From a bacterium (GTDB lineage Bacteria; Elusimicrobiota; Elusimicrobia; UBA1565; UBA9628): DNA of 64,000 nt. Location: the NCBI GenBank assembly GCA_021782205.1, contig JAJXVH010000006.1:11058-75057 (forward strand), given 5' to 3'. The notes beneath the pieces are model-generated. The model saw nothing but the letters and a program-made list of their open reading frames with translations, ran no database searches and had not been told where the DNA came from. The translations under genes were made by a program, and so were the position numbers. This document shows positions 1-64,000 of the stretch, piece after piece (within the stretch, counting starts at the first letter, position 1; each line of letters begins with the position of its first letter).

Positions 1-2474
1 GCGTCGGTCTTGGCGACCGCCTCGCCCATGGGCAGGCCCTGAAGGTTGGCGGTCAGCGTGACCTGGCGCTGACGGTTGTGCCGATCAATTTGGGACGGAC
101 CGCGGTCCTCGTAAGGCGTGGCGACGCTGTCCAGACGCACGAGCCCGACCTTCGACGACGGCACATACAGCCCACGGATCGTCTCAAGCTTGTCGCGGTA
201 GGGTTTGTCGACGCGCAACCGCACCTGGTAGAGCTCATCGCCGTCCTTGTACTTCGTGATGTCTTCTTCTCCGCCGACCATCGTGCGCAGCGCGTCGGCG
301 ATGTCCTGGACCTTCACCCCGAGGTCCTGCGCGCGGTCGCGGTCGATCTTGACCTTGATCTCAGGCTTGGCGAACACCAACGACGTGTCCAGATCGACGA
401 GGCCCGGCACATCGGCGCGCAGCTTGTCGATCATTTCGCTGGAGACGCGGCGCAAAGTGTCCAGGTCCGGGCCGGCGATGATATATTGAAAGTCGCTGGT
501 CTTGAAGCCGCCGCCGGAGATCTGCGGCACCACGCTGACCGTCAGGCGCAGGCCCGAATACTTGGCGAACGCCCGGCGCGCCAGCGCCATGAGCTGGAAT
601 TGATCGAGCGCGCGCTTGTTCTGCGCCACCAGGTGCACGTAGATCGACCCGTCGTTGACGCCGTCGCCGTCGTTGGCGGCGATCGTGGTGAGCAGGGAGT
701 CCACGCCCGGCAGGCGCCGCAGCTCGGCCTCCAATTGCTTGAGAATCTCATCGGTGGCTTGAAGGGAGGTGCCTTCGGGCGCCTTGATGTCCACTTGGAA
801 CTCGTTGGCGTCGTCGGGCGGGATGAAGCCCTTGCCCACGCCCTGGATGATCACGCCGGTCGAAAGCACCGTCAGGACCGCCGCGGCCACGACCCAGCCC
901 TTGTGCGCCATCGCCCACGCCACCATGATGCCGTAGTAATGCTTGAGCCAGTCGTTGAAATCGTCGACCATCTTCTGCAGGCGGTTTTTAGGACCGTGAT
1001 CGAGCTTTAAAAAGCGCGAGCTCAGCATCGGCGTCAAGGTGAAGCTGACGAACAGCGAGATCATGATCGAGAACGCGACCGTGAGGCCGTAGCTCTTGAG
1101 AAACCGGCCCACGATGCCGGGCATGTAGGCCAGCGGCAGGAAGATGATGACCAGGGAGAGCGTCGTGGCCATCACGGCCTGCGCGATCTCCGCGGTGCCC
1201 ACGCTCGCGGCCTGCATGGCGGTGAGACCGTCCTCCTCCATGTGGCGGAAGATGTTCTCCAGCACGACGATCGCGTCGTCGATGACCACGCCGACGGCCA
1301 GCGCCAGGCCCAGCAAGGTCATCGTGTTCAGCGTAAAGCCCGCGTAGTCCATCAGCGCGTAGGTGGAGATCACCGAGATCGGGATGGCCAGCGAGGCGAT
1401 GAGCGTGCTGCGCACGCTGCCCATGAACACCAGCACGACCAGCGCGGCCAACAGCGAGCCCAGGATCAAATGCTCCTGCACCGTGTCGACCGAGCCGTTG
1501 ATGAAGTCCGACTGGTCGCGCGTGACGCGCACCGTGAAGCCCGGCGGCAGGCGCGCCCGCAGCTCGGCCAGCTCCTCCTTGACTTTTTCGATCACCGCGA
1601 CGGTGTTCGAGCCGGACTGCTTCTGCACGGATAGATCCACCGACTGCACGCCGTCCAGGCGCGCGAGCGTGCGCGCTTCCTGTTCGGTGTCCTCGGCCCG
1701 GCCGATGTCGCGCACCCGCACCGGCACGCCGCCGACGTTGGCGATCACGACCTTCTCGAAGTCCTCCGGGCGCTCGATGCGGCCCATCGTGCGCAGGACC
1801 AGCTCGCGCGAGCCCTGGTCCACGCGCCCGCCGGGCGTCTCGATGTTCTGCTCGGCCAAGGCGTCCTTGACCTGCTTGATCGACAGCTTGTAGGACGCGA
1901 GCTTCTGCGGGTTGACCACGATGTGGATCTCCCGCTCGCGCCCGCCGATCATCACGATGCGGCCCACGCCCGAGATCGTCTCCAGCGGCTCCTTGATCTT
2001 CTTCTTGGCGATCTGGGTGATCTCGCGCAGCGGCGCGCGGCCGCTGACCACCACCGACATCACCGGCGTGGCTCCCGGGTCGAACTTCTGCACCACCGGG
2101 GTGTCCGTGCCCTGCGGCAGGTCGCTGATCACGCCGTTGACCTTGTCGCGCACCTCCTGCGCGGCGACGTCCACGTTCTTTTCAAGCTTGAACGTGACGA
2201 TGACCTGGCTTAAGCCCTCGAAGCTGGTCGAGTTGACCTCGTCGATGCCGGAGATGGTGTTGACCGCCTCCTCGACGGGCTTGGTGATCGAGGTCTCGAT
2301 CTCCTCGGGGCTGGCGCCGCGCAGCTTCGTGTTGACCGTGACGATGGGGAAGTCCACGTTCGGATACAGGTCCACGCCGAGGCGGAAATAGGAGAACGCG
2401 CCCAGCACGACCAGCGCCATCACCATCATCGTGGCGAAGACGGGGCGCTTGATGCTGACGTCGGCCAGGTTCAT
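1..2474 (-). CDS. RND (AcrB/HAE1-type) inner-membrane efflux permease, 5' ~824 codons; 3' end lies beyond window start
   Basis: Absent from the ORF track because the frame never reaches a stop inside the window. My reverse-complement translation from ATG 2474-2472 gives MNLADVSIKRPVFATMMVMALVVLGAFSYFRLGVDLYPNVDFPIVTVNTKLRGASPEEIE... and later ...LGLALAVGVVIDDAIVVLENIFRHMEE... The start overlaps the MFP stop (ATGA 2471-2474). Confidence 0.85.
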   Translation of the reverse strand, partial: MNLADVSIKRPVFATMMVMALVVLGAFSYFRLGVDLYPNVDFPIVTVNTKLRGASPEEIETSITKPVEEAVNTISGIDEVNSTSFEGLSQVIVTFKLEKNVDVAAQEVRDKVNGVISDLPQGTDTPVVQKFDPGATPVMSVVVSGRAPLREITQIAKKKIKEPLETISGVGRIVMIGGREREIHIVVNPQKLASYKLSIKQVKDALAEQNIETPGGRVDQGSRELVLRTMGRIERPEDFEKVVIANVGGVPVRVRDIGRAEDTEQEARTLARLDGVQSVDLSVQKQSGSNTVAVIEKVKEELAELRARLPPGFTVRVTRDQSDFINGSVDTVQEHLILGSLLAALVVLVFMGSVRSTLIASLAIPISVISTYALMDYAGFTLNTMTLLGLALAVGVVIDDAIVVLENIFRHMEEDGLTAMQAASVGTAEIAQAVMATTLSLVIIFLPLAYMPGIVGRFLKSYGLTVAFSIMISLFVSFTLTPMLSSRFLKLDHGPKNRLQKMVDDFNDWLKHYYGIMVAWAMAHKGWVVAAAVLTVLSTGVIIQGVGKGFIPPDDANEFQVDIKAPEGTSLQATDEILKQLEAELRRLPGVDSLLTTIAANDGDGVNDGSIYVHLVAQNKRALDQFQLMALARRAFAKYSGLRLTVSVVPQISGGGFKTSDFQYIIAGPDLDTLRRVSSEMIDKLRADVPGLVDLDTSLVFAKPEIKVKIDRDRAQDLGVKVQDIADALRTMVGGEEDITKYKDGDELYQVRLRVDKPYRDKLETIRGLYVPSSKVGLVRLDSVATPYEDRGPSQIDRHNRQRQVTLTANLQGLPMGEAVAKTD

Positions 2475-3373
2475 CGCGCGGCCTCCCCGGACTCGGCGGG
2501 CGCCTCCGGAGCCAGGACCTCCACGGCGCTGCCGTCCTTCAGGCCGTAGAGGCCGAAAACGGCCACGTCCTCGCCGGGCTTCAGCCCGTCCAGCACCTCG
2601 GCCTGCACGTCGTTGGTCAGCCCCAGCTTCAGCGCGCGCTTGGCGGCCCGGCCGTCCTTGATGACGTAGACGAAGGCGCCGTCTCCCTCGACCAGCGCCT
2701 CTTTCGGGACGACGACCGCGCCCGCGCGCCGCGCCACGACGATGGTCATCTTCGCGAACATGCCGGAGCGCAGGCGGCCGTCGGCGTTGTCCAGGTTCAC
2801 CTCGATCGGAGCGCTGCGAGTCTCCGTGTCCACCACCGGACTTTCTTTCGAGACCACCCCGCGAAATATTTTGCCCGGATACGCCTCCACCTCCACGCGG
2901 ACGTCCTGGCCCAGCTTCACGCGCCCGGCGTAGCGTTCCGGCACGTCGGCGCGCGCGCGCACCGTGCTGGCGTCCACCACCAGCGCGATGGGCGTGTTGA
3001 GCGTCACGTCCGCGCCGCGGTCCAGGTAGACGCGGCCCACGATGCCGGTCAAGGTGGAGGGCACCGGGGCCGGCTCGTATTTCACGCCGACCTCGTCCTT
3101 CTGCACCAGCGCCACCGGCTGGTCTTTCTTGATCGGCTCGCCTTCCTTGACCAGATTCTCCACCAGCTTGCCGTCGATGCGCGAGAACAGGGTGGCCTCA
3201 TCGCGCGCTTTCAAGGAGCCGACGACACTCAGCACGTCCTCGATGTCGCCGCGGCGCGCCGGCTCCACGCGTACGGGAAACGCGTCGAGACGCGCGGCCG
3301 CTTCCGGCTTGCGGCCGCAGGCGGCCGCGGCGAGGGCGATCAATAAAACGGCGGGGGCGGGTCGGCGGCTCAT
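2471..3373 (-). CDS. RND membrane-fusion (periplasmic adaptor, HlyD-family) protein
   Basis: ORF 2471..3622 trimmed to Met84 (3373), which overlaps the upstream stop (ATGA). Signal/lipoprotein-like N-terminus MSRRPAPAVLLIALAAAACG. Adaptor-like body (GIVGRVYLDRGADV..., SGMFAKMTIV...). The 83 codons upstream are Arg/Gly/Pro-rich GC-shadow. Confidence 0.85.
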   Translation of the reverse strand: MSRRPAPAVLLIALAAAACGRKPEAAARLDAFPVRVEPARRGDIEDVLSVVGSLKARDEATLFSRIDGKLVENLVKEGEPIKKDQPVALVQKDEVGVKYEPAPVPSTLTGIVGRVYLDRGADVTLNTPIALVVDASTVRARADVPERYAGRVKLGQDVRVEVEAYPGKIFRGVVSKESPVVDTETRSAPIEVNLDNADGRLRSGMFAKMTIVVARRAGAVVVPKEALVEGDGAFVYVIKDGRAAKRALKLGLTNDVQAEVLDGLKPGEDVAVFGLYGLKDGSAVEVLAPEAPAESGEAAR

Positions 3374-4698
3374 GGCGTCATCTCCTTCAGCGAAACCCCG
3401 GTCGCGCGCTCGAGCGCGGCCAGGCTGGTCCAATAGTCGCTCAACGCCTGAGCGTAGTTGGTGCGCGTGCGGTCCAAGGCCAAAGTCGTGTCGATCAGGT
3501 CCAGCTGTCCGGCGCGGCCCGCCTTGTAGCGGACCTCGGTGGAGTCCAGGGCGCGCCGTCCCTGGCCGATCGCGGTCTCCTCGGACTGCGCGCGTTCCAG
3601 GGCCTCCTCGGCGCCCAGCCACTGGCGCTTGACGTCCACCAGCACGTCGCGCCGCGTCTGGGCCTCGTCTTCCAGCGCCCGCTCATACGCCAGCCGCGCC
3701 TGCGCCACCTGCTCGCGGACCTGCCCGCCCGAGAATACCGGGAAGTTCATGCTGAGCCCCCCCGCCGAGCTGGTGCCGCGGTCGTTCGGGCCGAGGTTCA
3801 GGCTTTGACCTTGACCGTTCCACTGGATGTTGCCGAACAGAGCCAACTGCGGAAGCCCGTTGGCCCGGTCGAGCGCGATGGTCTGCTGGGCGACGATCGA
3901 CTTCTGATGCGCCGCGAGGACCTCCGGTCGCCGGGACAGCGCGATCTCCGCGGCCTTGTCGTAGGACGGCATCGCCTCCGGCGTCTCCAGCGCGCCGACG
4001 AGCGTCACCGGCCGGTCCACGTCCAGCGCCAAAGTGTCCTTGAGCATGGTCAGGCCCAGCTCCACCTGATTGCGCGCGGTGATCAGCGCCGGCTTGGCGT
4101 TGGCGACCTCCACCTCTTGGCGCAGGACGTTCAAATCGCTGTCCAGGCCCATCTTGAAGCGCTCGGAGATCGTGCGCATATGCTCCTGCGCGGAGGCCAG
4201 ATTGTCCTGCTGGATCTGAGCGGTGGCGCTGGCCAGCAGGACCGCGTAGAACGACTGCTTGACGGTCAGAATCACATCGTCGCGCGTCTGCGCCAGGTCG
4301 GCCTGCCCCTGCGCGCGCAGCGCCGCCCCGCCGCGCAGCGCGGCCGTGATCTTGCCGCCGGAATAGAGCGCCTGGGAGAACGCGGCCTCGCCCATCATCG
4401 CGTTGGGCTCTCCGGCGATCAATTTCTGCCCGTTGAAGAACGCCAGCGGCGGCTGGAAGTTGCGCGTGTAGCTTCCCGACAGCGTCACGGCCGGAAGGGC
4501 GGCGCCGATGGCCTGACGGTATTCGCTCTCGAAAATCGCCAGATTATAACGCGCGCGCTCCGCGTCGATGTTCTGCTCCAGCGCCAGGCGGATCGCGTCG
4601 TCCATCGTCAGAGCCAAAGGCGTCGGCTCCGCCGCCGCACGGAGCCCGGACGCCCCGATCAGCGCCGCGACAAGCAGAAGACCATTCATCGTGTTCAT
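3370..4698 (-). CDS. TolC-family outer-membrane efflux protein
   Basis: ORF 3370..5652 trimmed to MNTMNGLLLVAALIGASGLRAAA (signal peptide). The start overlaps the upstream stop (ATGA 4695-4698). Two-repeat OEP-like sequence (LTMDDAIRLALEQN..., ...RYKAGRAGQLDLIDTTLAL...). Confidence 0.85.
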   Translation of the reverse strand: MNTMNGLLLVAALIGASGLRAAAEPTPLALTMDDAIRLALEQNIDAERARYNLAIFESEYRQAIGAALPAVTLSGSYTRNFQPPLAFFNGQKLIAGEPNAMMGEAAFSQALYSGGKITAALRGGAALRAQGQADLAQTRDDVILTVKQSFYAVLLASATAQIQQDNLASAQEHMRTISERFKMGLDSDLNVLRQEVEVANAKPALITARNQVELGLTMLKDTLALDVDRPVTLVGALETPEAMPSYDKAAEIALSRRPEVLAAHQKSIVAQQTIALDRANGLPQLALFGNIQWNGQGQSLNLGPNDRGTSSAGGLSMNFPVFSGGQVREQVAQARLAYERALEDEAQTRRDVLVDVKRQWLGAEEALERAQSEETAIGQGRRALDSTEVRYKAGRAGQLDLIDTTLALDRTRTNYAQALSDYWTSLAALERATGVSLKEMTP

Positions 4699-5834
4699 CC
4701 CGTTTTCTCCGACTCGCCGCCGAGCGTCAGCAGCGTGATCTCCGACGGCACCGCGAAGCGGTGCGCGGGCCCCCAATAACCGGTGCCTGGGCTCACGTAC
4801 ACCTGCATGCGTCCGTGGCGCGCCAGTCCGCGCGGATAGCGATGAAAGAGGCCGATCAAGAGACTTGCCGGAAAGAACTGGCCGCCATGGGTATGGCCCG
4901 ACAACTGCAGATCGAAGCCGGCGCGCTCGGCGGCCGCGACGCCGTCCGGACGGTGCGCCAGCAGCAGGCGAAAATCGACGTGCCCGTTCACCGCCGCGGC
5001 CTTGGCCGCGTTCGGTTCGTGCCCGGCAAGGAAGGTCCCGCCGGATTCGTCGGGCGTTCCGCCCACAAGCAGGCGCGCGCCGCCGCGGGAGACCACGCGG
5101 TTGTCGTTGAGCAGCGCGGTGAAGCCGAGGCCCCGCGCCTTCTCGACCCACGCGCCCGCGTCCCAGTAGTACTCGTGGTTGCCGGTCACGTAATAGACGC
5201 CGAGCGGTGCCTTCAACCGCGCCAGCGGCGCCACGTGGCGTGAAAGCCGCGAGACCGTGCCGTCCACCAAGTCCCCGGTGATCGCGATCATGTCCGGCTC
5301 CAAAGCGAGTGTCTGCTCGACCACGCGCTCGACATCGCGGCTGCGGATCGTGGGACCCACGTGAAGATCGCTGAGCTGGGCGATGCGCAGGCCGCGCAGG
5401 CCCGGCGCGAGCCCGCGCACGGCAACATCGACTTTCTTCACGCGCGGGCCTTTCACGGCTTGACCAAATCCCAGGCCCGCGATGAAAAGAGAGGCCGCGC
5501 CCGCGGCCGCCGGAAGCGCCTGCGCGAGGACGGCGCCGCGAGTCGAGGCCGTCAGGAGAAGATCGGCGAAGTTCGCGCCGAGAGCCAGAAGCAGGAACGT
5601 CGCCCACACGCCCATCGCGACGCTGGCCGTCCACGCCAGCGCACGCGTCCATCCAGACTCTTCCGGCAGCGCGCCCCGTCGGTAGGCGATCTGCCAGGAG
5701 ACGAAGAACGCGACGAGAGTGAACGCTCCGGTCATCGCGGCGAGCGGGTGCGCGGGGAAGAGATCGGCGACCTTCTCCCCCGTGTAGAGAGCCAGCAGGC
5801 TGACGACGCCGAGAACGGCGGCAAGGCGCCTCAT
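4695..5834 (-). CDS. Membrane-anchored calcineurin-like metallophosphoesterase
   Basis: About 130 aa of N-terminal TM helices, then the MPE motifs QLSDLHVG, ITGDLVDG, VTGNHEY, SGHTHGG. Confidence 0.8.
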   Translation of the reverse strand: MRRLAAVLGVVSLLALYTGEKVADLFPAHPLAAMTGAFTLVAFFVSWQIAYRRGALPEESGWTRALAWTASVAMGVWATFLLLALGANFADLLLTASTRGAVLAQALPAAAGAASLFIAGLGFGQAVKGPRVKKVDVAVRGLAPGLRGLRIAQLSDLHVGPTIRSRDVERVVEQTLALEPDMIAITGDLVDGTVSRLSRHVAPLARLKAPLGVYYVTGNHEYYWDAGAWVEKARGLGFTALLNDNRVVSRGGARLLVGGTPDESGGTFLAGHEPNAAKAAAVNGHVDFRLLLAHRPDGVAAAERAGFDLQLSGHTHGGQFFPASLLIGLFHRYPRGLARHGRMQVYVSPGTGYWGPAHRFAVPSEITLLTLGGESEKTG

Positions 5835-5856
5835 CGCGCCCGCCCGCGGTCCGTCG

Positions 5857-5873
5857 CGTGACCGCCGGTCACG
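5857..5873. promoter_or_regulatory. 17-nt perfect palindrome CGTGACCGCCGGTCACG between the tetR stop and the metallophosphoesterase start
   Basis: Read directly. It lies in the 69-nt tetR-MPE gap next to an A8/T8 tract (5882-5889). The 1-nt centre argues for a protein-binding site rather than an RNA hairpin. Confidence 0.25.
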
Positions 5874-5903
5874 TCGCGATCAAAAAAAAGGACGCGCATG
5901 GCT

Positions 5904-6524
5904 TCAGCGCCTCGAAATCCCGCGCAAGGCGAACTCGCGCACTTCCTTGTATTGCTGCTCGGACGTCAGCGGCGTCTTCAGGCAATCGAGGCCCTCCATT
6001 TCGACCACCCCGATCAGCGCCGCGTGAAGACCCAGGATGATGCTTTGGATCGGCTTTTTGACGATCACGCCTTCGCGAATGCCGCGCTCGATGACCGGGT
6101 CTAAAAGAGCCGCGAACTGCTCGTCCAGCTCATCCAGCTCTTGGCTGACCTTCGGGCCGATCACGTGGCGGAAGTCCTCGCAGCGGCAGTAGCGGATCAG
6201 ACGTTTGTTCTCCGGAGAACCGGCGTGCGCCCGCCAGAACACGTCCATCGCCTGGCCGATCACTTTCAGCGGCGGCCGGGAGAGGTCGATCTTGCGGATT
6301 TCCCGCAACACACTGCGGTGGAACTCGACGACGAGCTTCGCGTAAATCTCATCCTTGCTGGCGAAGTGCTTGTAGACCGTGCCCTTGCCGATCTCGGCCT
6401 TCGCGGCGATCTGATCGATGGTGACCGTTTGCCAGTCGTCGCGGTTGAACAACGCCAGCGCCGCCGCCAGAATGCGGGCCTCCCGCTCCTGGAACTCCCG
6501 CTCACGCCGCTGATGGATTGTCAT
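5904..6524 (-). CDS. TetR-family transcriptional repressor (efflux operon 1)
   Basis: N-terminal HTH: TIDQIAAKAEIGKGTVYKHFASKDEIY. First gene of the tetR-MPE-OMP-MFP-RND string. Confidence 0.9.
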   Translation of the reverse strand: MTIHQRREREFQEREARILAAALALFNRDDWQTVTIDQIAAKAEIGKGTVYKHFASKDEIYAKLVVEFHRSVLREIRKIDLSRPPLKVIGQAMDVFWRAHAGSPENKRLIRYCRCEDFRHVIGPKVSQELDELDEQFAALLDPVIERGIREGVIVKKPIQSIILGLHAALIGVVEMEGLDCLKTPLTSEQQYKEVREFALRGISRR

Positions 6525-6525
6525 G

Positions 6526-6581
6526 ACTATTGGTCACAAAATGACTGATAGTATTATACCGGATCACGGCAAACCCGTCAA
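6526..6581 (-). promoter_or_regulatory. Putative sigma70 promoter plus operator for tetR-1
   Basis: Minus strand reads TTGACG (6581-6576), a 17-nt spacer, then TATAAT (6558-6553). This is followed by the imperfect inverted repeat ACTATCAGTCA-TTTTG-TGACCAATAGT (6552-6526, 9/11 arm match), which ends 1 nt before the ATG. Confidence 0.55.
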
Positions 6582-6604
6582 GACCCGGCGGAATTACCCC
6601 GCTC

Positions 6605-8008
6605 TTATCTCTCGGCCGCGCCGAGCACAGGCATGCGGCCGAGCGCGAACTCCATCTGGCGCGCCTGCAGATAGAGCCCGATGCGCGCCTGGGCCAGCGC
6701 GGCCTGGGACTGGAGCAGCGCGCTCTGCGCGGTCAGCAGATCAAGCAGGCTCGACGCCGCGACCTGGTAGCGCTCGGCCGTGGCGTCGTAGGATTCCCCC
6801 GCGGCCTTCACGCCCTGACGCGCCGCCTCCAGCTTCTGCTCCGCGGCATGGAAATCCCCGAGAGCCTGCTTGACGTCCTGCTCGACGGCCAAGCGCGCGT
6901 CCTCGTATTCGACGCGCGCGTCGGCCAGCGCCGCCGCCGCCTGCTTGGAGGCGCTGAAGGTGGTCAAGCGGTCGAAAATCCCCCACTTCGCGGTCACGCC
7001 GACCGTGTAGTTCACGTATTGGTCCAGTTGCGATCCCAGCGAGGACTGGAAGGCGGGCACGAAGTTCACGCCGTTGACGTAGTCGGTGTCATAGAGGCGG
7101 CTGGTCGACGCCATGGACCAGCCCAGGTCCAGGCGCGGGAAATACCCCGAGCGCGCGCTCGTCAGCGCGCCGCCCGCGGCCTCAACGCGCTCGAAGGCCG
7201 CGCGCAGGTCCGGACGCGCGTCGAGCGCGCCGGTCACCAGGCCGCTCTCGTCTCCGGAGGGGACCTGCGCCGCCGCGCTGTCGACGGCCACGTCGGCCAG
7301 CGCGTAGTCGCGGCCCATGTCGTAGCGCGCGCGGCGCAGCAGGGCCAGCAGGTCGTCGTGGCGCTTGTTGCGCGCGTCGATCAGGAAGGAGCGGTCGGCG
7401 CTGGTCTGCGCCTGCTGGCGATACAGGTCCGGCAGGCCGCGCTCGCCGACCTGGGTCTGCTGGTCGAGAAGGGACTCGCGTTCCTCGGAGGCCTTCAGGT
7501 TTCCCTCGCCGAAGCGCACGATCTCGTCGTCAAGCTTCACCTGCAGGTAGGCCTGCGCGATGTCGAGCGCGATCTGCTGGCGCGCCCGCTCCAAGGTGAG
7601 CGCCGCCGCGCGCCGGCCGCCCAGAGCGGTTTTGAAAGCGCCGTAGTCGGCCAGCCCGTTGAACAGGTTCAAGGTGCTGGACACCTGGTAGGAATAGCCG
7701 CGATTGCGCGAGTCCACGATGATCGGCTGGGCGAACGTCAGGTTTTGGGGTCCCCGGATCTGGCTGTAGTCGCCCTGCGTCTCCAGGTTGGGCAGAAACT
7801 GCGCGTAGCCCTGCAGGAGGCGCGCCGCGGCGGCGCGATCGGCATGGGCGGCCTCCAGCACCGGCACCGCGTCGGACAGCGCCTTGGCCACGCAGCCGGG
7901 CAAGGTCAACTGCGCCGGGCCCGAAGAGTCGTCGGTCAGCGCCGGCCGGTCGGCCGCGCGGGCCGGCGGCAACGCCAGCAGGACCGCCGCCGCGAGTGCG
8001 CGCGTCAT
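6605..8008 (-). CDS. TolC-family outer-membrane efflux protein (operon 2)
   Basis: Signal peptide MTRALAAAVLLALPPARA. OEP-type repeats. Start overlaps the MFP stop (ATGA 8005-8008). Confidence 0.85.
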   Translation of the reverse strand: MTRALAAAVLLALPPARAADRPALTDDSSGPAQLTLPGCVAKALSDAVPVLEAAHADRAAAARLLQGYAQFLPNLETQGDYSQIRGPQNLTFAQPIIVDSRNRGYSYQVSSTLNLFNGLADYGAFKTALGGRRAAALTLERARQQIALDIAQAYLQVKLDDEIVRFGEGNLKASEERESLLDQQTQVGERGLPDLYRQQAQTSADRSFLIDARNKRHDDLLALLRRARYDMGRDYALADVAVDSAAAQVPSGDESGLVTGALDARPDLRAAFERVEAAGGALTSARSGYFPRLDLGWSMASTSRLYDTDYVNGVNFVPAFQSSLGSQLDQYVNYTVGVTAKWGIFDRLTTFSASKQAAAALADARVEYEDARLAVEQDVKQALGDFHAAEQKLEAARQGVKAAGESYDATAERYQVAASSLLDLLTAQSALLQSQAALAQARIGLYLQARQMEFALGRMPVLGAAER

Positions 8009-9159
8009 GGCCGCGCCGCGTCCGCGTCGTCGGCCACGCGCACCCGGTCCCCCTCGCCGATCGTGTTGCCCACGTTCAGCGCGACTTGGTCGCCGTCCGA
8101 CAAGCCCGACAGGACGCGCGCGAGCTGGCCGTCGTTGTCGGAGATTTCCACCGGGCGGAAATGCACGCGGCCTTCGCTCACCACGGGCACGACGGTCGCG
8201 CCGCCGCGCGTGACCAAGGCCTCCACCGGTATCTCCAGCTGCGGCGCCGCCTTGATCTTCAGCGTCACCTGGGCGAAGCCGCCGGGCACGAAGCGCCCGT
8301 CGCGGTCGTCGAGCTCCACCTCGGCCAGCATCGTGCGCGTGCGCTCGTCGAGCTGTCCCGCCACGCGCGTGACCCGCGCGCTCTGCCGCACCTGCGGCCT
8401 CTCCGCAAGAGACACCGTCACCGGCGTGCCCGCGCGCACGAACGGCGCGTCCTTCTGGTCGACGTAGAACGTCACGCGCAGGCGGTCGGTCTTGGACACG
8501 GTGAACACCGGCAGGGCGCTGGTCTGGGAGTTGGTCGCGTTCTGCATCAGCGCGCGCGGGTCGGCGTAGCGCGCGGTCACCACGCCGTCGAACGGGGCGC
8601 GGATTTCCTCGTAGGCCTTCATCACCGAGGCTTGGTCCAAGCGCGCCTGCGCCACGTCCGCATCGGAGAACGCCTGGTCGGCCTCCTGCTGGGAGACCAG
8701 CTTGCGCTCAAGCAGGGGCCGGTAGCGCTGCGCGATGCGCTTCTTGTTTTCCGCGTCCGCCAGGGCCCCGTCATACTCGCGGTCGGTCTCCGGCGACTGG
8801 ATGACGGCCAGGACTTGGTCCTTGACCACGCGGTCGCCCTTGTCCGCGGAGACCTGATCAAGGTAGCCGCTGACCTTCGCGTACAGCGTGACGGTCTCGT
8901 AGGGCTTGAGCTCGCTGATCAGGCTCACGGTGCGCTCCGGCGCCGACAGCTTCGCCGCCGCCACCCGTACGCGCGTGCCCGCGGCCAGCTCCAGCTCCCG
9001 TGCCTGGGCCTCGCGCGCGACGGACAGCCTCTTGCACGCCGCCGACAGCGCGACGGCCGCGAAGGCCGCGGCGACCAGCGCCGCTCCGGCCAGACGGAAC
9101 CGGTCGCGGCGCCAAGCGTTCCAAGTTTCTAAGAGTGATTTCGCCATCGCAGTCCTCAC
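8005..9159 (-). CDS. RND membrane-fusion (HlyD-family) protein (operon 2)
   Basis: TM anchor LAGAALVAAAFAAVALSAA, then LYAKVSGYLDQVSADKGDRV, coiled-coil and beta-barrel segments. Start is either GTG at 9159 (GTGA overlap with the RND stop) or ATG at 9147 (MAKSLL). Confidence 0.85.
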   Translation of the reverse strand: MRTAMAKSLLETWNAWRRDRFRLAGAALVAAAFAAVALSAACKRLSVAREAQARELELAAGTRVRVAAAKLSAPERTVSLISELKPYETVTLYAKVSGYLDQVSADKGDRVVKDQVLAVIQSPETDREYDGALADAENKKRIAQRYRPLLERKLVSQQEADQAFSDADVAQARLDQASVMKAYEEIRAPFDGVVTARYADPRALMQNATNSQTSALPVFTVSKTDRLRVTFYVDQKDAPFVRAGTPVTVSLAERPQVRQSARVTRVAGQLDERTRTMLAEVELDDRDGRFVPGGFAQVTLKIKAAPQLEIPVEALVTRGGATVVPVVSEGRVHFRPVEISDNDGQLARVLSGLSDGDQVALNVGNTIGEGDRVRVADDADAARP

Positions 9160-12100
9160 ACGAGTCCCGTCTTCTGTGCGTTCGCCGCCGCGCGCGCGCC
9201 GGGGTCCGCGGAATACGGCTCCAGTCCCGCCTCTTCACGCCGGAAGCGCTCGTCGAGAAGGTGCAGAGTCGGCTCGCCGGTGCGCAGAAGCGAATAGACC
9301 ACCGGCACGACGATCAAGGTGACGACGGTCGCGACCAGAAGTCCGCCGATGACCGCGCGCCCCAGCGGCGCGTTCTGCTCGCCGCCCTCGCCCAGCGCCA
9401 GCGCCGTGGGCAGCATGCCGATGATCATGGCGGCCGCCGTCATCAGCACCGGGCGCAGGCGCGTGATGCCGGCCAACCGCGCTCCTTCCAGCGGCGAGAC
9501 GCCCTTTTCCACGCGCACGTCGTTGGCGAAGCTGACCAGCAGGATCGAGTTCGACGCCGCGATGCCCACCGCCATGATCGCGCCCAGAAAGGATTCGACG
9601 TTGATCGTGGTGCCCGTGACCAGAAGCATCCAAAGGATGCCGATCAACGCTCCGGGCACGGCGACCAGCACGATGAACGGGTCCAGCCACGATTGAAACA
9701 GCACGGCGATCAGCAGGTAGACCAACGCGATGGCCAAGATAAGACCCAGCCCCAGCTTCGAGAAGGCTTCATGCATGATCTCGCCCTGCCCGCGGACGTG
9801 AATGGCGACGCCGGGCGGAAGCTTCCCCAGCGTCGCGATCGCGCGGTTGACGTCGCCGAGCACGGAACCCAGATCGCGGCTCTCCACGTTGGCGGTCAGA
9901 TCGACGATGCGCTGAACGTTGAGATGGCTGATCTCGTCGAGGCCCCCCGCGCTGGTCATCAGCGCCAGATTGCCCAGACGCTGCGACGGCGCGCCCGGCG
10001 CCCGCGACGGCGCGGCAAAGCCGCCGTCCTGGAGCAAGTTTCCGGCCGAAGGCGGCGTGATCGGCGTGTTCAGCAGGTCCTGCACGGAGGCCAATTGGCG
10101 CAGCGGCGTCTTGACGACGACGACGTAGTTGACGTTGTTGCTCGGGTTGACGTAGTAGGACGGCGCCACGATCAGGCTTGAGGACAGGGAGGTCAGCAGG
10201 CTGTTGGCCACGTCGCGCTGCGCGATGCCCAACTGGGAAGCGCGCACGCGGTCCACGTCGAAATGCAGGTTGGGGTAATCGAAGACCTGCTTGATGGCGA
10301 CGTCCTCGACGCCCGGAATACCGCGCAAGAGGTCGCGCAGGCGGCGCGCGTAGCCGTAGGAGGCCAGCACGTCGCGCCCTTCGATCTGCAGGTCGACCGG
10401 CGCCGACACGCCGAAATTCAGCACCTGGCTGACGATGTCCGCGGATTGAAAATACGTCGTCGAGCCGGGAAAGCGCAGCGCCAGCGCGCGCCGGATTTTC
10501 TTCATGTAGCCGACGGTCGGGTGGTGATCGGGCTTGAGGCTGATCAGCAGTTCCGCGTCCATGCCGCCGACGTTGTCGGTCGGCACGAAGGCCAGGTTGT
10601 AGTAGATCGGCAGGCCGATCATCGAGTTGATCGTCTGGAGTTCGCCGGGCGGGATGATGCGGCGGATCTCTTCTTCGGCCTGCGCCACCAGCTTCTCCGT
10701 CACCTCGATGCGCGTGCCCGAAGGAGCGCGGAAGTGCAGCTTCATCAGGCCGGTGTCGGTCGCCGGGAAAAAATCCGAGCCGACCAGCAGCGGCAGGAAC
10801 GCCGACGCGGCCAGCAGCGCGAAGAACACGCCCAGCACGAAGCGCCGACGAGCCAGGGCCGCCTCGAGTACGCGCCCATAAAACGTCTGCAGGCTTTCGA
10901 AGAGACCCTCGCGCCGGCGGTGAAGCTCGCGCATCTCCTCGCTCGACGCCGGGTCCTCGCGCAGATCCAGAGGCTCGTCGACCATGAGCATGCGGCAGAG
11001 CACCGGCACCAGCGTGCGCGACAGCACGTAGGACGCCAGCATGGAGAACACCACCGCCAGCGCCATCGGCACGAACAGGAAGCGCGCGGGACCGGTCAGC
11101 AGCGCGACCGGCGAGAAGACGATGCAGATGGCGAGCGTGGCCATGATCGCGGGTAGGGCGATCTGGGCGGCGCCGTTGAGGATGGCGACCGTCAGCGGGT
11201 GGCCCAGGTGGCGGTTGCGGTGGATGTTCTCGACTTCCACCGTGGCGTCGTCGACGAGCATGCCGATGGCCAGCGACAAGCCGCCCAAGGTCATGATGTT
11301 GATGGAGTTGCCGGTCAGCTTCAGGCCGATCACGCCGCACAGGATCGCCAGCGGAATCGAGGTGCAGACCACGATCACGCTGCGCCAGCTTCCCAAGAAC
11401 ACCAGCACCATGATCGAGACCAGCACGGAGGACACCAGCGCCTCGCGCAGCACGCTGGCGATCGCCGCGCGCACGAACACCGACTGGTCGAAGTCGAGCT
11501 TGATCTTCAGGCCCTTCGGCGCGGTCGCCAGAATCTCCGGGATCAGGCGGCGCGCGGCCTCGACGACGGTCAACGTCGACGCGTCGGACTTGCGCAGGAT
11601 GTTCAGGTAGGACGCGCGCCGCCCGTCGACGCGCACGATGTTGGTCTGGTCGGCGAACGCGTCGGCCACCTTCGCGACGTCGCCGATCAGCACCGGGCGT
11701 CCGCCGACGACCTTGATCGGGATCTTCTCGAAGTCGGAGACCAGGTCGGGGCTGGAGTTGACCGCGACGTTGTATTCGTAGCGGCCGATGCGCGCGGTGC
11801 CCGCGGGCAGGATGATGTTGGACGCCTGCAGGGCGTTGACCACGTCGTTGGGCGACAGCCCCCGCCCGTTGAGCGCGGACGGGTCGACGTCGATGTTGAC
11901 CTCGCGCTGGAGGCCGCCGTAGGGCGCGGGCACGGAGAGGCCGGGGATCGTGAACAGCTTGATGCGGATGAAGTTCAGCGCGTAGTCGAAGATCTTCTCC
12001 TCGGACAGCGTGTCGCTGGTCATCGTGTACTGCGCGACGGGCACGTTGGAGGCGTTGAACTGGACGATGTTCGGCGGGGTCATGCCCGGAGGCAGGATGC

Positions 12101-12452
12101 GCAGGATCGTGTTCGACGCGGCGTTGATCTCCGCGATGGCCGCGCCGATGTCCGTGCCGGGCTGGAAATAGACGCGCAGCAGGCCCACGCCCGGAATCGA
12201 CTGGGACTCGATGCGCGCGATGCCGCCCACGATCGTCGACATCGCGCGCTCGCTGATGATCACGACGCGGCGCTCCATGTCCTCCGCCGACAAGCCGGGA
12301 TAGGACCAGACGATGCCGACGACCGGGATGTCGATGACCGGGAAGATGTCGATCAGCATGGACTTGATCGACAGCAGTCCCATGATGAAGATCATCACCG
12401 CGGCCACTCCGACGGTGTAGGGACGGCGCAGCGCGTAGCGGACGATCCACAT
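9156..12452 (-). CDS. RND (AcrB-family) efflux permease, full length (1098 aa)
   Basis: MWIVRYALRRPYTVGVAAVMIFIMGLLSI...; ...LGGLSLAIGMLVDDATVEVENIHRN...; 12-TM/two-large-loop layout. Confidence 0.9.
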   Translation of the reverse strand: MWIVRYALRRPYTVGVAAVMIFIMGLLSIKSMLIDIFPVIDIPVVGIVWSYPGLSAEDMERRVVIISERAMSTIVGGIARIESQSIPGVGLLRVYFQPGTDIGAAIAEINAASNTILRILPPGMTPPNIVQFNASNVPVAQYTMTSDTLSEEKIFDYALNFIRIKLFTIPGLSVPAPYGGLQREVNIDVDPSALNGRGLSPNDVVNALQASNIILPAGTARIGRYEYNVAVNSSPDLVSDFEKIPIKVVGGRPVLIGDVAKVADAFADQTNIVRVDGRRASYLNILRKSDASTLTVVEAARRLIPEILATAPKGLKIKLDFDQSVFVRAAIASVLREALVSSVLVSIMVLVFLGSWRSVIVVCTSIPLAILCGVIGLKLTGNSINIMTLGGLSLAIGMLVDDATVEVENIHRNRHLGHPLTVAILNGAAQIALPAIMATLAICIVFSPVALLTGPARFLFVPMALAVVFSMLASYVLSRTLVPVLCRMLMVDEPLDLREDPASSEEMRELHRRREGLFESLQTFYGRVLEAALARRRFVLGVFFALLAASAFLPLLVGSDFFPATDTGLMKLHFRAPSGTRIEVTEKLVAQAEEEIRRIIPPGELQTINSMIGLPIYYNLAFVPTDNVGGMDAELLISLKPDHHPTVGYMKKIRRALALRFPGSTTYFQSADIVSQVLNFGVSAPVDLQIEGRDVLASYGYARRLRDLLRGIPGVEDVAIKQVFDYPNLHFDVDRVRASQLGIAQRDVANSLLTSLSSSLIVAPSYYVNPSNNVNYVVVVKTPLRQLASVQDLLNTPITPPSAGNLLQDGGFAAPSRAPGAPSQRLGNLALMTSAGGLDEISHLNVQRIVDLTANVESRDLGSVLGDVNRAIATLGKLPPGVAIHVRGQGEIMHEAFSKLGLGLILAIALVYLLIAVLFQSWLDPFIVLVAVPGALIGILWMLLVTGTTINVESFLGAIMAVGIAASNSILLVSFANDVRVEKGVSPLEGARLAGITRLRPVLMTAAAMIIGMLPTALALGEGGEQNAPLGRAVIGGLLVATVVTLIVVPVVYSLLRTGEPTLHLLDERFRREEAGLEPYSADPGARAAANAQKTGLV

Positions 12453-12454
12453 AC

Positions 12455-12470
12455 TTGACTACTTAGTCAA
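12455..12470. promoter_or_regulatory. Second operator-like palindrome TTGACTA-CT-TAGTCAA, spanning the tetR-2 stop and the 6-nt gap before the RND start
   Basis: Read directly. With flanks it matches 15/20 positions of the palindrome inside the tetR-2 promoter (13093-13112). Confidence 0.45.
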
Positions 12471-13082
12471 CACCGGGCGCCGCGCCGGAGTCCGCGCGCC
12501 GAGCAGGCGGAAGACGCCGTCCTCCAGCCGCTCCAGAACCGACAGGTCGTTCTCGATCTTGGCCTGAAGAATGGTGCCCATCGAATAGGCATAAAGTTCG
12601 CGCGCCTTCGCGTCCGGGTCGCAGGCCTCGATCAGCTTCTCGCGCAAGGCGTCGCGCACGGCCGCGGCGACATAGCGGCAGGAGCGCTCGGTCATCTCGC
12701 GGCACTTCAAGCGGATGTGCTCGTCGAGAGTGCTCAGTTCCGAGCCGATGGAGGAGTAAGGGCAACCAAGAACCTTTCCCTTTTTTTCCTTACGTTTTTT
12801 TTGGCTGGCGCGTGTCAACTCACACCACGCCGCCAGGCGTTCCAGCGGCGGTACCTGCGGAGAGAAGACGCGGTCCTTCTCCGGACGGTTGCGCTCCCAA
12901 TGCGCCTCCATGGCCGCGACGGCCAGATCCGACTTGGAGGGAAAAAAATGGTAAAAACTGCCCTTCTGAACCTTCGCGCGCTCGCAGATATGATCGACGC
13001 TGACCGCGCCGTAGCTGCTCTCCCAGATCAGGTCCGAGGCCGTCTCCAGCAGTCTCTCGCGCGCGCCCGTTTCGCGGGTCAT
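12459..13082 (-). CDS. TetR-family transcriptional repressor (efflux operon 2)
   Basis: HTH: SVDHICERAKVQKGSFYHFFPSKSDL. First gene of tetR-RND-MFP-OMP. Confidence 0.9.
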   Translation of the reverse strand: MTRETGARERLLETASDLIWESSYGAVSVDHICERAKVQKGSFYHFFPSKSDLAVAAMEAHWERNRPEKDRVFSPQVPPLERLAAWCELTRASQKKRKEKKGKVLGCPYSSIGSELSTLDEHIRLKCREMTERSCRYVAAAVRDALREKLIEACDPDAKARELYAYSMGTILQAKIENDLSVLERLEDGVFRLLGARTPARRPVLTK

Positions 13083-13087
13083 GCCTT

Positions 13088-13117
13088 ATTATAGTTGACT
13101 GTTCAGTCAACTGTCAA
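13088..13117 (-). promoter_or_regulatory. Consensus sigma70 promoter whose whole spacer is a perfect 9-2-9 palindrome (operator); predicts a leaderless tetR-2 mRNA
   Basis: Minus strand reads TTGACA (13117-13112), an 18-nt spacer, then TATAAT (13093-13088). The palindrome AGTTGACTG-TT-CAGTCAACT occupies 13093-13112. Only 5 nt separate the -10 from the ATG at 13082. Confidence 0.6.
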
Positions 13118-13232
13118 GAGATGCGCCGCAAGATGCCGCGCGTCAGACAGCCGCTGCCGCCGCTCGGCGGATCGGGCATCGGCAACGGAGAGACGTCCGG
13201 TCGCAGCACGCGCTTTAATCGCCGCGCCCCGG

Positions 13233-14744
13233 CTATCGGGCGAGAATGACCCACGGTCGCCGCGCGGCGGGCTGATCGGGCGAGGCATAGAGCGAAGGCG
13301 TCTGCTCGACGTTCTGGCGGCGAGCGGCTTTTTCTACGGAAGCTTTCACGTAGGCGTAGAGACGATCAACGGTAATACTCCCATCTCTTGAAGAGGCGGC
13401 CGCGCCGTGAAGCCCCGACAGCAGATAATAGGTGAACAGCCCGTGATTCGAGGAGGTTTCTTCCGCGCCGACTTGATTGGGGCCGGTGGCCGTCATCACC
13501 AAGGCACCGACCGCAGGTCGCGCCGATCGCCCGATTTTCAATGGCCGCAGTCCCGCCATCGAGATCACTCGGGGACCGGCTAAAAAGCACGCGTCGAGGA
13601 TCACAGACTTGTCCTGGGCAGGGATCTCGCGTAAGAGACCGAATAGGCGCTCGAGGGGCAGGGCGGTCTGAGACAGGTAGCCGGGATCCGTATCGTAGAG
13701 ATCGAGCATATCGGCTCCCGACACAGGGTCGCGCGATCCGTGTCCGGAAAAATAGAAGAACACGCGCGAGTTCGTGTCAGCGCGATTCTTGAGCCAGCCT
13801 CCGACGGCCTTAATCGCGCTTGCGCGCGTGGCCTTGTCGTCGATGAGAAGAAGGACGTTTCTCTCCCGATAGCCCATGGCATTGATCAGATAGTCGCGCA
13901 TCACGCGGGCATCGTTGTCCGCGCCGCGAGCGGGCGGGATTTCCGGTAAGCTGGATTTTCCCGCGCCGATAACCACCGCGAAGGCGTCGTCTTGGGCGGC
14001 CAGAAGGCTGCGCGGAGGCGTGTCGACCGGGTCCGTGGATTCTTGCGCCGAGGGAGCGAGAGACGCAAGTTCCCGGATGTAGCGAATCAGCCCATCGAGT
14101 TCATTTGGGTCGGGAAGGCGGGACAACGGCAGCATTTTTCCCTTGCCGCGGCTCAAAAGCCGCCTAAAATCCTCAAGACTTCGGGTCTGCGGCGGCACGG
14201 TCGTCAAATCCAGGGACGAGAGATCGACGTTGAGGGCGCGTGCGACGTGCGCCGAGCCGCGCCCGACGAAGCCATGGCACTGTGCGCAGTGATTCAGATA
14301 GAACGCGGCCCCCTGCCCGAGCGAGCCATAGTCGCGGGAAGGCGAAGCGGCGGATGCGTTCGAGCCGCTGAGAGCGCGCACATACCGAACCAACGAATCG
14401 ACCACCCCGGCATCCAGCGCTCCGGGGCGTCCGCCGGGCGGAGGCATCTTGTCTCCGCCGTACTGAATTCTAATCCGCAGCTGCGCATCGGATAAATCGC
14501 GTACGCGTGCGTTGGTCAAGTCCAGCAGGGAAGGATCGACTCCGGCCGGGCGCAAAGGCCCGTCGCGTCCTTTGCCGTCGGGGCCGTGGCAGGCGGAACA
14601 GAGAAGCTGGAACGCCTCTTGGCCGTCGGCTCCTTGAGTTTGAGCGCGGCACGCCACCGCCGCAAACGCAAGGATGAGTGCGACGATAACGGCAGCGGTC
14701 GCGCGCGGCTGCGCTGGAACCGCAGTACGGGCAATCAGGCGCAT
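13233..14744 (-). CDS. Exported dihaem cytochrome c fused to a caspase-like (peptidase C14) domain
   Basis: ORF 13233..15128 trimmed to Met129 (MRLIARTAV...AVIVALILAFAAVAC signal). Two class-I haem motifs, CSACHGPDGKG...KMPPPG and CAQCHGFVGRG...GKMLPL. C-terminal His/Cys dyad contexts FFYFSGHGSRD and VILDACFLAG. Confidence 0.75.
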   Translation of the reverse strand: MRLIARTAVPAQPRATAAVIVALILAFAAVACRAQTQGADGQEAFQLLCSACHGPDGKGRDGPLRPAGVDPSLLDLTNARVRDLSDAQLRIRIQYGGDKMPPPGGRPGALDAGVVDSLVRYVRALSGSNASAASPSRDYGSLGQGAAFYLNHCAQCHGFVGRGSAHVARALNVDLSSLDLTTVPPQTRSLEDFRRLLSRGKGKMLPLSRLPDPNELDGLIRYIRELASLAPSAQESTDPVDTPPRSLLAAQDDAFAVVIGAGKSSLPEIPPARGADNDARVMRDYLINAMGYRERNVLLLIDDKATRASAIKAVGGWLKNRADTNSRVFFYFSGHGSRDPVSGADMLDLYDTDPGYLSQTALPLERLFGLLREIPAQDKSVILDACFLAGPRVISMAGLRPLKIGRSARPAVGALVMTATGPNQVGAEETSSNHGLFTYYLLSGLHGAAASSRDGSITVDRLYAYVKASVEKAARRQNVEQTPSLYASPDQPAARRPWVILAR

Positions 14745-14764
14745 GTGGGAAATTGGACAATATT

Positions 14765-15787
14765 TCACGCTCCGAATGCTGACTGGAGGAGCGCCGCGGC
14801 GCGGCGTGCGGCACCCAGCAGGGCGGCGCGGTCGGCGCGGATGACGCGCACGGGAATTTTTTCCAGAATGGCCGACAGCCGTCCCTTGGCCGAGAATGCC
14901 GTCAAGAATGCCGGGCGCCTGAGCCTCTCCAGCAGACGCGGGGCGATTCCTCCGCCCAGGTAGACGCCGCCGGTCGCCAGGAACTTCAGCGCCAGGTTGC
15001 CCGCCTCCGCGCCGTAGAGCGAGACAAAAAGCTCCAGCGCGGCGTCGCATAACTCGCTGCGTCCATCCTCCGCGGCCCGCGCGATGGACGCCGCGGGATC
15101 GCCCGCGCGCAGTTCCTCGGCCAGCCATGCGGGCTCTGCGCCCCGCCCGGTGTCGCGCAGGAAGCGGTAGACGTTGTGCAGGCCCGGGCCGGAGAGCACG
15201 CGCTCCCAGCTGACGTGGCCGAACTCCTTGGCGAGGAATTCCAGCAATTCGATCTGGAGCGCGCCCTGCGGCGCGAAATCCGCGTGGCCGCCCTCGCCGC
15301 GGATCGGAAGGAAGCCGTCGCGGCCGGGGCGCAGGCCGGCCTCGCCCAAGCCGGTGCCCGCGGAGATCAGCGCGCCCCCGCCCTCCGGGTCGGCCTCGCC
15401 CGCGCGCAGGACTGCAAATTCTTCCGGGCCGAGCGCGGCGATGCCGTACGCGTTTGCCTCCAGATCGTTGATCAGCTCCGCGCGCGCCAAGCCCAATTGC
15501 GCGGCCACGCGCGCGGCGTCCAACGTCCAGGGCAGGTTCGGCGCGCTCACGCGCCCGCGCACCACCGGGCCCGCGATGCCCACGCAGGCGGCCGCGACGG
15601 GCTCCGGATGCAGTTCGCGAAAGCGCCGCAGGGCGTCGTCGAAGGAAGCGAAGTCGCGGCTGGGCAATATCTCGACGGCGGCCTGACGCGGCGCGCCCGC
15701 CCCCGCTTCGAAGAGCGCCAGCCGCGCGTGCGTGCCGCCCACGTCGCCGGCCAGCACCAGGCGCGGCTTGCCCGCCTCAGGCGGCAT
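14765..15787 (-). CDS. glk: Glucokinase
   Basis: [14 protein letters not shown] (ATP-binding GDxGGTNxR-type motif). Glk-family length of 340 aa. Confidence 0.85.
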
Positions 15788-17309
15788 CGTTCTTCCAGGC
15801 GCGGCCGTCGCGGCGCATCATCTCGTCGGCCTCCGGCGGCCCCCAGGAGCCCGCCGCGTAGTTGGGAAATCCGCGCGCCGGCAGGGCGTGCCAGACGTCG
15901 AGCAGGGGCTGGATGACGCGCCAGCCCGCCTCGGTCATGTCCGCGCGCTGGAACAGGGTCTGGTCGCCGATCATGCAGTCGTGCAGGAGCGTCTCGTAGC
16001 CGGTCGCGGGACGCGCGCCGAAGTATTCGGCGTATTTGAACTTCATCTCCACGTCGCCGATGTCGACGGTCGGGCCGGGGATCTTCGCTCCGAAGCGCAG
16101 GGAGATGCCCTCGTCGGGCTGGACATGGATGGTCAGAACGTTGGGATCGAGCGCCCCGACGCCGGTGTGCCGGAACAACTGCAGCGGCGGGCGGCGGAAA
16201 TGAATGGAGATCGTCGTCGAGCGCGTCTTCAGGCGTTTGCCGGTGCGCAGATAGAACGGCACGCCCGCCCACCGCCAGTTGTCGACCGTCACCTTCAGCG
16301 CCGCGTACGTCTCCGTCTGCGACTCCGCGGCCACGCCCGGCTCCGTCCGGTAGGCCGCGACCGCGCCCTCGGCGCCCTGGCCCGCGCCGTACTGCCCGCG
16401 CGCGGCACAGGTGAGCACGGCCTCCGGCGTCAGCGGCTGGAGCGCCGTGAGAATCTTCGCCTTCTCGCCGCGCACGGCCTCGGCTCCGAAGGAGTTCGGC
16501 GGCTCCATCGCGGTCAGCGCCAGAAGTTGGAACAGGTGGTTGGGGACCATGTCGCGCAGGGCGCCCGCGCCCTCGTAGTAGGCCGCGCGCTTCTCCACGC
16601 CCAAGGTCTCCGCGGCCGTGATCTGCACGTGGTCGATGTAGCGCCGGTCCCAGATCGGCTCGAAGATGCCGTTGCCGAAGCGGAAGACCATCAGGTTCTG
16701 CACGGTCTCCTTGCCCATGTAGTGGTCGATGCGATAGATCTGATCCTCGCCCAGGCAATGGCGCAGGCGGCGATTGAGCTCCGCCGCCGACTCCAGGTCC
16801 CGGCCGAAGGGCTTCTCAACGACCACGCGCCGCCACAGCCCCGCCGGCGCCTGCGCCAGACCCGCCGCGCCCAGACGCTCGGCGATCACGCCGAAGAACG
16901 CCGGCGCGGTCGCGAAATAATAGAGATGGTTGCCGGGAATGGCGCCTTCCTTGGCCACGATGTCGAGCCTTTGTTGGAGACGCTCGAACGTCGCCGGATC
17001 GTCGAAGACGCCGGTGACGTAGTGCAGGCGCTCCGCCAGCCACGCCCACACGGCGGGATCGAACGGGCCGGTCGCGTTGGCGGGCGCCTCGCGCGTAAGC
17101 TCCTCGCGAAACGACTGCGAGGTGTGTTCGACGTTCGACACGCCGATGATCGCGAACTTTTCCGGTAATAGCCCCGCGACCTTCAGGTTGTAGAGAGACG
17201 GCAGGAGCAGGCGCTTGGTCAGATCGCCGGTCGCGCCGAAGATCACCATCACGCACGGCTCTCCGGGGCCGCGCTGGCGGTCCGAGGCGGCGGAGGACTC
17301 GGGGCTCAT
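15777..17309 (-). CDS. zwf: Glucose-6-phosphate 1-dehydrogenase
   Basis: ORF 15777..17564 trimmed to Met86, which overlaps the gnd stop (ATGA). Motifs [31 protein letters not shown]. Confidence 0.92.
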
Positions 17310-18328
17310 CGGGCGTCCGCGGGCTTTTCCAAGTGCCCGCCGAACTCGAAGCGCATCGCCGACAGGATCTTGTCGGCGAATTCTCCGGCCCCGCGCGACT
17401 CGAAACGCGAGTACAGCGCCGCCGTCAGCACCGGCGCGGGCACGCCCTCGTCGATGGCCGCGTCCACGGTCCAGCGCCCCTCGCCGGAGTCCGACACGCG
17501 GCCGGAGAACTTCGCCAGCGCCGGGTCGCCGGTCAGCGCCGCCGCGGTCAGGTCCAGTAGCCACGACGAGATCACGCTGCCGCGCCGCCAGACCTCGGCG
17601 ACCTCCGCCGTGTCGATGTCGAACTGGTAGAGCTCCGGCGCGCGCAGGGGCGTGGTTTCGGCGTCGACCTCCCGCGCGATCTTGCCCGCGTTCGCGTGGC
17701 GCAGGATATTGAGCCCTTCGGCGTAAGCCGCCATGATGCCGTACTCGATGCCGTTGTGCACCATCTTGACGAAGTGCCCCGCGCCGCTGGGGCCGCAGTG
17801 CAGGTAGCCGCGCGCGGCCGTGCCCTTGCCGGGCGCGCGTCCGGGGGTGGGCGGCGCCGAGGCTTCCGGCGGCGCCAGCGTCGCGAAGATCGGCTCCAGC
17901 CGCTGGAACGTTTCCGGGTCACCGCCGATCATCTGGCAGTAGCCGCGCTCCAGGCCGAACACGCCGCCGCTGGTGCCGCAGTCGACGTAGTGCAGGCCTT
18001 GGGCCGCCAGTTCCTTGGCGCGACGGATGTCGTCGACGTAATAGGAGTTGCCTCCGTCGATGACGGCGTCGCCCTTGGAGAGCAGGGGCGTCAAATCCTT
18101 GAGCGTCGCGTCGACCACGCCGGCGGGAACCATCAGCCACGCCGCGCGCGGAGCCTTGAGCTTGGCGACGAATTCCGGGAGGGTCGCGGCGCCGACGGCG
18201 CCTTCCTTGACCAGCGCCTTCACCGCGTCCTGGTTGCGGTCGAAGACCACGCACTCGTGCCCGCCTTTCTTCAGGCGCTTGACCATGTTCGCGCCCATCC
18301 GGCCCAGTCCGATCATCCCGATCTGCAT
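17306..18328 (-). CDS. gnd: 6-phosphogluconate dehydrogenase, decarboxylating (short ~340-aa form)
   Basis: [19 protein letters not shown] Rossmann start. ...[14 protein letters not shown]... Confidence 0.88.
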
Positions 18329-18338
18329 GAGAGTCTCC

Positions 18339-19046
18339 TTAATCCGCCGCCGACCACATCCACAGTGCGCCGCCGCGCGCGCGCGCGCGTGCGGCCGGAA
18401 AATCCGCCCCGCCGCGCGCCGCCGCGTCGACCAGAGCCTTCTTGCGCGGTCCCGCCGCGAGCAGAAGTATCCCGCGCGAAGCGGCCAGCGCGGGATAAGT
18501 CAACGTCAAGCGCGGCACCGGTGGGCTGGCGCGCAGTCCGGGCGTGCTGACGACCCAGCGCGACGGCTCGTCGAGCGTGGGCTCGCCTGGAAACAGCGAC
18601 GCGGTGTGGCCGTCGGAGCCCAGGCCCAAAAGGACCAGGTCAAAAGCCGCGTCCGTGCCGGCGAAAAACACGCGCAGGGACGCCTCGTAGGCCGCCGCCC
18701 CCTCCACCGCCGCCGCGGGATCGCAGGGCATCGGATGGATATTGGCGGGCGGCAGAGGCGCGCGCGCGAAGAGCGCCTCGCGCGCGAGGCGGTAGTTGCT
18801 GGCCGGGTCCTCGCGCGGCACGCAGCGCTCGTCGCCCCAGAACAAATGGACGCGCTCCCACGGCAGCTTTTTTTCCGCCAGCATTTCGTAGAGCCGCCGC
18901 GGCGTGCCCCCTCCGGAGAGCGCCAGGCTGAAGCGCCCGCGCTCCGTAGACGCCGCGCGCGCCGCCGCCGCGACCAGTTCCGCGGCCGCGGCACTCAGCG
19001 TCTCCAGGTCCGCGTACCTCCGAACCTCCGGCGCGGCCGCGTTCAC
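18339..19046 (-). CDS. pgl: 6-phosphogluconolactonase
   Basis: ORF 18339..19631 trimmed to GTG at 19046 (GTGA overlap with the GH15 stop). Motifs LALSGGGTP, WGDERCVP, LGLGSDGHTASLFP. Confidence 0.85.
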   Translation of the reverse strand: MNAAAPEVRRYADLETLSAAAAELVAAAARAASTERGRFSLALSGGGTPRRLYEMLAEKKLPWERVHLFWGDERCVPREDPASNYRLAREALFARAPLPPANIHPMPCDPAAAVEGAAAYEASLRVFFAGTDAAFDLVLLGLGSDGHTASLFPGEPTLDEPSRWVVSTPGLRASPPVPRLTLTYPALAASRGILLLAAGPRKKALVDAAARGGADFPAARARARGGALWMWSAAD

Positions 19047-21460
19047 GTCGCGTCCTTGGGCGCGCCCAGGGCGACGCGGAAGTCGCGGCCCTCCCAGCGG
19101 CCGGCTTCGGTCCAGTAAAAAGTGAAGTCCAGCGGCGCGCGAGACTCCCGGGACGTGGGAAGATCCACGTAGTGCACGCCGAACGACGTCGGCCGCGAGT
19201 TCGTGTCGGTGGAGCTCGCCCAGCCGTCGGCGCTCCAGCGCAGACGGAACGCCGCGCGCACCATCACGCGCAGCACGCGCCCCGCGGGGATGCGGCCCGG
19301 GCGGCGTTTGAATTTCCATATCTCCAGATCGCGCCGGCCCCGCCCGTTCAGGTAGCGGCGCGCGACCGGCTCCAGCCGGTCGAACACCGCGCCGTCTCGC
19401 GCGGAGCGCAGGAGCTTGATGTATTCGGCGTGCGCCCACAGCAAGGGCATCGCGGCACCCGTCGGACGTCCGAAATGCAGGGCGAGCTCCGGCCGGTCCT
19501 GCTCGTCCCAGATCTGCTCGGGGAGCATCCCCCCGCTCGTCGCGAAGCCTTCCAGCGCGCGCAGGTACGGCGTCACGTCGCGCCCGGCGGAGAGCTCGTA
19601 GTGGCCGCGCTCGCCGGTCAGTATCGGCCACGGCCGGCCCTTTCCCCAGCCCAGGAACGGCCCGCCGTCGGGACGCTGGCCGTAGCCGTCGTGGTTGTAG
19701 CGCCGCCAGCAGGGCCCGAACGGCGTCTCCACTTTCAGCACCGCATCCACGACGCGCAGCGAGTCCTCGATGAGCGCGTCGCCGGGCCGCCTCAGGCCGT
19801 AGCGCACCAGCTCCAGGAAGCCCGCATCGACCAGGTCGCGGGCCGGCACATGATCAGGCCCTCCCGGCGGCACGTTGCGCAGCGGCACCACGGCCGTGTC
19901 CGGGTCCTCGTCGGGGCAGGGATTGGACGGGTCGGCGGGCAGTATGCGGATGTAGTGGCGCGGGACGCCGGGCAGCAGCGAGCCGCGCGACGTCGCCGTC
20001 CAGTCCTCGACGTGCGCCTCCAGAAAGTCCGCGTACTCCTCGATGAACGTCGCCCCGCTCTCGTCTCCCCCGCGCCGGATGAAGTCCGCGGCGCACACCA
20101 AGCCCGCGATCACGGCCGCCAACGTCGACGGCGAATAGCCGGAGTTCTCCTCCCAGCGCTCCTGCTGGGTCGACGGCCCCTCGCGCATCAGCCAGCCCGC
20201 CGCCGATTCCACCAGCGCCCGCGCCGGGGAGAACGCCTTCAAAGCGCCCATCGCGTCCAGGCGCCAGGCCAGGATCAGGGGAAAAGCCGTCTCATCAAGC
20301 TGTTTGCCCTGCCAGTACGGCTCGCCGTTGATCCAAAAATTCTGATAGAAGCCGCCGTCGCGCAGCTGCGACGCGGCCAGGTAGAGCAAGGTGCGCCGCG
20401 GCGTCTCCACGCTGCCGCCGGCGATCATGGCGCCCGCGCTCTGGCACAGGTCGCGCGTCCAGACCAGGTGGTAGCCGCCCAGCCCGCTCTCGTCGCCGTG
20501 CGCCTGGCCCCAGGGGATGCTCAAAGAGGCGATCATCGCGCCCGGATAGGTCTTGTCCTCGTGGGCGATCAGGAGCTTGCGGCTGGCGCGGTAGAGCCGG
20601 CCCTCGTCGCCGGCGAACTCCTCCAGGTCCAGGGTGTCCGCGGAGGCGCCGTGCCACTGGCGGCGGAAGCTCTCGCGCTGGTCGGAGAACGGCGTGGCCA
20701 GAGCATCGAAGGCCGTCGTGACCGCGCCGTGCAGACGCGAGCCGAAGGCGATGGCCAAAGTGAACTCGCGCCCGCGCGACAGGTCGATCTCCGCGGTCAG
20801 GGCCACGTTGCCGTTGAGCGCGTGGCCGTACTGCCAGGTCATCGCCAGATGCTTCTTGACGTCCGTCCAACCGTCGCTGACGCCCACGTAGCCGCAGCCG
20901 GTCTTGAGAAACGGCGCGCTCGCGACCATCGCCAACCGGTGCGTGTCGCGCGCCGCGGCCAGCACGGTCCGCCCGGCCACCGGCACGCGGAAGGCGCTGT
21001 TGCCCATGCCGCCCATGCCCAGGTGCGGCGCGAGCAGGGCGTACAGACGCAGGTCCTTGAGCGCGTCCTCCTTGCCTTCCAGCCGCGTGTGCACCAGCAC
21101 GCAGGGCAGATAGGGATCGCAGATCACCTGATGGACCAGGCGGTAGCGGCGCTGGGGGTCCTCGTTGATGATCCGGTAGCCGAGGCAGTGCTCGTCGAGC
21201 GGCTCGACGGTGGAGACCAGGTCGCGCTTCTCGTCGTGGCAGAACGTTTTGCCGTCGCTGATCAAATACTGAAAGTCGCGCACCTGCGGGTGGTCGACGG
21301 TGGGCGAGTAGATTTCGTTGAGGATGCCGCGCGAGACGGTGAACCAGACGCGGCTGGCCGTGTTGTAGGCCGTGCCGACGGCGTCCTTGGCGCTGCCCGT
21401 CCAGCGCGGCTCCATGCCCGGCGCCCCGAACGCCCCTTCGCCTTCCAGCGTCACTCGCAT
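19043..21460 (-). CDS. GH15-family glucoamylase/glucodextranase (bacterial type with N-terminal beta-sandwich)
   Basis: Motifs LVWTRDL, QQERWEENSGYSPSTLAA, PEQIWD. Start taken at Met13 (MRVTLEG); the ORF-track start at 21496 is also possible. Confidence 0.85.
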   Translation of the reverse strand: MRVTLEGEGAFGAPGMEPRWTGSAKDAVGTAYNTASRVWFTVSRGILNEIYSPTVDHPQVRDFQYLISDGKTFCHDEKRDLVSTVEPLDEHCLGYRIINEDPQRRYRLVHQVICDPYLPCVLVHTRLEGKEDALKDLRLYALLAPHLGMGGMGNSAFRVPVAGRTVLAAARDTHRLAMVASAPFLKTGCGYVGVSDGWTDVKKHLAMTWQYGHALNGNVALTAEIDLSRGREFTLAIAFGSRLHGAVTTAFDALATPFSDQRESFRRQWHGASADTLDLEEFAGDEGRLYRASRKLLIAHEDKTYPGAMIASLSIPWGQAHGDESGLGGYHLVWTRDLCQSAGAMIAGGSVETPRRTLLYLAASQLRDGGFYQNFWINGEPYWQGKQLDETAFPLILAWRLDAMGALKAFSPARALVESAAGWLMREGPSTQQERWEENSGYSPSTLAAVIAGLVCAADFIRRGGDESGATFIEEYADFLEAHVEDWTATSRGSLLPGVPRHYIRILPADPSNPCPDEDPDTAVVPLRNVPPGGPDHVPARDLVDAGFLELVRYGLRRPGDALIEDSLRVVDAVLKVETPFGPCWRRYNHDGYGQRPDGGPFLGWGKGRPWPILTGERGHYELSAGRDVTPYLRALEGFATSGGMLPEQIWDEQDRPELALHFGRPTGAAMPLLWAHAEYIKLLRSARDGAVFDRLEPVARRYLNGRGRRDLEIWKFKRRPGRIPAGRVLRVMVRAAFRLRWSADGWASSTDTNSRPTSFGVHYVDLPTSRESRAPLDFTFYWTEAGRWEGRDFRVALGAPKDAT

Positions 21461-21613
21461 CCGTTCGACCTCCGGGCCGGCCGCGGCCGCGTCCACGCTA
21501 ATTCTTCGGCGCGGGCGCTGTCAAGGCGTACGACCCGCGCGGTTAGACGCCGGCGGGGACGCGAACCGGCCTCTCCGGCCGGCCGCTCAAGGAGCTCGCC
21601 CTCTTCACGCAGG

Positions 21614-21629
21614 TAGGTCTTTAGACCTA
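21614..21629. promoter_or_regulatory. Palindrome TAGGTCT-TT-AGACCTA in the divergent GH15 / secreted-protein intergenic region
   Basis: Read directly. A third AGACCTAGA half-site lies at 21671-21679, next to a TAGAAT hexamer (21676-21681). Confidence 0.3.
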
Positions 21630-21722
21630 GTCTTACATGGGACCTGCGCCTCATGCGCCGCGCCCCCGAAAGACCTAGAATAAAAAAGGTCGCATGCGCT
21701 CATGTCGCACGGAGGTCCATCC

Positions 21723-22235
21723 ATGAAATTGACGATCGCAACGGCCGCGCTGACGGCGCTCTTCGCCGCCACGTCGGCTTCGGCGGCGCCGGACGCATCC
21801 GCCTCGTTCCAGACGGGCTTGACGGACGCGCTCCACCTCTCCGCCCAAATCAAGGCCTCCGCCGCGACCACCTTCCGCGGCAACGGCGACGTGCAGGGCT
21901 CGGCCAGCATGTTCCCCTGCCCCATCGGTCCGTATGGCCCGCAAAACGGAAGCACCAGCGGCTCGGCCGACGTGTCCGGCGACGTCGCGGTCGCCAGCGA
22001 CGACGGCAAGGCTCACGGCACGATCCACGTCTCCGGCATCGTCTGGCTGGACGGCTTCTGCTCCAATGGCTGGACCGACATGGTCTCGGGCATCGGCACC
22101 ATCAGCGGCTCCGGGCCCGTCTACGGCGCCAACGGCAAACTGCTGGGCACGCTGAAGGTCAGCGGCTCGGCCTCCGTCAGCGGCATGGGCTCCGGCAACG
22201 TGTCCGGCACCGTCTCGCTCACCGGCTCGCTCTAA
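21723..22235 (+). CDS. Secreted Gly/Ser-rich hypothetical protein with repeated (V/I)SG motifs
   Basis: GGAGG lies 7 nt upstream of ATG 21723. Signal peptide MKLTIATAALTALFAATSASA. Followed by an intrinsic terminator. Confidence 0.65.
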   Translation: MKLTIATAALTALFAATSASAAPDASASFQTGLTDALHLSAQIKASAATTFRGNGDVQGSASMFPCPIGPYGPQNGSTSGSADVSGDVAVASDDGKAHGTIHVSGIVWLDGFCSNGWTDMVSGIGTISGSGPVYGANGKLLGTLKVSGSASVSGMGSGNVSGTVSLTGSL

Positions 22236-22247
22236 GCCGGACGTCCG

Positions 22248-22290
22248 AAAAAACCCGCGGCGGCGCCTGATGCGCCGTCGCGGGTTTTTT
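22248..22290. terminator. Bidirectional rho-independent terminator
   Basis: AAAAAA-CCCGCGGCGGCGC-ctgat-GCGCCGTCGCGGG-TTTTTT. The GC stem (one G.U) is flanked by A6 and T6. It sits between convergent genes ending at 22235 (+) and 22318 (-). Confidence 0.8.
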
Positions 22291-22317
22291 ATTGCGGCGC
22301 CTGTCGCGCCGGCCCGG

Positions 22318-23235
22318 CTACTTCAGATCGACGGTCGCCTCGACCGACATGCCCGGCGCGAGCAGACGCCCGCCCGAGGGCTTCTCATCCAGGACGATCT
22401 TGACCGGCACGCGCTGAACGACCTTCACGTAGTTGCCGGTCGCGTTCTCCGCCGGCAGGAGGCTGAAGCGCGAGCCGGTGCCGTCTTGAATGCTGTCGAC
22501 GTGCCCGCGCAGGGTCTGGTCCGGGTAGGAATCGACGACCACCTCCGCGCGCTGGCCGGGACGCATGCGCGTCAACTGCGTCTCCTTGAAATTGGCGACC
22601 ACCCAAGCCTCGTTGGGCACCAGCGCCAGCAGGGGCTGGCCGACCTGCACGTAAGCACCGGCCTCCACGGACTTGCGCGTCACGCGCCCGTCTTCCGGCG
22701 CGCTGACCTTCGTGTAGGAAAGATCCAACTCGGCGCGCCGCAGTTCCGCCTCGGCCTCGGCCAGGTCCGCCGCGGCTTGCTCCGCCGCGGCCTGCGCGTG
22801 GTCCAGCTCCTCGCGCGAGGCCTCGTCCTTGGCGAACAGCGCCTTGGCGCGGCCCAGGTCGGCCGCCGTGCGCTGGGCCAACGCGCGGTCGGAGGCGGCC
22901 TTCGCGCGAGACTGGTCGACGCGCGTCTGGAAGTCGCTCGGATCGATCTCGGCCAGCGCGTCGCCGGTCTTCACCGGCTGGTTGTCCTCGACCAGCACCC
23001 GCGCGACGTGGCCGGAGACGCGCGCGCTGATGGGCACCACGTCGGCCTCGACGAAGGCGTCGTCGGTGGACTCCGTCGGCGCGCGCAGCAGCAGCCACCC
23101 GCCCGCGATCAGGAGCAGGACGCCGCCGCCCGCCGCGTACGGCTTCCAGTTCGGGCCGCGGCTTCGCGCCGAGGCCGCGGCCTCGCCGGCGGCGGACGTC
23201 TTTGCGTGCTCCATGGTCTCTCCGTGAACGCTCAT
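22318..23235 (-). CDS. HlyD/EmrA-type membrane-fusion protein
   Basis: TM GGGVLLLIAGGWLLL, then STDDAFVEADVVPISARVSGHV, a coiled-coil, and NATGNYVKVVQRVPVKI (EmrA-like C-terminus). ATGA overlap with the OMP stop. Confidence 0.85.
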   Translation of the reverse strand: MSVHGETMEHAKTSAAGEAAASARSRGPNWKPYAAGGGVLLLIAGGWLLLRAPTESTDDAFVEADVVPISARVSGHVARVLVEDNQPVKTGDALAEIDPSDFQTRVDQSRAKAASDRALAQRTAADLGRAKALFAKDEASREELDHAQAAAEQAAADLAEAEAELRRAELDLSYTKVSAPEDGRVTRKSVEAGAYVQVGQPLLALVPNEAWVVANFKETQLTRMRPGQRAEVVVDSYPDQTLRGHVDSIQDGTGSRFSLLPAENATGNYVKVVQRVPVKIVLDEKPSGGRLLAPGMSVEATVDLK

Positions 23236-24536
23236 AGCTTGAACTCCAGCGCGCGGCCCACGGCCGCGGCGTAATTGACCCGCGAGGAATGATAGCGCGC
23301 CAGCGCCGACACCTGCGCGTTGCGCGCGCGCGCCAGCTCCGCCTGCGCCTCGACGAGCTCCACCGAGTCTCCCGCGCCCTGCGCGTAGCGGTCGCGCGAC
23401 ATTTCGAGCTCCCGCTGGGCCAGCGCCAGCGATTGTTCCGAGGCGTCCTCCTCGGCGGCCGACTCCGAGAGGCGCTCCAGGGCCGTGCGCACGTCGAGCT
23501 CCACCTGCTGCTGGGCGTCCGACAGCGCGGCCCGCGCCTCGCTCGTGCGCGCGTCCGCCTCGGCGATGCGCCCGGACAACTGCCCGCCGGTGAACAACGG
23601 CAAGGTCAGGAAGCCGCCCATGTCGCCGACGTTGACGGAGTTGGTCGGCAAGGTGCCGCTCTGCGCGTAATCGGCCGCGAACAGGACGCTCGGCGCGCGG
23701 TCGCCGCGGGCGGCGCGCGCGGCCAGGTCCTCGGAGCGCGCGCGCTCCTCGGCCGCGGCGATCTCGGGGCGGCCGGACTCCGCGTCCTCCAGCGACTGCG
23801 CCACGCCGGGAACGGTGGAGGACGCTGCGGTGAAGTCGTCGGTCAGGCGCAGCTCGCGCTCCAGCGGCCAGCCCGCCACGCGCTTGAGCAGGAGGAACGC
23901 CTCGCGGCGCTCCACCTGCGCGCGCAGCAAGGCCGCGGAGGCGTCCGCCGCGCGCGCCTGGGCGCGCACCACGTCCACGCCGGTGGCCGCACCCTGCGTC
24001 TTGCGGTCGCGCGCCAGCTCCAGAAGGCGATCGGCCACGTCCTTGTCGGCGGTCGCGGCCGCCACGGCGCGGCCGGAACGCACCGCCTCCAAATAAGAAA
24101 GCGCCGCGGCGGTGGCCACCTGCTCGCGCGCCGCCTTCTCTTCATAGAGGGCGGCGCGGGCGGCGGCCTCGTCGGACTGCGCGCGCTTGATCGCGCCCCA
24201 GTCGAACAGCTTTTGAGTCAGGCGCACGCGCGCGTCGAATGTGTCGTAGGGCCCGAGCAAAGTCGGAAAACCCGGAAAGCTCAAGCCCTCCGCGGCCAGG
24301 CTCACGCGGAACGTGCGCATCTCGGCCAGCGTCGCCGTCAACTGCGGAAGCAGATTGGCGGCGGTCTGCATTTCCTTGGCCCGCGCCTGAGCGGTCTTGG
24401 CGCCCGCGATAAGCGCGTCCAGGCGCGTGCCGACCGCGGACTGCACCGCGTCGCGCAGGCTGACCGACATAGGCTCATCGGCGCGCGCCGCGCCGAACGC
24501 GGCCAGAAGAATGCTCGTCAGAAAAACGCGTCTCAT
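23232..24536 (-). CDS. TolC-family outer-membrane efflux protein (module 3)
   Basis: ORF 23232..24989 trimmed to Met152 (MRRVFLTSILLAAFGAARA), which overlaps the tetR stop (ATGA). OEP repeats. Confidence 0.85.
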   Translation of the reverse strand: MRRVFLTSILLAAFGAARADEPMSVSLRDAVQSAVGTRLDALIAGAKTAQARAKEMQTAANLLPQLTATLAEMRTFRVSLAAEGLSFPGFPTLLGPYDTFDARVRLTQKLFDWGAIKRAQSDEAAARAALYEEKAAREQVATAAALSYLEAVRSGRAVAAATADKDVADRLLELARDRKTQGAATGVDVVRAQARAADASAALLRAQVERREAFLLLKRVAGWPLERELRLTDDFTAASSTVPGVAQSLEDAESGRPEIAAAEERARSEDLAARAARGDRAPSVLFAADYAQSGTLPTNSVNVGDMGGFLTLPLFTGGQLSGRIAEADARTSEARAALSDAQQQVELDVRTALERLSESAAEEDASEQSLALAQRELEMSRDRYAQGAGDSVELVEAQAELARARNAQVSALARYHSSRVNYAAAVGRALEFKL

Positions 24537-25189
24537 CGCGCGACTCCCTTCACCGGACGCGCGGACTTGGCACCCAGGCGATGCCGTCCCGCGTCGGAGA
24601 TCAGCCCTTCGAAATAGACGCGCACGAACGCCTCGTAGGCCGCGCTGATCTCCGCGCCGGTGTTCAAGCCCGAAATCTCCGGGTTCAGCAGAGCGCTGGT
24701 CATCGTCAGATACATCGACGCCAGCGTCTCCAGGTCCAGGTCGGCGCGCAGGACGCCCTCGCGCACGCCCTGCTCCAGCAGGTCCAGGATATTGCGCCGC
24801 ACCCGGCGGCGGCGGAACTCCTGCATGTCGCCCCAGACCTCCGGGGCGGAGCGGCGCAGGTCGGTCAGATAAGCGTGGGTCAAGCGCGAATAGAGCTGCG
24901 CGACGAAGCGGAACGTCCGCCGGGCGCGCTCGAAAAAATCCGACGTCTCCCGCGCGATCGACTGCATCTCGACCTGCCAGTTCTCGCACTTGAGGCGGCT
25001 GGCCTCGCGCAGGAGCTCCGTCTTGCCGGGGAACAGCTCGTAAAGCGTCTTCTTGCTCATGCCCAGCTCGCGCGCCAACTCGTCCATGGTCACGGCGCTG
25101 AAGCCCGCGGCCAGGAAGCGGTCCAAGGCGACCGCCACGACGCGGCGGCGGATTTCTTCGGGAGCGGCGGGCGGCACGGGGGGTGTCAT
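24533..25189 (-). CDS. TetR-family transcriptional repressor (module 3)
   Basis: HTH: TMDELARELGMSKKTLYELFPGKTELL. Confidence 0.9.
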   Translation of the reverse strand: MTPPVPPAAPEEIRRRVVAVALDRFLAAGFSAVTMDELARELGMSKKTLYELFPGKTELLREASRLKCENWQVEMQSIARETSDFFERARRTFRFVAQLYSRLTHAYLTDLRRSAPEVWGDMQEFRRRRVRRNILDLLEQGVREGVLRADLDLETLASMYLTMTSALLNPEISGLNTGAEISAAYEAFVRVYFEGLISDAGRHRLGAKSARPVKGVAR

Positions 25190-25202
25190 CGCGATAAACC
25201 TT

Positions 25203-25272
25203 GGAAACCGGATTAGTTTCTAAAGTTTATTATAGCGCGGACCCGGAAACTTGTCAAGAACTTCCGGTTTCC
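25203..25272 (-). promoter_or_regulatory. Consensus sigma70 promoter for tetR-3 flanked by GGAAACCGG-type repeats
   Basis: Minus strand reads TTGACA (25257-25252), a 17-nt spacer, then TATAAT (25234-25229). The motif GGAAACCGG / CCGGTTTCC occurs at 25203-25211 and 25264-25272 (inverted), and CCGGAAAC occurs at 25243-25250 inside the spacer. Confidence 0.55.
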
Positions 25273-25286
25273 GGCGCCGCCCGGCG

Positions 25287-26057
25287 TCAGCGGAATATTT
25301 CGGTGAAAAAATCCCGCATCGCGCGCCAGGAGCGTTCGTCGGCTTCCTTGTTGTAGGCCATGCCCGTGGACGGGTCGGAGCCGGCTTCCTCCACGGTGAA
25401 GCTGTGCACCGCGCCGCCGTAGGTGGTCAGCTCCCAGTCCGCCTTGACCTTGCGCATCTCGTCTTCAAAGCCGGGCAGGCCGGGCAAGGTCATCTGGTCG
25501 TCGCCGCCTTGGAAAACGGCGATCTTGGCCTTCGGCTTCTCGGTGGCCGGCGTGGGCGTGGCGAGGTTGCCGTGGAAGCTGACGACGCCCTTAAGGTCCG
25601 TGCCCATGCGCGCCAATTCCAGCACCGTGGTGCCGCCGAAGCAGTAACCGATGGCCGCCAGCTTCTTGTCGTCGACGTAGGGCAGCTTCTGGAGCTCCGC
25701 CAGGCCCAGCATCGCGCGGCGGCGCATCGCGATGCGGTCGCCGAAGAACGCGCCGGCCAGCTTTCCCGCCGTCTCATGGTCCTTGGCGTAGACGCCCTTG
25801 CCGTACATGTCGAGCGCGAACGCCGTATAGCCGAGCTTGGCCAGCATCTCCGCGCGCTTGCGCGCGTAGGGGCCGTGCCCCCACCACTCGTGGGCGACGA
25901 GTATTCCCGGACGTTTATCCGTGAAGCCGTCGTCCCAGGCCGCGTAGCCTTCCAGCACCACGTCCCCGTCCTTGTAGTCGATGACTTTCGTGCGCAGGCG
26001 CGCGAACGCGGGCGCGGCGAGCATGACGGCGGCGGCGAAGGCGGCGAAACGCTTCAT
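25287..26057 (-). CDS. Secreted dienelactone-hydrolase-family alpha/beta hydrolase
   Basis: Trimmed to Met21 (GGAGG 6 nt upstream). Signal MKRFAAFAAAVMLAAPAFA. ...GILVAHEWWG..., nucleophile elbow IGYCFGG, ...SFHG..., ...GAVHSF. Confidence 0.8.
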   Translation of the reverse strand: MKRFAAFAAAVMLAAPAFARLRTKVIDYKDGDVVLEGYAAWDDGFTDKRPGILVAHEWWGHGPYARKRAEMLAKLGYTAFALDMYGKGVYAKDHETAGKLAGAFFGDRIAMRRRAMLGLAELQKLPYVDDKKLAAIGYCFGGTTVLELARMGTDLKGVVSFHGNLATPTPATEKPKAKIAVFQGGDDQMTLPGLPGFEDEMRKVKADWELTTYGGAVHSFTVEEAGSDPSTGMAYNKEADERSWRAMRDFFTEIFR

Positions 26058-26126
26058 GGAGAGACCTCCTGGGCTGGTCACGGCGCGAACAGCATACAAA
26101 ACCTCGCGGCTGACCATCCTCGACGA

Positions 26127-26825
26127 CTACCGCGAAGCCGGGGGCTTCAGCCGAGCCAAACCGCGGCGAAAAAAGTCCCGCGCCTCAGGCGGCAGGCCGC
26201 CGAAAGCCGCGATGTCCGCCGCGACGCCGACCGGGTCGGCGGCCATCAAGCGGCCGACCCGGTCGGCGACGAGAAACGCCTTGGTGAATTTTCCGATCAC
26301 GGTCCGACGGATGAACGGCCGCAGGATCTTGACGACGCCGGAGACGAAGCGGCTGCGCATGCGCACGCAGACCACAAACGACGTCCGCGTCGCCTCCCGA
26401 CCGTCGGGCAGAGCGTGTTCGTCGAGTTCCATGGAGATCACGGCCTCGGCGCGGATGACCGGCCAAAGGCGGCTGCGATGCTCGCCTTCACCGTAATACA
26501 AGCGCCGCCGCTCGCCGCGCTCGACGAGGTCGACGACGCCGCTGGTGCCGTCTCCATCGTCGGCCAGCGAGCGCCGCGGTCCCAGCATCTGGATGCGATA
26601 GGGCGCGATCTTGCGCCGCCGGACGATGAACGCGGCCAGATCCGGGTGATCGAGCAATGCGTTCGACAGGTCCAGCGGCAGGGGCACGTCGCTGGGACCG
26701 ACGCGTTCGCTGACCGTGCAGTCCGCCTCGACGCGCCGCGCCTCGGCGGCCAGGTCGCGCGAAGCCTGCGCGCGCACGCGTCCGCACGCAATAAACGCCG
26801 ACACGACGAGCGCCGCAAGTTTCAT
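26127..26825 (-). CDS. Secreted hypothetical protein
   Basis: Signal-like MKLAALVVSAFIACG. Coding-like composition. No motif I recognise. Confidence 0.55.
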   Translation of the reverse strand: MKLAALVVSAFIACGRVRAQASRDLAAEARRVEADCTVSERVGPSDVPLPLDLSNALLDHPDLAAFIVRRRKIAPYRIQMLGPRRSLADDGDGTSGVVDLVERGERRRLYYGEGEHRSRLWPVIRAEAVISMELDEHALPDGREATRTSFVVCVRMRSRFVSGVVKILRPFIRRTVIGKFTKAFLVADRVGRLMAADPVGVAADIAAFGGLPPEARDFFRRGLARLKPPASR

Positions 26826-26935
26826 CGGCCGCCCTCAATGAGTCTCCGCCGCGGACGGCCATTGGTGGATCGCAACAGAACGTCCGGGGACGCCTCACGC
26901 CCCTTGAAATTCGGACGCCCGGAGCTATACTCAGC

Positions 26936-28771
26936 GTGATGCGACGCCTCCTCGGCGGCACGTTGACCTTGATCGTCTTCGCCGCGGCCTCGGCCCTCGG
27001 CGGCGTCGCCACGGTTCCGGACGCGGTCGTCGCGCCCGAAACCAACTCCGGCGCGGCCTCATTCGGCGGCGGATCGGTCGGCCCTGGCGCCGCACCGCTG
27101 TCCGCCGCGGCGGCGCCATCGCTGGCGCCGCCGCTGACGCCGCTGGCGGCGCTGCCCTCCGCGCTGAGCGCTTCCGCCGCCGTGCCGCAGGCCGCGGCGG
27201 CGCCGGCGTTCGCCGCCGCGCCCTCCGTTTCCGCCCCGGCCTCCCCGGCCGCAGCACCGCCGCCGCACGTCGTCTTCGACGTGCGCGGCAGCCGCGGAGG
27301 CAACGGCGACGTCGCGGCCGCCTATCTGACCGCCTACGATCTGCTGTCGCGAACGCGCGGACGGGCCGATGCGATCGTTCCCGCGATGACGTTCGTCACC
27401 GGCGCAGTCGAGCGGCGCATCCTGTCCCGTCTGGCCGGGCACGAACTGGAGGACGGCTCCTTCTTGTTCGACGGAGGAGTCCGCGTCGTCGAGGCCTACA
27501 CGCCGGCCCAGCATGAACCCGCCGACGTCCTGATGAACCTCGCCGCCTCTCACGGGGAGTTCGACCGCCAGGGACACATCCCGGTCCGAGCGGACGGCGT
27601 GATCATCACGCAGACGGTCTTCGGCAACACCGAGTCCGACAAGGACGGTCCCGCCACGGCCTTGGTCGGCGGCCGGCGTCTGGAGATGAGCACCGCCGGT
27701 TTGGAACGCAAGGACGCGGGAATCTACGCCGATCCGGTGGCGCGAGAACTGCGCGGCCTGCCGCGCGGGCAGCTCGCCCGCTTCGTGCGCGACCAGGCCG
27801 CCGACAGCGACGTCAACGGCGCCGCGGCGATCGCCGCCGTCCTCGATCACGAGGTCCTGAACGGGGCCGAGGTCGGCCTGGCCTACGGCATCGGCCTGGC
27901 CGAGGTCAAGCCGCAATTCGAACGCTATCTGGCGGGCCTCTCGGCGCGCGCCCAAGAACGGCGCACCAGCTACGTGATCTTCACGCCGTCTTCGTTCGAT
28001 CTTTCGGACATCAAGTATGCCGCCCTGCGCGCGCACGTGGCCGTCTTCAACGGCGACGTCCCCCTGCCCGAGCGCGCGCGGGAAGGGACCATCTACGTCG
28101 TGAAGACCGGCACGCTGCCGCATCGGCTCTTCGTCGGTTTGATGGCCTACTCGCGGCCGCCCCCGCTGGTCGCCGGCGACGGGGCGATGAGCGCGGCCGT
28201 CGGCCTGGGCCGGCCGTTCGTGATGACGCGGGTCGGCTGGAACGAGAAGAACATCGCCGTCTACGCCGAACGCCTGGCCGCGCGCGCGCCGGCGGCGGAC
28301 CGCGCCCTTCTGCGCGACGTTTACGGCAACCTCAAGCTGGAGCGCGCGTCGGAGCTGGAGAACTTGGCGCCGGCCTACGCGGCGACCTCGCGTTCGATAC
28401 CCCTGCTGACCGACACTTTATTCGAGGCCGTTCACGCCGCGCGCGGTCTGGACTCCTCTGAGGTCGCGACCGACGCGCTGCTGGGCGGCGTCAAGGACGA
28501 GGTCCTCAGGGCCTCCCTCGTTGCTCATCGCAGCCTGAAGGGCGACCCGGACGCCCTGGAGATCGCCTTCGACACCCTGCGCCGCGGCAGCGCGAGCTCC
28601 CGCGGACTGCTGGTCGCGGCCTTGACCCGCGATCTGGCTCGGCGCCTATCGTTCATGCGGCCGCTGATCGACCTGAACATCATGCCGATCAACGCCGCCG
28701 CGGCCCGCCTGACCCTGGCCGTCGCCGCTGCTTTTGAGCGCGGCCGAGGCCGCGCGAGACCCGCGCGCTGA
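26936..28771 (+). CDS. Hypothetical protein: signal/anchor + Ala/Pro-rich linker + ~480-aa domain with faint EarP/GT-B-like motifs
   Basis: MMRRLLGGTLTLIVFAAASALG (the ATG at 26939 is the likelier start). Linker ~aa 40-110. Then FDVRGSRGGNGDVAAAYLTAYDL and PPLVAGDGAMSAAVGLGRPFVMT. Confidence 0.6.
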   Translation: MMRRLLGGTLTLIVFAAASALGGVATVPDAVVAPETNSGAASFGGGSVGPGAAPLSAAAAPSLAPPLTPLAALPSALSASAAVPQAAAAPAFAAAPSVSAPASPAAAPPPHVVFDVRGSRGGNGDVAAAYLTAYDLLSRTRGRADAIVPAMTFVTGAVERRILSRLAGHELEDGSFLFDGGVRVVEAYTPAQHEPADVLMNLAASHGEFDRQGHIPVRADGVIITQTVFGNTESDKDGPATALVGGRRLEMSTAGLERKDAGIYADPVARELRGLPRGQLARFVRDQAADSDVNGAAAIAAVLDHEVLNGAEVGLAYGIGLAEVKPQFERYLAGLSARAQERRTSYVIFTPSSFDLSDIKYAALRAHVAVFNGDVPLPERAREGTIYVVKTGTLPHRLFVGLMAYSRPPPLVAGDGAMSAAVGLGRPFVMTRVGWNEKNIAVYAERLAARAPAADRALLRDVYGNLKLERASELENLAPAYAATSRSIPLLTDTLFEAVHAARGLDSSEVATDALLGGVKDEVLRASLVAHRSLKGDPDALEIAFDTLRRGSASSRGLLVAALTRDLARRLSFMRPLIDLNIMPINAAAARLTLAVAAAFERGRGRARPAR

Positions 28772-28807
28772 CCCTTCCGCGGCTGTTGCCGCCGCGCCCG
28801 CCGCCGC

Positions 28808-29407
28808 CTAACGAAAAAGATTTCGAAAAGCGGCCATCTCGATGGGGTGTATCTCGACGTCTTCCGGCGCGCGCACGGCGACGGACATGTCGGCCTGACG
28901 CGCGCCCAGGACGGCGTACTGGGCTTCCAGCGCATTGAGTTCCAAAGTGAGGACGCCCTTGCCGTGAAGATCGCCGCTGGTGGCGACGCCAAGGACTCGG
29001 ACATTTTGCAGGATCGTGGCCGCGAGCTCTTCCTTGGCGCCGGAGGGTCCGGAAACGTCGAAGACGACGAGCAAGTCCACGCGGTCGCCGGGCTTGACGG
29101 AGAGCAATTGGTCCTCGCCCACGGTGATGCCCACGGAACGCCACCCGGGCCGCGGGCCGGTCTTGTCGAAGACCGATTTCACCGCCCGCGCCGGGCCGAC
29201 GGTCGGAGCAAGGCTCGACGGGGCGGAGATGCACATGCCTCCGACGGTCATCCCCGCGACGCTCATGACCAAAGCGGACGGGTCGCGGACATTGAGAGGC
29301 GTGACGACGTCAGCAGCCTCCGGCACGGAAGCCGTCGCGGCCCGCGCCGCGAACGCCCGCGGCATCCCGAGCAGCAGGCCGGTCAGCAAGGCGAGAGATT
29401 TTCTCAT
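28808..29407 (-). CDS. CpaB/RcpC-like (Flp-pilus assembly protein C-terminal domain) orphan protein
   Basis: Signal MRKSLALLTGLLLGMPRAFA. ...KPGDRVDLLVVFDV...ATILQNVRVLGVAT...VLTLELNALEAQYAVLGARQADMSVAVR matches the RcpC pattern. Confidence 0.55.
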   Translation of the reverse strand: MRKSLALLTGLLLGMPRAFAARAATASVPEAADVVTPLNVRDPSALVMSVAGMTVGGMCISAPSSLAPTVGPARAVKSVFDKTGPRPGWRSVGITVGEDQLLSVKPGDRVDLLVVFDVSGPSGAKEELAATILQNVRVLGVATSGDLHGKGVLTLELNALEAQYAVLGARQADMSVAVRAPEDVEIHPIEMAAFRNLFR

Positions 29408-29544
29408 AGGAGAAATATAAGCCCGCCGGGCGGAGAAATCAAGAGTCGTCGTCAGGAACGTCGGCGTCGAGTCTCTCCGAACGAGGCGGCCGACGCGCCC
29501 GTTGACCTTGACGATCTCAGGGGCGCAGGGCCCAAAGATCCCGG

Positions 29545-31461
29545 CTACGCCGGCCGCTGGAGGAACACCGCGCCCAGCGGCGGCAGGTCCAGGACGACGG
29601 ACCAGTCACGGCCGTGGCTGGGATGGCGTTCGGCGTTCGCGCCGCCGACGCCGGCGAAGCCCGAGCCGCCGAACTCGACGGCGTCGGAGTCGGCGAGGCA
29701 ATCCCAGCGGCCCTCGGCGCTCACGCCCAGGCGGTAGCCGCGGCGCGGCACGGGCGTGAGGTTGAAGACGCAGAGGACCTGCTCCTTGTCCGAGGCGCCC
29801 TTGCGCAGGAAGGAGAGCACGGAGTTGTCCGCGTCGGCGGCGTCGACCCACTCGAAGCCGGCGGGCTCATTGTCGTGCGCGTGCAGGGCGGACTGCGCGC
29901 GGTAGAGGCGGTTCAAGCGTTCGATCCAGCGCGAGACGCCCTTGTGCGGCTCCCATTGCAGGAGATGCCAGTCGATGGAGCGCTCGTGGCTCCACTCGTC
30001 GCGCTGGGCGATCTCGTCGCCCATGAACAAGAGCTTTTTTCCCGGCATGGCCCACTGCCAGGCGTACAGCAGGCGCAGGTTGGCGAACTTCTGCCAGTCG
30101 TCGCCGGGCATTTGATTGATGAGCGAGCCCTTGCCGTGCACCACCTCGTCGTGGGACAGCGGCATGACGAAGCTCTCCGTGAACTGGTAGATGGCGCGGA
30201 AGGTCAGGTCGTTCTGGTGGTAGCGGCGGTGCACCGGCTCCTTGCGGAAGTAGACCAGGCTGTCATGCATCCAGCCCATGTCCCACTTGAAGCCGAAGCC
30301 CAGGCCGCCCGCGTACGTGGGCCGCGACACGCCGCCCCACGCCGTCGACTCCTCGGCGATGGTCTGCACGTCGGGAAAGTTCCGGTAGACCGCCTCGTTG
30401 AATTTTTTAAGGAAGTCGATGGCCTCCAGGTTCTCGCGGCCGCCGTAGCGGTTGGCAATCCACTCCCCCTCCTTGCGCGAGTAGTCCAGATACAGCATCG
30501 AGGCCACCGCGTCCACGCGCAGGCCGTCCACGTGGTATTTCTCCAGCCAGAACAGCGCGTTGGAGATCAGGAACGCGCGCACCTCGTTGCGGCTGTAGTT
30601 GAAGATCGCGCTCTTCCAATCCGGGTGGAAGCCCTGGCGCGGGTCGGCGTGCTCATAGAGGTGCGTGCCGTCGAAATAGGCCAGGCCGTGGCCGTCGTTG
30701 GGAAAGTGAGACGGCACCCAGTCCAGGATCACGCCGAGGCCCTGGGAGTGCAGATGGTCCACCAGGAACATGAAGTCCTGCGGCGTGCCGTAGCGCGAGG
30801 TAGGCGCGTAATAGCCCGTGGTCTGGTAGCCCCAGGAGCCGTAGAACGGATGCTCCATGACCGGCAGAAGCTCCACGTGCGTAAATCCGTGACGGCGCGC
30901 GTGCTCGGCCAGCAAAGGCGCGGCCTCGCGGTAGGTCAAAGAACGGTTGCCGTCCTCGGGCACGCGCCGCCAGGAGCCCAGGTGCACCTCGTAGATCGAC
31001 AGCGGCGCTCCATGCGCCTGACGCGCGCCGCGCGCGCCCAGCCACGCCGCGTCGTTCCAGCGATAGTCCAGGTCCCAAACCACCGACGCCGTGCGCGGCG
31101 GCTCTTCCTGGCGGAAGCCCTGCGGGTCGGCCTTCTCGGTTTTTTGCCCGTTCGGACCCGCGATCCAATACTTGTACAACGCGCCCTTGCCCACGCCGGG
31201 CACGAAGCCTTCCCAGATGCCCGAGGACGCGCGGGGCTTCAGCGGATGCTTGGACTTCGACCAGCCGTTGAAGTCCCCCATCACGTGCACCTTGCGCGCC
31301 GACGGCGCCCACACCGCGAAGAACGTCCCCGCCCGGCCCTCGACCTCGCCCAGGTGCGCGCCTAGACGATCGTAGAGGCGCTCGTGCGTGCCTTCGTTGA
31401 ATAGATGCAAATCCTGGTCCGCCAGACGGCTGACCTTGTGCTCCACCGCTTCGTTCGTCAC
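29545..31461 (-). CDS. glgB: 1,4-alpha-glucan branching enzyme
   Basis: ORF 29545..32403 trimmed to GTG 31461 (GTGA overlap with the malQ stop). GH13 motifs [37 protein letters not shown]. Confidence 0.92.
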
Positions 31462-32942
31462 GTTGCCTCCGGCGCCCGGCCCGTCGCTCCCGTCAAAACG
31501 CCCAGCCGACCCGCCAGCCGCGCCGTCAGCGCGTCCGGCTCCATGCGCCAGCGCCAGTTGCCGTCCACCGTCCCCGGGTGGTTCATGCGCGCCTCGCCGC
31601 CCAGGCCCAGCAGATCCTGCATGGGCGCCACCGCCAGCCGCGACGGCGAGCGCCACACCACGCGCGTCATCGCCCAGGCCGGACCGTCGGCGATCGCTCC
31701 GCCCGCCGCGCTCAGGAAGGCCGCGCGCTCGCGCGCGAGCTGCTCCGGCGTGCGGCCGGAGGAGCCGTCGTCCTCGAACCAGGCGCGCGCCGTGTCGTTG
31801 TCGTGCGTGCCGGTGTAGGCCGCGCTGTTCTCCGGCCAATGCGCGGGCCCGTCTTTTTCCTCGCCGAAGGAGAACTGGCCGATCTTCATGCCCGGCAGGC
31901 CGAACTTGTCGCGCAGGGCCGCCACCGGCGGCGTCAGCGCGCCCAAGTCCTCGGCGATCAGGCCCAGATGGGGCACCTCGCGCCGGATCGTCTCGAACAA
32001 GGCGTCGCCCGGCGCGGTCACCCAGCGCCCCCCCGCCGCCGTCTTCGCCCCCGCGGGCACTTCCCAGTAGTTGCGAAAGCCGATGAAGTGGTCGAGCCGG
32101 AGCGCGTCGAAGCGCGCGGCCGCAAGCCTCAGGCGCGCCGTCCACCACGCAAAGCCCGTGGCCTCGTGCGCCTCCCAGCGGTAGAGCGGGTTGCCCCACA
32201 GTTGGCCGTCCGCCGAAAAATAATCCGGCGGCACGCCCGCGCAGCCGTCGGGCCGGCCCGCCTCGTCCAGGCGGAACAACTCCTGGCGCGACCAGCAGTC
32301 CGCGCTGTCGTGGCTGACGTAGATCGGCGCGTCGCCGATCAGCCCCACCCCGCGCGCCGCCGCGTGCCGGCGCACCGCCTCCCACTGGCGCGAAAACAGC
32401 CATTGCGAGAATTCATGGAACGCGACCTCCGCGCCCAGGCGCGCGCGCGCGGCCGCCAGCGCGGCGGGCTCGCGCCGGCGCAGGGGCTCGTCCCACTGCG
32501 TCCACGGCCGCCCGCCCTGCGCGTCCTTGAGCGCCAAAAACAAAGCGTGATCGGAAAGCCAGACGGACTCGCGCGCGACGAACGCCTCCAGGTCCGCGCG
32601 GTCCTCGCGCGCGGCGCGCTTGGAAAAATGCGCGAACGCCGCGCGCAGCGCGCGCTCGCGCGGCTGGCCCAGCTCGGACTTCTTGAGCAGGCCTTCGGCC
32701 GCCAGCAGGTCCGCGTCGATGAGCGCCGGGTTGCCCGCGAACGCGGACGGGGAGTTGTAGGGCGAGCCGCCCCCGTCGGTCGGGCACAGCGGCAGGACCT
32801 GCCACCAGGACTGCCCCGCGTCGGCCAGGAATTCCACGAACTCCAGCGCCCGCGCGCCCAGCGACCCGCCGCGCGGGCCGGGCAAGGACGTGGGGTGCAG
32901 GAGGACGCCGCTGAGCCGTCGAGACAGCGCCGGTTGTTTCAT
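31458..32942 (-). CDS. malQ: 4-alpha-glucanotransferase (amylomaltase)
   Basis: [12 protein letters not shown]..., [17 protein letters not shown], ...GTHDNDT... Confidence 0.9.
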
Positions 32943-33101
32943 CGCGCGGCGATTTTAGCACTTCGCCCGGCCGCCGTGCTCTTGCGCCCGCCTCAACCGG
33001 CTCTTCACCGGCCGCTTGGTCGCTCGCTGCTCAACGATAGAAACAAAGCGGCGTCGCAGGCGACTCGGAGGAGTTCGAGGCCTCCGACCGATGGTGACAC
33101 A

Positions 33102-34085
33102 ATGTTCGCGCCGCCCGCCGTCCATGCGAAACGCGGCACGAGGGGCTGTTTCGTTGCTAAGTCCATGGTTCGGATGACGACTCTTCCCCAGGACCCGGCA
33201 ACGGCCGCGGCCAATCAAAAATGCCTGCGTTGCCACGCGCTGACGACGCTCGGCTACAGGAACGCGGCGGACGGGCTGTATGTGAACTTGTCCGTCAGCC
33301 CGGCCGAATATCACGCGTCCAACCACGGCAAGCTGGCCTGCGTGAAGTGCCACACGAAGGCCTTCCAAACTTTTCCCCACTCGGCGAAACTGCGCCGCAA
33401 GCAGCTGGTCTGCCTGGACTGCCATAAAAAGGATCGCAAGCTCCTGAAGTTCCAGTTTCCCGGCATTCTGCGCGAATTCCAGGCCAGCGTGCACGTCCAG
33501 AAGCTGGGCAAGAAGTTCACCTGCTTCCAATGCCACGACCCGCACGGCTTCAAGATCCACGCGCGCGTCAGCCGCCGGGTGGCGCAGACCGTACTGTACG
33601 ACAACCGCATCTGCCTGCAATGCCATGGCAATGAGCCCGCGGTCCTTCTGGCGTCGGGAAAGCCCCAGCCCAGCCTGGACCTCATCCACGCCTGGCTGCC
33701 GCACACGGAACTGCACTGGGCCAACGTGCGCTGCATCGACTGCCACACCTCGCCCTCGAACACGGGCGTCTCCCATCAGATACTGCCCAAGGAGCGCGCC
33801 GTGCGCGACTGCGTGCGCTGCCACAGCTCCAATTCCCTTCTTCTGCAGTCTCTCTACAAATTTCAGGCGCGCCAGGAGCGCAGCCGCGACGGCTTTCTCA
33901 ACGCGACGATTCTCAACCAATCCTACGTCATCGGCGCCACGCGCAACTACTATCTCAACGTGCTCAGCTTCGTCGTGTTCGGCCTGACCGTTGCGGGCAT
34001 CGCCGTACACGCCGGCCTGCGCCGCTATTTCAACGGAAAGCGCGCGGCCGAAGACGAAAAAAGGAGGCGCCATGGGCAGCCATAG
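33102..34085 (+). CDS. Heptahaem c-type cytochrome with C-terminal TM helix
   Basis: C-terminal part of ORF 31578..34085 (the rest is malQ antisense shadow). Seven CxxCH: CLRCH, CVKCH, CLDCH, CFQCH, CLQCH, CIDCH, CVRCH. TM helix LNVLSFVVFGLTVAGIAVHAGL. Start is uncertain (ATG 33102, 33165 or 33174) and no obvious signal peptide is present. Confidence 0.75.
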   Translation: MFAPPAVHAKRGTRGCFVAKSMVRMTTLPQDPATAAANQKCLRCHALTTLGYRNAADGLYVNLSVSPAEYHASNHGKLACVKCHTKAFQTFPHSAKLRRKQLVCLDCHKKDRKLLKFQFPGILREFQASVHVQKLGKKFTCFQCHDPHGFKIHARVSRRVAQTVLYDNRICLQCHGNEPAVLLASGKPQPSLDLIHAWLPHTELHWANVRCIDCHTSPSNTGVSHQILPKERAVRDCVRCHSSNSLLLQSLYKFQARQERSRDGFLNATILNQSYVIGATRNYYLNVLSFVVFGLTVAGIAVHAGLRRYFNGKRAAEDEKRRRHGQP

Positions 34086-34725
34086 GCGGTACTTCTATCC
34101 CGTGTGGCTGCGGCTTTGGCACGGGCTGAATGCCGCCCTGTTTCTGGGGCTGATTTTCACGGGCCTCAACCTTCAGTACGCCAGCGCCTCCGCGGCGAAC
34201 CTGAATTTTCGCGCCGCCATCCTGATCCACAACGTCTGCGGCATCGCGCTGTCGCTGAACTACCTGGCGTTCGTCGCGCTGAACGCGGCCACCGGCAACG
34301 GGCGGCAGTATCTGCCGCGCCTGAAATCCATCGTCGGCGACATGCTCTTGCAGGCGCGCTACTACCTGTTCGGCATTTTCCGCGGCGACCCGCACCCGTT
34401 CGAGACGACGCCGCAACGCAAGTTCAACCCGCTTCAGCAAGTCACCTACCTGCTGATCATGTACGCGGTCGTGCCCGGCGCGATCATCACCGGCATTGGC
34501 CTGCTGGCTCCCGACATCCTGGTCCGGCAGGTTTTCGGCCTGTCCGGGCTGACGCTGACGGATTTGACCCACACGGTCTTCGGATTTATCCTGTCGCTGT
34601 TCCTGCTCGGCCATCTGTACCTGGCCACGACGGGCGAGACGCCGACGGCGAATTTCAAAGCCATGCTGACCGGCTGGCACGAGGACGCGCGCGTGCCGGA
34701 AACAACGAGGGGGACGAACCCGTGA
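34072..34725 (+). CDS. Membrane b-type cytochrome (HydC/FdnI/PhsC-like, PF01292-type)
   Basis: AAGGAGG lies 5 nt upstream of ATG 34072. YFYPVWLRLWHGLNAALFLGLIFTGL. Four candidate haem-ligand His on TM helices (WHG, LIHN, LTHT, LGHL). 14-nt overlap with the preceding gene. Confidence 0.8.
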   Translation: MGSHRRYFYPVWLRLWHGLNAALFLGLIFTGLNLQYASASAANLNFRAAILIHNVCGIALSLNYLAFVALNAATGNGRQYLPRLKSIVGDMLLQARYYLFGIFRGDPHPFETTPQRKFNPLQQVTYLLIMYAVVPGAIITGIGLLAPDILVRQVFGLSGLTLTDLTHTVFGFILSLFLLGHLYLATTGETPTANFKAMLTGWHEDARVPETTRGTNP

Positions 34726-36911
34726 GAAAACAGGCATCCGCGTTCGCAAAAACCAGAATCGGCCTGGCGGTCCTGGTCCTGGCCGCGCTCGCCGTCGGCG
34801 GCTGGCTGTCGGCCAAAATCTTCTACGAGCCCGCCTTCGAGTGGTATACCGGCGTCAAAAACGGCCCGCTGACGTTCAACACCAGCGTGGCGGTGACCCC
34901 GGCCGAGTTCGAGAAGATCGCGCGGGAACTGACCGCGCAGGAACGCCAGGACCGCGCCGAGGCGCTCACCCGCGGCAAAAAGGACGCCTTCACGCGCAAG
35001 GTGGAGACGGACATGCTGATGAACACGGCCTCGTTCTCCTCCGACACCGGCTTCAAGCACATCAAGTACTTCCGCGACGCCGGCATCCTGCGCTACGAGG
35101 GCCCGGGGACCTGCCTGCGCTGTCACGCCGACATCCCGGTCAATCACGCCGACGGCACGTCCGGGCGAGTGAACACGCTCGACGACGTGGTCAATTCCGT
35201 GCACTTCACCTTCCAGAAGCGCGCGGCCGGCTTCTCCACTTACGGCTACAACGGCAAGCAGGTCAACGCCGAGGGCCGCCCCATCCCCGTGGGCAAGATC
35301 GACCGCGCCTGCGGCATCCCGGGCAGCTTCACCTGGACGGGCTGGGCCGCCCTGGTCAAGAGCCGCCCCGCCTCCGCCCACGGCGCGGTCGTGATGCGCA
35401 GCGAGGGCTGCGGCCAATGCCACATCGGCGGCAACTACCACCCCGCCACCGAGAAGATGCTGCCGTTCGGGGACGTGCCGAAGTCGGCCAAGGAAGGCAT
35501 CGACTGCCTGATCTGCCACGCCCAGGCCTACGACATGAACGAAAAATACGTCATCCAGGACGCCGTCGGCCTGCGCTGGAATCAGGATCGCAGCCTGAAG
35601 GCGGCCATGTCGGTGACCAAGCCGTCCAACAAAAATTGCCTGAACTGCCACCAGCACAACTTCGGCGGCGACACCTACGCCGACAACTCCGCCTCGCATC
35701 ACCCGGGCTACTTGAACCCCCGCATCCTCCATGACGGCGCCAAGCGCGGCATGCCTTTCGATCCGAAAGAGGACGTGCACGCGGCGGCCGGCGTCCAATG
35801 CCTGGACTGCCACGTGCCGGAGGGCCATCTCATCCCGCGCGGCACCAAGGGCACGGACCTGGTGGCCAACGACCTGCCCAACAAGGTGGTCGCCTGCGAG
35901 AACTGCCACACGTCCGCCCCCCACACCAAGAACAAGCTGATGGACGTGGTCCTAAACGGCCACGTGGCCCGCGTCGCCTGCGAGACCTGCCACATCAAGC
36001 AGTTGCGCCACCAGAGCGTGGTCCTGCGCGATTGGGTCCACCCCACCTACAGCCCCGAGGAAGGCATTTACATCTTCACCGACGTGCTGCAGTCGGGCAA
36101 GGCCGACGAAGGTTTCCGCTACTTCTGGTATAACGGCAACGGCACCTTCCTGGCCAACGCTCTGGGCGACAACCCCGATAAGTCCGGGCGCTACAACCCG
36201 CTGATGGACCAGATGACGCGGCTGACCAATCCCGCCGGAATCGAGGAAGTCCGCCGGACGGCGAAGGAATCCTTCCACTGGAGCGACAAGCAGATCGACG
36301 ACTACCTCAAGCCGATCGTCGACAGCCTGTCGCAGCTCACCCCGGAGATGCTCGAGAAGCGCCGGGCGATGATCGCCCGGAACATCATTCCGGTCCAAGA
36401 CCTGGGCGACAGCAAGATCTATCCGTTCAAGCTCTTCAACGCGATGATGTACGAGGACATGACCAACCAAGGCCCGTTCGGCGCCATGCTCCTGCCCTTC
36501 GACTACCCGACCTACTATGAGACCGGCGTCTCTTCGGAGGCCGTGCGCGTGGCGATCCAAAATCCCATGATCAAGCGGATGTACCAGTATCCGTTCAAGA
36601 TCTACATGATGGACGCGTTCATGCATTACTTCGGCGTGGACCAATGGTCCGACGTCTATCCGCTCGCCGACGACGGGACGCTGCGCAACGTCGAGCCGCA
36701 TTGGATGCGCCAATACGGCACGCTGATGCTCAACCACTCCATTAAGAAGGACGGCCTCCTATGCGCCGACTGCCACTCATCTCACGGCCTGATCGACTTC
36801 AAGGCCTTGGGCTACTCGGCGCAGAGAATCCACGACCTGGAGAATCTCCCGGAAGTGAAGTACTTCAAGAAGGCCTCGTCCCCGAAGGCCGCGCCGGTGA
36901 AGCGGCTTTAA
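34722..36911 (+). CDS. Large (729-aa) octahaem c-type cytochrome with N-terminal signal-anchor
   Basis: ORF 34104..36911 trimmed to GTG 34722 (GTGA overlap with the cyt b stop; AGGGGG upstream). Anchor IGLAVLVLAALAVGGWL. Eight CxxCH: CLRCH, CGQCH, CLICH, CLNCH, CLDCH, CENCH, CETCH, CADCH. Confidence 0.8.
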   Translation: MRKQASAFAKTRIGLAVLVLAALAVGGWLSAKIFYEPAFEWYTGVKNGPLTFNTSVAVTPAEFEKIARELTAQERQDRAEALTRGKKDAFTRKVETDMLMNTASFSSDTGFKHIKYFRDAGILRYEGPGTCLRCHADIPVNHADGTSGRVNTLDDVVNSVHFTFQKRAAGFSTYGYNGKQVNAEGRPIPVGKIDRACGIPGSFTWTGWAALVKSRPASAHGAVVMRSEGCGQCHIGGNYHPATEKMLPFGDVPKSAKEGIDCLICHAQAYDMNEKYVIQDAVGLRWNQDRSLKAAMSVTKPSNKNCLNCHQHNFGGDTYADNSASHHPGYLNPRILHDGAKRGMPFDPKEDVHAAAGVQCLDCHVPEGHLIPRGTKGTDLVANDLPNKVVACENCHTSAPHTKNKLMDVVLNGHVARVACETCHIKQLRHQSVVLRDWVHPTYSPEEGIYIFTDVLQSGKADEGFRYFWYNGNGTFLANALGDNPDKSGRYNPLMDQMTRLTNPAGIEEVRRTAKESFHWSDKQIDDYLKPIVDSLSQLTPEMLEKRRAMIARNIIPVQDLGDSKIYPFKLFNAMMYEDMTNQGPFGAMLLPFDYPTYYETGVSSEAVRVAIQNPMIKRMYQYPFKIYMMDAFMHYFGVDQWSDVYPLADDGTLRNVEPHWMRQYGTLMLNHSIKKDGLLCADCHSSHGLIDFKALGYSAQRIHDLENLPEVKYFKKASSPKAAPVKRL

Positions 36912-37756
36912 AGCCCGAGCCGGCCCTTGATCGCCCGGCCGAGGATGCCGCCCAAGCCGGGCGCCGGCTGGGACTGGTCCGTGTTCGGCGAGTCGGACGA
37001 CGGCGCGGCCGGCGCGGGCGCCGCGGCGGCGGCGGACCCGGCCGAGGAGTCCTCTGCGGCGGGAGCGGCGGCGGCGGGAGCGTTCACGGGCGGGCGGCGA
37101 AACGCCATGCCGGAGCCGAACGCGTGCGCCTGGCTCTCGTCGACTTGGGACTTAGCCCCCGTCCCGGACGACAGCAGCTCGAACGTCGTCGTCCGCCCGT
37201 CGACGTGCAGGACTTGCCGGATCAAGCCGTAAGGGCCGACGCCCGACTTGACCCAGACGTCGCCGGTGACGTTTCCTCCGGCGACCGCGTAGCGCGTCGT
37301 CTCGAACGTCCCGGCGGGGACGGAAACCTTGGCCGGGCCCACCTTCGTACGCTTGGTCGCGTTCGGGCCGCTCATGGCCTGGCGCGAGGCGCTCGCCATC
37401 TCCGCGCTCATGTCCATGACGCCGCGCGGGGTCTGCACGTAAGCCTTGATCACGCGGTCTTTTCCGTCCAACAACATCTTGACGGTGGGAGAAGGAAAGG
37501 TATGTCGCGGCTTGGGAGACTCGGGCGTCATGCGGCTTTCCAGCCAGGTGCCGTCGGCCGTCTTGCCCACGGCGGCGATATGCATCTTCATGACGGACTT
37601 TCCGCCGTCCGGCTTCGCGGAGGTGACGTCGTATTCGGCCCAAGCGCCCGGCGCCGCGTCCAGCTTGACGAAAAAAGAGGGCGATTGCGGCGCGGCGGCC
37701 GCCGCCGCCGAGCAGCCCAGAAGAGCGAACACGAGAACGTTGAATTTATTGGTCAT
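36908..37756 (-). CDS. Secreted hypothetical protein with Ala/Pro-rich C-terminal tail
   Basis: Signal MTNKFNVLVFALLGCSAAAAAA. Convergent 4-nt overlap with the octahaem gene. Confidence 0.6.
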   Translation of the reverse strand: MTNKFNVLVFALLGCSAAAAAAPQSPSFFVKLDAAPGAWAEYDVTSAKPDGGKSVMKMHIAAVGKTADGTWLESRMTPESPKPRHTFPSPTVKMLLDGKDRVIKAYVQTPRGVMDMSAEMASASRQAMSGPNATKRTKVGPAKVSVPAGTFETTRYAVAGGNVTGDVWVKSGVGPYGLIRQVLHVDGRTTTFELLSSGTGAKSQVDESQAHAFGSGMAFRRPPVNAPAAAAPAAEDSSAGSAAAAAPAPAAPSSDSPNTDQSQPAPGLGGILGRAIKGRLGL

Positions 37757-37893
37757 AAAGTTAATTTACCAATTTTATTCTCGCCGTCAATAGAGACCGC
37801 GCGCACGTTCAACGCCCCCTTCGGACGGAAGACCCACTTTCCTCGGCCGAAAGGCCCTGTACGCCGCCGCCGCCGAGCGCTATCCTTTTCTCC

Positions 37894-39558
37894 ATGAGGA
37901 CACTGATCCGGGCGGCCCTCGCGCTCCTGCTGGCCGCGCAGGCCTCCGCCGCCGTGGTGTTCGGCGCGGCCGACGCCGGACCCGCCGCCGTCGCGTCCGC
38001 GGGAGCGGCGGCCGCCGCCCCGCACCCTTTGTCCCTGGCCGCGAACCTGACCGGCCCCGCGCCGACCTTGGCCGCCGCCGCGGCCTTCCTGGCCGCGCCC
38101 GCCGCGCAGGCCTGGCTGATGGAAAACCGTCCTCAGGCCTATGCTCCGACCGTCGCGCGCGCGCTGCGCCTGGACGACTGGCGCCGCACGTTGAGCGCGC
38201 ACGACGATCCCCGGCTCCTGCGCGAGGCCGCGCTGGCCCGCGCCTACGATCCCGTGGTGACTTCCCCCGCGGCGCTGATGGGCCTGGTCGACCGCGCGCC
38301 CGCGCTCGCCGCCAACCGCCGCCTCTACGCGATCGCGGCGCTGGAGTGGGACGCCCTGTCCGAGGCGACGCGCGGCGCGCTCGCCGAACAAGGGCACGGC
38401 GAAAGCGGCTGGGCCGCTCTGAACCTGCCGGAACGCTACGACGCGGTGCGCCAAGCGCAGGGAGCTCTGGCCGCGCGCATGATCACGGCCGCACCCGGCA
38501 CGCCGGAGTACGCCGCGCAATACGAGGCCGCGATCGTCCGCGCCCGCGCCGTGATGAGCGACGACGAGATCGCCGCGCGCGCCGCCGAGCTGGCGCGCGC
38601 GCGCGCCGTGGCCGAGGCCCTGACCCGCGCCGAAGCCGCCTCCGCCGCCGCGGGCGGCGTCGCCGACGAACTCCTCTCCCGCGCGCGCGCCGCCGAAGAC
38701 CTGGACGAGGCGTCGGCGCGCGTCGACGGCGCGCTCGCCGCTCTCGGACAAGCTCCCGCGGCCCCGTCGCGCGCTCCCGCGCCGGAACTGACGCCCGCGG
38801 AGAACGCGCGCCTCTCCGCCTTGATGGCGGACGCGCTGGCGCGGGAGCTGTCCGGCACGGCGATCGGCCGCCAGACGCTGGCGGCCCTGAAGGAAAATCC
38901 CGCGTCGGTCGCCGTCGGCCCGACCTCTCCCGGCGTCGCCGCGCGCTACACGCCGTCGCGCGCCGCGGTGACCATCGGCGAGCGCGAGCTTTCCGCCTTC
39001 GCCGCCGCCTTCGGCTTCGACCCGCGCGCGTTCCTCTCCGATCCGCGCCTGAGATCCGACGCGGCTCTTTTCTTCGCGCCCTATTTCGTGCACGAGGTCC
39101 AGCATCACCGCCAGTTCGTCTGGTCGCGCGCCCACGGCCTCAAGGGCGTTTATAGTCAGGAGTGGGAGCAGGAAGCCTACGCCGCGCAGGCCGCGTTCAT
39201 CCGTCAGAAACGCGCCGAAGGTCCGCGCCTGGACGCCCTTCAGCGCCGCCTGGCCGCGCGCCGGCCGGACCTGGCCGCCGAGTTGAACCTGCCCGAGGAC
39301 ATGGACCGCGATCCCGCCGGCCACGGCCTGTGGCTTGCGCGCACCTACCGCACCGTGCCCACCGCCGTGCGCGCCGCGGCCAGCCTGATCGACGCCGCGC
39401 TGGCCGCCGCGCCCGCGCGCGGCGCCGCGGACTCCGCCGTCGACGCCGCGCTGGACGCGGCCGCCGGGCTGCTGGAGCGCTCGCGAACCGAACTGCGCCG
39501 CCTTTTCGCGGCCCGCCGCGCGGAAGTCCCGGTCGGGCCGGCGTCGAACGCGCCGTAA
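37894..39558 (+). CDS. Secreted Ala-rich protein with HExxH zinc-metallopeptidase-type motif
   Basis: Signal MRTLIRAALALLLAAQASA. ...FFAPYFVHEVQHHRQF... (HEVQH). Confidence 0.6.
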   Translation: MRTLIRAALALLLAAQASAAVVFGAADAGPAAVASAGAAAAAPHPLSLAANLTGPAPTLAAAAAFLAAPAAQAWLMENRPQAYAPTVARALRLDDWRRTLSAHDDPRLLREAALARAYDPVVTSPAALMGLVDRAPALAANRRLYAIAALEWDALSEATRGALAEQGHGESGWAALNLPERYDAVRQAQGALAARMITAAPGTPEYAAQYEAAIVRARAVMSDDEIAARAAELARARAVAEALTRAEAASAAAGGVADELLSRARAAEDLDEASARVDGALAALGQAPAAPSRAPAPELTPAENARLSALMADALARELSGTAIGRQTLAALKENPASVAVGPTSPGVAARYTPSRAAVTIGERELSAFAAAFGFDPRAFLSDPRLRSDAALFFAPYFVHEVQHHRQFVWSRAHGLKGVYSQEWEQEAYAAQAAFIRQKRAEGPRLDALQRRLAARRPDLAAELNLPEDMDRDPAGHGLWLARTYRTVPTAVRAAASLIDAALAAAPARGAADSAVDAALDAAAGLLERSRTELRRLFAARRAEVPVGPASNAP

Positions 39559-39568
39559 AAGCGCTAAA

Positions 39569-40477
39569 ATGGACGCCGGAGGAATCCCCATGCCCGCCGC
39601 CTCGCTGCGCTCTCGCCCCGACGCCTCTTCGTCTCTCCCCGCCATAAACCCGGCCCGGCGCGCGCTGGCCCGACTCAACGCGGCGGCGGGTCTTCTGCTG
39701 ATGGTCGCCGGCGGCCTGGTGACCTCGACGGCGTCCGGGATGGCGGTGCCGGATTGGCCGCTGTCCTACGGACAATGGCTTCCCGCGATGACCGGCGGCG
39801 TGTTCTACGAGCACGGCCACCGGATGTTCGCGGCCGCCGTGGGGCTGCTGATTTTGATCATGGCGGTGTGGACGCAGCTTGAGGACACGCGCCCCGGGGT
39901 GCGCCGGCTGGGCTGGTGGACTTTGGCTCTGGTCTGCGGTCAGGGCGTTCTCGGCGGCGTGACCGTGTTCTTCAATCTGCCGGCGCTGGTCTCCGCCGCC
40001 CACGCCACGCTGGGCCAGACCATCTTCTGCCTGCTGGTGGTCATGGCCGAACTGGTGGGCGATGGCGCCGCCGCCCCCGTCGGCCCGTCGGCGCGCGCCT
40101 TGCGCCCGCTGGCCGTCGCCGCGGCGGGAACGCTTTGGTTCCAGTTGATCGCCGGCGCGATCATGCGCCACGGCGGCACGGGGCTGTCCTGGCACTTGGC
40201 CGGCGCGGCGATCGCGGGCACCACGGCCGGAGCGTTCGCCGCGTCGGTGATGCTGAACCGGCGCGAGCCGGAACTGGCCGGACTGGCGCAGACCTTGCTC
40301 GCGCTGCTGGCCGCGCAGATTCTGTTGGGCGTGGCCACGGCGGACTTCCGCACCTTGCCCGCGCCGCGCGCGGACTACGCGATGATCGCGACGGCCACCA
40401 CGCACCTGGCCGTGGGCGCGTTCCTGCTGGCGACGACGGTCCTGCTGGCGCTGCGCGTCTTCCGCCTCGACGCGTGA
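39569..40477 (+). CDS. ctaA: Haem A synthase (COX15/CtaA family)
   Basis: LLLMVAGGLVTSTASGMAVPDWPLSYG...YEHGHRM...; about 8 TM helices with conserved His pairs. Confidence 0.8.
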   Translation: MDAGGIPMPAASLRSRPDASSSLPAINPARRALARLNAAAGLLLMVAGGLVTSTASGMAVPDWPLSYGQWLPAMTGGVFYEHGHRMFAAAVGLLILIMAVWTQLEDTRPGVRRLGWWTLALVCGQGVLGGVTVFFNLPALVSAAHATLGQTIFCLLVVMAELVGDGAAAPVGPSARALRPLAVAAAGTLWFQLIAGAIMRHGGTGLSWHLAGAAIAGTTAGAFAASVMLNRREPELAGLAQTLLALLAAQILLGVATADFRTLPAPRADYAMIATATTHLAVGAFLLATTVLLALRVFRLDA

Positions 40478-41655
40478 GCGCGCCGGGCCGCGCGCCGCAA
40501 GTTCTGATTGCGGTCGTCCCCGACGCCCCGCTGGTCGCGGGCCTGCCCTGCGCGGTGCGCGCCGCACGGCGGGCCTGCGCGGAATTGTCGCCCTCGCGCG
40601 TGATCTTGGCCGGCGCCGACGCGGCGTTCCTGCGGCGCTGGCAAGCGCCTCTGGCGGCGTGCGGCGAGGCGCTCGTCGGCGGCGACGACCCGCGCGCGCT
40701 GAACGACGATCTGCCCCTGCTCGCCCTGGCCGGGGACGCGTTGGCCGACGACGGAGCGCTGGCGGATTTCGTGCTCGCGGCCAAAGCTCCCGCCGCGCGG
40801 CGCGCGGCGGACCGCGCGGTCGCGGCTTGGACCGACTCGCCCGACGCTTTCGGCGCGGGCGCCGCCCGGCCTTCGCAGGTCCACGCCCGGCTCCTGGCCG
40901 CCGCCTTCCCGGCCATCGCGGCCGGCGCCTTCTTCGACGCCGCGACTCCGCCGGCCGCGGCGCGCGCGGCCGACGTTCTGTATGCGCGCCTGGCCAAGGA
41001 CAGCGACGGCTACCTGGCGCGCTTCGACCGCCGCGTGTCCTTGGCGCTGACGCGCCTGCTCCTGCCCCTGCCGGTCACGCCGAACCAGGTCACCGCCGCC
41101 GGCCTGGCGTTGAGCCTGCTGGGCGCATGGGAGCTTTCTCTGGGCGCGCCCGCGCGCCAACTGGCGGGCGCGGCCCTGCTGTGGCTGGCCTGCATCCTGG
41201 ACGGCAGCGACGGAGAACTGGCGCGCCTGAAGCTTCTGGCCACGCCCACGGGCGGCGCGTTCGACCTGTGGTGCGACCACGCCGCGCACCTGGCGACCTT
41301 CGTGGCCCTGCCCGTGGGCGTGGCGCGGCTGCACCCGGGAATGGACTGGCGGCGGGCCGGCGCGCTGCTGGTGCTGGGGGTAGCGGCCAGCGCGGCGTCG
41401 GTGTGGAAGCTGGTTCTGAGCGTTCCCGAGCGCGAGCGCGGCCCGCGCGCGGCGCTGGTCGAGCGCGTGGCCAGCCGCGACTACGTCTACCTGATCCTGC
41501 TCTTCGCGGCACTCGGGCGGCTGGACTGGTTCGTCTGGGCCGCGGCCGCGGGCGCGAACTTGTTCTGGCCGGCGCTGTGGCTGCTGGCGCGGGACCCGAC
41601 GCACGCCGGCACGCTTTACGGCGGGCGGACCCCGGGCAATAGCACGTCGGCGTAG
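40474..41655 (+). CDS. CDP-alcohol phosphatidyltransferase-family protein with ~190-aa uncharacterised N-terminal domain
   Basis: ORF 39916..41655 trimmed to GTG 40474 (GTGA overlap with the ctaA stop). Signature D-G-x2-A-R-x8-G-x3-D-x3-D, read as LDGSDGELARLKLLATPTGGAFDLWCDH. Confidence 0.75.
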   Translation: MSAPGRAPQVLIAVVPDAPLVAGLPCAVRAARRACAELSPSRVILAGADAAFLRRWQAPLAACGEALVGGDDPRALNDDLPLLALAGDALADDGALADFVLAAKAPAARRAADRAVAAWTDSPDAFGAGAARPSQVHARLLAAAFPAIAAGAFFDAATPPAAARAADVLYARLAKDSDGYLARFDRRVSLALTRLLLPLPVTPNQVTAAGLALSLLGAWELSLGAPARQLAGAALLWLACILDGSDGELARLKLLATPTGGAFDLWCDHAAHLATFVALPVGVARLHPGMDWRRAGALLVLGVAASAASVWKLVLSVPERERGPRAALVERVASRDYVYLILLFAALGRLDWFVWAAAAGANLFWPALWLLARDPTHAGTLYGGRTPGNSTSA

Positions 41656-43256
41656 ATCACGCCGCCGCGCGCGCTTAGCGGCGTCGCGTAGCTTTCCACG
41701 AACAACCGCCTCGTGCCGCGCGGCGGCCGAGGGTCGAAGGTCAGAAGCGCGTGCGGGTGCTCCAGCGCTAGCCAGGCATAGGGCTTGATTTCAGACAGCG
41801 GCGTGTCGCGCCGAATGATCGCGATGTTCCGTTCGGCCACCAGCGCCCCGTCCCAGGACAAACCGGCGCGGATGTCCTCGGCGGCATAGCCTCGCTGCTC
41901 CAACCGCGCCGCCGCCCGCCACAAGGCGGCGTTCCAAGCGGCGGCATCCCTGGCGCCGCACCATGACAGCGCTCCGAGTATGGCCGCGCCCCACCAAGCC
42001 GTACGCGGATGATCGGCGCAGGCGTCCAGTGCCGCCGCGATCGCGGCGGGCACCAACACCAGCAGGTAGCGGTCGTAAAACATGTAGCTGAGCAAAGCCG
42101 GCAGGAAGGCCAGCGCCGACGCGGCGGCCAACCACGCAGCGCCGCCACGCGGCGGCCGCGCGACGGCAAGAGACATCAGGGTGATCAGCGACACGGCGTC
42201 CCCCGCGGCCCATAGCGCGCGCGAGGCCCACCAACCCGCGACTTTGAACGCGGCGCCGGGAACAATGGCGGGTCCCAGGCCGCCATACCAGAGCTGGTCG
42301 CCGAAGCCCGGCGGGAGAAGCCGCGCGTGGAACGCGGTCAGCCACAGAGCCCCCCCGACGACGGCGACGACGGCGCGCGGGCGCGTGATCGGACGCCGCG
42401 CTGCGGGTGAGAGAAGCGCGGCCGCGCCCAACGGGAAGACCAGCAGACCCAGACAGGCGGCGGATGACGACAGGCGCAGAAGCGTGTCCCGAGCCAACGT
42501 CGCGGGCGCGTCCAGACGCGCGAGGCTTTGATGCGCATAATACCAAGTCGCGTGGGTCGCGCCGTAGGCGTGCAAAAACCATGTCCCCTGCAGCGCCAGC
42601 GCGGCCAACGGCGGCAGGAGCAGTATCGCCGCGCCGCGACGATCGCCGCGGCGAAAGAGGACGACGGCACCGACCAGAGCCGGCGCCAGGCCGATTTGCC
42701 GCGCCAACGCCGCCGCGATCGAGGCGAAGGAGGAAACCCAGAGCCAGCGTCGGCTGCCCTTGACGAGGCCCAGGACCGACAACAAGAAAGCGGCGAGGAA
42801 AAAAGCGTCGGTGTAGAAAGACAGCGTCACCCCGATGAACAGAGGGTCGAGCGCCAGAAGGGCCGCGCCCAGAAGCCGCCGTGAAGGCGGATGACCAAGC
42901 TCTGCCAGCAGACGCTCGAAGATGAAGAGCGCCAGCGCCGACACCGTCAACACGGAGACCCGCAGCGAGATTTGGCTGAAGCCGGTCGGGAGGCAGAACA
43001 ATGTCCCCCAAAGAATGTGGCTAATTGAGGTGGCGACGGCAAACTGTGAGATGCGCAGCCGTCCGGTCGTCAGAAGCATCTTGACGCTATAGGCATAAGC
43101 CCAGTCATCGCCGATGGGTACGATCTTGCTCATGGGGGCGGCAGCGAGCATCAGTCCAAGCCACGCGGCCAGGGCCGCGAAGGATGGCCAGGTACGATGG
43201 CGGGATGAAGCGGTCACTCCCGGCCCCGCGGGCGGAATGGATAAGTCTTCGCCCAT
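41616..43256 (-). CDS. Polytopic GT-C-type (PMT/ArnT-like, GT39/83-like) glycosyltransferase
   Basis: More than 10 predicted TM helices. First-loop acidic motif PIGDDWAYAYS. C-terminal soluble domain. 40-nt convergent overlap with the previous gene. Confidence 0.5.
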   Translation of the reverse strand: MGEDLSIPPAGPGVTASSRHRTWPSFAALAAWLGLMLAAAPMSKIVPIGDDWAYAYSVKMLLTTGRLRISQFAVATSISHILWGTLFCLPTGFSQISLRVSVLTVSALALFIFERLLAELGHPPSRRLLGAALLALDPLFIGVTLSFYTDAFFLAAFLLSVLGLVKGSRRWLWVSSFASIAAALARQIGLAPALVGAVVLFRRGDRRGAAILLLPPLAALALQGTWFLHAYGATHATWYYAHQSLARLDAPATLARDTLLRLSSSAACLGLLVFPLGAAALLSPAARRPITRPRAVVAVVGGALWLTAFHARLLPPGFGDQLWYGGLGPAIVPGAAFKVAGWWASRALWAAGDAVSLITLMSLAVARPPRGGAAWLAAASALAFLPALLSYMFYDRYLLVLVPAAIAAALDACADHPRTAWWGAAILGALSWCGARDAAAWNAALWRAAARLEQRGYAAEDIRAGLSWDGALVAERNIAIIRRDTPLSEIKPYAWLALEHPHALLTFDPRPPRGTRRLFVESYATPLSARGGVIYADVLLPGVRPP

Positions 43257-43978
43257 CAGTCCTCAACGCCCCATGCAGTCAGCGTCGCGCGCTCCTCGTC
43301 GATAGACTTCACCTTCTTAAAGCGCGCGCCGCTTCTGCCCTTCACGCGCGCCTCGCACTGCGCCCAGGTGGCGTGGCGCTCCAGGCGGCCGTCAAGAAGG
43401 CTGAGGTAGGACGCCGGCCCGGACGCGACGGCGGCGCGGGCGCGCGGCGCGCTCTTGCGCGCGGGCGCGGGCGCGTCGGCCGAGGGCGCCAGCGAGCCGT
43501 AAGGGTAGCCCGTCAGCGGCCCCGCGTAGAGCTCCACCGGACGGCCGCGCGAGAAGGCGACGGCGATCTCGTCGCAGCGTTCGTTGGCGTCGTGGCCGCT
43601 GTGCCCCTTGACCCAGCGCCACTGCACGCCGCCGCGTCCGCGCGCGGCGACCAGCGCGTCGAGCTCCCGCCACAGGTCCTCGTTCTTGACCGGCTCGCCC
43701 GCCGCCGTGCGCCAGCCGCGGCGCTTCCAGCCGGAAATCCAGCCCGTGATGCCGCCCAAGACATAGGTCGAGTCCGAGTGCGCGATCACGGGCTGGCTCA
43801 GGTGCGCGACGGCGCGCAGTCCGGCGATCACTCCGCCCAGCTCCATGCGGTTGTTGGTGGTCGCCGCTTCGCGTCCGCCCAGCTCCCGCACGGTGCCGTC
43901 GGGCAGCGCCAGCACGCACGCCCATCCCCCGGGTCCGGGATTGCCCGAGCACGCGCCGTCGGCGAACAGTACGATCAT
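43256..43978 (-). CDS. rnhA: Ribonuclease HI with C-terminal hybrid-binding (Cauli_VI-like) domain
   Basis: Trimmed to Met10 (MIVLFADGACSGNPGPGGWA...TNNRMEL...SDSTYV...GHSGHDANERCDE). C-terminal ~50 aa read YLSLLDGRLERHATWAQCEARVKGRSGARFKKVKSIDEE. Confidence 0.85.
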   Translation of the reverse strand: MIVLFADGACSGNPGPGGWACVLALPDGTVRELGGREAATTNNRMELGGVIAGLRAVAHLSQPVIAHSDSTYVLGGITGWISGWKRRGWRTAAGEPVKNEDLWRELDALVAARGRGGVQWRWVKGHSGHDANERCDEIAVAFSRGRPVELYAGPLTGYPYGSLAPSADAPAPARKSAPRARAAVASGPASYLSLLDGRLERHATWAQCEARVKGRSGARFKKVKSIDEERATLTAWGVED

Positions 43979-44082
43979 GAGGCGACATCTTAACAAACGG
44001 CCCACGGGGCGCGCGGTCGAGCGCGGATTTTCACGCCTTGAACTTCACTTTGGCCTTGCGCATGCGCGGGTCTCGGCTTCGT

Positions 44083-44919
44083 TCATTCGAGCTTCTTGCG
44101 AAATTCAGCCGGAGGCAGAAAACTTTCCGAGGATATCACCTTTCTGCCGGTCTTGGATTCCAGTTCCAGCCGCGCTCTCTTGGCGATGCGTCCACCCTTC
44201 TTCGCGGCGTCCTTATTTTCGCCCATGCCGGTGGCGTCCACGCTCTCGGCGATCTGCCGCGTGGAAAGCTCGGCCAGCGCGGTAAAGATCAGCTCCGCCT
44301 CGGTCATGTGGTCGCGCAAGTTCTGGCTTTCAAGCCCCTTGAGCTTCTTGTGTCCCTGAACGGAGACGTCCGCCCATTCCTGATGGATGATGTTGGTCAG
44401 GATCGCGTATTCGTCATCCTTCTTGATCTTGTGCTTGGCCCAATAGTCCGTAAGCTTGTTGCGCGTCTCCTGCCCCGTCATGCGCTGTTCGATCCACTTC
44501 TCGCTGCGGCCGTGCTTCTTCCACGTCTCCCGCGCGCGGTCCAGCGATAGCGCCGGGTCGGACATCTCCTTCATCCGTTCGTAGCCGACTTTCGCGAGCC
44601 ACAACTTGATGGGCTCCGCCTTGGGACTGGGCACGCTCTGCACCAGTCGCAGCAGCGTCTCGGCGTCCGCCACGTCTGTAAGGTAACTTTTGCCATCGGC
44701 GGCGGTCATTTTCAGTCGGTTACAATTTGTAACCGACTGATTTCCCTCCTTGTGAAGCCGATTCTTAAGAACCTTCCAGTAGTTCCGCGCCGATTGGAAG
44801 TCGGGCTGCTGAATCAGCACCTGGATGATGTCGACGATCGAAAAATACCATACATCGGCTTTCGCGTCGTAAGTGCGCCGTATCTTGCGCCCTTCAAAGA
44901 TGGCTGAATCATTTGCCAT
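44083..44919 (-). CDS. Bro-N domain protein (phage antirepressor/DinD-like)
   Basis: IFEGRKIRRTYDAKADVWYFSIVDIIQVL...SPKAEPIKLWLAKVGYERMKE. Visibly lower G+C than the flanks. Confidence 0.8.
   Translation of the reverse strand: MANDSAIFEGRKIRRTYDAKADVWYFSIVDIIQVLIQQPDFQSARNYWKVLKNRLHKEGNQSVTNCNRLKMTAADGKSYLTDVADAETLLRLVQSVPSPKAEPIKLWLAKVGYERMKEMSDPALSLDRARETWKKHGRSEKWIEQRMTGQETRNKLTDYWAKHKIKKDDEYAILTNIIHQEWADVSVQGHKKLKGLESQNLRDHMTEAELIFTALAELSTRQIAESVDATGMGENKDAAKKGGRIAKRARLELESKTGRKVISSESFLPPAEFRKKLE
44712..44740. repeat. 29-nt perfect palindrome inside the Bro-N coding sequence
   Basis: TCAGTCGGTTACAA-T-TTGTAACCGACTGA, read directly. Encodes ...NQSVTNCNRLK... Confidence 0.9.
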
Positions 44920-45132
44920 TGCGTCCTCCTAAAGTCCCCCAGTGCGCGGAACAAAAGACGGCGACGTCTTAGAGTCCAGGTCGGGATACACCGATATCAA
45001 AGCCCAGCTCAAGAAACTCGCCGGCAAAGAGACCGCCCCTTCCGCACCAAGGCAGCGTGTGGCGAAGATTGATTACAAACTCGCGGGAAAATGTTTCCAC
45101 TTTAAGGCAGGCCTTCTATTCACGGATTGGGC

Positions 45133-45351
45133 TTATTTTCTTTCTTCAGACTGGAGGAGCGGCCGCGGAACGTGCCCGGTCGCCTGTAGAACGTCCCTGT
45201 GAGCAAGCATCGAGAAGCAGAAGGCGTGCACGGTCTGCGCTTCGACATTCTCTGCGCCAGCGATTCCAATCGCCGCGACCGCCCGAGAAAGATCACCGGC
45301 AGCGACCGCAAAATTTCTAATCTGCTTTTCGTTTTGCAAGGATTGAGCCAT
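45133..45351 (-). pseudogene. Possible remnant of a UvrD/REP-type helicase gene
   Basis: The 72-aa ORF contains FAVAAGDLSRAV...VEAQTVHAFCFSML, resembling helicase motifs Ia-II/III context (FTxxAAxELxxRV ... TFHSFC). No P-loop upstream and no continuation downstream. Confidence 0.3.
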
Positions 45352-45399
45352 TTTGATTTGGGGCCGTCGGTCGCGTAACCGCGCAGTAAAAGGCTATTC

Positions 45400-46773
45400 C
45401 TACTTTTTCAAACCAGGCAGCGCGGACTTGATTTGGGCCGCGACGGCATCGACACCCTCGCGAAGCAAGTTCTGAGCAGCGTCCACCGCAGGAGTGAATG
45501 CGGTGACATCGTGGTGATTGCCTTCGTACACAGTCCCCGGATGTCTGGCCAGAATTGCCAGAACATTGCTCGCGAGAGCCTTAGCGGCTTCTGGGTCGGA
45601 CGCCATCTCGCGCTTGTACCCCTCGAAGGAAGCGGAAATCGCCTCCTTGGTCGCATACTCCTCCTCCATCCGAGTCGCCAGGGTGTGCTGGCGCCCCGCG
45701 TAAACGGCCATCCAAACCGGCGGGACCATGTAGGGCAGTCGCTGCAACAGGTGGCGAGCCACTGCCTGCCAGTCATCAGCATTGGCCTCGAATTTGAAGC
45801 CCAAATAAAGCACTACGGCCATCAGGAGCACAAGGCTGCCGAACAAGATTTTGGCCCACTTCTCGCGCTCTTGCTCGAAGTGTTTACGCTGGCGCAGAAA
45901 CGCAGAGGCCAGGCCGGCGCTCGTAGCGCTGGGCAACAGATTCTCGACCTTGTCCTTCAACGCAGAATATTCCGCCTGCAACTGCGCCAGAGTGGTCTCG
46001 TAGGCCTCAACTTTCTTCTCCAGGTCCTGGCTCTTGGTCACCAAGTCGGAAACAGAGTCCAACTTGGCTTTTGCGCCTTTCTCAAACGAATCGATTGCGG
46101 CGTGCGCCGTCTTCGAGCGCTCCTGGAGCTCAGTGATAGTGGTATTGGTCTTCTGGATCGCCAAGAGCTGCGCGGCAGAGTTGTCCTTCGCGGCAATGAC
46201 CTGCGCGACATCGGCCTTGATGTTTTTCGACTCGTCGCGCACACTCTGCGACAGCACATCGATCTCCTTCTTCGACTCGGTGATGCTCGCCTGGACCACG
46301 CCTGCCTTGCCGAACACTTCCGCGACGGCCTTCGCGGCCTCGTCGGCACTCTTGCGGGTGCCTGCAATCGCAGTCATGTCGGCCTCGCTCGACGCGCGAA
46401 GATTAGCAAAGCCTTGACCAACCGCCTCGATTTCCGCTCTCTTCTGCGCAATCGTAGCCGCGTCTGACTCCATCTGGGCCTTCAGCTTGGCCGCGGTGTT
46501 CGAGTGCTCCTCCACATAGTTCTTGGCTTGGTTTGCGCGCAGAGCCTCATTGTCGGCACGGGCCTGGGCCTCAGCGGCCTTGGTCAAATTTTGAGCGATC
46601 GTTTCATGAGCGGCATCGGACTTCTTGGTCGCAGCCTCAAGGATACTCAAGTATTCCTGGGCCCGCTTAACAGCCTCGGCCAACTGGTCAAGGTAAGATT
46701 TCGAGTCCCGCCCATATTCAGGCAGCTTTCCAAAAGTCACCGCGTCGTCCGTGTCGGCCATGGAAACCCCCAA
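45400..46773 (-). CDS. Coiled-coil protein (~300 aa Ala/Lys/Glu/Gln-rich) with C-proximal 2-TM hairpin
   Basis: 457-aa ORF. TM1 ILFGSLVLLMAVVLYLGFKF, TM2 LPYMVPPVWMAVYAG. Start may be Met5 (46761). No enzymatic motif seen. Confidence 0.7.
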   Translation of the reverse strand: MGVSMADTDDAVTFGKLPEYGRDSKSYLDQLAEAVKRAQEYLSILEAATKKSDAAHETIAQNLTKAAEAQARADNEALRANQAKNYVEEHSNTAAKLKAQMESDAATIAQKRAEIEAVGQGFANLRASSEADMTAIAGTRKSADEAAKAVAEVFGKAGVVQASITESKKEIDVLSQSVRDESKNIKADVAQVIAAKDNSAAQLLAIQKTNTTITELQERSKTAHAAIDSFEKGAKAKLDSVSDLVTKSQDLEKKVEAYETTLAQLQAEYSALKDKVENLLPSATSAGLASAFLRQRKHFEQEREKWAKILFGSLVLLMAVVLYLGFKFEANADDWQAVARHLLQRLPYMVPPVWMAVYAGRQHTLATRMEEEYATKEAISASFEGYKREMASDPEAAKALASNVLAILARHPGTVYEGNHHDVTAFTPAVDAAQNLLREGVDAVAAQIKSALPGLKK

Positions 46774-47063
46774 ACGATCATGCTACGGGTCGAGGCAGTG
46801 TGGCGGGCGTTGTCGGCAGGGAGCAGCGGGTGCGACATGCATGCTCGCGTCGGCGGCGTCCGGACTACTTCGTCCAGTTATGCAGGTTATTATTATAGCA
46901 CACGACAGAAATATCGAACATCAGTTCTACTTCTTTGTCGCAGCGTTCAGGCGCAACCGATTGCCATTCAGTCTTTGGCCGCCACGGTGCCGTAAAGCCC
47001 GTAGTGGGCGAGCCCTTGGTGGCTCCCGATCCCCGTGTAATGCAGCGAATCGTCTTGTCTTGA

Positions 47064-47267
47064 GCGCTAACGAGATTTGACCCACTTCTGCTAACGAAAA
47101 CTGACCCACCACTGGAGCACGTTGTGAACGGCACGGAAACGGCGCTTTGAGGCGAAGGAACGTATAAGTAGTGCGGAGCACTCATCGTTGACGCGCGTCA
47201 ACGCTCAAAGGTCTCCTGAAGGTGGGTCAATTCTGAGTAGCACAAGTGGGTCAATTTTCGTTAGTGC
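47064..47267. mobile_element. MITE-like / IS-end structure: 47-bp imperfect terminal inverted repeats around a 110-bp core with an 18-nt perfect palindrome
   Basis: Left arm 47064-47110 matches the reverse complement of 47221-47267 at 38/47 positions by my alignment. Each arm carries two CTAACGA-N-TGACCCAC sub-repeats. Central palindrome CGTTGACGCGCGTCAACG at 47186-47203. Confidence 0.55.
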
Positions 47268-47347
47268 TGAAGCTTGTCGCCTTTCAGCGCCGCCAATGCC
47301 ACCCGCGCCTGCAACTCAGCCTCGTACTGTCTTCGCTTCCTGCCCAT
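47261..47347 (-). pseudogene. Truncated IS3-family OrfA (transposase HTH) N-terminus
   Basis: Minus-strand translation is MGRKRRQYEAELQARVALAALKGDKLQH*. It resembles the IS3-family OrfA start (...FKARVALEALKGEKT...). The reading frame ends exactly where the right inverted repeat begins. Confidence 0.5.
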
Positions 47348-47400
47348 TTTCTGCTCCACGTTCTGAGGTCATTTTACACCTTAGCACGTGATCCGAATTT

Positions 47401-47429
47401 TTGGAAGCACCTCACAAACTAAGTAGAAT
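47401..47429 (+). promoter_or_regulatory. Putative sigma70 promoter of the AIPR gene
   Basis: TTGGAA (47401-47406), a 17-nt spacer, then TAGAAT (47424-47429). GGAGAG lies 7 nt before ATG 47478. Confidence 0.4.
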
Positions 47430-47477
47430 CGCGCTTAGAGGATCGCATGGGCCGCGTGCTCATGGGGAGAGCGATAG

Positions 47478-49250
47478 ATGCCGATTGATGACAGGCTCAT
47501 TGACCAGACTTACTCGGACTGCAAAGCAACACATGGCGGTGTCCGAGAGGACTACTTCGGGCTCCTCTACCTGGAAAAGGAGTTCAACCTACCCCGCGAT
47601 CAGGCCGCCGTCCAAGCCGCCTTCGGTGGGAACGATTACGGCCTTGACGGCTTCCACATCGATCCCGCCCGCCGGAACCTTTACCTCTTTCAGTTCAAGT
47701 GGTCGCAATCTCACGCCCTCTTCAAGCAGTCGTTGCAACGGCTCATCGAGTCGGGCATGGATCGAGTGTTTGGCAACGCCACACAGGACCCTCATCAGAA
47801 CCAAATGCTCATGCAACTCAAGAGCCGGCTCGTGACCGATCAAGCAATCATCGACCGGGTCATCATCCAATTCATTTTCAATGGCGATCCCGGAGAAGCT
47901 GATCGCAGTCAGGTGCTGGATAAGCTACGGGAGGACTTGGAGAGCAAGAAGTACCTGATCGACCAGTACTTCAAGGGCCGCTCGGTCGATATGACTTTCG
48001 AGTTCCGATCCGCTCGCACCCAGCGGGTCGGAGCCGTTGTCCATCAGCGGAAGACGCATTCATATCCTGTATCGGTCGAGAACATCATTAAGCGTCCGGG
48101 ACCCAATGGCGAAGTCATGTACGTTGGCTTCGTGAAGCTGATGGACCTCCATGCCATGTATCGGGAGATGAACTACCGGCTCTTCGAGCGCAACATCAGA
48201 GCGGGCTTGGATGCCGACAAGGCCCCGAATCGCGCGATCGCCAATGCCTTGAAGAAGATCGTGATTCACGGGACTGATAGCCCAACCGTCTTCGCGTTTA
48301 ACCATAACGGAGTGACCATCTACGCTGAGCGAGTGGATGTCCAGGAGAATGACAGCCTCCTGATCACCGAGCCTCGCGTACTCAACGGCGCGCAGACCAT
48401 CACCTCCATCGAGCGCTTCTTCGAGGCCAACGACGGGAACCAGCAACTGAAGGACCGAAGACAACGCCTAGATGAGGTCCGAGTGCTTTGCAAGGTCATC
48501 ACGCAGGCGAAGCCGGAGTTCGTGGTGGCCGTGACCGTCAACAACAACAGGCAGAACCCCGTCGAGCCCTGGGACCTTCACGCCAATGACAACATCCAGC
48601 TCGAACTCCAGGACAAGCTCCGCGAAGTCGGGATCTACTACGAACGCCAGAAGAATGCCTTCGAGAACCTGACCGAGGAAGACAAGGCGGAACTGGAAAT
48701 CACGGAGTATAAGCAGATTGAACTGCTCCGTCTCGCCAAGACCTTTCTAGCCGCCGACGGCGAGATCGACAAGATGCACCGGATGCGGGATGTCTTCGAG
48801 AACGAGAAGATCTACACCCAAGTCTTCAACGAGAGCCGGCTGCACTCGGACTCCCGACACATGGTGCTCTGCTACAAGGTCCAGCTCCGCCTGAACCGCC
48901 TGATCCGAGAGATCCTCGAGCGGGGGAGCAACAAGTACGCCTATATGCAGAAGGCAAAAAACCTCATGTGGGCTCTCTTGTGCCAGGGCGTCCTAAACGA
49001 TGACCACCTGGATACCTATGCCGAACGGTTCGGGCGCAGCTTGGTAAGCGAAGCCGACTATACCGAGTGGCTGGCTCGACTGGCTTCCACGCGCGTACGG
49101 TTTCTGATGTCCGGCGTCGTTGAGAAGGCGCCCTATGCCGATATGATGGCGGAGGAGCGTTATGACTTCCTCCGGACCCGGGCGGTTTATGATCGCTGCA
49201 TGGAGCTTGCTTACAAGAAGTGGGAGTGGGTGCATAAAAATCTCAAGTGA
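47478..49250 (+). CDS. AIPR-family abortive-infection (phage resistance) protein
   Basis: N-terminal nuclease-like GNDYGLDGFHID...LYLFQFKW. Central ...FNHNGVTIYA...RVLNGAQTITS... (the AIPR hallmark xNGxQT). Confidence 0.8.
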   Translation: MPIDDRLIDQTYSDCKATHGGVREDYFGLLYLEKEFNLPRDQAAVQAAFGGNDYGLDGFHIDPARRNLYLFQFKWSQSHALFKQSLQRLIESGMDRVFGNATQDPHQNQMLMQLKSRLVTDQAIIDRVIIQFIFNGDPGEADRSQVLDKLREDLESKKYLIDQYFKGRSVDMTFEFRSARTQRVGAVVHQRKTHSYPVSVENIIKRPGPNGEVMYVGFVKLMDLHAMYREMNYRLFERNIRAGLDADKAPNRAIANALKKIVIHGTDSPTVFAFNHNGVTIYAERVDVQENDSLLITEPRVLNGAQTITSIERFFEANDGNQQLKDRRQRLDEVRVLCKVITQAKPEFVVAVTVNNNRQNPVEPWDLHANDNIQLELQDKLREVGIYYERQKNAFENLTEEDKAELEITEYKQIELLRLAKTFLAADGEIDKMHRMRDVFENEKIYTQVFNESRLHSDSRHMVLCYKVQLRLNRLIREILERGSNKYAYMQKAKNLMWALLCQGVLNDDHLDTYAERFGRSLVSEADYTEWLARLASTRVRFLMSGVVEKAPYADMMAEERYDFLRTRAVYDRCMELAYKKWEWVHKNLK

Positions 49251-49407
49251 GGTTGACGTCCTCAACCGCCCGGAAAGCCCGGGGCTTCTAACCGATCTTA
49301 TCCGATCTCAAGCGCCAGACACATCAACTCGTTCAGCACAGTGTCGTGCCTCATCGTTTTCTCGACACGGATATCCAGTAACGTCGACATCTCTCCATGC
49401 CGCCGGC

Positions 49408-50406
49408 TTAAACGCCGCGCGAGGCGCGCAGCCACTGGGCCAGGCGCTCCATGCCCGCCTCGATGCTCACGCGCGGAGACCAGTCCAGGTCGCGCTTGGC
49501 CGCCGAGATGTCGAACCAGTGCGCGGTGGTGAGCTGGAGCACCAGGAAACGCGTCAGCGGCGGCTCGGAAGAAAGCCGCAGAGCGCGCCAGACGCCTTCG
49601 CAGGCGTTGGCCGCCGCGAAGGCCAGTCCCTTGGGGACGGAGCGCGTCGGCGGCGGCAGGCGCGCGGCGGCCAGCATCCGGCCGATGATCTCCCAGACGG
49701 GACGAGGGTCGCCGGCGGATAGGAAGTAGGCCTGGCCCGCGATCGGAGACGACGGCGAGAGCAGACGGGCGGCCTGGAGGTGGGCCTCCACCGCGTCGTC
49801 GATGTAGATCGTGTCCACGCGCTTGTCGTCGTCGCCGATGCGAAACAGCCGCCCCGCCCGCGCGCGCGCGACCACGCGCGGAAGAAGGTGCCGGTCGCCG
49901 GGGCCCCAGATCAGGTGCGGACGCAAGGAGACCGTCGCCAGCTTCTCGTGATCGGCGGCCAGGACCATCTCCTCGGACAACGCCTTGGTGCGCGAGTAGT
50001 GCGAGTCGAATTTTTTCGGATACGGCGCAGACTCGTCCACCCCCTCCGCGTCCCCGCCGTCGAAGACCACCGACGGCGAGCCGGTGAAGACCAGCTTGCG
50101 CACCCCGTGCTCGGCGCAGGCGCGCAGGACGTTGCGCGTGCCGGTCACGTTGGTCGCGAAGTAGTCCTCGTAGGTGCCCCACAGGCCCACCTTCGCGCCC
50201 ACGTGGAACACCGTGTCGCGGTCCGCGCAGGCCGCAGACACCGCGGCCGCGTCGGCCAGGTCGCCGCGCGCCGTGTCGATGCCCAACGCCTCCAGCTCCG
50301 GGTATTGGCCGCGGCCGAACACGCGCACGTCGTCGCCGCGCTCGCGCAGACGGCGCGCCAGCGCCCCGCCTAAAAACCCCCCGCCGCCGGTGACCAGGGC
50401 GCGCAT
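49408..50406 (-). CDS. oleD: OleD, NAD(P)H-dependent 2-alkyl-3-ketoalkanoate reductase (3beta-HSD/SDR family)
   Basis: ORF 49408..50991 trimmed to Met196 (MRALVTGGGGFLGGALARRL). ...YSRTKA... Last gene of the oleABCD string. Confidence 0.8.
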   Translation of the reverse strand: MRALVTGGGGFLGGALARRLRERGDDVRVFGRGQYPELEALGIDTARGDLADAAAVSAACADRDTVFHVGAKVGLWGTYEDYFATNVTGTRNVLRACAEHGVRKLVFTGSPSVVFDGGDAEGVDESAPYPKKFDSHYSRTKALSEEMVLAADHEKLATVSLRPHLIWGPGDRHLLPRVVARARAGRLFRIGDDDKRVDTIYIDDAVEAHLQAARLLSPSSPIAGQAYFLSAGDPRPVWEIIGRMLAAARLPPPTRSVPKGLAFAAANACEGVWRALRLSSEPPLTRFLVLQLTTAHWFDISAAKRDLDWSPRVSIEAGMERLAQWLRASRGV

Positions 50407-52016
50407 CACGCCAGGCGCTCCGCCGCCCAGACCGCCAGGCCCTCGCGGAAAATCTTCGCGTTGTGGCGGATGTCCACGGGAAAAGACGGATGATAGAGGA
50501 TGGTCTTGACGCAACGGGTGTGGGCGTATTTTTGGCCCAACGCCAGCAGTTCCCGCGTCAATTCCGCTTCTGCGCGCTTCGTGCCCGGCTCCAACTCCAC
50601 GCACAGCACCGGCTGGTTTTTCACGCCCACCAGCGCCGTGCGCTTGACGTTCGGATGCGCGTTGAACACCCCTTCCACCGGGATCGTGTACAGATCCCCG
50701 CCGTCCGTCTTGACGCGCTGGGACTTGCGCCCGCAAAACCACAGCCGCCCGCGCTCGTCGATGTAGCCCAGGTCGCCCATGCGGTGGCGCATGGACGCGC
50801 CGTCGCGTATTTTCGAAAGCGCCGTCGCCTCCGGCCGCCGGAAATACTCGCGCGTGACCACCGGGCCCTTCACCACGATCTCCCCGATCTCCCCGGGCCG
50901 CGCGCGCAGGGCCTCGCTCCAGGCGTGGACGGGGCCGTCGTCGACGGCGATCACCGAGACTTCCACCCCCCCCACGGGTCGGCCCACGCACACCCCGCGG
51001 CCCTCGGCCGTCATCGCCGCCGTCTCATTGAGAACCTCCGCCGAGGAGATCAGCGCCACGGGCAGGGCCTCGGTCGCGCCGTAGGGCGTGTGGATGGGCA
51101 CGCCGACGCCCAACATTTCTTTGAAGCGCGCCAGCACCTTGGCCGGCACGGGCGCTCCGGCCGACATCACCCGGCGCAGGTGCGGCAGCGCCACGCCGTG
51201 GCGCGCGCCGTAGCGGCCCACGCGGTCCAGAAGCGCGGGCGAGCCGAACAGCTGCTGGGCGCGAAACTTCTGCAGCGGCCCCACGATGGCGGCCGGGTCC
51301 ACGGAGCCCGGGCGCGTGAAGTCCATCTCGGGGATCACGGCCGTCATCCCCAGCGCCGCGTCGAAGAGCGCGAACAGCGGGAAGGTGGGCACGGAAACCT
51401 CGCCTTCCTGGATGTCGAAGAGCTCGCGCAGGAGCTCGACCTGCGCGGAAAAAACGCCGTGCGTGTAGACCGCGCCTTTCGGAGCGCCCGTGCTGCCGGA
51501 GGTGAACAGGATCGCGGCCGGGGCGTGCGCGTCCACGGACGGCGCGGCGAAAGCCCCGCGTCCGCCCACCCCGCGCAGCTCGCGCGTGTTCCACAGACCC
51601 GGGATCTTGCCGTCGGCCACCAGGCTCAGCCGCGCGGACTTGGCCCAGCGGCCCAGCAAACGCGCCAAATGCGCCTTGGGCGAGCCGATGAAGGCGGCCG
51701 CTTGCGCGTCCTCCAGGCAGCGCCCCATGTTCTTAAAGCCGATGCCCGGATCGATGAGCACCGGCACCGCCCCCAGGCGGAACAGCGCGAACGTGCAGGC
51801 AAAAAAATCCCGCGACGGCGGAACCAGCAACGCCGCGCGCTCGCCGGGCTGAAGGCCCGCGCGGCGCAGGCCCGCGGCCAGGCGCTCCACGTCCTCAGCC
51901 AACTCCGTGAAGCTGACCGTCCGTCCGCGGTGGATCAAGGCGGGCGCGTCGCCCCGCCGGGCGGCGACATCCAGAAACCGGGCGGCAACGTCCGGCCGCC
52001 CCTGCGCCGCGGTCAT
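50406..52016 (-). CDS. oleC: OleC, AMP-dependent beta-lactone synthetase
   Basis: Trimmed to Met58 (ATGA overlap with the oleB stop). ILFTSGSTGAPKGAVYTH, ...YGATEA..., ...MGDLGYIDERGRLWFCGRKSQRVK... Confidence 0.8.
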   Translation of the reverse strand: MTAAQGRPDVAARFLDVAARRGDAPALIHRGRTVSFTELAEDVERLAAGLRRAGLQPGERAALLVPPSRDFFACTFALFRLGAVPVLIDPGIGFKNMGRCLEDAQAAAFIGSPKAHLARLLGRWAKSARLSLVADGKIPGLWNTRELRGVGGRGAFAAPSVDAHAPAAILFTSGSTGAPKGAVYTHGVFSAQVELLRELFDIQEGEVSVPTFPLFALFDAALGMTAVIPEMDFTRPGSVDPAAIVGPLQKFRAQQLFGSPALLDRVGRYGARHGVALPHLRRVMSAGAPVPAKVLARFKEMLGVGVPIHTPYGATEALPVALISSAEVLNETAAMTAEGRGVCVGRPVGGVEVSVIAVDDGPVHAWSEALRARPGEIGEIVVKGPVVTREYFRRPEATALSKIRDGASMRHRMGDLGYIDERGRLWFCGRKSQRVKTDGGDLYTIPVEGVFNAHPNVKRTALVGVKNQPVLCVELEPGTKRAEAELTRELLALGQKYAHTRCVKTILYHPSFPVDIRHNAKIFREGLAVWAAERLA

Positions 52017-52903
52017 GCGGGCACGGGCTTGGCCACGAAGCCCGCGATCAGGGCCACGGCCTCCACGGGCGAGTCTTCCAAGAGAAAATGGCCGCAGTCG
52101 TAGAAGCGGCGCGCGTCGGCGTGCGGAAAGCGGCGCGTCCAGCCGTTCAGGAAGTGCTCGTCGAACACCCAGTCCTTCATCCCCCACGCCAGCAGCATGG
52201 GCGTGTCTTTAAAAAGCCCCAGCTTGGACTCGGTGTCGGAGAGGACCTGCCAGGCCGGCTCCGCGATCCCCAGCGGGATGTCCTGCACGAAGCGGTGCAC
52301 GGCCAGGCTTTGCCGCCAGCCGTCGCAGACGGACAGGTAGCCGTCCTCCGCCGCCGGCGACAGCGGCCGCTTGGCCGTGCAGGTGCGCAAGACCGCGCGC
52401 CGCGCCAGGCGGCTGCCGCGCAGCACCAGCCCCGCCGCCCCGCCGCGCAGCAAGGACAGCAGCGGCGGCAGGCCTTTCTCGCGCGGCAGGCGGAAGCACG
52501 CGGTGTTCGAGGCGACGATCGCCTTCACGCGCTCGGGATGGCGCGCGGCCCAGGACATGCCGATCATCCCGCCCCAGTCGTGCAGCACCAGAGTGATCGG
52601 ACCCGAAGGGGCGACGCGCTCGACCAGGCGTTCCAGATCATCGACGCGGGACTTGAGCGTGTAGGCGTAGCGGTCCTCGCCCGGCCGGTCGGACAGACCC
52701 ATGCCGATGTGGTCGGGCGCCAGGCAGCGGTGCGTGGCGCGCAGGGCCTGGACCAGCCCGCGGTAGTAGAACGACCAGGTGGGGTTTCCGTGGACCATCA
52801 GCACGGTCTCGCCTTGCCCCTCGTCGAGGTAGTGCATCGCGTAGCCGCCCAGATCCAGACGCTTGCCCTCAAACGGATACAGCGCCTTCCAAGACTCGCT
52901 CAT
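52013..52903 (-). CDS. oleB: OleB, alpha/beta-hydrolase (haloalkane-dehalogenase-like) beta-lactone decarboxylase
   Basis: HYLDEGQGETVLMVHGNPTWSFYYR, ...LVLHDWGG... The ATG at 52903 overlaps the oleA stop (ATGA); the track start at 52909 is a GTG. Confidence 0.8.
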   Translation of the reverse strand: MSESWKALYPFEGKRLDLGGYAMHYLDEGQGETVLMVHGNPTWSFYYRGLVQALRATHRCLAPDHIGMGLSDRPGEDRYAYTLKSRVDDLERLVERVAPSGPITLVLHDWGGMIGMSWAARHPERVKAIVASNTACFRLPREKGLPPLLSLLRGGAAGLVLRGSRLARRAVLRTCTAKRPLSPAAEDGYLSVCDGWRQSLAVHRFVQDIPLGIAEPAWQVLSDTESKLGLFKDTPMLLAWGMKDWVFDEHFLNGWTRRFPHADARRFYDCGHFLLEDSPVEAVALIAGFVAKPVPA

Positions 52904-53916
52904 CGCCACTCCCAGCCCAGCATCAGGCAGTTCAGCCCCGAGCCGATGCCCAGGAAGCCCACCTTGTCGCCTCTATCCAAGAAGCCGCGCTCGTCGGCCA
53001 GCGCCGCCGTCAGCGGCAGGCTCACCGTGCCGATATTGCCCAGATACTCATACGTCGCGTAGTCCTTTTCCAGCGGCACGCCGAACGCGCCCAGCACCGC
53101 CGCGCGGTGCGGCCCGCCCACCTGGTGGCAAACGGTCTTGTCGACCGCGCCCGCGCTCCAGCCCAGCTCGTCCGTGAATTTTTTCCACGTGCCGCGCGCT
53201 AATTCCACGCCGCTCTTGAGCACCGCCGCCGCGTCGGTGCGCATGAAGTCGCGGTCCCAGCGGCACAAATCCCAGTGCTCCGGCGCGGACTGCGCCGCGC
53301 CGCCCAGCAGGCGGGGGCCGTCCGCGCCCAGCGACCCGTCCGTCAGCAGGACCGCGACCGCGCCCGAGCCCCCGGTCAAGGTGGCGATCGACAGCTTGAA
53401 ATGCTCCATCGTGGGACGCGCCAGCATGGAGGCGATCATGCTCTCGTTGATCTCGCGCGCCGACTCGCAGGACACGATCAGCCCGGCCCGGATCTGGCCC
53501 AGCTCGATGCGGTTGGCCACGTCCACGATGCCGCTCAAGACTCCCAGGCAGGCGTTGGACAGGTCGTAGACCGCGCAGTCCCGGCCCACGCCCAGCGCCG
53601 CCGCCACCGCGCACGCCGTCGCCGGCTCAGCACCCTCGCGGCAGACGCCCGCGTAGACCAGCGCGCCCAGCGCGTCCGCGGACACGCCGGACTTCGCCAG
53701 CGCTTTCTTGCCCGCGCGCGCGGCCCCCTCCGCCAGCTTGAAGCCCGCGTCCCACCACCGCCGCTCGCGGATGCCCGTCAGCGCTTCCAATTGGCCCGGC
53801 GAAAAGCGCAGGGCGTCGTAGAGCGCCGCCACGCGGCCTTCCAGCGCCGCCGACGACACGACGTTCGGCGCCAATTCGTAGGCCAGGGCGCCCAGCGTGA
53901 CTTTTTGATAGCGCAT
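52900..53916 (-). CDS. oleA: OleA, FabH-like thiolase (head-to-head Claisen condensing enzyme)
   Basis: ORF 52900..54051 trimmed to Met46. ...GQLEALTGIRERRWW..., active-site context DLSNACLG, ...CHQVGG..., ...GIGSGLNC... Confidence 0.8.
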   Translation of the reverse strand: MRYQKVTLGALAYELAPNVVSSAALEGRVAALYDALRFSPGQLEALTGIRERRWWDAGFKLAEGAARAGKKALAKSGVSADALGALVYAGVCREGAEPATACAVAAALGVGRDCAVYDLSNACLGVLSGIVDVANRIELGQIRAGLIVSCESAREINESMIASMLARPTMEHFKLSIATLTGGSGAVAVLLTDGSLGADGPRLLGGAAQSAPEHWDLCRWDRDFMRTDAAAVLKSGVELARGTWKKFTDELGWSAGAVDKTVCHQVGGPHRAAVLGAFGVPLEKDYATYEYLGNIGTVSLPLTAALADERGFLDRGDKVGFLGIGSGLNCLMLGWEWR

Positions 53917-53949
53917 GGATGAAGGCGCGCCGCCGACGGCGCGAGGGGT

Positions 53950-53958
53950 AATATACCA
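53950..53958 (-). promoter_or_regulatory. Possible extended -10 promoter (TGGTATATT) for oleA
   Basis: Minus-strand TG-n-TATATT lies 34 nt upstream of the oleA ATG. The duplicated copy at 55339-55347 reads TGGTCTATT. Confidence 0.3.
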
Positions 53959-54074
53959 ATCTCGACGGGTGCAATGCCTCGCGCCGGTGTCGCGTCGACA
54001 TCCGCGCTGGCGCGAGGTCCCAGACACGAGCAGGTCCTTTGGCCCAGGCATTTAGGCCCGCATGACCTATATTT

Positions 54075-55055
54075 ATGACGATGGCGGCCCCCCTGAACCG
54101 ACGCACGCACGCGCCGCATGCGCTCCTGGTGGCCGCCGCGCTGCTGTCCGTCGGACACGGTCCGGCCGCGGCCGCCCAGGCCGGCCCGCCCGTCTCCTTC
54201 CATTTCAATCCCCGGGACGTGCCGCGCTACGACGCGGTGGTCGTCTCGGTGTGCGGCCTGGAGTTCGCGGATCTCAAGCAGGCCATCCTTGACCGTCTTT
54301 TCCAGCATGACACGCGCCAGATGGCCGCCGCGGCCTCGCGGCTGAATGAAAGCCGCCTGGGCGCCTCGGTGCCGTCCACAACGAACAACGCCTATTTGGA
54401 GGAAGCCTTGACCGGCATGCTGGCGACCGCCGGCAAGCATGACCTGGTGGTGCCGCTGCCCTGGGACCGAAATGTGGCGAACACCGACGCGGCCGAGGCG
54501 GATTTCATGGCCTGGCTACCCCGGATTTACGCCGCGACCTCCGCGGCGCACAAGCCTCTCTACGTGGTCGGCCACAGCTGGGGCACGGTGATGATGCACC
54601 ATGTGCTCGTCTCTCTGGCGGCGCGGGGGTCTGCGGTCCGCGTCGATCGATTCATCACCCTCGGCTCGCCGCTGGTGCCGTCCGACGCGCTGATCAAGCT
54701 CTTCGACGGCCTGGAATTGCCGCCCCAGGATTTCGGCGTCCAGTCCGCCAAACCGGCCAACGTGGCCGCCTGGATTAATTTCTGGGGCGCGCGCGACATC
54801 TTCTCCAACACGATACCGGCGGCCGGCGCCGAACACCGCGTCGACGACGCCGCCGCCGCCTTCAACGCCCGACTGGGGCTGGCCCTGCTGGCGCCGGGCC
54901 GAAAGGCGCAGGCGGCGAAGGATTTGGTCACGCTCGACGACTTTTCCCTCTGGCACGCGTCGTATTACGCGGGCTACGATCAATATTTTCCGTCCATCCA
55001 AGCGCGGCTGAACCTGGATATCCCAGACGAGATCGTGACGCCGGACGCGTTCTGA
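54075..55055 (+). CDS. Secreted lipase/esterase-like alpha/beta hydrolase
   Basis: Signal ...HALLVAAALLSVGHGPAAAA. Nucleophile elbow YVVGHSWGT (GxSxG). Confidence 0.65.
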   Translation: MTMAAPLNRRTHAPHALLVAAALLSVGHGPAAAAQAGPPVSFHFNPRDVPRYDAVVVSVCGLEFADLKQAILDRLFQHDTRQMAAAASRLNESRLGASVPSTTNNAYLEEALTGMLATAGKHDLVVPLPWDRNVANTDAAEADFMAWLPRIYAATSAAHKPLYVVGHSWGTVMMHHVLVSLAARGSAVRVDRFITLGSPLVPSDALIKLFDGLELPPQDFGVQSAKPANVAAWINFWGARDIFSNTIPAAGAEHRVDDAAAAFNARLGLALLAPGRKAQAAKDLVTLDDFSLWHASYYAGYDQYFPSIQARLNLDIPDEIVTPDAF

Positions 55056-55072
55056 TCTCGCGCAACGGCTTG

Positions 55073-55290
55073 CTAAATCGCGGAGCCGGGCTCCCGCACC
55101 CGCAGCGTGAAGTCGCGCATCTCGTAGACGCAGAGCCCGTCGCGCGAGAGCAGGCCGTCGGCGGTGATCGTCTGGGCCGCCTCGTCGACGCCCGTGATCC
55201 AGCACTGAATCTCGACGTTCTTGTTGGCGGGCGAGTATTGGCCGCGGTAGAGCCACCGGTGCCGACGGCCCCCGGAACCATGCTCTCGAA
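55073..55290 (-). pseudogene. 3' fragment of a FabA-like (beta-hydroxyacyl thioester dehydratase, hot-dog fold) gene
   Basis: The minus-strand frame gives ...WLYRGQYSPANKNVEIQCWITGVDEAAQTITADGLLSRDGLCVYEMRDFTLRVREPGSAI*. By eye this aligns with the E. coli FabA C-terminus (...KFTGQVLPTAKKVTY...[23 protein letters not shown]...). The catalytic N-terminal two-thirds are missing and are replaced by the oleA-derived repeat. Confidence 0.45.
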
Positions 55291-55294
55291 GCGC

Positions 55295-55360
55295 GCGCCG
55301 CCACGCGGCCTTCCAGCGCCGCCGACGGCGCGAGGGGTAATAGACCAATCTCGACGGGTG
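55295..55360. repeat. 66-nt copy of the oleA 5' region (coding 53823-53854 joined to leader/promoter 53927-53971)
   Basis: 55316-55360 vs 53927-53971 is a 44/45 match. 55295-55326 vs 53823-53854 is a 32/32 match. The two source blocks share the 12-nt GCGCCGCCGACG at the junction. Confidence 0.85.
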
Positions 55361-55452
55361 AGAGATCATCTTCGCCACGTCCGTTCCGACGACGCACAAT
55401 TCGCGCAGATCTGGGTGCTTACGGACGGACGCTCGACCGCGCGGCGGCGGGA

Positions 55453-55481
55453 TTGAGGTCGGGCGCAACGCCTGCTACACT
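55453..55481 (+). promoter_or_regulatory. Putative sigma70 promoter of the FAAL operon
   Basis: TTGAGG (55453-55458), a 17-nt spacer, then TACACT (55476-55481), 35 nt before ATG 55517. Confidence 0.35.
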
Positions 55482-55516
55482 ACGGTCGCAAGCGCCGCGA
55501 CGGCGTTCACGCGCAC

Positions 55517-57205
55517 ATGAAGATCAAAGCTCCGGTCGGCCGCGCCGGACAGGACATAAAGACCCTCGTCGATCTGCTTTTATGGCGGGCGGACTCCGAA
55601 CCCGAGCGCCTCGCTTTTTCGTTTTATACGGACGGGGAGAAAACCGGCGCCGCGCTGACCTGGCGGCAGCTTGACGCGAATGCCCGGAAAATCGCCGCGC
55701 GCTTGGCGCGCGACGGAGCGCCCGGGCGGCGCGCGCTGATGGTCTATCCGCGCTGGGAGCAGTTCGTGCCGGCGTTCTTCGGCTGTCTTTACGCCGGGTG
55801 CGTTCCCATTCCCGCGCCGGCGCCGCATCCGGCCCTCCTCAAGAGAGCCGCCCCGCGGCTTCGGGCCGTGGGAGAGGATTGCTCGGCCTCGCTCGTTCTG
55901 ACGACCTCCACACTGGCGCGCGAATTCGCCGCGCTCAGCGCCGCCGCCTCCGCGCTGCCGGCCGCGGCGGTCATCGTGGCGACCGACGCGCTTGACGGCG
56001 AAAACTCATCTGGATTCCGGCCCCGCCGCGCGCAGGCCGAGGATCTCCTCTGCCTGCAGTACACCTCCGGATCGACCCACGCTCCCCGCGGAGTGATGAT
56101 CACCCATCGGAATTTTCTGCAGAACTCCCGCTACCTGAGCGAATTTCTGGAGTCCGCTGCGGACCGCAGCCTGGTCACCTGGCTGCCGCACTACCATGAC
56201 ATGGGTTTGGTGAGCGCGCTGCACTGCCTCGACGCGGGCATGTCGGTTCACGCGATGAATCCCATCGATTTTATCAAGCACCCCGGCCGCTGGCTGCGCG
56301 CCATCTCCCGCGTCGAGAACCGCGTCATCTCCGGCGCCCCGAATTTCGCCTATGACCTATGCTTGAGATCCATTTCGGATTCCGAACTGGCGGAGCTGGA
56401 TTTGAGCCGGTGGAGCCTGGCCTGGAACAGCGCCGAGCCGGTGCGCTCGGACACCCTGCGGGAATTCGCGCGCCGCTTCGAACGCTGCGGTTTCCGGCCC
56501 GAGGCTCTTCGACCCTGCTACGGATTGGCGGAAGCGACTTTGATCGTCAGCGGCGCGCCGCCCGCGTCGCAGGCGCAGATCGGCGGCCGCGCCATTGTGA
56601 GCGGCGGCCGCGTTTTCGCGGGAGAGAAAGTCCGCGTCGTCTCGCCGCGGACCCGGCGCGTCTGCGCTCCGGGCCGCGTCGGAGAAATCTGGGTTTCCGG
56701 CGCGAGCGTGGCGAAAGGCTATTGGGGAAACGCGCGCCAAACGCGCGCCGTCTTCCAGGCGCGCACCGCCGACGGTGAAGGTCCCTTCCTGCGGACGGGC
56801 GACTTGGGCTTTTTGCGCGACTCGGAGCTGTTCATCACGGGCCGTCTCAAGGACATGATCGTTCTGCGCGGGCGCAAGTATTACCCGGAGGACATCGAAC
56901 TGGCGGCCGAATCCGCCCATCGCGCCGTCCGGCGGGGCGGCTGCGCGGCCTTCGGCATCGAGGTCGGCGGCGTTGAAAAGCTGGCTCTCGTCATCGAGCT
57001 CGAAAGCGGCGGCGCCACGCAGGCCGAGGTGATCGCGGCGGCGCGCCGCTCTGTCGCCGAGCGCTGCGACGTCGAGCTGCACGACGCCGTCGCGGTTCGC
57101 CGCGGCGAGCTTCCGCGGACGACCAGCGGCAAGATTCGCCGTCGCGAATGCCGCCGGCTTTATCTGGGGGGCCGCTTCGCCGCGCGCCAGGCGCCGACGG
57201 CATGA
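55517..57205 (+). CDS. Fatty acyl-AMP ligase (FAAL, FadD32-like)
   Basis: N-terminus TLVDLLLWRADSEPERLAFSF. LCLQYTSGSTHAPRGVMITHRNFLQN, APNFAYDLC, FLRTGDLGF, GRLKDMIVLRGRKYYPEDIE, TTSGKIRR. Confidence 0.85.
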   Translation: MKIKAPVGRAGQDIKTLVDLLLWRADSEPERLAFSFYTDGEKTGAALTWRQLDANARKIAARLARDGAPGRRALMVYPRWEQFVPAFFGCLYAGCVPIPAPAPHPALLKRAAPRLRAVGEDCSASLVLTTSTLAREFAALSAAASALPAAAVIVATDALDGENSSGFRPRRAQAEDLLCLQYTSGSTHAPRGVMITHRNFLQNSRYLSEFLESAADRSLVTWLPHYHDMGLVSALHCLDAGMSVHAMNPIDFIKHPGRWLRAISRVENRVISGAPNFAYDLCLRSISDSELAELDLSRWSLAWNSAEPVRSDTLREFARRFERCGFRPEALRPCYGLAEATLIVSGAPPASQAQIGGRAIVSGGRVFAGEKVRVVSPRTRRVCAPGRVGEIWVSGASVAKGYWGNARQTRAVFQARTADGEGPFLRTGDLGFLRDSELFITGRLKDMIVLRGRKYYPEDIELAAESAHRAVRRGGCAAFGIEVGGVEKLALVIELESGGATQAEVIAAARRSVAERCDVELHDAVAVRRGELPRTTSGKIRRRECRRLYLGGRFAARQAPTA

Positions 57206-57465
57206 GTCTCAATCCGCCGCGACGGCCGAGCGAAGGAGAATTCGAACGCTGGATCGCCGCCCGCCTGTCGCGCGAATTGGGCATTCCCATAGAGGAATTC
57301 GACCCCGGCGCCGATTTCACGACCCTGGGGATCAACTCCGTCGCGCTGGCCGGCATGTTCGGCGAACTCGAGAAGCGGACGGGGCGGCGCCTGGACCCGT
57401 ATCTTCTGACCGAATGTCAGAACGCGCGGGCGCTCGCGCGCCTCCTGGAAGGCGGCGACGCATGA
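57202..57465 (+). CDS. Acyl/peptidyl carrier protein
   Basis: Trimmed to ATG 57202 (ATGA overlap with the FAAL stop). 87 aa. Phosphopantetheine-site context DFTTLGINSVALAGM. Confidence 0.8.
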   Translation: MSLNPPRRPSEGEFERWIAARLSRELGIPIEEFDPGADFTTLGINSVALAGMFGELEKRTGRRLDPYLLTECQNARALARLLEGGDA

Positions 57466-58874
57466 ACGACGGCGCGCGGCCCGCCGTGCACGAAGGACGC
57501 GGACCCGGCCTGGCGTCCTTCTGGACCGCGTTCCTGCTCGGCGGCGCCGCCGCGCTGCTGGCGGGCGCCTGGGGTCTCCGGGCGGCCTCCAGGCCGCGCG
57601 CGGGCCGCGCCCGCCAAGACCGCGCGGCGTTGAATCAGTTCATCGCGGCCCTTCCGCCTGGAGACGCCGTGCCCGGCGTCGAGAGCCCGCGCTTGGCCAA
57701 GAGCCTGCGGCTGTTCGTCGCCAAGCCGCTCGGCCTCAAGTCCGGAGCGGCCATCGATCCGCTCGCTTCTCCGGGACTTTTCGCGGCGCTTTTCCCGGGC
57801 TACCCGGAGACCATGAGGAACGACTCCGGCCTGTGGCGGGACTACTTCTCTCGAGAATTCGGCACGAAGGTCTCCTCGGGCCGCCTCGGCGCCGCGTCGC
57901 CGGACGGCGCGACCGCTTTCTATTCCTGGACCGGCTGCATCGACGTGTTCCGCCGCTATGGGGCCGACGTCGTCCTCCTGGGCGCGTCCGACACGGCGCA
58001 AGGAGTGGCTCCCGACCTTCTGGCGAGGCTCCTGCGCGAAAGCGGCGTTCCCGCGCTGGCGAACGCGCGGGTTCTTTCGTGTGAGACGCCGACGATGCTC
58101 CCGGAAGTCGCGCGAGACACGGCCGCGATGCTGGCCGGCACCGGGCGGCGCGCCCGGTGGGTCGTCTACGGTTATTCTCCAGGCAACAGCGACACGCGCG
58201 CCCCTGAATACGACGAAATTCTGGCCGATAAGCGGGCGGCCCTGCGCGACTATCGAGAAAACCTGACGCTGGGTCCGCTGGCGGCCTGGGACCGCCCCGT
58301 CGCCTTTCCTTGGTCCTGGAACGAACTGCTGCCCTTGCGCGCCGATGACTCGCAGGTCATGCTGAACCTGCTGCAGGAGGATCACGCGGAGCGGTCGAGG
58401 AGGCGGGCGGTGAAATTCGACCTGCGGATTCCGGACGAGGTCGCCCGGTCTTCGTCGACGCTCGCCGCGTTCACGCGCGGCCTGAAGCTGCCCCATCCAT
58501 TTCTTCATGACCTCGCCGACGCGGGCTGCGGGGAATTCTCGGACTCGGCCCCGCGCTTGGCGGACGCGCTGTTGGCGATGCACGGGCTCGGCGCCGCCAC
58601 GCTTCTCTTCGTCGATCCCACCACGGGATTGGAACTGTCGACCGCGCCGGCCTGCTACGCCCGCACGGAGAGGGCGATGGTCGCCCGCGCCCGGGCCACG
58701 CTTGTCGACGCCGCGGATGCCGCGGAAATGGGTCTTGATCCGACGGACTTCATCTACGAATCCCCGCCCGGCTCGCGGCGTTATTGGCTCAACACCACGC
58801 ACGTCAACAAGCGCGGCGCCGAAAAGCTCACGCGGCGCCTCGCCGCGGACATACTCCAAGGCGAACGCCGATGA
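57462..58874 (+). CDS. Membrane-anchored extracytoplasmic protein, tentatively DltD/AlgJ-like (SGNH-related)
   Basis: ATG 57462 (ATGA overlap). TM LASFWTAFLLGGAAALLAGAWGL. By eye, VVLLGASDTAQG and C-terminal WLNTTHVNKRGAEKL recall the DltD blocks (FLLGAGGSTDL; DAVHIGWKGW). Position is between the carrier protein and the MBOAT. Confidence 0.5.
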   Translation: MNDGARPAVHEGRGPGLASFWTAFLLGGAAALLAGAWGLRAASRPRAGRARQDRAALNQFIAALPPGDAVPGVESPRLAKSLRLFVAKPLGLKSGAAIDPLASPGLFAALFPGYPETMRNDSGLWRDYFSREFGTKVSSGRLGAASPDGATAFYSWTGCIDVFRRYGADVVLLGASDTAQGVAPDLLARLLRESGVPALANARVLSCETPTMLPEVARDTAAMLAGTGRRARWVVYGYSPGNSDTRAPEYDEILADKRAALRDYRENLTLGPLAAWDRPVAFPWSWNELLPLRADDSQVMLNLLQEDHAERSRRRAVKFDLRIPDEVARSSSTLAAFTRGLKLPHPFLHDLADAGCGEFSDSAPRLADALLAMHGLGAATLLFVDPTTGLELSTAPACYARTERAMVARARATLVDAADAAEMGLDPTDFIYESPPGSRRYWLNTTHVNKRGAEKLTRRLAADILQGERR

Positions 58875-60340
58875 GCTACATACGCCCCGAGTTTTTTCTT
58901 TTTTTTGCCTTCGTGCTCGGAGTCTATCTCGTGGTCCGCGGCCGGAGCCCGCGCACGGCGCTGCTGATCGCCGCCAGCCTCGCCTACTACGCCTGCGCCG
59001 GTCTTTTCGACCTTCTCATCTTTTTAGCGGTCGTCGTCTTCTCGTATTGCGCCGCGCGGCTGGCGCAGGCGCACCCGCGCCGGCGCGGATTCTTTCTTTT
59101 CACGGCGGTCGCCGCGCTGACGGCGCACCTCGTGTTCTGGAAGTACCTCCCGTGGATCGCCAGCGGTTGGCAGACGCTCGACCCCGCCTTCATGGGCGGC
59201 CGGAGCATCGCGCTGCGCCTGCCGCTCGGCATCAGCTTCTTCACGTTCCAGGGCATCGCCTATCTCGTCGACTATTGGAGAGAGACTATCGTCATGATGG
59301 GCTTCGCGGAGTATCTGCTCTACCATTCGTTGTTCTCGCACATGATCGCGGGGCCGATCGTGAGGGCGCGCCAACTGCTCCCGCAGCTGCGGGAACTGAC
59401 GGGGCCGACGCCGGAGGACTTGGGCGTAGGCGCCGCTCTGTTCGCGCGCGGGCTCGTCAAAAAAATGCTGATCGCCGACCGCGTTGCGCCGTTCGTCGAC
59501 ATGGTCTTCGTCTCGCCCGGAAAATGGGGCCGAGAGGCGCTGGTCTGGAGCGCGATCGGCTTCGCCGTGCAACTCTGGGGAGACTTCAGCGGCTACACGG
59601 ACATGGGGCGAGGCACGGCGCGGATGCTGGGCTTGCGCCTGCCGGAAAATTTCATGAGCCCGTTTCTCTGCCGAAAGCCCTCCGAATTCTGGGAGCGCTG
59701 GCACATCACCCTCAGCCATTGGGCGCGCGACTACGTCTTCTGGCCGCTGAGGCAATGGGCGCTCGCCCCTTTCGCGACGGCGCTACTCCTCGGCCTGTGG
59801 CACGGAAGCAATTGGACGTTCCTGCTCTGGGGCTTCTATTTGCGCGCGCTCTTCGTCGCAGAGGACGCCGTTTGCGCCAGCCCGGTCGGACGTCTCTGGA
59901 GCCGACTGCCCGACGCCCTTCGGCACGCAGCGCTCATCCCGCTGACCCTGACAGCCAACATCGCCGGCATCGTGATCTTTCGCTCGGAAAGCCTTTCCAA
60001 GCTTCTTGAATACATCGCCGCGCTTTTCGGCGGACCGCTGAACGGCGCGGCGTCGACGGCGTTCGGCACGACGGTCATGCTGGAACATTTTTATCCGGCC
60101 GCCGCTCTCGCTCTTTTTTTCGAAGCGCTGTTTTATCGGCGACTGCAAAATCGGGAGTGGCGGCCGTTCGGCGCGTGCTCCGGAGCAAACGCGCTCGACT
60201 CCGCCGTCCGAGCGCTGGAAGCGCGCGTCGTCGCGTGGCCTGCGGGCCTCGTACTTGGCGCCGCCGTGGCCGCGAGCGCTCTTGCCGCGATTTTCTTCCG
60301 CCAGGGCGACGCCGCCTCGTTCATCTACTTCAGTTTTTAA
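58871..60340 (+). CDS. MBOAT-family membrane-bound O-acyltransferase (AlgI/DltB-like)
   Basis: ATG 58871 (ATGA overlap). Polytopic. Hallmarks FWERWHITLSHWARDYVF and catalytic-His context LLLGLWHGSNWTF. Confidence 0.85.
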   Translation: MSYIRPEFFLFFAFVLGVYLVVRGRSPRTALLIAASLAYYACAGLFDLLIFLAVVVFSYCAARLAQAHPRRRGFFLFTAVAALTAHLVFWKYLPWIASGWQTLDPAFMGGRSIALRLPLGISFFTFQGIAYLVDYWRETIVMMGFAEYLLYHSLFSHMIAGPIVRARQLLPQLRELTGPTPEDLGVGAALFARGLVKKMLIADRVAPFVDMVFVSPGKWGREALVWSAIGFAVQLWGDFSGYTDMGRGTARMLGLRLPENFMSPFLCRKPSEFWERWHITLSHWARDYVFWPLRQWALAPFATALLLGLWHGSNWTFLLWGFYLRALFVAEDAVCASPVGRLWSRLPDALRHAALIPLTLTANIAGIVIFRSESLSKLLEYIAALFGGPLNGAASTAFGTTVMLEHFYPAAALALFFEALFYRRLQNREWRPFGACSGANALDSAVRALEARVVAWPAGLVLGAAVAASALAAIFFRQGDAASFIYFSF

Positions 60341-61295
60341 GCGACGCGCCGTCGATCGAGTCGAAAAAAAGATGGAGCGTGCCCATCGCCGAGACGTTCT
60401 CCTGAAGCGGGTTGTCGTAGGTCACGGAGAACTCATATTCCACGTTCTTTTCCAAGAGCAGGCCCGTTTTATCGGAATAGACGGGAACTTCAAGCATCTC
60501 CCGGCGAGAGCCTTCGGCGGGATGGCCCGATAACAGGACGTGACCCGTCGCGACGGCGCGCAGGGCGTAACCGACGCCGTAGCGATGGATGTGCACGGTC
60601 GCGAAATGCACGCGACCGGAGGCGGGCAGGGTGAACCGGACCGTGTATTCATGGCGTCCCGGCGGAACCCACCACATGTGCATGAGATCCTCGCGCGCCG
60701 ACGACGCCATCTGCTTGGCGTCGCGACGCGACCGCCCGCGCCGAGAGAAGCCTTCCCCCGGTCCGATGCGCACGCTGACGTGATAGAGCGGACGAACCGA
60801 AACGCGCTCCGCGTCCGCGACGAAGTTGAAGGCGACCTTGAAATAATACCGCGCATCGATGGAATCATACGGGCTCTGGAGCATCGCCTCGACGACGTAG
60901 AGGCTGGTCGTGTCGACGTGAAAGCCGAAGCCGGCCGGAAAAGAGATCGTGTCCTGGCCCGCGGTCAGCGGCAGATTATTGCCGAACTGATAGTCTTCCC
61001 CGCTCAGATTGATCGCCGTCGGCGGGGCGCGAAAAACCGCGTGGCAGAAGACGGTGTTGTCGGGGCTCGGCCGCTGATCGGCGTCCAGCAGATGCACGCC
61101 GAAGCTCCGAATCCAACCGGGCCGGTCGAACTGGATCGTGGTCGTGATGTAAGGGCCCATCATCGTGGGATGCCGGCCCTTCAGGCGCAACGGACCGAGG
61201 GTCTGATCGATCTCCTCCGCGCCCGACGCGGCGGCGAGCGCGACGAACGCCGCCGCGGCGAGGAGCGCGGCAAACGACCCGTGTCGCATGATCAT
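60330..61295 (-). CDS. Secreted hypothetical protein with HxH...M pattern (possible PHM/DBH-like copper monooxygenase fold)
   Basis: Start taken at Met20 (overlaps the upstream stop). Signal MIMRHGSFAALLAAAAFVALAAASG. HFATVHIHRYG ... NVSAMGTLHLFF. The fold assignment is weak and by eye only. Confidence 0.55.
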   Translation of the reverse strand: MIMRHGSFAALLAAAAFVALAAASGAEEIDQTLGPLRLKGRHPTMMGPYITTTIQFDRPGWIRSFGVHLLDADQRPSPDNTVFCHAVFRAPPTAINLSGEDYQFGNNLPLTAGQDTISFPAGFGFHVDTTSLYVVEAMLQSPYDSIDARYYFKVAFNFVADAERVSVRPLYHVSVRIGPGEGFSRRGRSRRDAKQMASSAREDLMHMWWVPPGRHEYTVRFTLPASGRVHFATVHIHRYGVGYALRAVATGHVLLSGHPAEGSRREMLEVPVYSDKTGLLLEKNVEYEFSVTYDNPLQENVSAMGTLHLFFDSIDGASLKN

Positions 61296-63079
61296 AGGCG
61301 GCGGTGCAAGCCCGACTCGGGCCAGCGAAAGCGGACCTCGCGCTTCGCCCAAGACGCGAATTCCGCGCGCAGTTCTCCCCTCCCGCGCAGCGTGATCGTG
61401 ACCGAGCCGGCGCGGCCCAGCCGATCCGCGTCGGCGAACGAAGTCGGCCGCGGCGCCGCCTCGATTAGAGGAGCCTTGATCGGCGCCAGTTCCCAGCGGC
61501 CGTCGCTGGAGCGAACGATCCTGCCGATGGCGCGACCATCGAGCAGCAGTTCGGGGGAGCGCAGCGCGCCGGCCGCGATCCCGAGGCGGGCCGGCCAGTC
61601 CGGCGCGGCGACGAGTCGGCGCGCGCGATCACGGTTCGGGCGCCGCGAGCGGTCCTCCGCCGCCGCCGAGAATCCCGCCTGCCCGATCGCGACGCGCGGA
61701 TCGAACAAAGACGCTTCCCCCAAGGGTATTCGCCGTTGCGGAGCCGTCGCGTCCGGCAAGAGCTCCAAGCGCATGCCCGGCCGCAAATCGAAATCTAGTG
61801 GAAAATAAAGCGCGTCGAGCGTGTTGCCCCCCGGAACGGACAGCGCAAGCAGGGCGCGGATGCCGCGAGCGCGAAAGTCCACGATGCGCGGAGCGACGCC
61901 GAAGGCCGCGACGTCGGCAAAGGTCCCGATGTCGGCGCCTCCAAGCGACAAGTCGGCGCTCGCAAAACGGTCCAACGGCACGGGCTCGCCACGGCCCGCG
62001 GCAATGCGCGGCAACGAGAATTCAAGCTCATTCCACGCGGCCGGATCACGCCCTCTCAGGACGTCGGCGTAAGCTTTCGCGATCAGAGCATTGCCCATGG
62101 CCGTTGGATGCTTACGCGCCCAATATGGGAAGCTTCTGGGCAGAGGGATCGTCTCCAGCACCAACTTGGAGGACAGTTTCACAGCCAGCGGTGAGAGTTC
62201 GTGGTCCAGGTCGAAAACGACGACCTGACGAGAGGAATCGGACATTTTTCCCAGCAGAAGTCCGGCGATTCGCGTCAACTCGCGCCGGACAGACTTGCGC
62301 GAATAATAGAACGGATTGCGCAAGGTCCGGCGCCGAGGCAGAAGGCACTGCAGAAAGGCCGGCGGCCTCAGGTCGTAGCGCAGGTAGTCCCAGCGCGGCA
62401 GAAAGCGGAAATAGTCGCGAAAGCGGGCGTCGAAATCGCGGCCGCCGCTCACGTCGACGAAGGCCGCGTCTCCGCCATTCAGCACATAGCGCCCGTGCAA
62501 ATAATAAGGCTCCGCATCCTCGCCGTGGTTGAACGTCGCGTCGCGCTCGACGCGCAGGGCGGCCGGCCCGACCAGAACGTAGTCCAGATCGTAGCCTCGC
62601 CCAAAGGTTTCCCAAAAGCGGTAAATCTGGTGCAATCCGTGCCAGGGATTACCGAAATTGATAACCTCCACGTCGTGCCGGCCCGCCGCGCGCAGGCGCC
62701 GGGCCAGCAGAGACGGGAAATCCAGCCCCGGCGCCACGTTGTAGCCGTCGGTAAACGAATCTCCAAAGGCGCCGATGCGGACGACTCCCGCGGGCTTGCG
62801 GCGCGACGCCTCGGTGAAGCGCCCGGCGCGCGGCTCCGCGACGCTGCCGATGGAATTGAGAACGTCCTCCGGAACTCCCGATCGGAGGGCGACGGCGGCG
62901 AAGGAAACGGCCGGACGCCTTTGCTCCAGCCGCCCGACGTAGCGCCGCCAGAGCGCGGCGTCGGCCGCCAGCAAGACGAGCAGCGCGCCGCAAACCAGGG
63001 CCAGCCGCGGCCAAAGTCCGCGCCGCGAAAGCTCCGCGCGCTTTTGAAAACCGGAACGTCGGCGGGGCTCCTCGCTCAC
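61292..63079 (-). CDS. Membrane-anchored SGNH/GDSL-family hydrolase/acyltransferase with ~250-aa C-terminal extension
   Basis: TM LWPRLALVCGALLVLLAA. Block I RIGAFGDSFTDGYN. Block V-like ARKHPTAMGNALIAKAY. Confidence 0.7.
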   Translation of the reverse strand: MSEEPRRRSGFQKRAELSRRGLWPRLALVCGALLVLLAADAALWRRYVGRLEQRRPAVSFAAVALRSGVPEDVLNSIGSVAEPRAGRFTEASRRKPAGVVRIGAFGDSFTDGYNVAPGLDFPSLLARRLRAAGRHDVEVINFGNPWHGLHQIYRFWETFGRGYDLDYVLVGPAALRVERDATFNHGEDAEPYYLHGRYVLNGGDAAFVDVSGGRDFDARFRDYFRFLPRWDYLRYDLRPPAFLQCLLPRRRTLRNPFYYSRKSVRRELTRIAGLLLGKMSDSSRQVVVFDLDHELSPLAVKLSSKLVLETIPLPRSFPYWARKHPTAMGNALIAKAYADVLRGRDPAAWNELEFSLPRIAAGRGEPVPLDRFASADLSLGGADIGTFADVAAFGVAPRIVDFRARGIRALLALSVPGGNTLDALYFPLDFDLRPGMRLELLPDATAPQRRIPLGEASLFDPRVAIGQAGFSAAAEDRSRRPNRDRARRLVAAPDWPARLGIAAGALRSPELLLDGRAIGRIVRSSDGRWELAPIKAPLIEAAPRPTSFADADRLGRAGSVTITLRGRGELRAEFASWAKREVRFRWPESGLHRRL

Positions 63080-63106
63080 CGCCGATATCTTACCTTTCCA
63101 CGCGCC

Positions 63107-64000
63107 TTACTCCGCCAGACGGCGCAACAGGATGTCCTCGTATTTCTCGGCGGTCTGAGGAGAGCGGCGCCGGATGTCGCGCGTTTCGCCGGGGTCGGCG
63201 CGGCGATCATAGAGCAAGAGCGACAGGCAGCGCTTCTCTGGAGCGGCGGCCGATGACGGGCACTCCTCGCGCAGAAGACAGGCGTAGTGCCTGTCGCGCA
63301 CCGCGTAATTTCCCCGCCAGGCGGCGAACGCCGCGCCGCCCGAATCCATGCGGCCTCCCGCGATGATCGGCATCAGCGACACGCCCTGCATCGAAGCCGG
63401 CGGCGCGGCCCCCACGGCCTGAAGAACGGTCGGCATGACGTCGATGCTCTGCACGACGGCGCTTGAGCGCACGCTCAAGCGCGCGCCCGGAAACGCAAAA
63501 ATCAACGGGACTTTCAGCGCCTCGACATGAACGTTGCCCCCATGACCGTGACGCCAGGTCCCGTGCTCGCCGAACGCCTCGCCATGATCCGAGGTCACCA
63601 CAATCAAGGTGCGCTCCAAGAGGCCGCGACGCCCCAACTGGCGCAGGAGTTCCCCGAGGGCTTCGTCGGCCTCGTAGACGGACGCGTCGTAGAGCGCCCG
63701 CACGTACGCGCGGTCACGCGCCCGGTCCAGATCGAAGCGATCCCAATAGATCTTGTCCAAGACTTTCCAAGAACTGAGATGTTTGGCTCCGCCGCTCCCT
63801 CCCGCGTCCAACAGCGCGGCCAACGCGCTCCAGTTCGGCGGCCGCGAGGCGTCCGCGAATATCTCGGGATGAGCGGCGATGACCGCGGGCGAGAACACTC
63901 TCTGCGGCGAGCGGCTCACGCGCGCGGCCGCCTCGCGTTCAAGAGCTTCGAAGGAAATGCTCTTTTCCGGGTCCAGCGCGGGCAGGAAACGGCGGGCCGC
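63107..64000 (-). CDS. Sulfatase / alkaline-phosphatase-superfamily protein (LtaS/arylsulfatase-like), C-terminal part; 5' end beyond window
   Basis: VVTSDHGEAFGEHGTWRHGH. The frame stays open from the GTG at 63919 to position 64000 (I translated ...AARRFLPALDPEKSISFEALEREAAAR-VSRSPQ...), so the gene is truncated by the window. Confidence 0.75.
   Translation of the reverse strand, partial: AARRFLPALDPEKSISFEALEREAAARVSRSPQRVFSPAVIAAHPEIFADASRPPNWSALAALLDAGGSGGAKHLSSWKVLDKIYWDRFDLDRARDRAYVRALYDASVYEADEALGELLRQLGRRGLLERTLIVVTSDHGEAFGEHGTWRHGHGGNVHVEALKVPLIFAFPGARLSVRSSAVVQSIDVMPTVLQAVGAAPPASMQGVSLMPIIAGGRMDSGGAAFAAWRGNYAVRDRHYACLLREECPSSAAAPEKRCLSLLLYDRRADPGETRDIRRRSPQTAEKYEDILLRRLAE

Follow-up and report, generated by a model that had tools for sequence, protein, structure and literature searches.

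A candidate carrier-protein-fed MBOAT–SGNH acyl relay encoded by a four-gene operon of an uncultured Elusimicrobia bacterium

On balance, we consider it somewhat probable that a four-gene operon (55517-60340, plus strand) from an uncultured Elusimicrobia bacterium encodes a carrier-protein-fed MBOAT–SGNH acyl relay onto an extracytoplasmic acceptor, a reading in which all steps are drawn from homology, motifs and gene linkage. A FAAL-clade ligase would adenylate a fatty acid and load it as a thioester on the Ser46-phosphopantetheine of an 87-aa carrier protein, from which the MBOAT would take the acyl group at the cytoplasmic face. The acyl group would then pass from MBOAT His311 to the enzyme’s own Tyr486 (in the C-terminal FIYFSF) on the inner membrane's outer face, be picked up by Ser176 of a membrane-anchored 470-aa SGNH-like protein with His447 as base, and be joined by that protein in ester linkage to an acceptor outside the cytoplasm, for which a hydroxyl on an envelope glycopolymer is the most probable candidate.

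A literature search found no description of an operon with a FAAL-type ligase, a carrier protein, an MBOAT and an SGNH-like protein, in agreement with an earlier note on this sequence, which was aware of no characterised system of such composition. Parts of two known bacterial acylation systems appear to be joined here in a combination not yet described: because the operon would pair a carrier-protein donor in the style of Dlt with a fused shuttle in the style of PatA and AlgI, we suggest that it represents a new variant of MBOAT–SGNH systems. Its genes and those converging on it are listed below in coordinates of the window, by which we mean the whole 64,000-nucleotide stretch of DNA that was analysed.

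55517-57205, plus strand: adenylate-forming ligase, FAAL clade, 562 aa (Pfam AMP-binding 1.9e-59, DIP2-like AMP C-domain)
56570-56590, plus strand: site of the absent FAAL-specific insertion, at about residues 352-358, after the CYGLAEA motif (alignments to solved FAALs)
57202-57465, plus strand: stand-alone carrier protein, 87 aa, its start overlapping the ligase stop (ATGA; Pfam PP-binding 1.4e-12)
57462-58874, plus strand: 470-aa protein with an N-terminal membrane helix and a large, putatively SGNH-like domain (motifs, AlphaFold2 model)
58871-60340, plus strand: MBOAT, 489 aa (Pfam MBOAT 3.6e-18)
60330-61295, minus strand: secreted protein, 321 aa, with signal peptide (ORF and gene call)
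61292-63079, minus strand: membrane-anchored protein of 595 aa whose N-terminal region has GDSF (SGNH block I; sub-threshold GDSL matches)
63107-64000, minus strand: sulfatase/alkaline-phosphatase-superfamily protein, C-terminal part (Pfam Sulfatase 1.9e-20)

Operon structure, ligase and carrier protein

The four plus-strand ORFs follow one another in the order ligase, carrier protein, 470-aa protein and MBOAT (ORF list), and each of the three junctions is a 4 bp ATGA stop/start overlap, just as the earlier note had described; public assemblies of the same organism carry identical calls for all four genes. Taken in gene order, Pfam finds AMP-binding and DIP2-like C-terminal domains, a PP-binding domain, nothing, and an MBOAT domain, and the motifs quoted earlier were all recovered (LQYTSGSTHAPRGVMITHRNF, LGINS with Ser46, FWERWH and LWHG). 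Domains, motifs and gene order uphold the Dlt-like logic proposed in that note, namely a ligase, a carrier protein, an MBOAT and a putative extracytoplasmic serine enzyme. The ORF list contains no microprotein gene within the operon.

Profile and structure comparisons place the ligase in the FAAL clade, as had been suggested, and not among DltA or amino-acid ligases. Its top NCBIfam models are FAALs (PRK05850 at 409 bits, FadD21 and FadD32; range 409-436 bits, all below the curated equivalog cut-offs), compared with 98 bits for the DltA model PRK04813 (cut-off 476). Similarly, its best solved relatives are all FAALs, led by the FAAL domain of a Picosynechococcus PCC 7002 PKS (7R7E-G, E 1e-127) and followed by a Legionella FAAL and FadD23, as against E 3e-23 for DltA in the PDB. 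The carrier protein is well above the Pfam cut-off for PP-binding (48 bits versus 20.8), with Ser46 in GINS (57337-57339) as its predicted phosphopantetheine attachment serine.

The FAAL-specific insertion is a feature used in defining FAALs, and the ligase was accordingly to be checked for it. The insertion follows the A5 motif and measures about 20 residues. It is absent from the ligase in alignments with 7R7G, 3KXW and 8HD4, each of which is about 19-21 residues longer at residues ~352-358. Exclusive loading of a carrier protein is, for this reason, not assured; FadD10 is reportedly a precedent for an ACP-loading enzyme that lacks the insertion. What favours acyl transfer to holo-ACP over CoA is that the ligase gene adjoins, and is coupled to, the carrier-protein gene. 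A ligase orthologue at 54% identity (locus L001) aligns without a gap at the insertion site and so also appears to lack it. The location of the site is supported by EcFAAL, in which Glu366 lies about 25 residues past the equivalent motif and within the insertion motif (PMC6122825). A long-chain substrate for the ligase is something that we only infer.

The MBOAT shuttle motif and its putative SGNH-like partner

The MBOAT aligns with the DltB structures 6BUG and 8JEM over both of its conserved histidine motifs, His311 (LWHG, 59801-59803) falling opposite the histidine of DltB GFWHG and His278 (WERWH) opposite that of DltB NRWH. We nonetheless rejected a DltB-type architecture, as the protein scores 124 bits against the DltB model TIGR04091 (cut-off 375) and its shuttle motif is fused at the C-terminus as in PatA and AlgI. 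Specifically, about 90 C-terminal residues are present in addition to those of DltB, consistent with additional transmembrane helices, and they end in FIYFSF (60320-60337; Tyr486 at 60326-60328), which is directly followed by the stop codon. The form F[IV]YFxF closes the protein in the window MBOAT and all seven orthologues examined. Experiments on PatA/PatB and DltX/DltD have shown that the tyrosine of FXYXXF motifs shuttles the acyl group to the SGNH serine (PMC12148441). In the same source, acyl-CoA is given as the donor for MBOATs to which the shuttle motif is fused, a point that counts against feeding by a carrier protein. The earlier note would have been refuted by an MBOAT from a known acetylation locus; this one stands outside such loci, with no alginate, cellulose or peptidoglycan genes found near it.

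The 470-aa protein is, by its sequence, a member of an undescribed family, for which we collected 127 representatives at 50% identity and computed conservation on 87 sequences. It has no family matches in Pfam or NCBIfam, and no profile search places it in a known family. The profile search proposed for 57462-58874 against the DltD, AlgJ/AlgX and PatB families likewise matched no Pfam family, and membership of the DltD family was rejected, as neither the protein nor its 87 relatives have a Pfam or NCBIfam DltD match.

The protein does carry SGNH-type catalytic motifs. Its N-terminal membrane helix (residues ~17-42) is followed by a candidate nucleophile, Ser176 (LLGASD, 57987-57989), and a candidate base, His447 (LNTTHVN, 58800-58802). 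The G-x-S of the nucleophile motif (G174, S176) is invariant across the 87 sequences, the next residue being mostly E or D; H447, C356 and C398 are kept in at least 90% of them, and all four conserved cysteines (159, 207, 356 and 398) are invariant in the 16 closest sequences. The family consensus around the histidine is a near-invariant D-x-x-H-x-N (block V), which aligns with that of a genuine GDSL_2 protein (hhalign E 3.4e-4, probability 38%), and six of the 87 members weakly match the Pfam model of the SGNH domain fused to AT3 proteins. Against the relay, the window protein and the two sequences closest to it have Asn (NTTH or NASH) in place of the triad Asp, and SGNH blocks II and III were not identified in the protein. 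Charge statistics over 72 family members weakly favour an N-in, C-out topology, which the flanking charges of the window protein by themselves do not settle.

In the AlphaFold2 model (pLDDT 89.2), Ser176 sits at a strand-to-helix turn, while His447 comes just ahead of the last helix. The model's top Foldseek matches are SGNH enzymes (YxiM, probability 0.93; Axe2, 0.91; PAF-AH, TesA and DltD), all at non-significant values (best E 0.058, query-normalised TM-score at most 0.29), with the DltD structure 7DXM at rank 11 (E 0.33, TM-score 0.21-0.24). In DltD itself the catalytic residues are Ser74, Asp373 and His376, with a Ser-His spacing of 302 residues (PMC13653941); the order is the same in the 470-aa protein and the spacing similar, at 271 residues. 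Motifs and model thus weakly suggest an SGNH-like fold with SGNH-type catalytic residues. The idea that the protein might be DltD/SGNH-like survives only tentatively in its SGNH part, while a relationship to the DltD family is undetectable.

Conservation of the locus and alternative readings

The 470-aa gene adjoins an orthologous MBOAT gene (35-62% identity) in all 15 lineages examined, and as judged from these gene neighbourhoods the conserved core is the MBOAT and 470-aa pair and not the four genes. A carrier protein with a loader lies beside the pair in six lineages: three, all Elusimicrobia, have a FAAL-like ligase and the other three an FkbH. On the same comparison, the ligase and carrier protein make up one donor module among at least two that can stand in for each other. 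Among the 11 lineages whose flanking DNA is long enough, five have no dedicated carrier protein, which counts against the relay. The four-gene cassette itself recurs in two other Elusimicrobia lineages, where its flanks differ in part or entirely, so that the co-occurrence asked about earlier is found for the whole cassette in these lineages but gives way to FkbH or to no donor module at the sister loci.

FkbH loads a small polar C3 unit, and its linkage to orthologous pairs suggests that small acyl groups, and not long chains, may be what the family handles. We only tentatively entertain the fuller reading, a prokaryotic extracytoplasmic lipidation in which a long-chain acyl group would travel via a FAAL-type ligase, a carrier protein, the MBOAT His and Tyr and the SGNH-like Ser to a periplasmic glycan, lipid or protein, within a modular family with interchangeable FAAL- and FkbH-type donors. 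If true, the acyl group would be a swappable cargo. The best-surviving alternative, unlikely but with an appreciable chance, keeps the machine and changes this cargo: the substrate of the insertion-less FAAL-like ligase would be a short, medium or functionalised carboxylic acid, and a small ester would decorate a glycan in the manner of acetyl, D-alanyl or an FkbH-derived C3 unit. Beyond the FkbH modules of three lineages, it is favoured by the departure of the ligase from canonical FAALs, by the C4-C6 substrates of some FAALs listed in the FAAL review, and by the acetyl or D-alanyl groups that the bacterial MBOAT–SGNH systems of PMC12148441 move; it is opposed by the long-chain FAALs that are the best NCBIfam models of the ligase and by the nearest solved relatives with known substrates, which take C12-C16 acids.

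The acceptor may also differ, and here the genes converging on the operon have to be considered. The secreted-protein gene overlaps the end of the MBOAT gene by 11 bp; its product is more likely 321 aa (starting MIMRHGS...) than the 340 aa of the longest ORF, from 61352, and searches of Pfam, NCBIfam and the PDB gave no match to it. An ATGA joins the start of this gene to the stop of the 595-aa gene, such that the two are translationally coupled. The 595-aa protein does have the GDSF region for which it was called an SGNH protein, but matches GDSL models of Pfam below their cut-offs (residues 102-157, E 3e-4); a long uncharacterised C-terminal part follows, and we found no PDB match, nor does hhalign relate the protein significantly to the 470-aa family (probability 1.2%). 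The third gene continues about 495 bp past the window end to encode 462 aa in the full contig (L019), and of the sulfatase/LtaS-superfamily call the first half stands: the protein scores as a generic sulfatase (PehA, arylsulfatase and choline-sulfatase models, E about 1e-18) and barely as LtaS (E 1e-4). The convergent genes noted earlier are thus present, but the set of three is kept only in an 84%-identical relative and is absent from the locus of a relative at 59% identity, and L022, a close relative, is alone in conserving the 595-aa gene. Loci L004 and L006 and the window all have, near the pair, enzymes of the alkaline-phosphatase superfamily, a group often active on phospho-groups of lipids or glycans. 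The window sulfatase is not orthologous to the sulfatase/Phosphodiest neighbours at other loci (no tblastn match).

We think it improbable that the same machine serves a non-glycan acceptor, be it the head-group of a membrane lipid, a lipid A/LPS core position, or a protein that is secreted or periplasmic (true lipidation like that by Porcupine, Hhat and GOAT). The coupled secreted and second SGNH proteins converging on the operon and the recurring phosphatase-superfamily enzymes would fit this, as would the lack of acceptor- or glycan-synthesis genes linked to the window cassette, which counts against the proposed relay. However, the convergent genes are missing from the 59% relative’s cassette and all other loci, one FkbH locus lies within a polysaccharide gene cluster (GT1, Polysacc_synt_2, DegT, GT87), and a glycopolymer is the target of every characterised bacterial MBOAT–SGNH pair (PMC12148441).

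It is more doubtful still that the ligase and carrier protein belong to a lipid pathway of the cytoplasm (for example, feeding the ole or PUFA-type genes) and merely share a transcript with an ordinary acetyl-CoA-dependent O-acetyltransferase. Lipid genes are indeed close by: oleABCD, which the earlier note had pointed out, lies 1.5 kb upstream with its four genes in the expected domain order, and a four-FabA-domain protein (PUFA-type genes) is encoded directly beyond the window end. The acyl-CoA donor reported for fused-motif MBOATs and the lack of a carrier protein beside about half of the pairs also point this way. The oleABCD adjacency is, however, not conserved in the 59% relative, whose four-gene cassette has no ole or other lipid genes close by; moreover, the 4-bp overlaps couple all four genes, and in independent lineages the neighbour of this pair is another carrier-protein module, the one with FkbH. 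Finally, we judge it very improbable that the 470-aa protein is a modification-removing esterase or non-catalytic scaffold beside an MBOAT that acts directly on the acceptor, as eukaryotic MBOATs do: its weak fold and family assignments and its Asp-to-Asn change would allow this, but its Ser is invariant and its His nearly so, SGNH enzymes with Ser-His dyads are active, and in 15 lineages its gene adjoins that of an MBOAT with the SGNH-serving tyrosine motif.

Comparison with known acylation systems

The proposed carrier-protein-fed relay resembles DltABCD/DltX, the D-alanylation system for teichoic acids of Gram-positive bacteria, in which one operon also encodes an adenylating ligase, a small dedicated carrier protein that it loads and an MBOAT that receives the acyl group from this carrier. 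There, too, an FXYXXF acyl-tyrosine relays to a serine, which belongs to an SGNH-type protein that is anchored in the membrane, has a large domain and follows a Ser...D-x-x-H layout. The proposed relay differs in its FAAL-clade ligase, in an MBOAT that is far under the DltB cut-off and has the shuttle motif fused to it, where Dlt has the motif on the DltX microprotein, and in an SGNH-like partner that is not a detectable DltD relative. Its host is a diderm Elusimicrobia bacterium, and diderms are not known to have teichoic acids.

A stand-alone FAAL-clade ligase beside its own carrier protein is found also in JamA/JamB, CylA, FadD32 and FadD10/Rv0100. Known FAAL and ACP modules feed cytoplasmic PKS, NRPS or lipid assembly, and the FAAL review links none to an MBOAT (a term with no occurrences in it); the operon ligase differs further in being without the FAAL-specific insertion. 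Porcupine, Hhat and GOAT, MBOATs whose cargo is a fatty acyl group and whose acceptors are extracytoplasmic or luminal, would be comparable only if the operon, too, handles a fatty acid; acyl-CoA is their donor, and they act directly on protein, with neither a tyrosine shuttle nor an SGNH partner or carrier protein.

PatA/PatB, AlgI/AlgJ/AlgF/AlgX and WssH/WssI are MBOAT–SGNH systems that O-acetylate peptidoglycan, alginate and cellulose, respectively, from acetyl-CoA. As in PatA, AlgI and WssH, the operon MBOAT extends beyond DltB and ends in F-x-Y-x-x-F, and as in these systems a separate, N-terminally anchored, periplasmic SGNH(-like) partner appears to be encoded alongside, here one outside the PatB, AlgX, AlgJ and WssI families of Pfam. 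In contrast, these systems have no ligase or carrier protein (PMC12148441), whereas in the operon both are translationally coupled upstream of the pair.

Operon layout and surroundings

Four plus-strand genes of the window, in a region of high G+C (about 66–71%), are met by three minus-strand genes that converge on them. This arrangement, first described in an earlier note made without database searches, is confirmed with minor corrections by the open reading frames, the ATGA junctions and Pfam:

55517-57205, + strand: ligase gene, Pfam AMP-binding and DIP2-like AMP C-terminal domain
57202-57465, + strand: carrier-protein gene, Pfam PP-binding
57462-58874, + strand: gene of the 470-aa protein, no Pfam domain
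58871-60340, + strand: MBOAT gene, Pfam MBOAT
60330-61295, - strand: protein with a signal peptide, called at 321 aa in public assemblies
Upstream of the latter, - strand: protein of 595 aa, anchored in the membrane, with a GDSL block I that scores below threshold
Last of the three, - strand: sulfatase-family gene that extends beyond the window, 462 aa in the full contig

At all three operon junctions the stop codon shares an ATGA tetranucleotide with the following start, a customary sign of translational coupling. A scan of the operon for promoters and terminators gave a yield not above chance expectation, and identical copies of the window genes are present in several public assemblies. The 595-aa GDSF gene likewise ends in an ATGA that overlaps the start of the 321-aa gene (61292-61295, - strand), so that the convergent sulfatase, 595-aa and 321-aa genes look like a second coupled operon. 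Sequence searches found no PDB relatives of the 321-aa or the 595-aa protein, and hhalign gave no support for a paralogous origin of the latter and the 470-aa protein (probability 1.2%). An LtaS-like identity of the sulfatase was likewise abandoned, as generic sulfatase models match at E about 1e-18 and the LtaS model at 1e-4. Among the loci compared, these convergent genes recur solely in an Elusimicrobia metagenome-assembled genome whose 470-aa homologue is 84% identical (the 84% relative).

The wider surroundings contain lipid genes. The operon is preceded, at a distance of 1.5 kb, by four overlapping or abutting minus-strand genes in oleABCD domain order (thiolase/KAS-III-like, alpha/beta hydrolase, AMP-binding, NAD-dependent epimerase/3-beta-HSD-like; 49408-54051). 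The proximity to oleABCD that had been pointed out is thus real in the window and holds in the 84% relative, but it is absent from a second Elusimicrobia lineage with a related cassette (the 59% relative). Further lipid genes flank the locus past the sulfatase, where the contig continuing beyond the window (L019 17211-21108, about window 64670-68570) encodes a 146-aa Cys-rich open reading frame, a GDSL_2 lipase/acylhydrolase of 286 aa and a protein, at least 825 aa long, that carries four FabA-like dehydratase domains and resembles a polyunsaturated fatty acid (PUFA)-synthase dehydratase. On the other side, a 590-aa protein (47478-49250, + strand) matches Pfam AIPR (abortive-infection phage resistance) and lies in a low-GC stretch (about 44000-50000, G+C 0.56-0.61 vs about 0.68-0.70 elsewhere), possibly a defence island gained by horizontal transfer.

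The MBOAT and its SGNH-like partner

The 470-aa protein has no Pfam or NCBIfam family, nor has any of the 87 members aligned with it. A word-indexed homologue search returned four proteins, whereas 127 (112 at E 1e-10 or better) came out of an exhaustive profile search through 1.84 billion cluster representatives, all of them derived from metagenomes; the family is thus rare but real. Across the 87-sequence alignment G174 and S176 are invariant (consensus G-x-S-E, LLGASD in the window protein), whereas H447, within the consensus D-x-N-H-x-N-x-x-G-A, and C356 and C398 are kept in at least 90% of sequences; the four cysteines C159, C207, C356 and C398 are invariant among the 16 closest. The motif order reads as that of SGNH block I followed by block V, although the window protein, like the two sequences nearest to it, has Asn in place of the block V Asp. 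Ser176 and His447 lie 271 residues apart, a spacing comparable with that of DltD, in which Ser74, Asp373 and His376 span 302 residues (PMC13653941). Moreover, the block V pattern D-x-x-H-x-N-x-x-G was aligned by hhalign with a genuine GDSL_2 protein encoded on the same contig (E 3.4e-4, probability 38%), and six of the 87 members weakly match the Pfam model of the AT3-fused SGNH domain. A PDB profile search with the 87-sequence alignment gave spurious triosephosphate-isomerase matches alone (E 0.18 or more).

An initial model from four homologues was poor (pLDDT 55.8) and was replaced by an AlphaFold2 model built on the 87 sequences from the exhaustive search (pLDDT 89.2, pTM 0.89). This model has an N-terminal helix at residues 16-42, and predicts Ser176 at a strand-to-helix turn and His447 immediately before the last helix. 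Charge counts flanking the membrane helix in 72 members lean weakly toward an N-in, C-out topology, which is thus weakly supported. Foldseek searches of the PDB with the model returned nothing at E 0.001 or better; the non-significant top matches were SGNH enzymes (YxiM, PAF-acetylhydrolase, Axe2, Lip_vut3 and TesA), and DltD ranked 11th. The motifs and these non-significant structural matches therefore make a weak match to the SGNH fold. The earlier expectation of a relationship to DltD and SGNH proteins is thus upheld as regards SGNH-type motifs and, weakly, the fold, while profiles place the protein in no family and membership of DltD or PatB is not demonstrable. We nevertheless consider it most likely that the 470-aa protein works like DltD or PatB.

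The MBOAT aligns with DltB structures over both His motifs, WERWH (His278) and LWHG (His311), and its C-terminus is about 90 residues longer. It ends in F-I-Y-F-S-F, directly followed by the stop codon, and F-[IV]-Y-F-x-F is terminal in all seven orthologues from other loci; this is the FXYXXF acyl-shuttle motif. In PatA the FXYXXF tyrosine is auto-acetylated and then passes the group to the PatB serine, and in Dlt the motif is located on the microprotein DltX (PMC12148441).

The ligase and the variable donor modules

The assignment of the ligase to the FAAL type, rather than to the D-Ala type, stands. The best NCBIfam models are all FAAL (PRK05691 loading domain, 436 bits; PRK05850, 409 bits; FadD21; FadD32) against 98 bits for the DltA model, and no NCBIfam model reaches its curated equivalog cut-off. 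The top solved relative is the FAAL domain of a Picosynechococcus PCC 7002 PKS (7R7E-G, E 1e-127), next come Legionella FAAL (3KXW) and then FadD23, FadD32, EcFAAL and FadD28, and DltA lies so far down (E 3e-23 at best) that the FAAL-clade reading holds; clustering with D-alanine or other amino-acid activators was looked for and is absent.

The FAAL-specific insertion, the feature separating FAALs from acyl-CoA ligases (PMC11837247), was also looked for, and here the result went the other way. In residue-level alignments 7R7G, 3KXW and FadD23 are each about 19-21 residues longer than the ligase, whose gap falls right after the CYGLAEA motif (about residues 352-358). Since Glu366 of EcFAAL, about 25 residues past the equivalent motif, is placed in the insertion motif (PMC6122825), the gap evidently marks the site of the insertion. 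An orthologue (54% identical) from L001, another locus with a 470-aa relative, aligns gap-free across the site, so the loss is conserved. The FAAL-clade match and the conserved absence of the insertion together lead us to call the enzyme an insertion-less FAAL-clade member. Deletion of the insertion in mycobacterial FAALs gave merely weak CoA activity (PMC8460268). From the gene coupling we infer that the ligase loads the adjacent carrier protein. The operon also shows that a FAAL-clade enzyme can lose the FAAL-defining insertion yet remain coupled to a carrier protein.

For the 470-aa family, gene neighbourhoods were compared across 15 distinct lineages, a small number beside the 127 representatives. 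In all 15 an orthologous MBOAT gene (35-62% identical) directly adjoins the 470-aa gene, mostly downstream with overlapping or abutting ends (upstream once, divergent once). The complete four-gene cassette occurs in the window organism and in the 84% and 59% relatives, with the same flanks in the former relative and entirely different ones in the latter. In three further lineages the pair stands beside an FkbH-family loader and a PP-binding protein, accompanied in two of the three by a MaoC/short-chain dehydrogenase fusion; one of these loci lies inside a polysaccharide gene cluster (GT1, Polysacc_synt_2, DegT, GT87). No carrier protein lies close to the pair in five lineages whose surrounding sequence spans about 8 kb or more, and small open reading frames 5' of the pair in two loci (L004, L007) were examined as hidden carrier proteins and rejected. 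Two kinds of carrier-protein donor module are thus attached repeatedly to a conserved MBOAT and SGNH-like pair. Because the pair is constant and the donor modules vary, the pair is the conserved unit; the co-occurrence of four genes proposed earlier is found in the two relatives, but the conserved core is smaller.

Two other searches also recovered such loci. A search with a 7-sequence alignment gave at least two true loci among the matches listed, and a degenerate DNA pattern (W-x-G-C-x-D...Y-G-A-D) hit eight short stretches of metagenome contigs, three of which (L013, L014, L015) encode family members, the last two with an adjacent MBOAT.

Several other features accompany the pair. Alkaline-phosphatase-superfamily proteins (Sulfatase/Phosphodiest) lie by it in L004 (8182-9549, 12929-14821), L006 (2501-4585, 5733-7778) and the window (63107-64000); they are mutually non-orthologous by tblastn and may point to a phospho-substituted acceptor. 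Radical-SAM (B12-binding or SPASM) and several methyltransferase genes occur near the pair in L004 (15409-18529) and L005 (5688-6425, 9240-10259, 10256-12058), both without a carrier protein. In the FkbH-type locus P0008 (JGI sample 3300047160) a 44-aa open reading frame with a weak DUF5989 match (10828-10962) separates the MBOAT and carrier-protein genes. In L025 a reverse-transcriptase (RVT_1) gene, possibly of a group II intron or retron-type element, lies between the polysaccharide genes and FkbH (4861-6321). Finally, the pair in L009 adjoins a tRNA-like sequence and an island with integrase, Toprim/DUF3987 and HTH_17 genes (6800-7400, 11079-17449), which suggests that it can occupy a mobile-element insertion site.

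A proposed relay and its relation to known systems

We propose a five-step relay, inferred throughout, which we hold, as a whole, to be slightly more likely than not. The ligase would activate the acyl group and load it onto Ser46 of the carrier protein, from which it would pass to His311 of the MBOAT; transfer to MBOAT Tyr486 and then to Ser176 of the 470-aa protein would follow the experimentally established mechanism of homologous systems, and Ser176 would finally deliver it to an extracytoplasmic acceptor. By analogy an envelope glycopolymer is the most probable acceptor, since glycopolymers are the target of every characterised bacterial MBOAT–SGNH pair and a sister locus lies among glycan genes. 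A long-chain fatty acid as cargo we rate lower, at just under an even chance, because the sister loci with FkbH imply that small polar groups, too, can be carried by MBOATs of this family.

A full-text literature search found no account of a system combining FAAL or FkbH with a carrier protein, an MBOAT and an SGNH protein, and MBOATs go unmentioned in a 2025 review of FAALs. What is new within the MBOAT–SGNH scheme is the SGNH-like family and the unusual insertion-less FAAL-clade ligase. If fused-shuttle MBOATs are indeed fed by carrier proteins with swappable loaders, the envelope acyl range of bacteria extends to fatty acyl and glyceryl-type groups, a new SGNH-like transferase family outside Pfam and NCBIfam is defined, and the operon offers a tractable test of whether long chains can be moved by bacterial MBOATs, as they are by the lipidating MBOATs of eukaryotes.

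The likeness to Dlt lies in the supply of the donor by a ligase and a carrier protein; the difference is that the window genes fall outside the Dlt families for the ligase, for DltB with DltX and for DltD. The likeness to PatAB and AlgIJ lies in the MBOAT architecture, with its fused PatA/AlgI-type shuttle. From studies of DltBDX and PatAB it was concluded that non-Dlt pathways have no carrier protein and use an acyl-CoA donor, fused-tyrosine-shuttle MBOATs being concluded to take acyl-CoA (PMC12148441). Such acyl-CoA-dependent MBOAT–SGNH pairs lack a carrier protein, whereas the window operon encodes one and, as read here, joins a PatA/AlgI-type fused shuttle to a Dlt-style ligase and carrier protein. 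Together with its FkbH-linked sister loci, the operon suggests a third arrangement, in which fused-shuttle MBOATs are supplied by dedicated carrier proteins and the cargo is fixed by a swappable loader.
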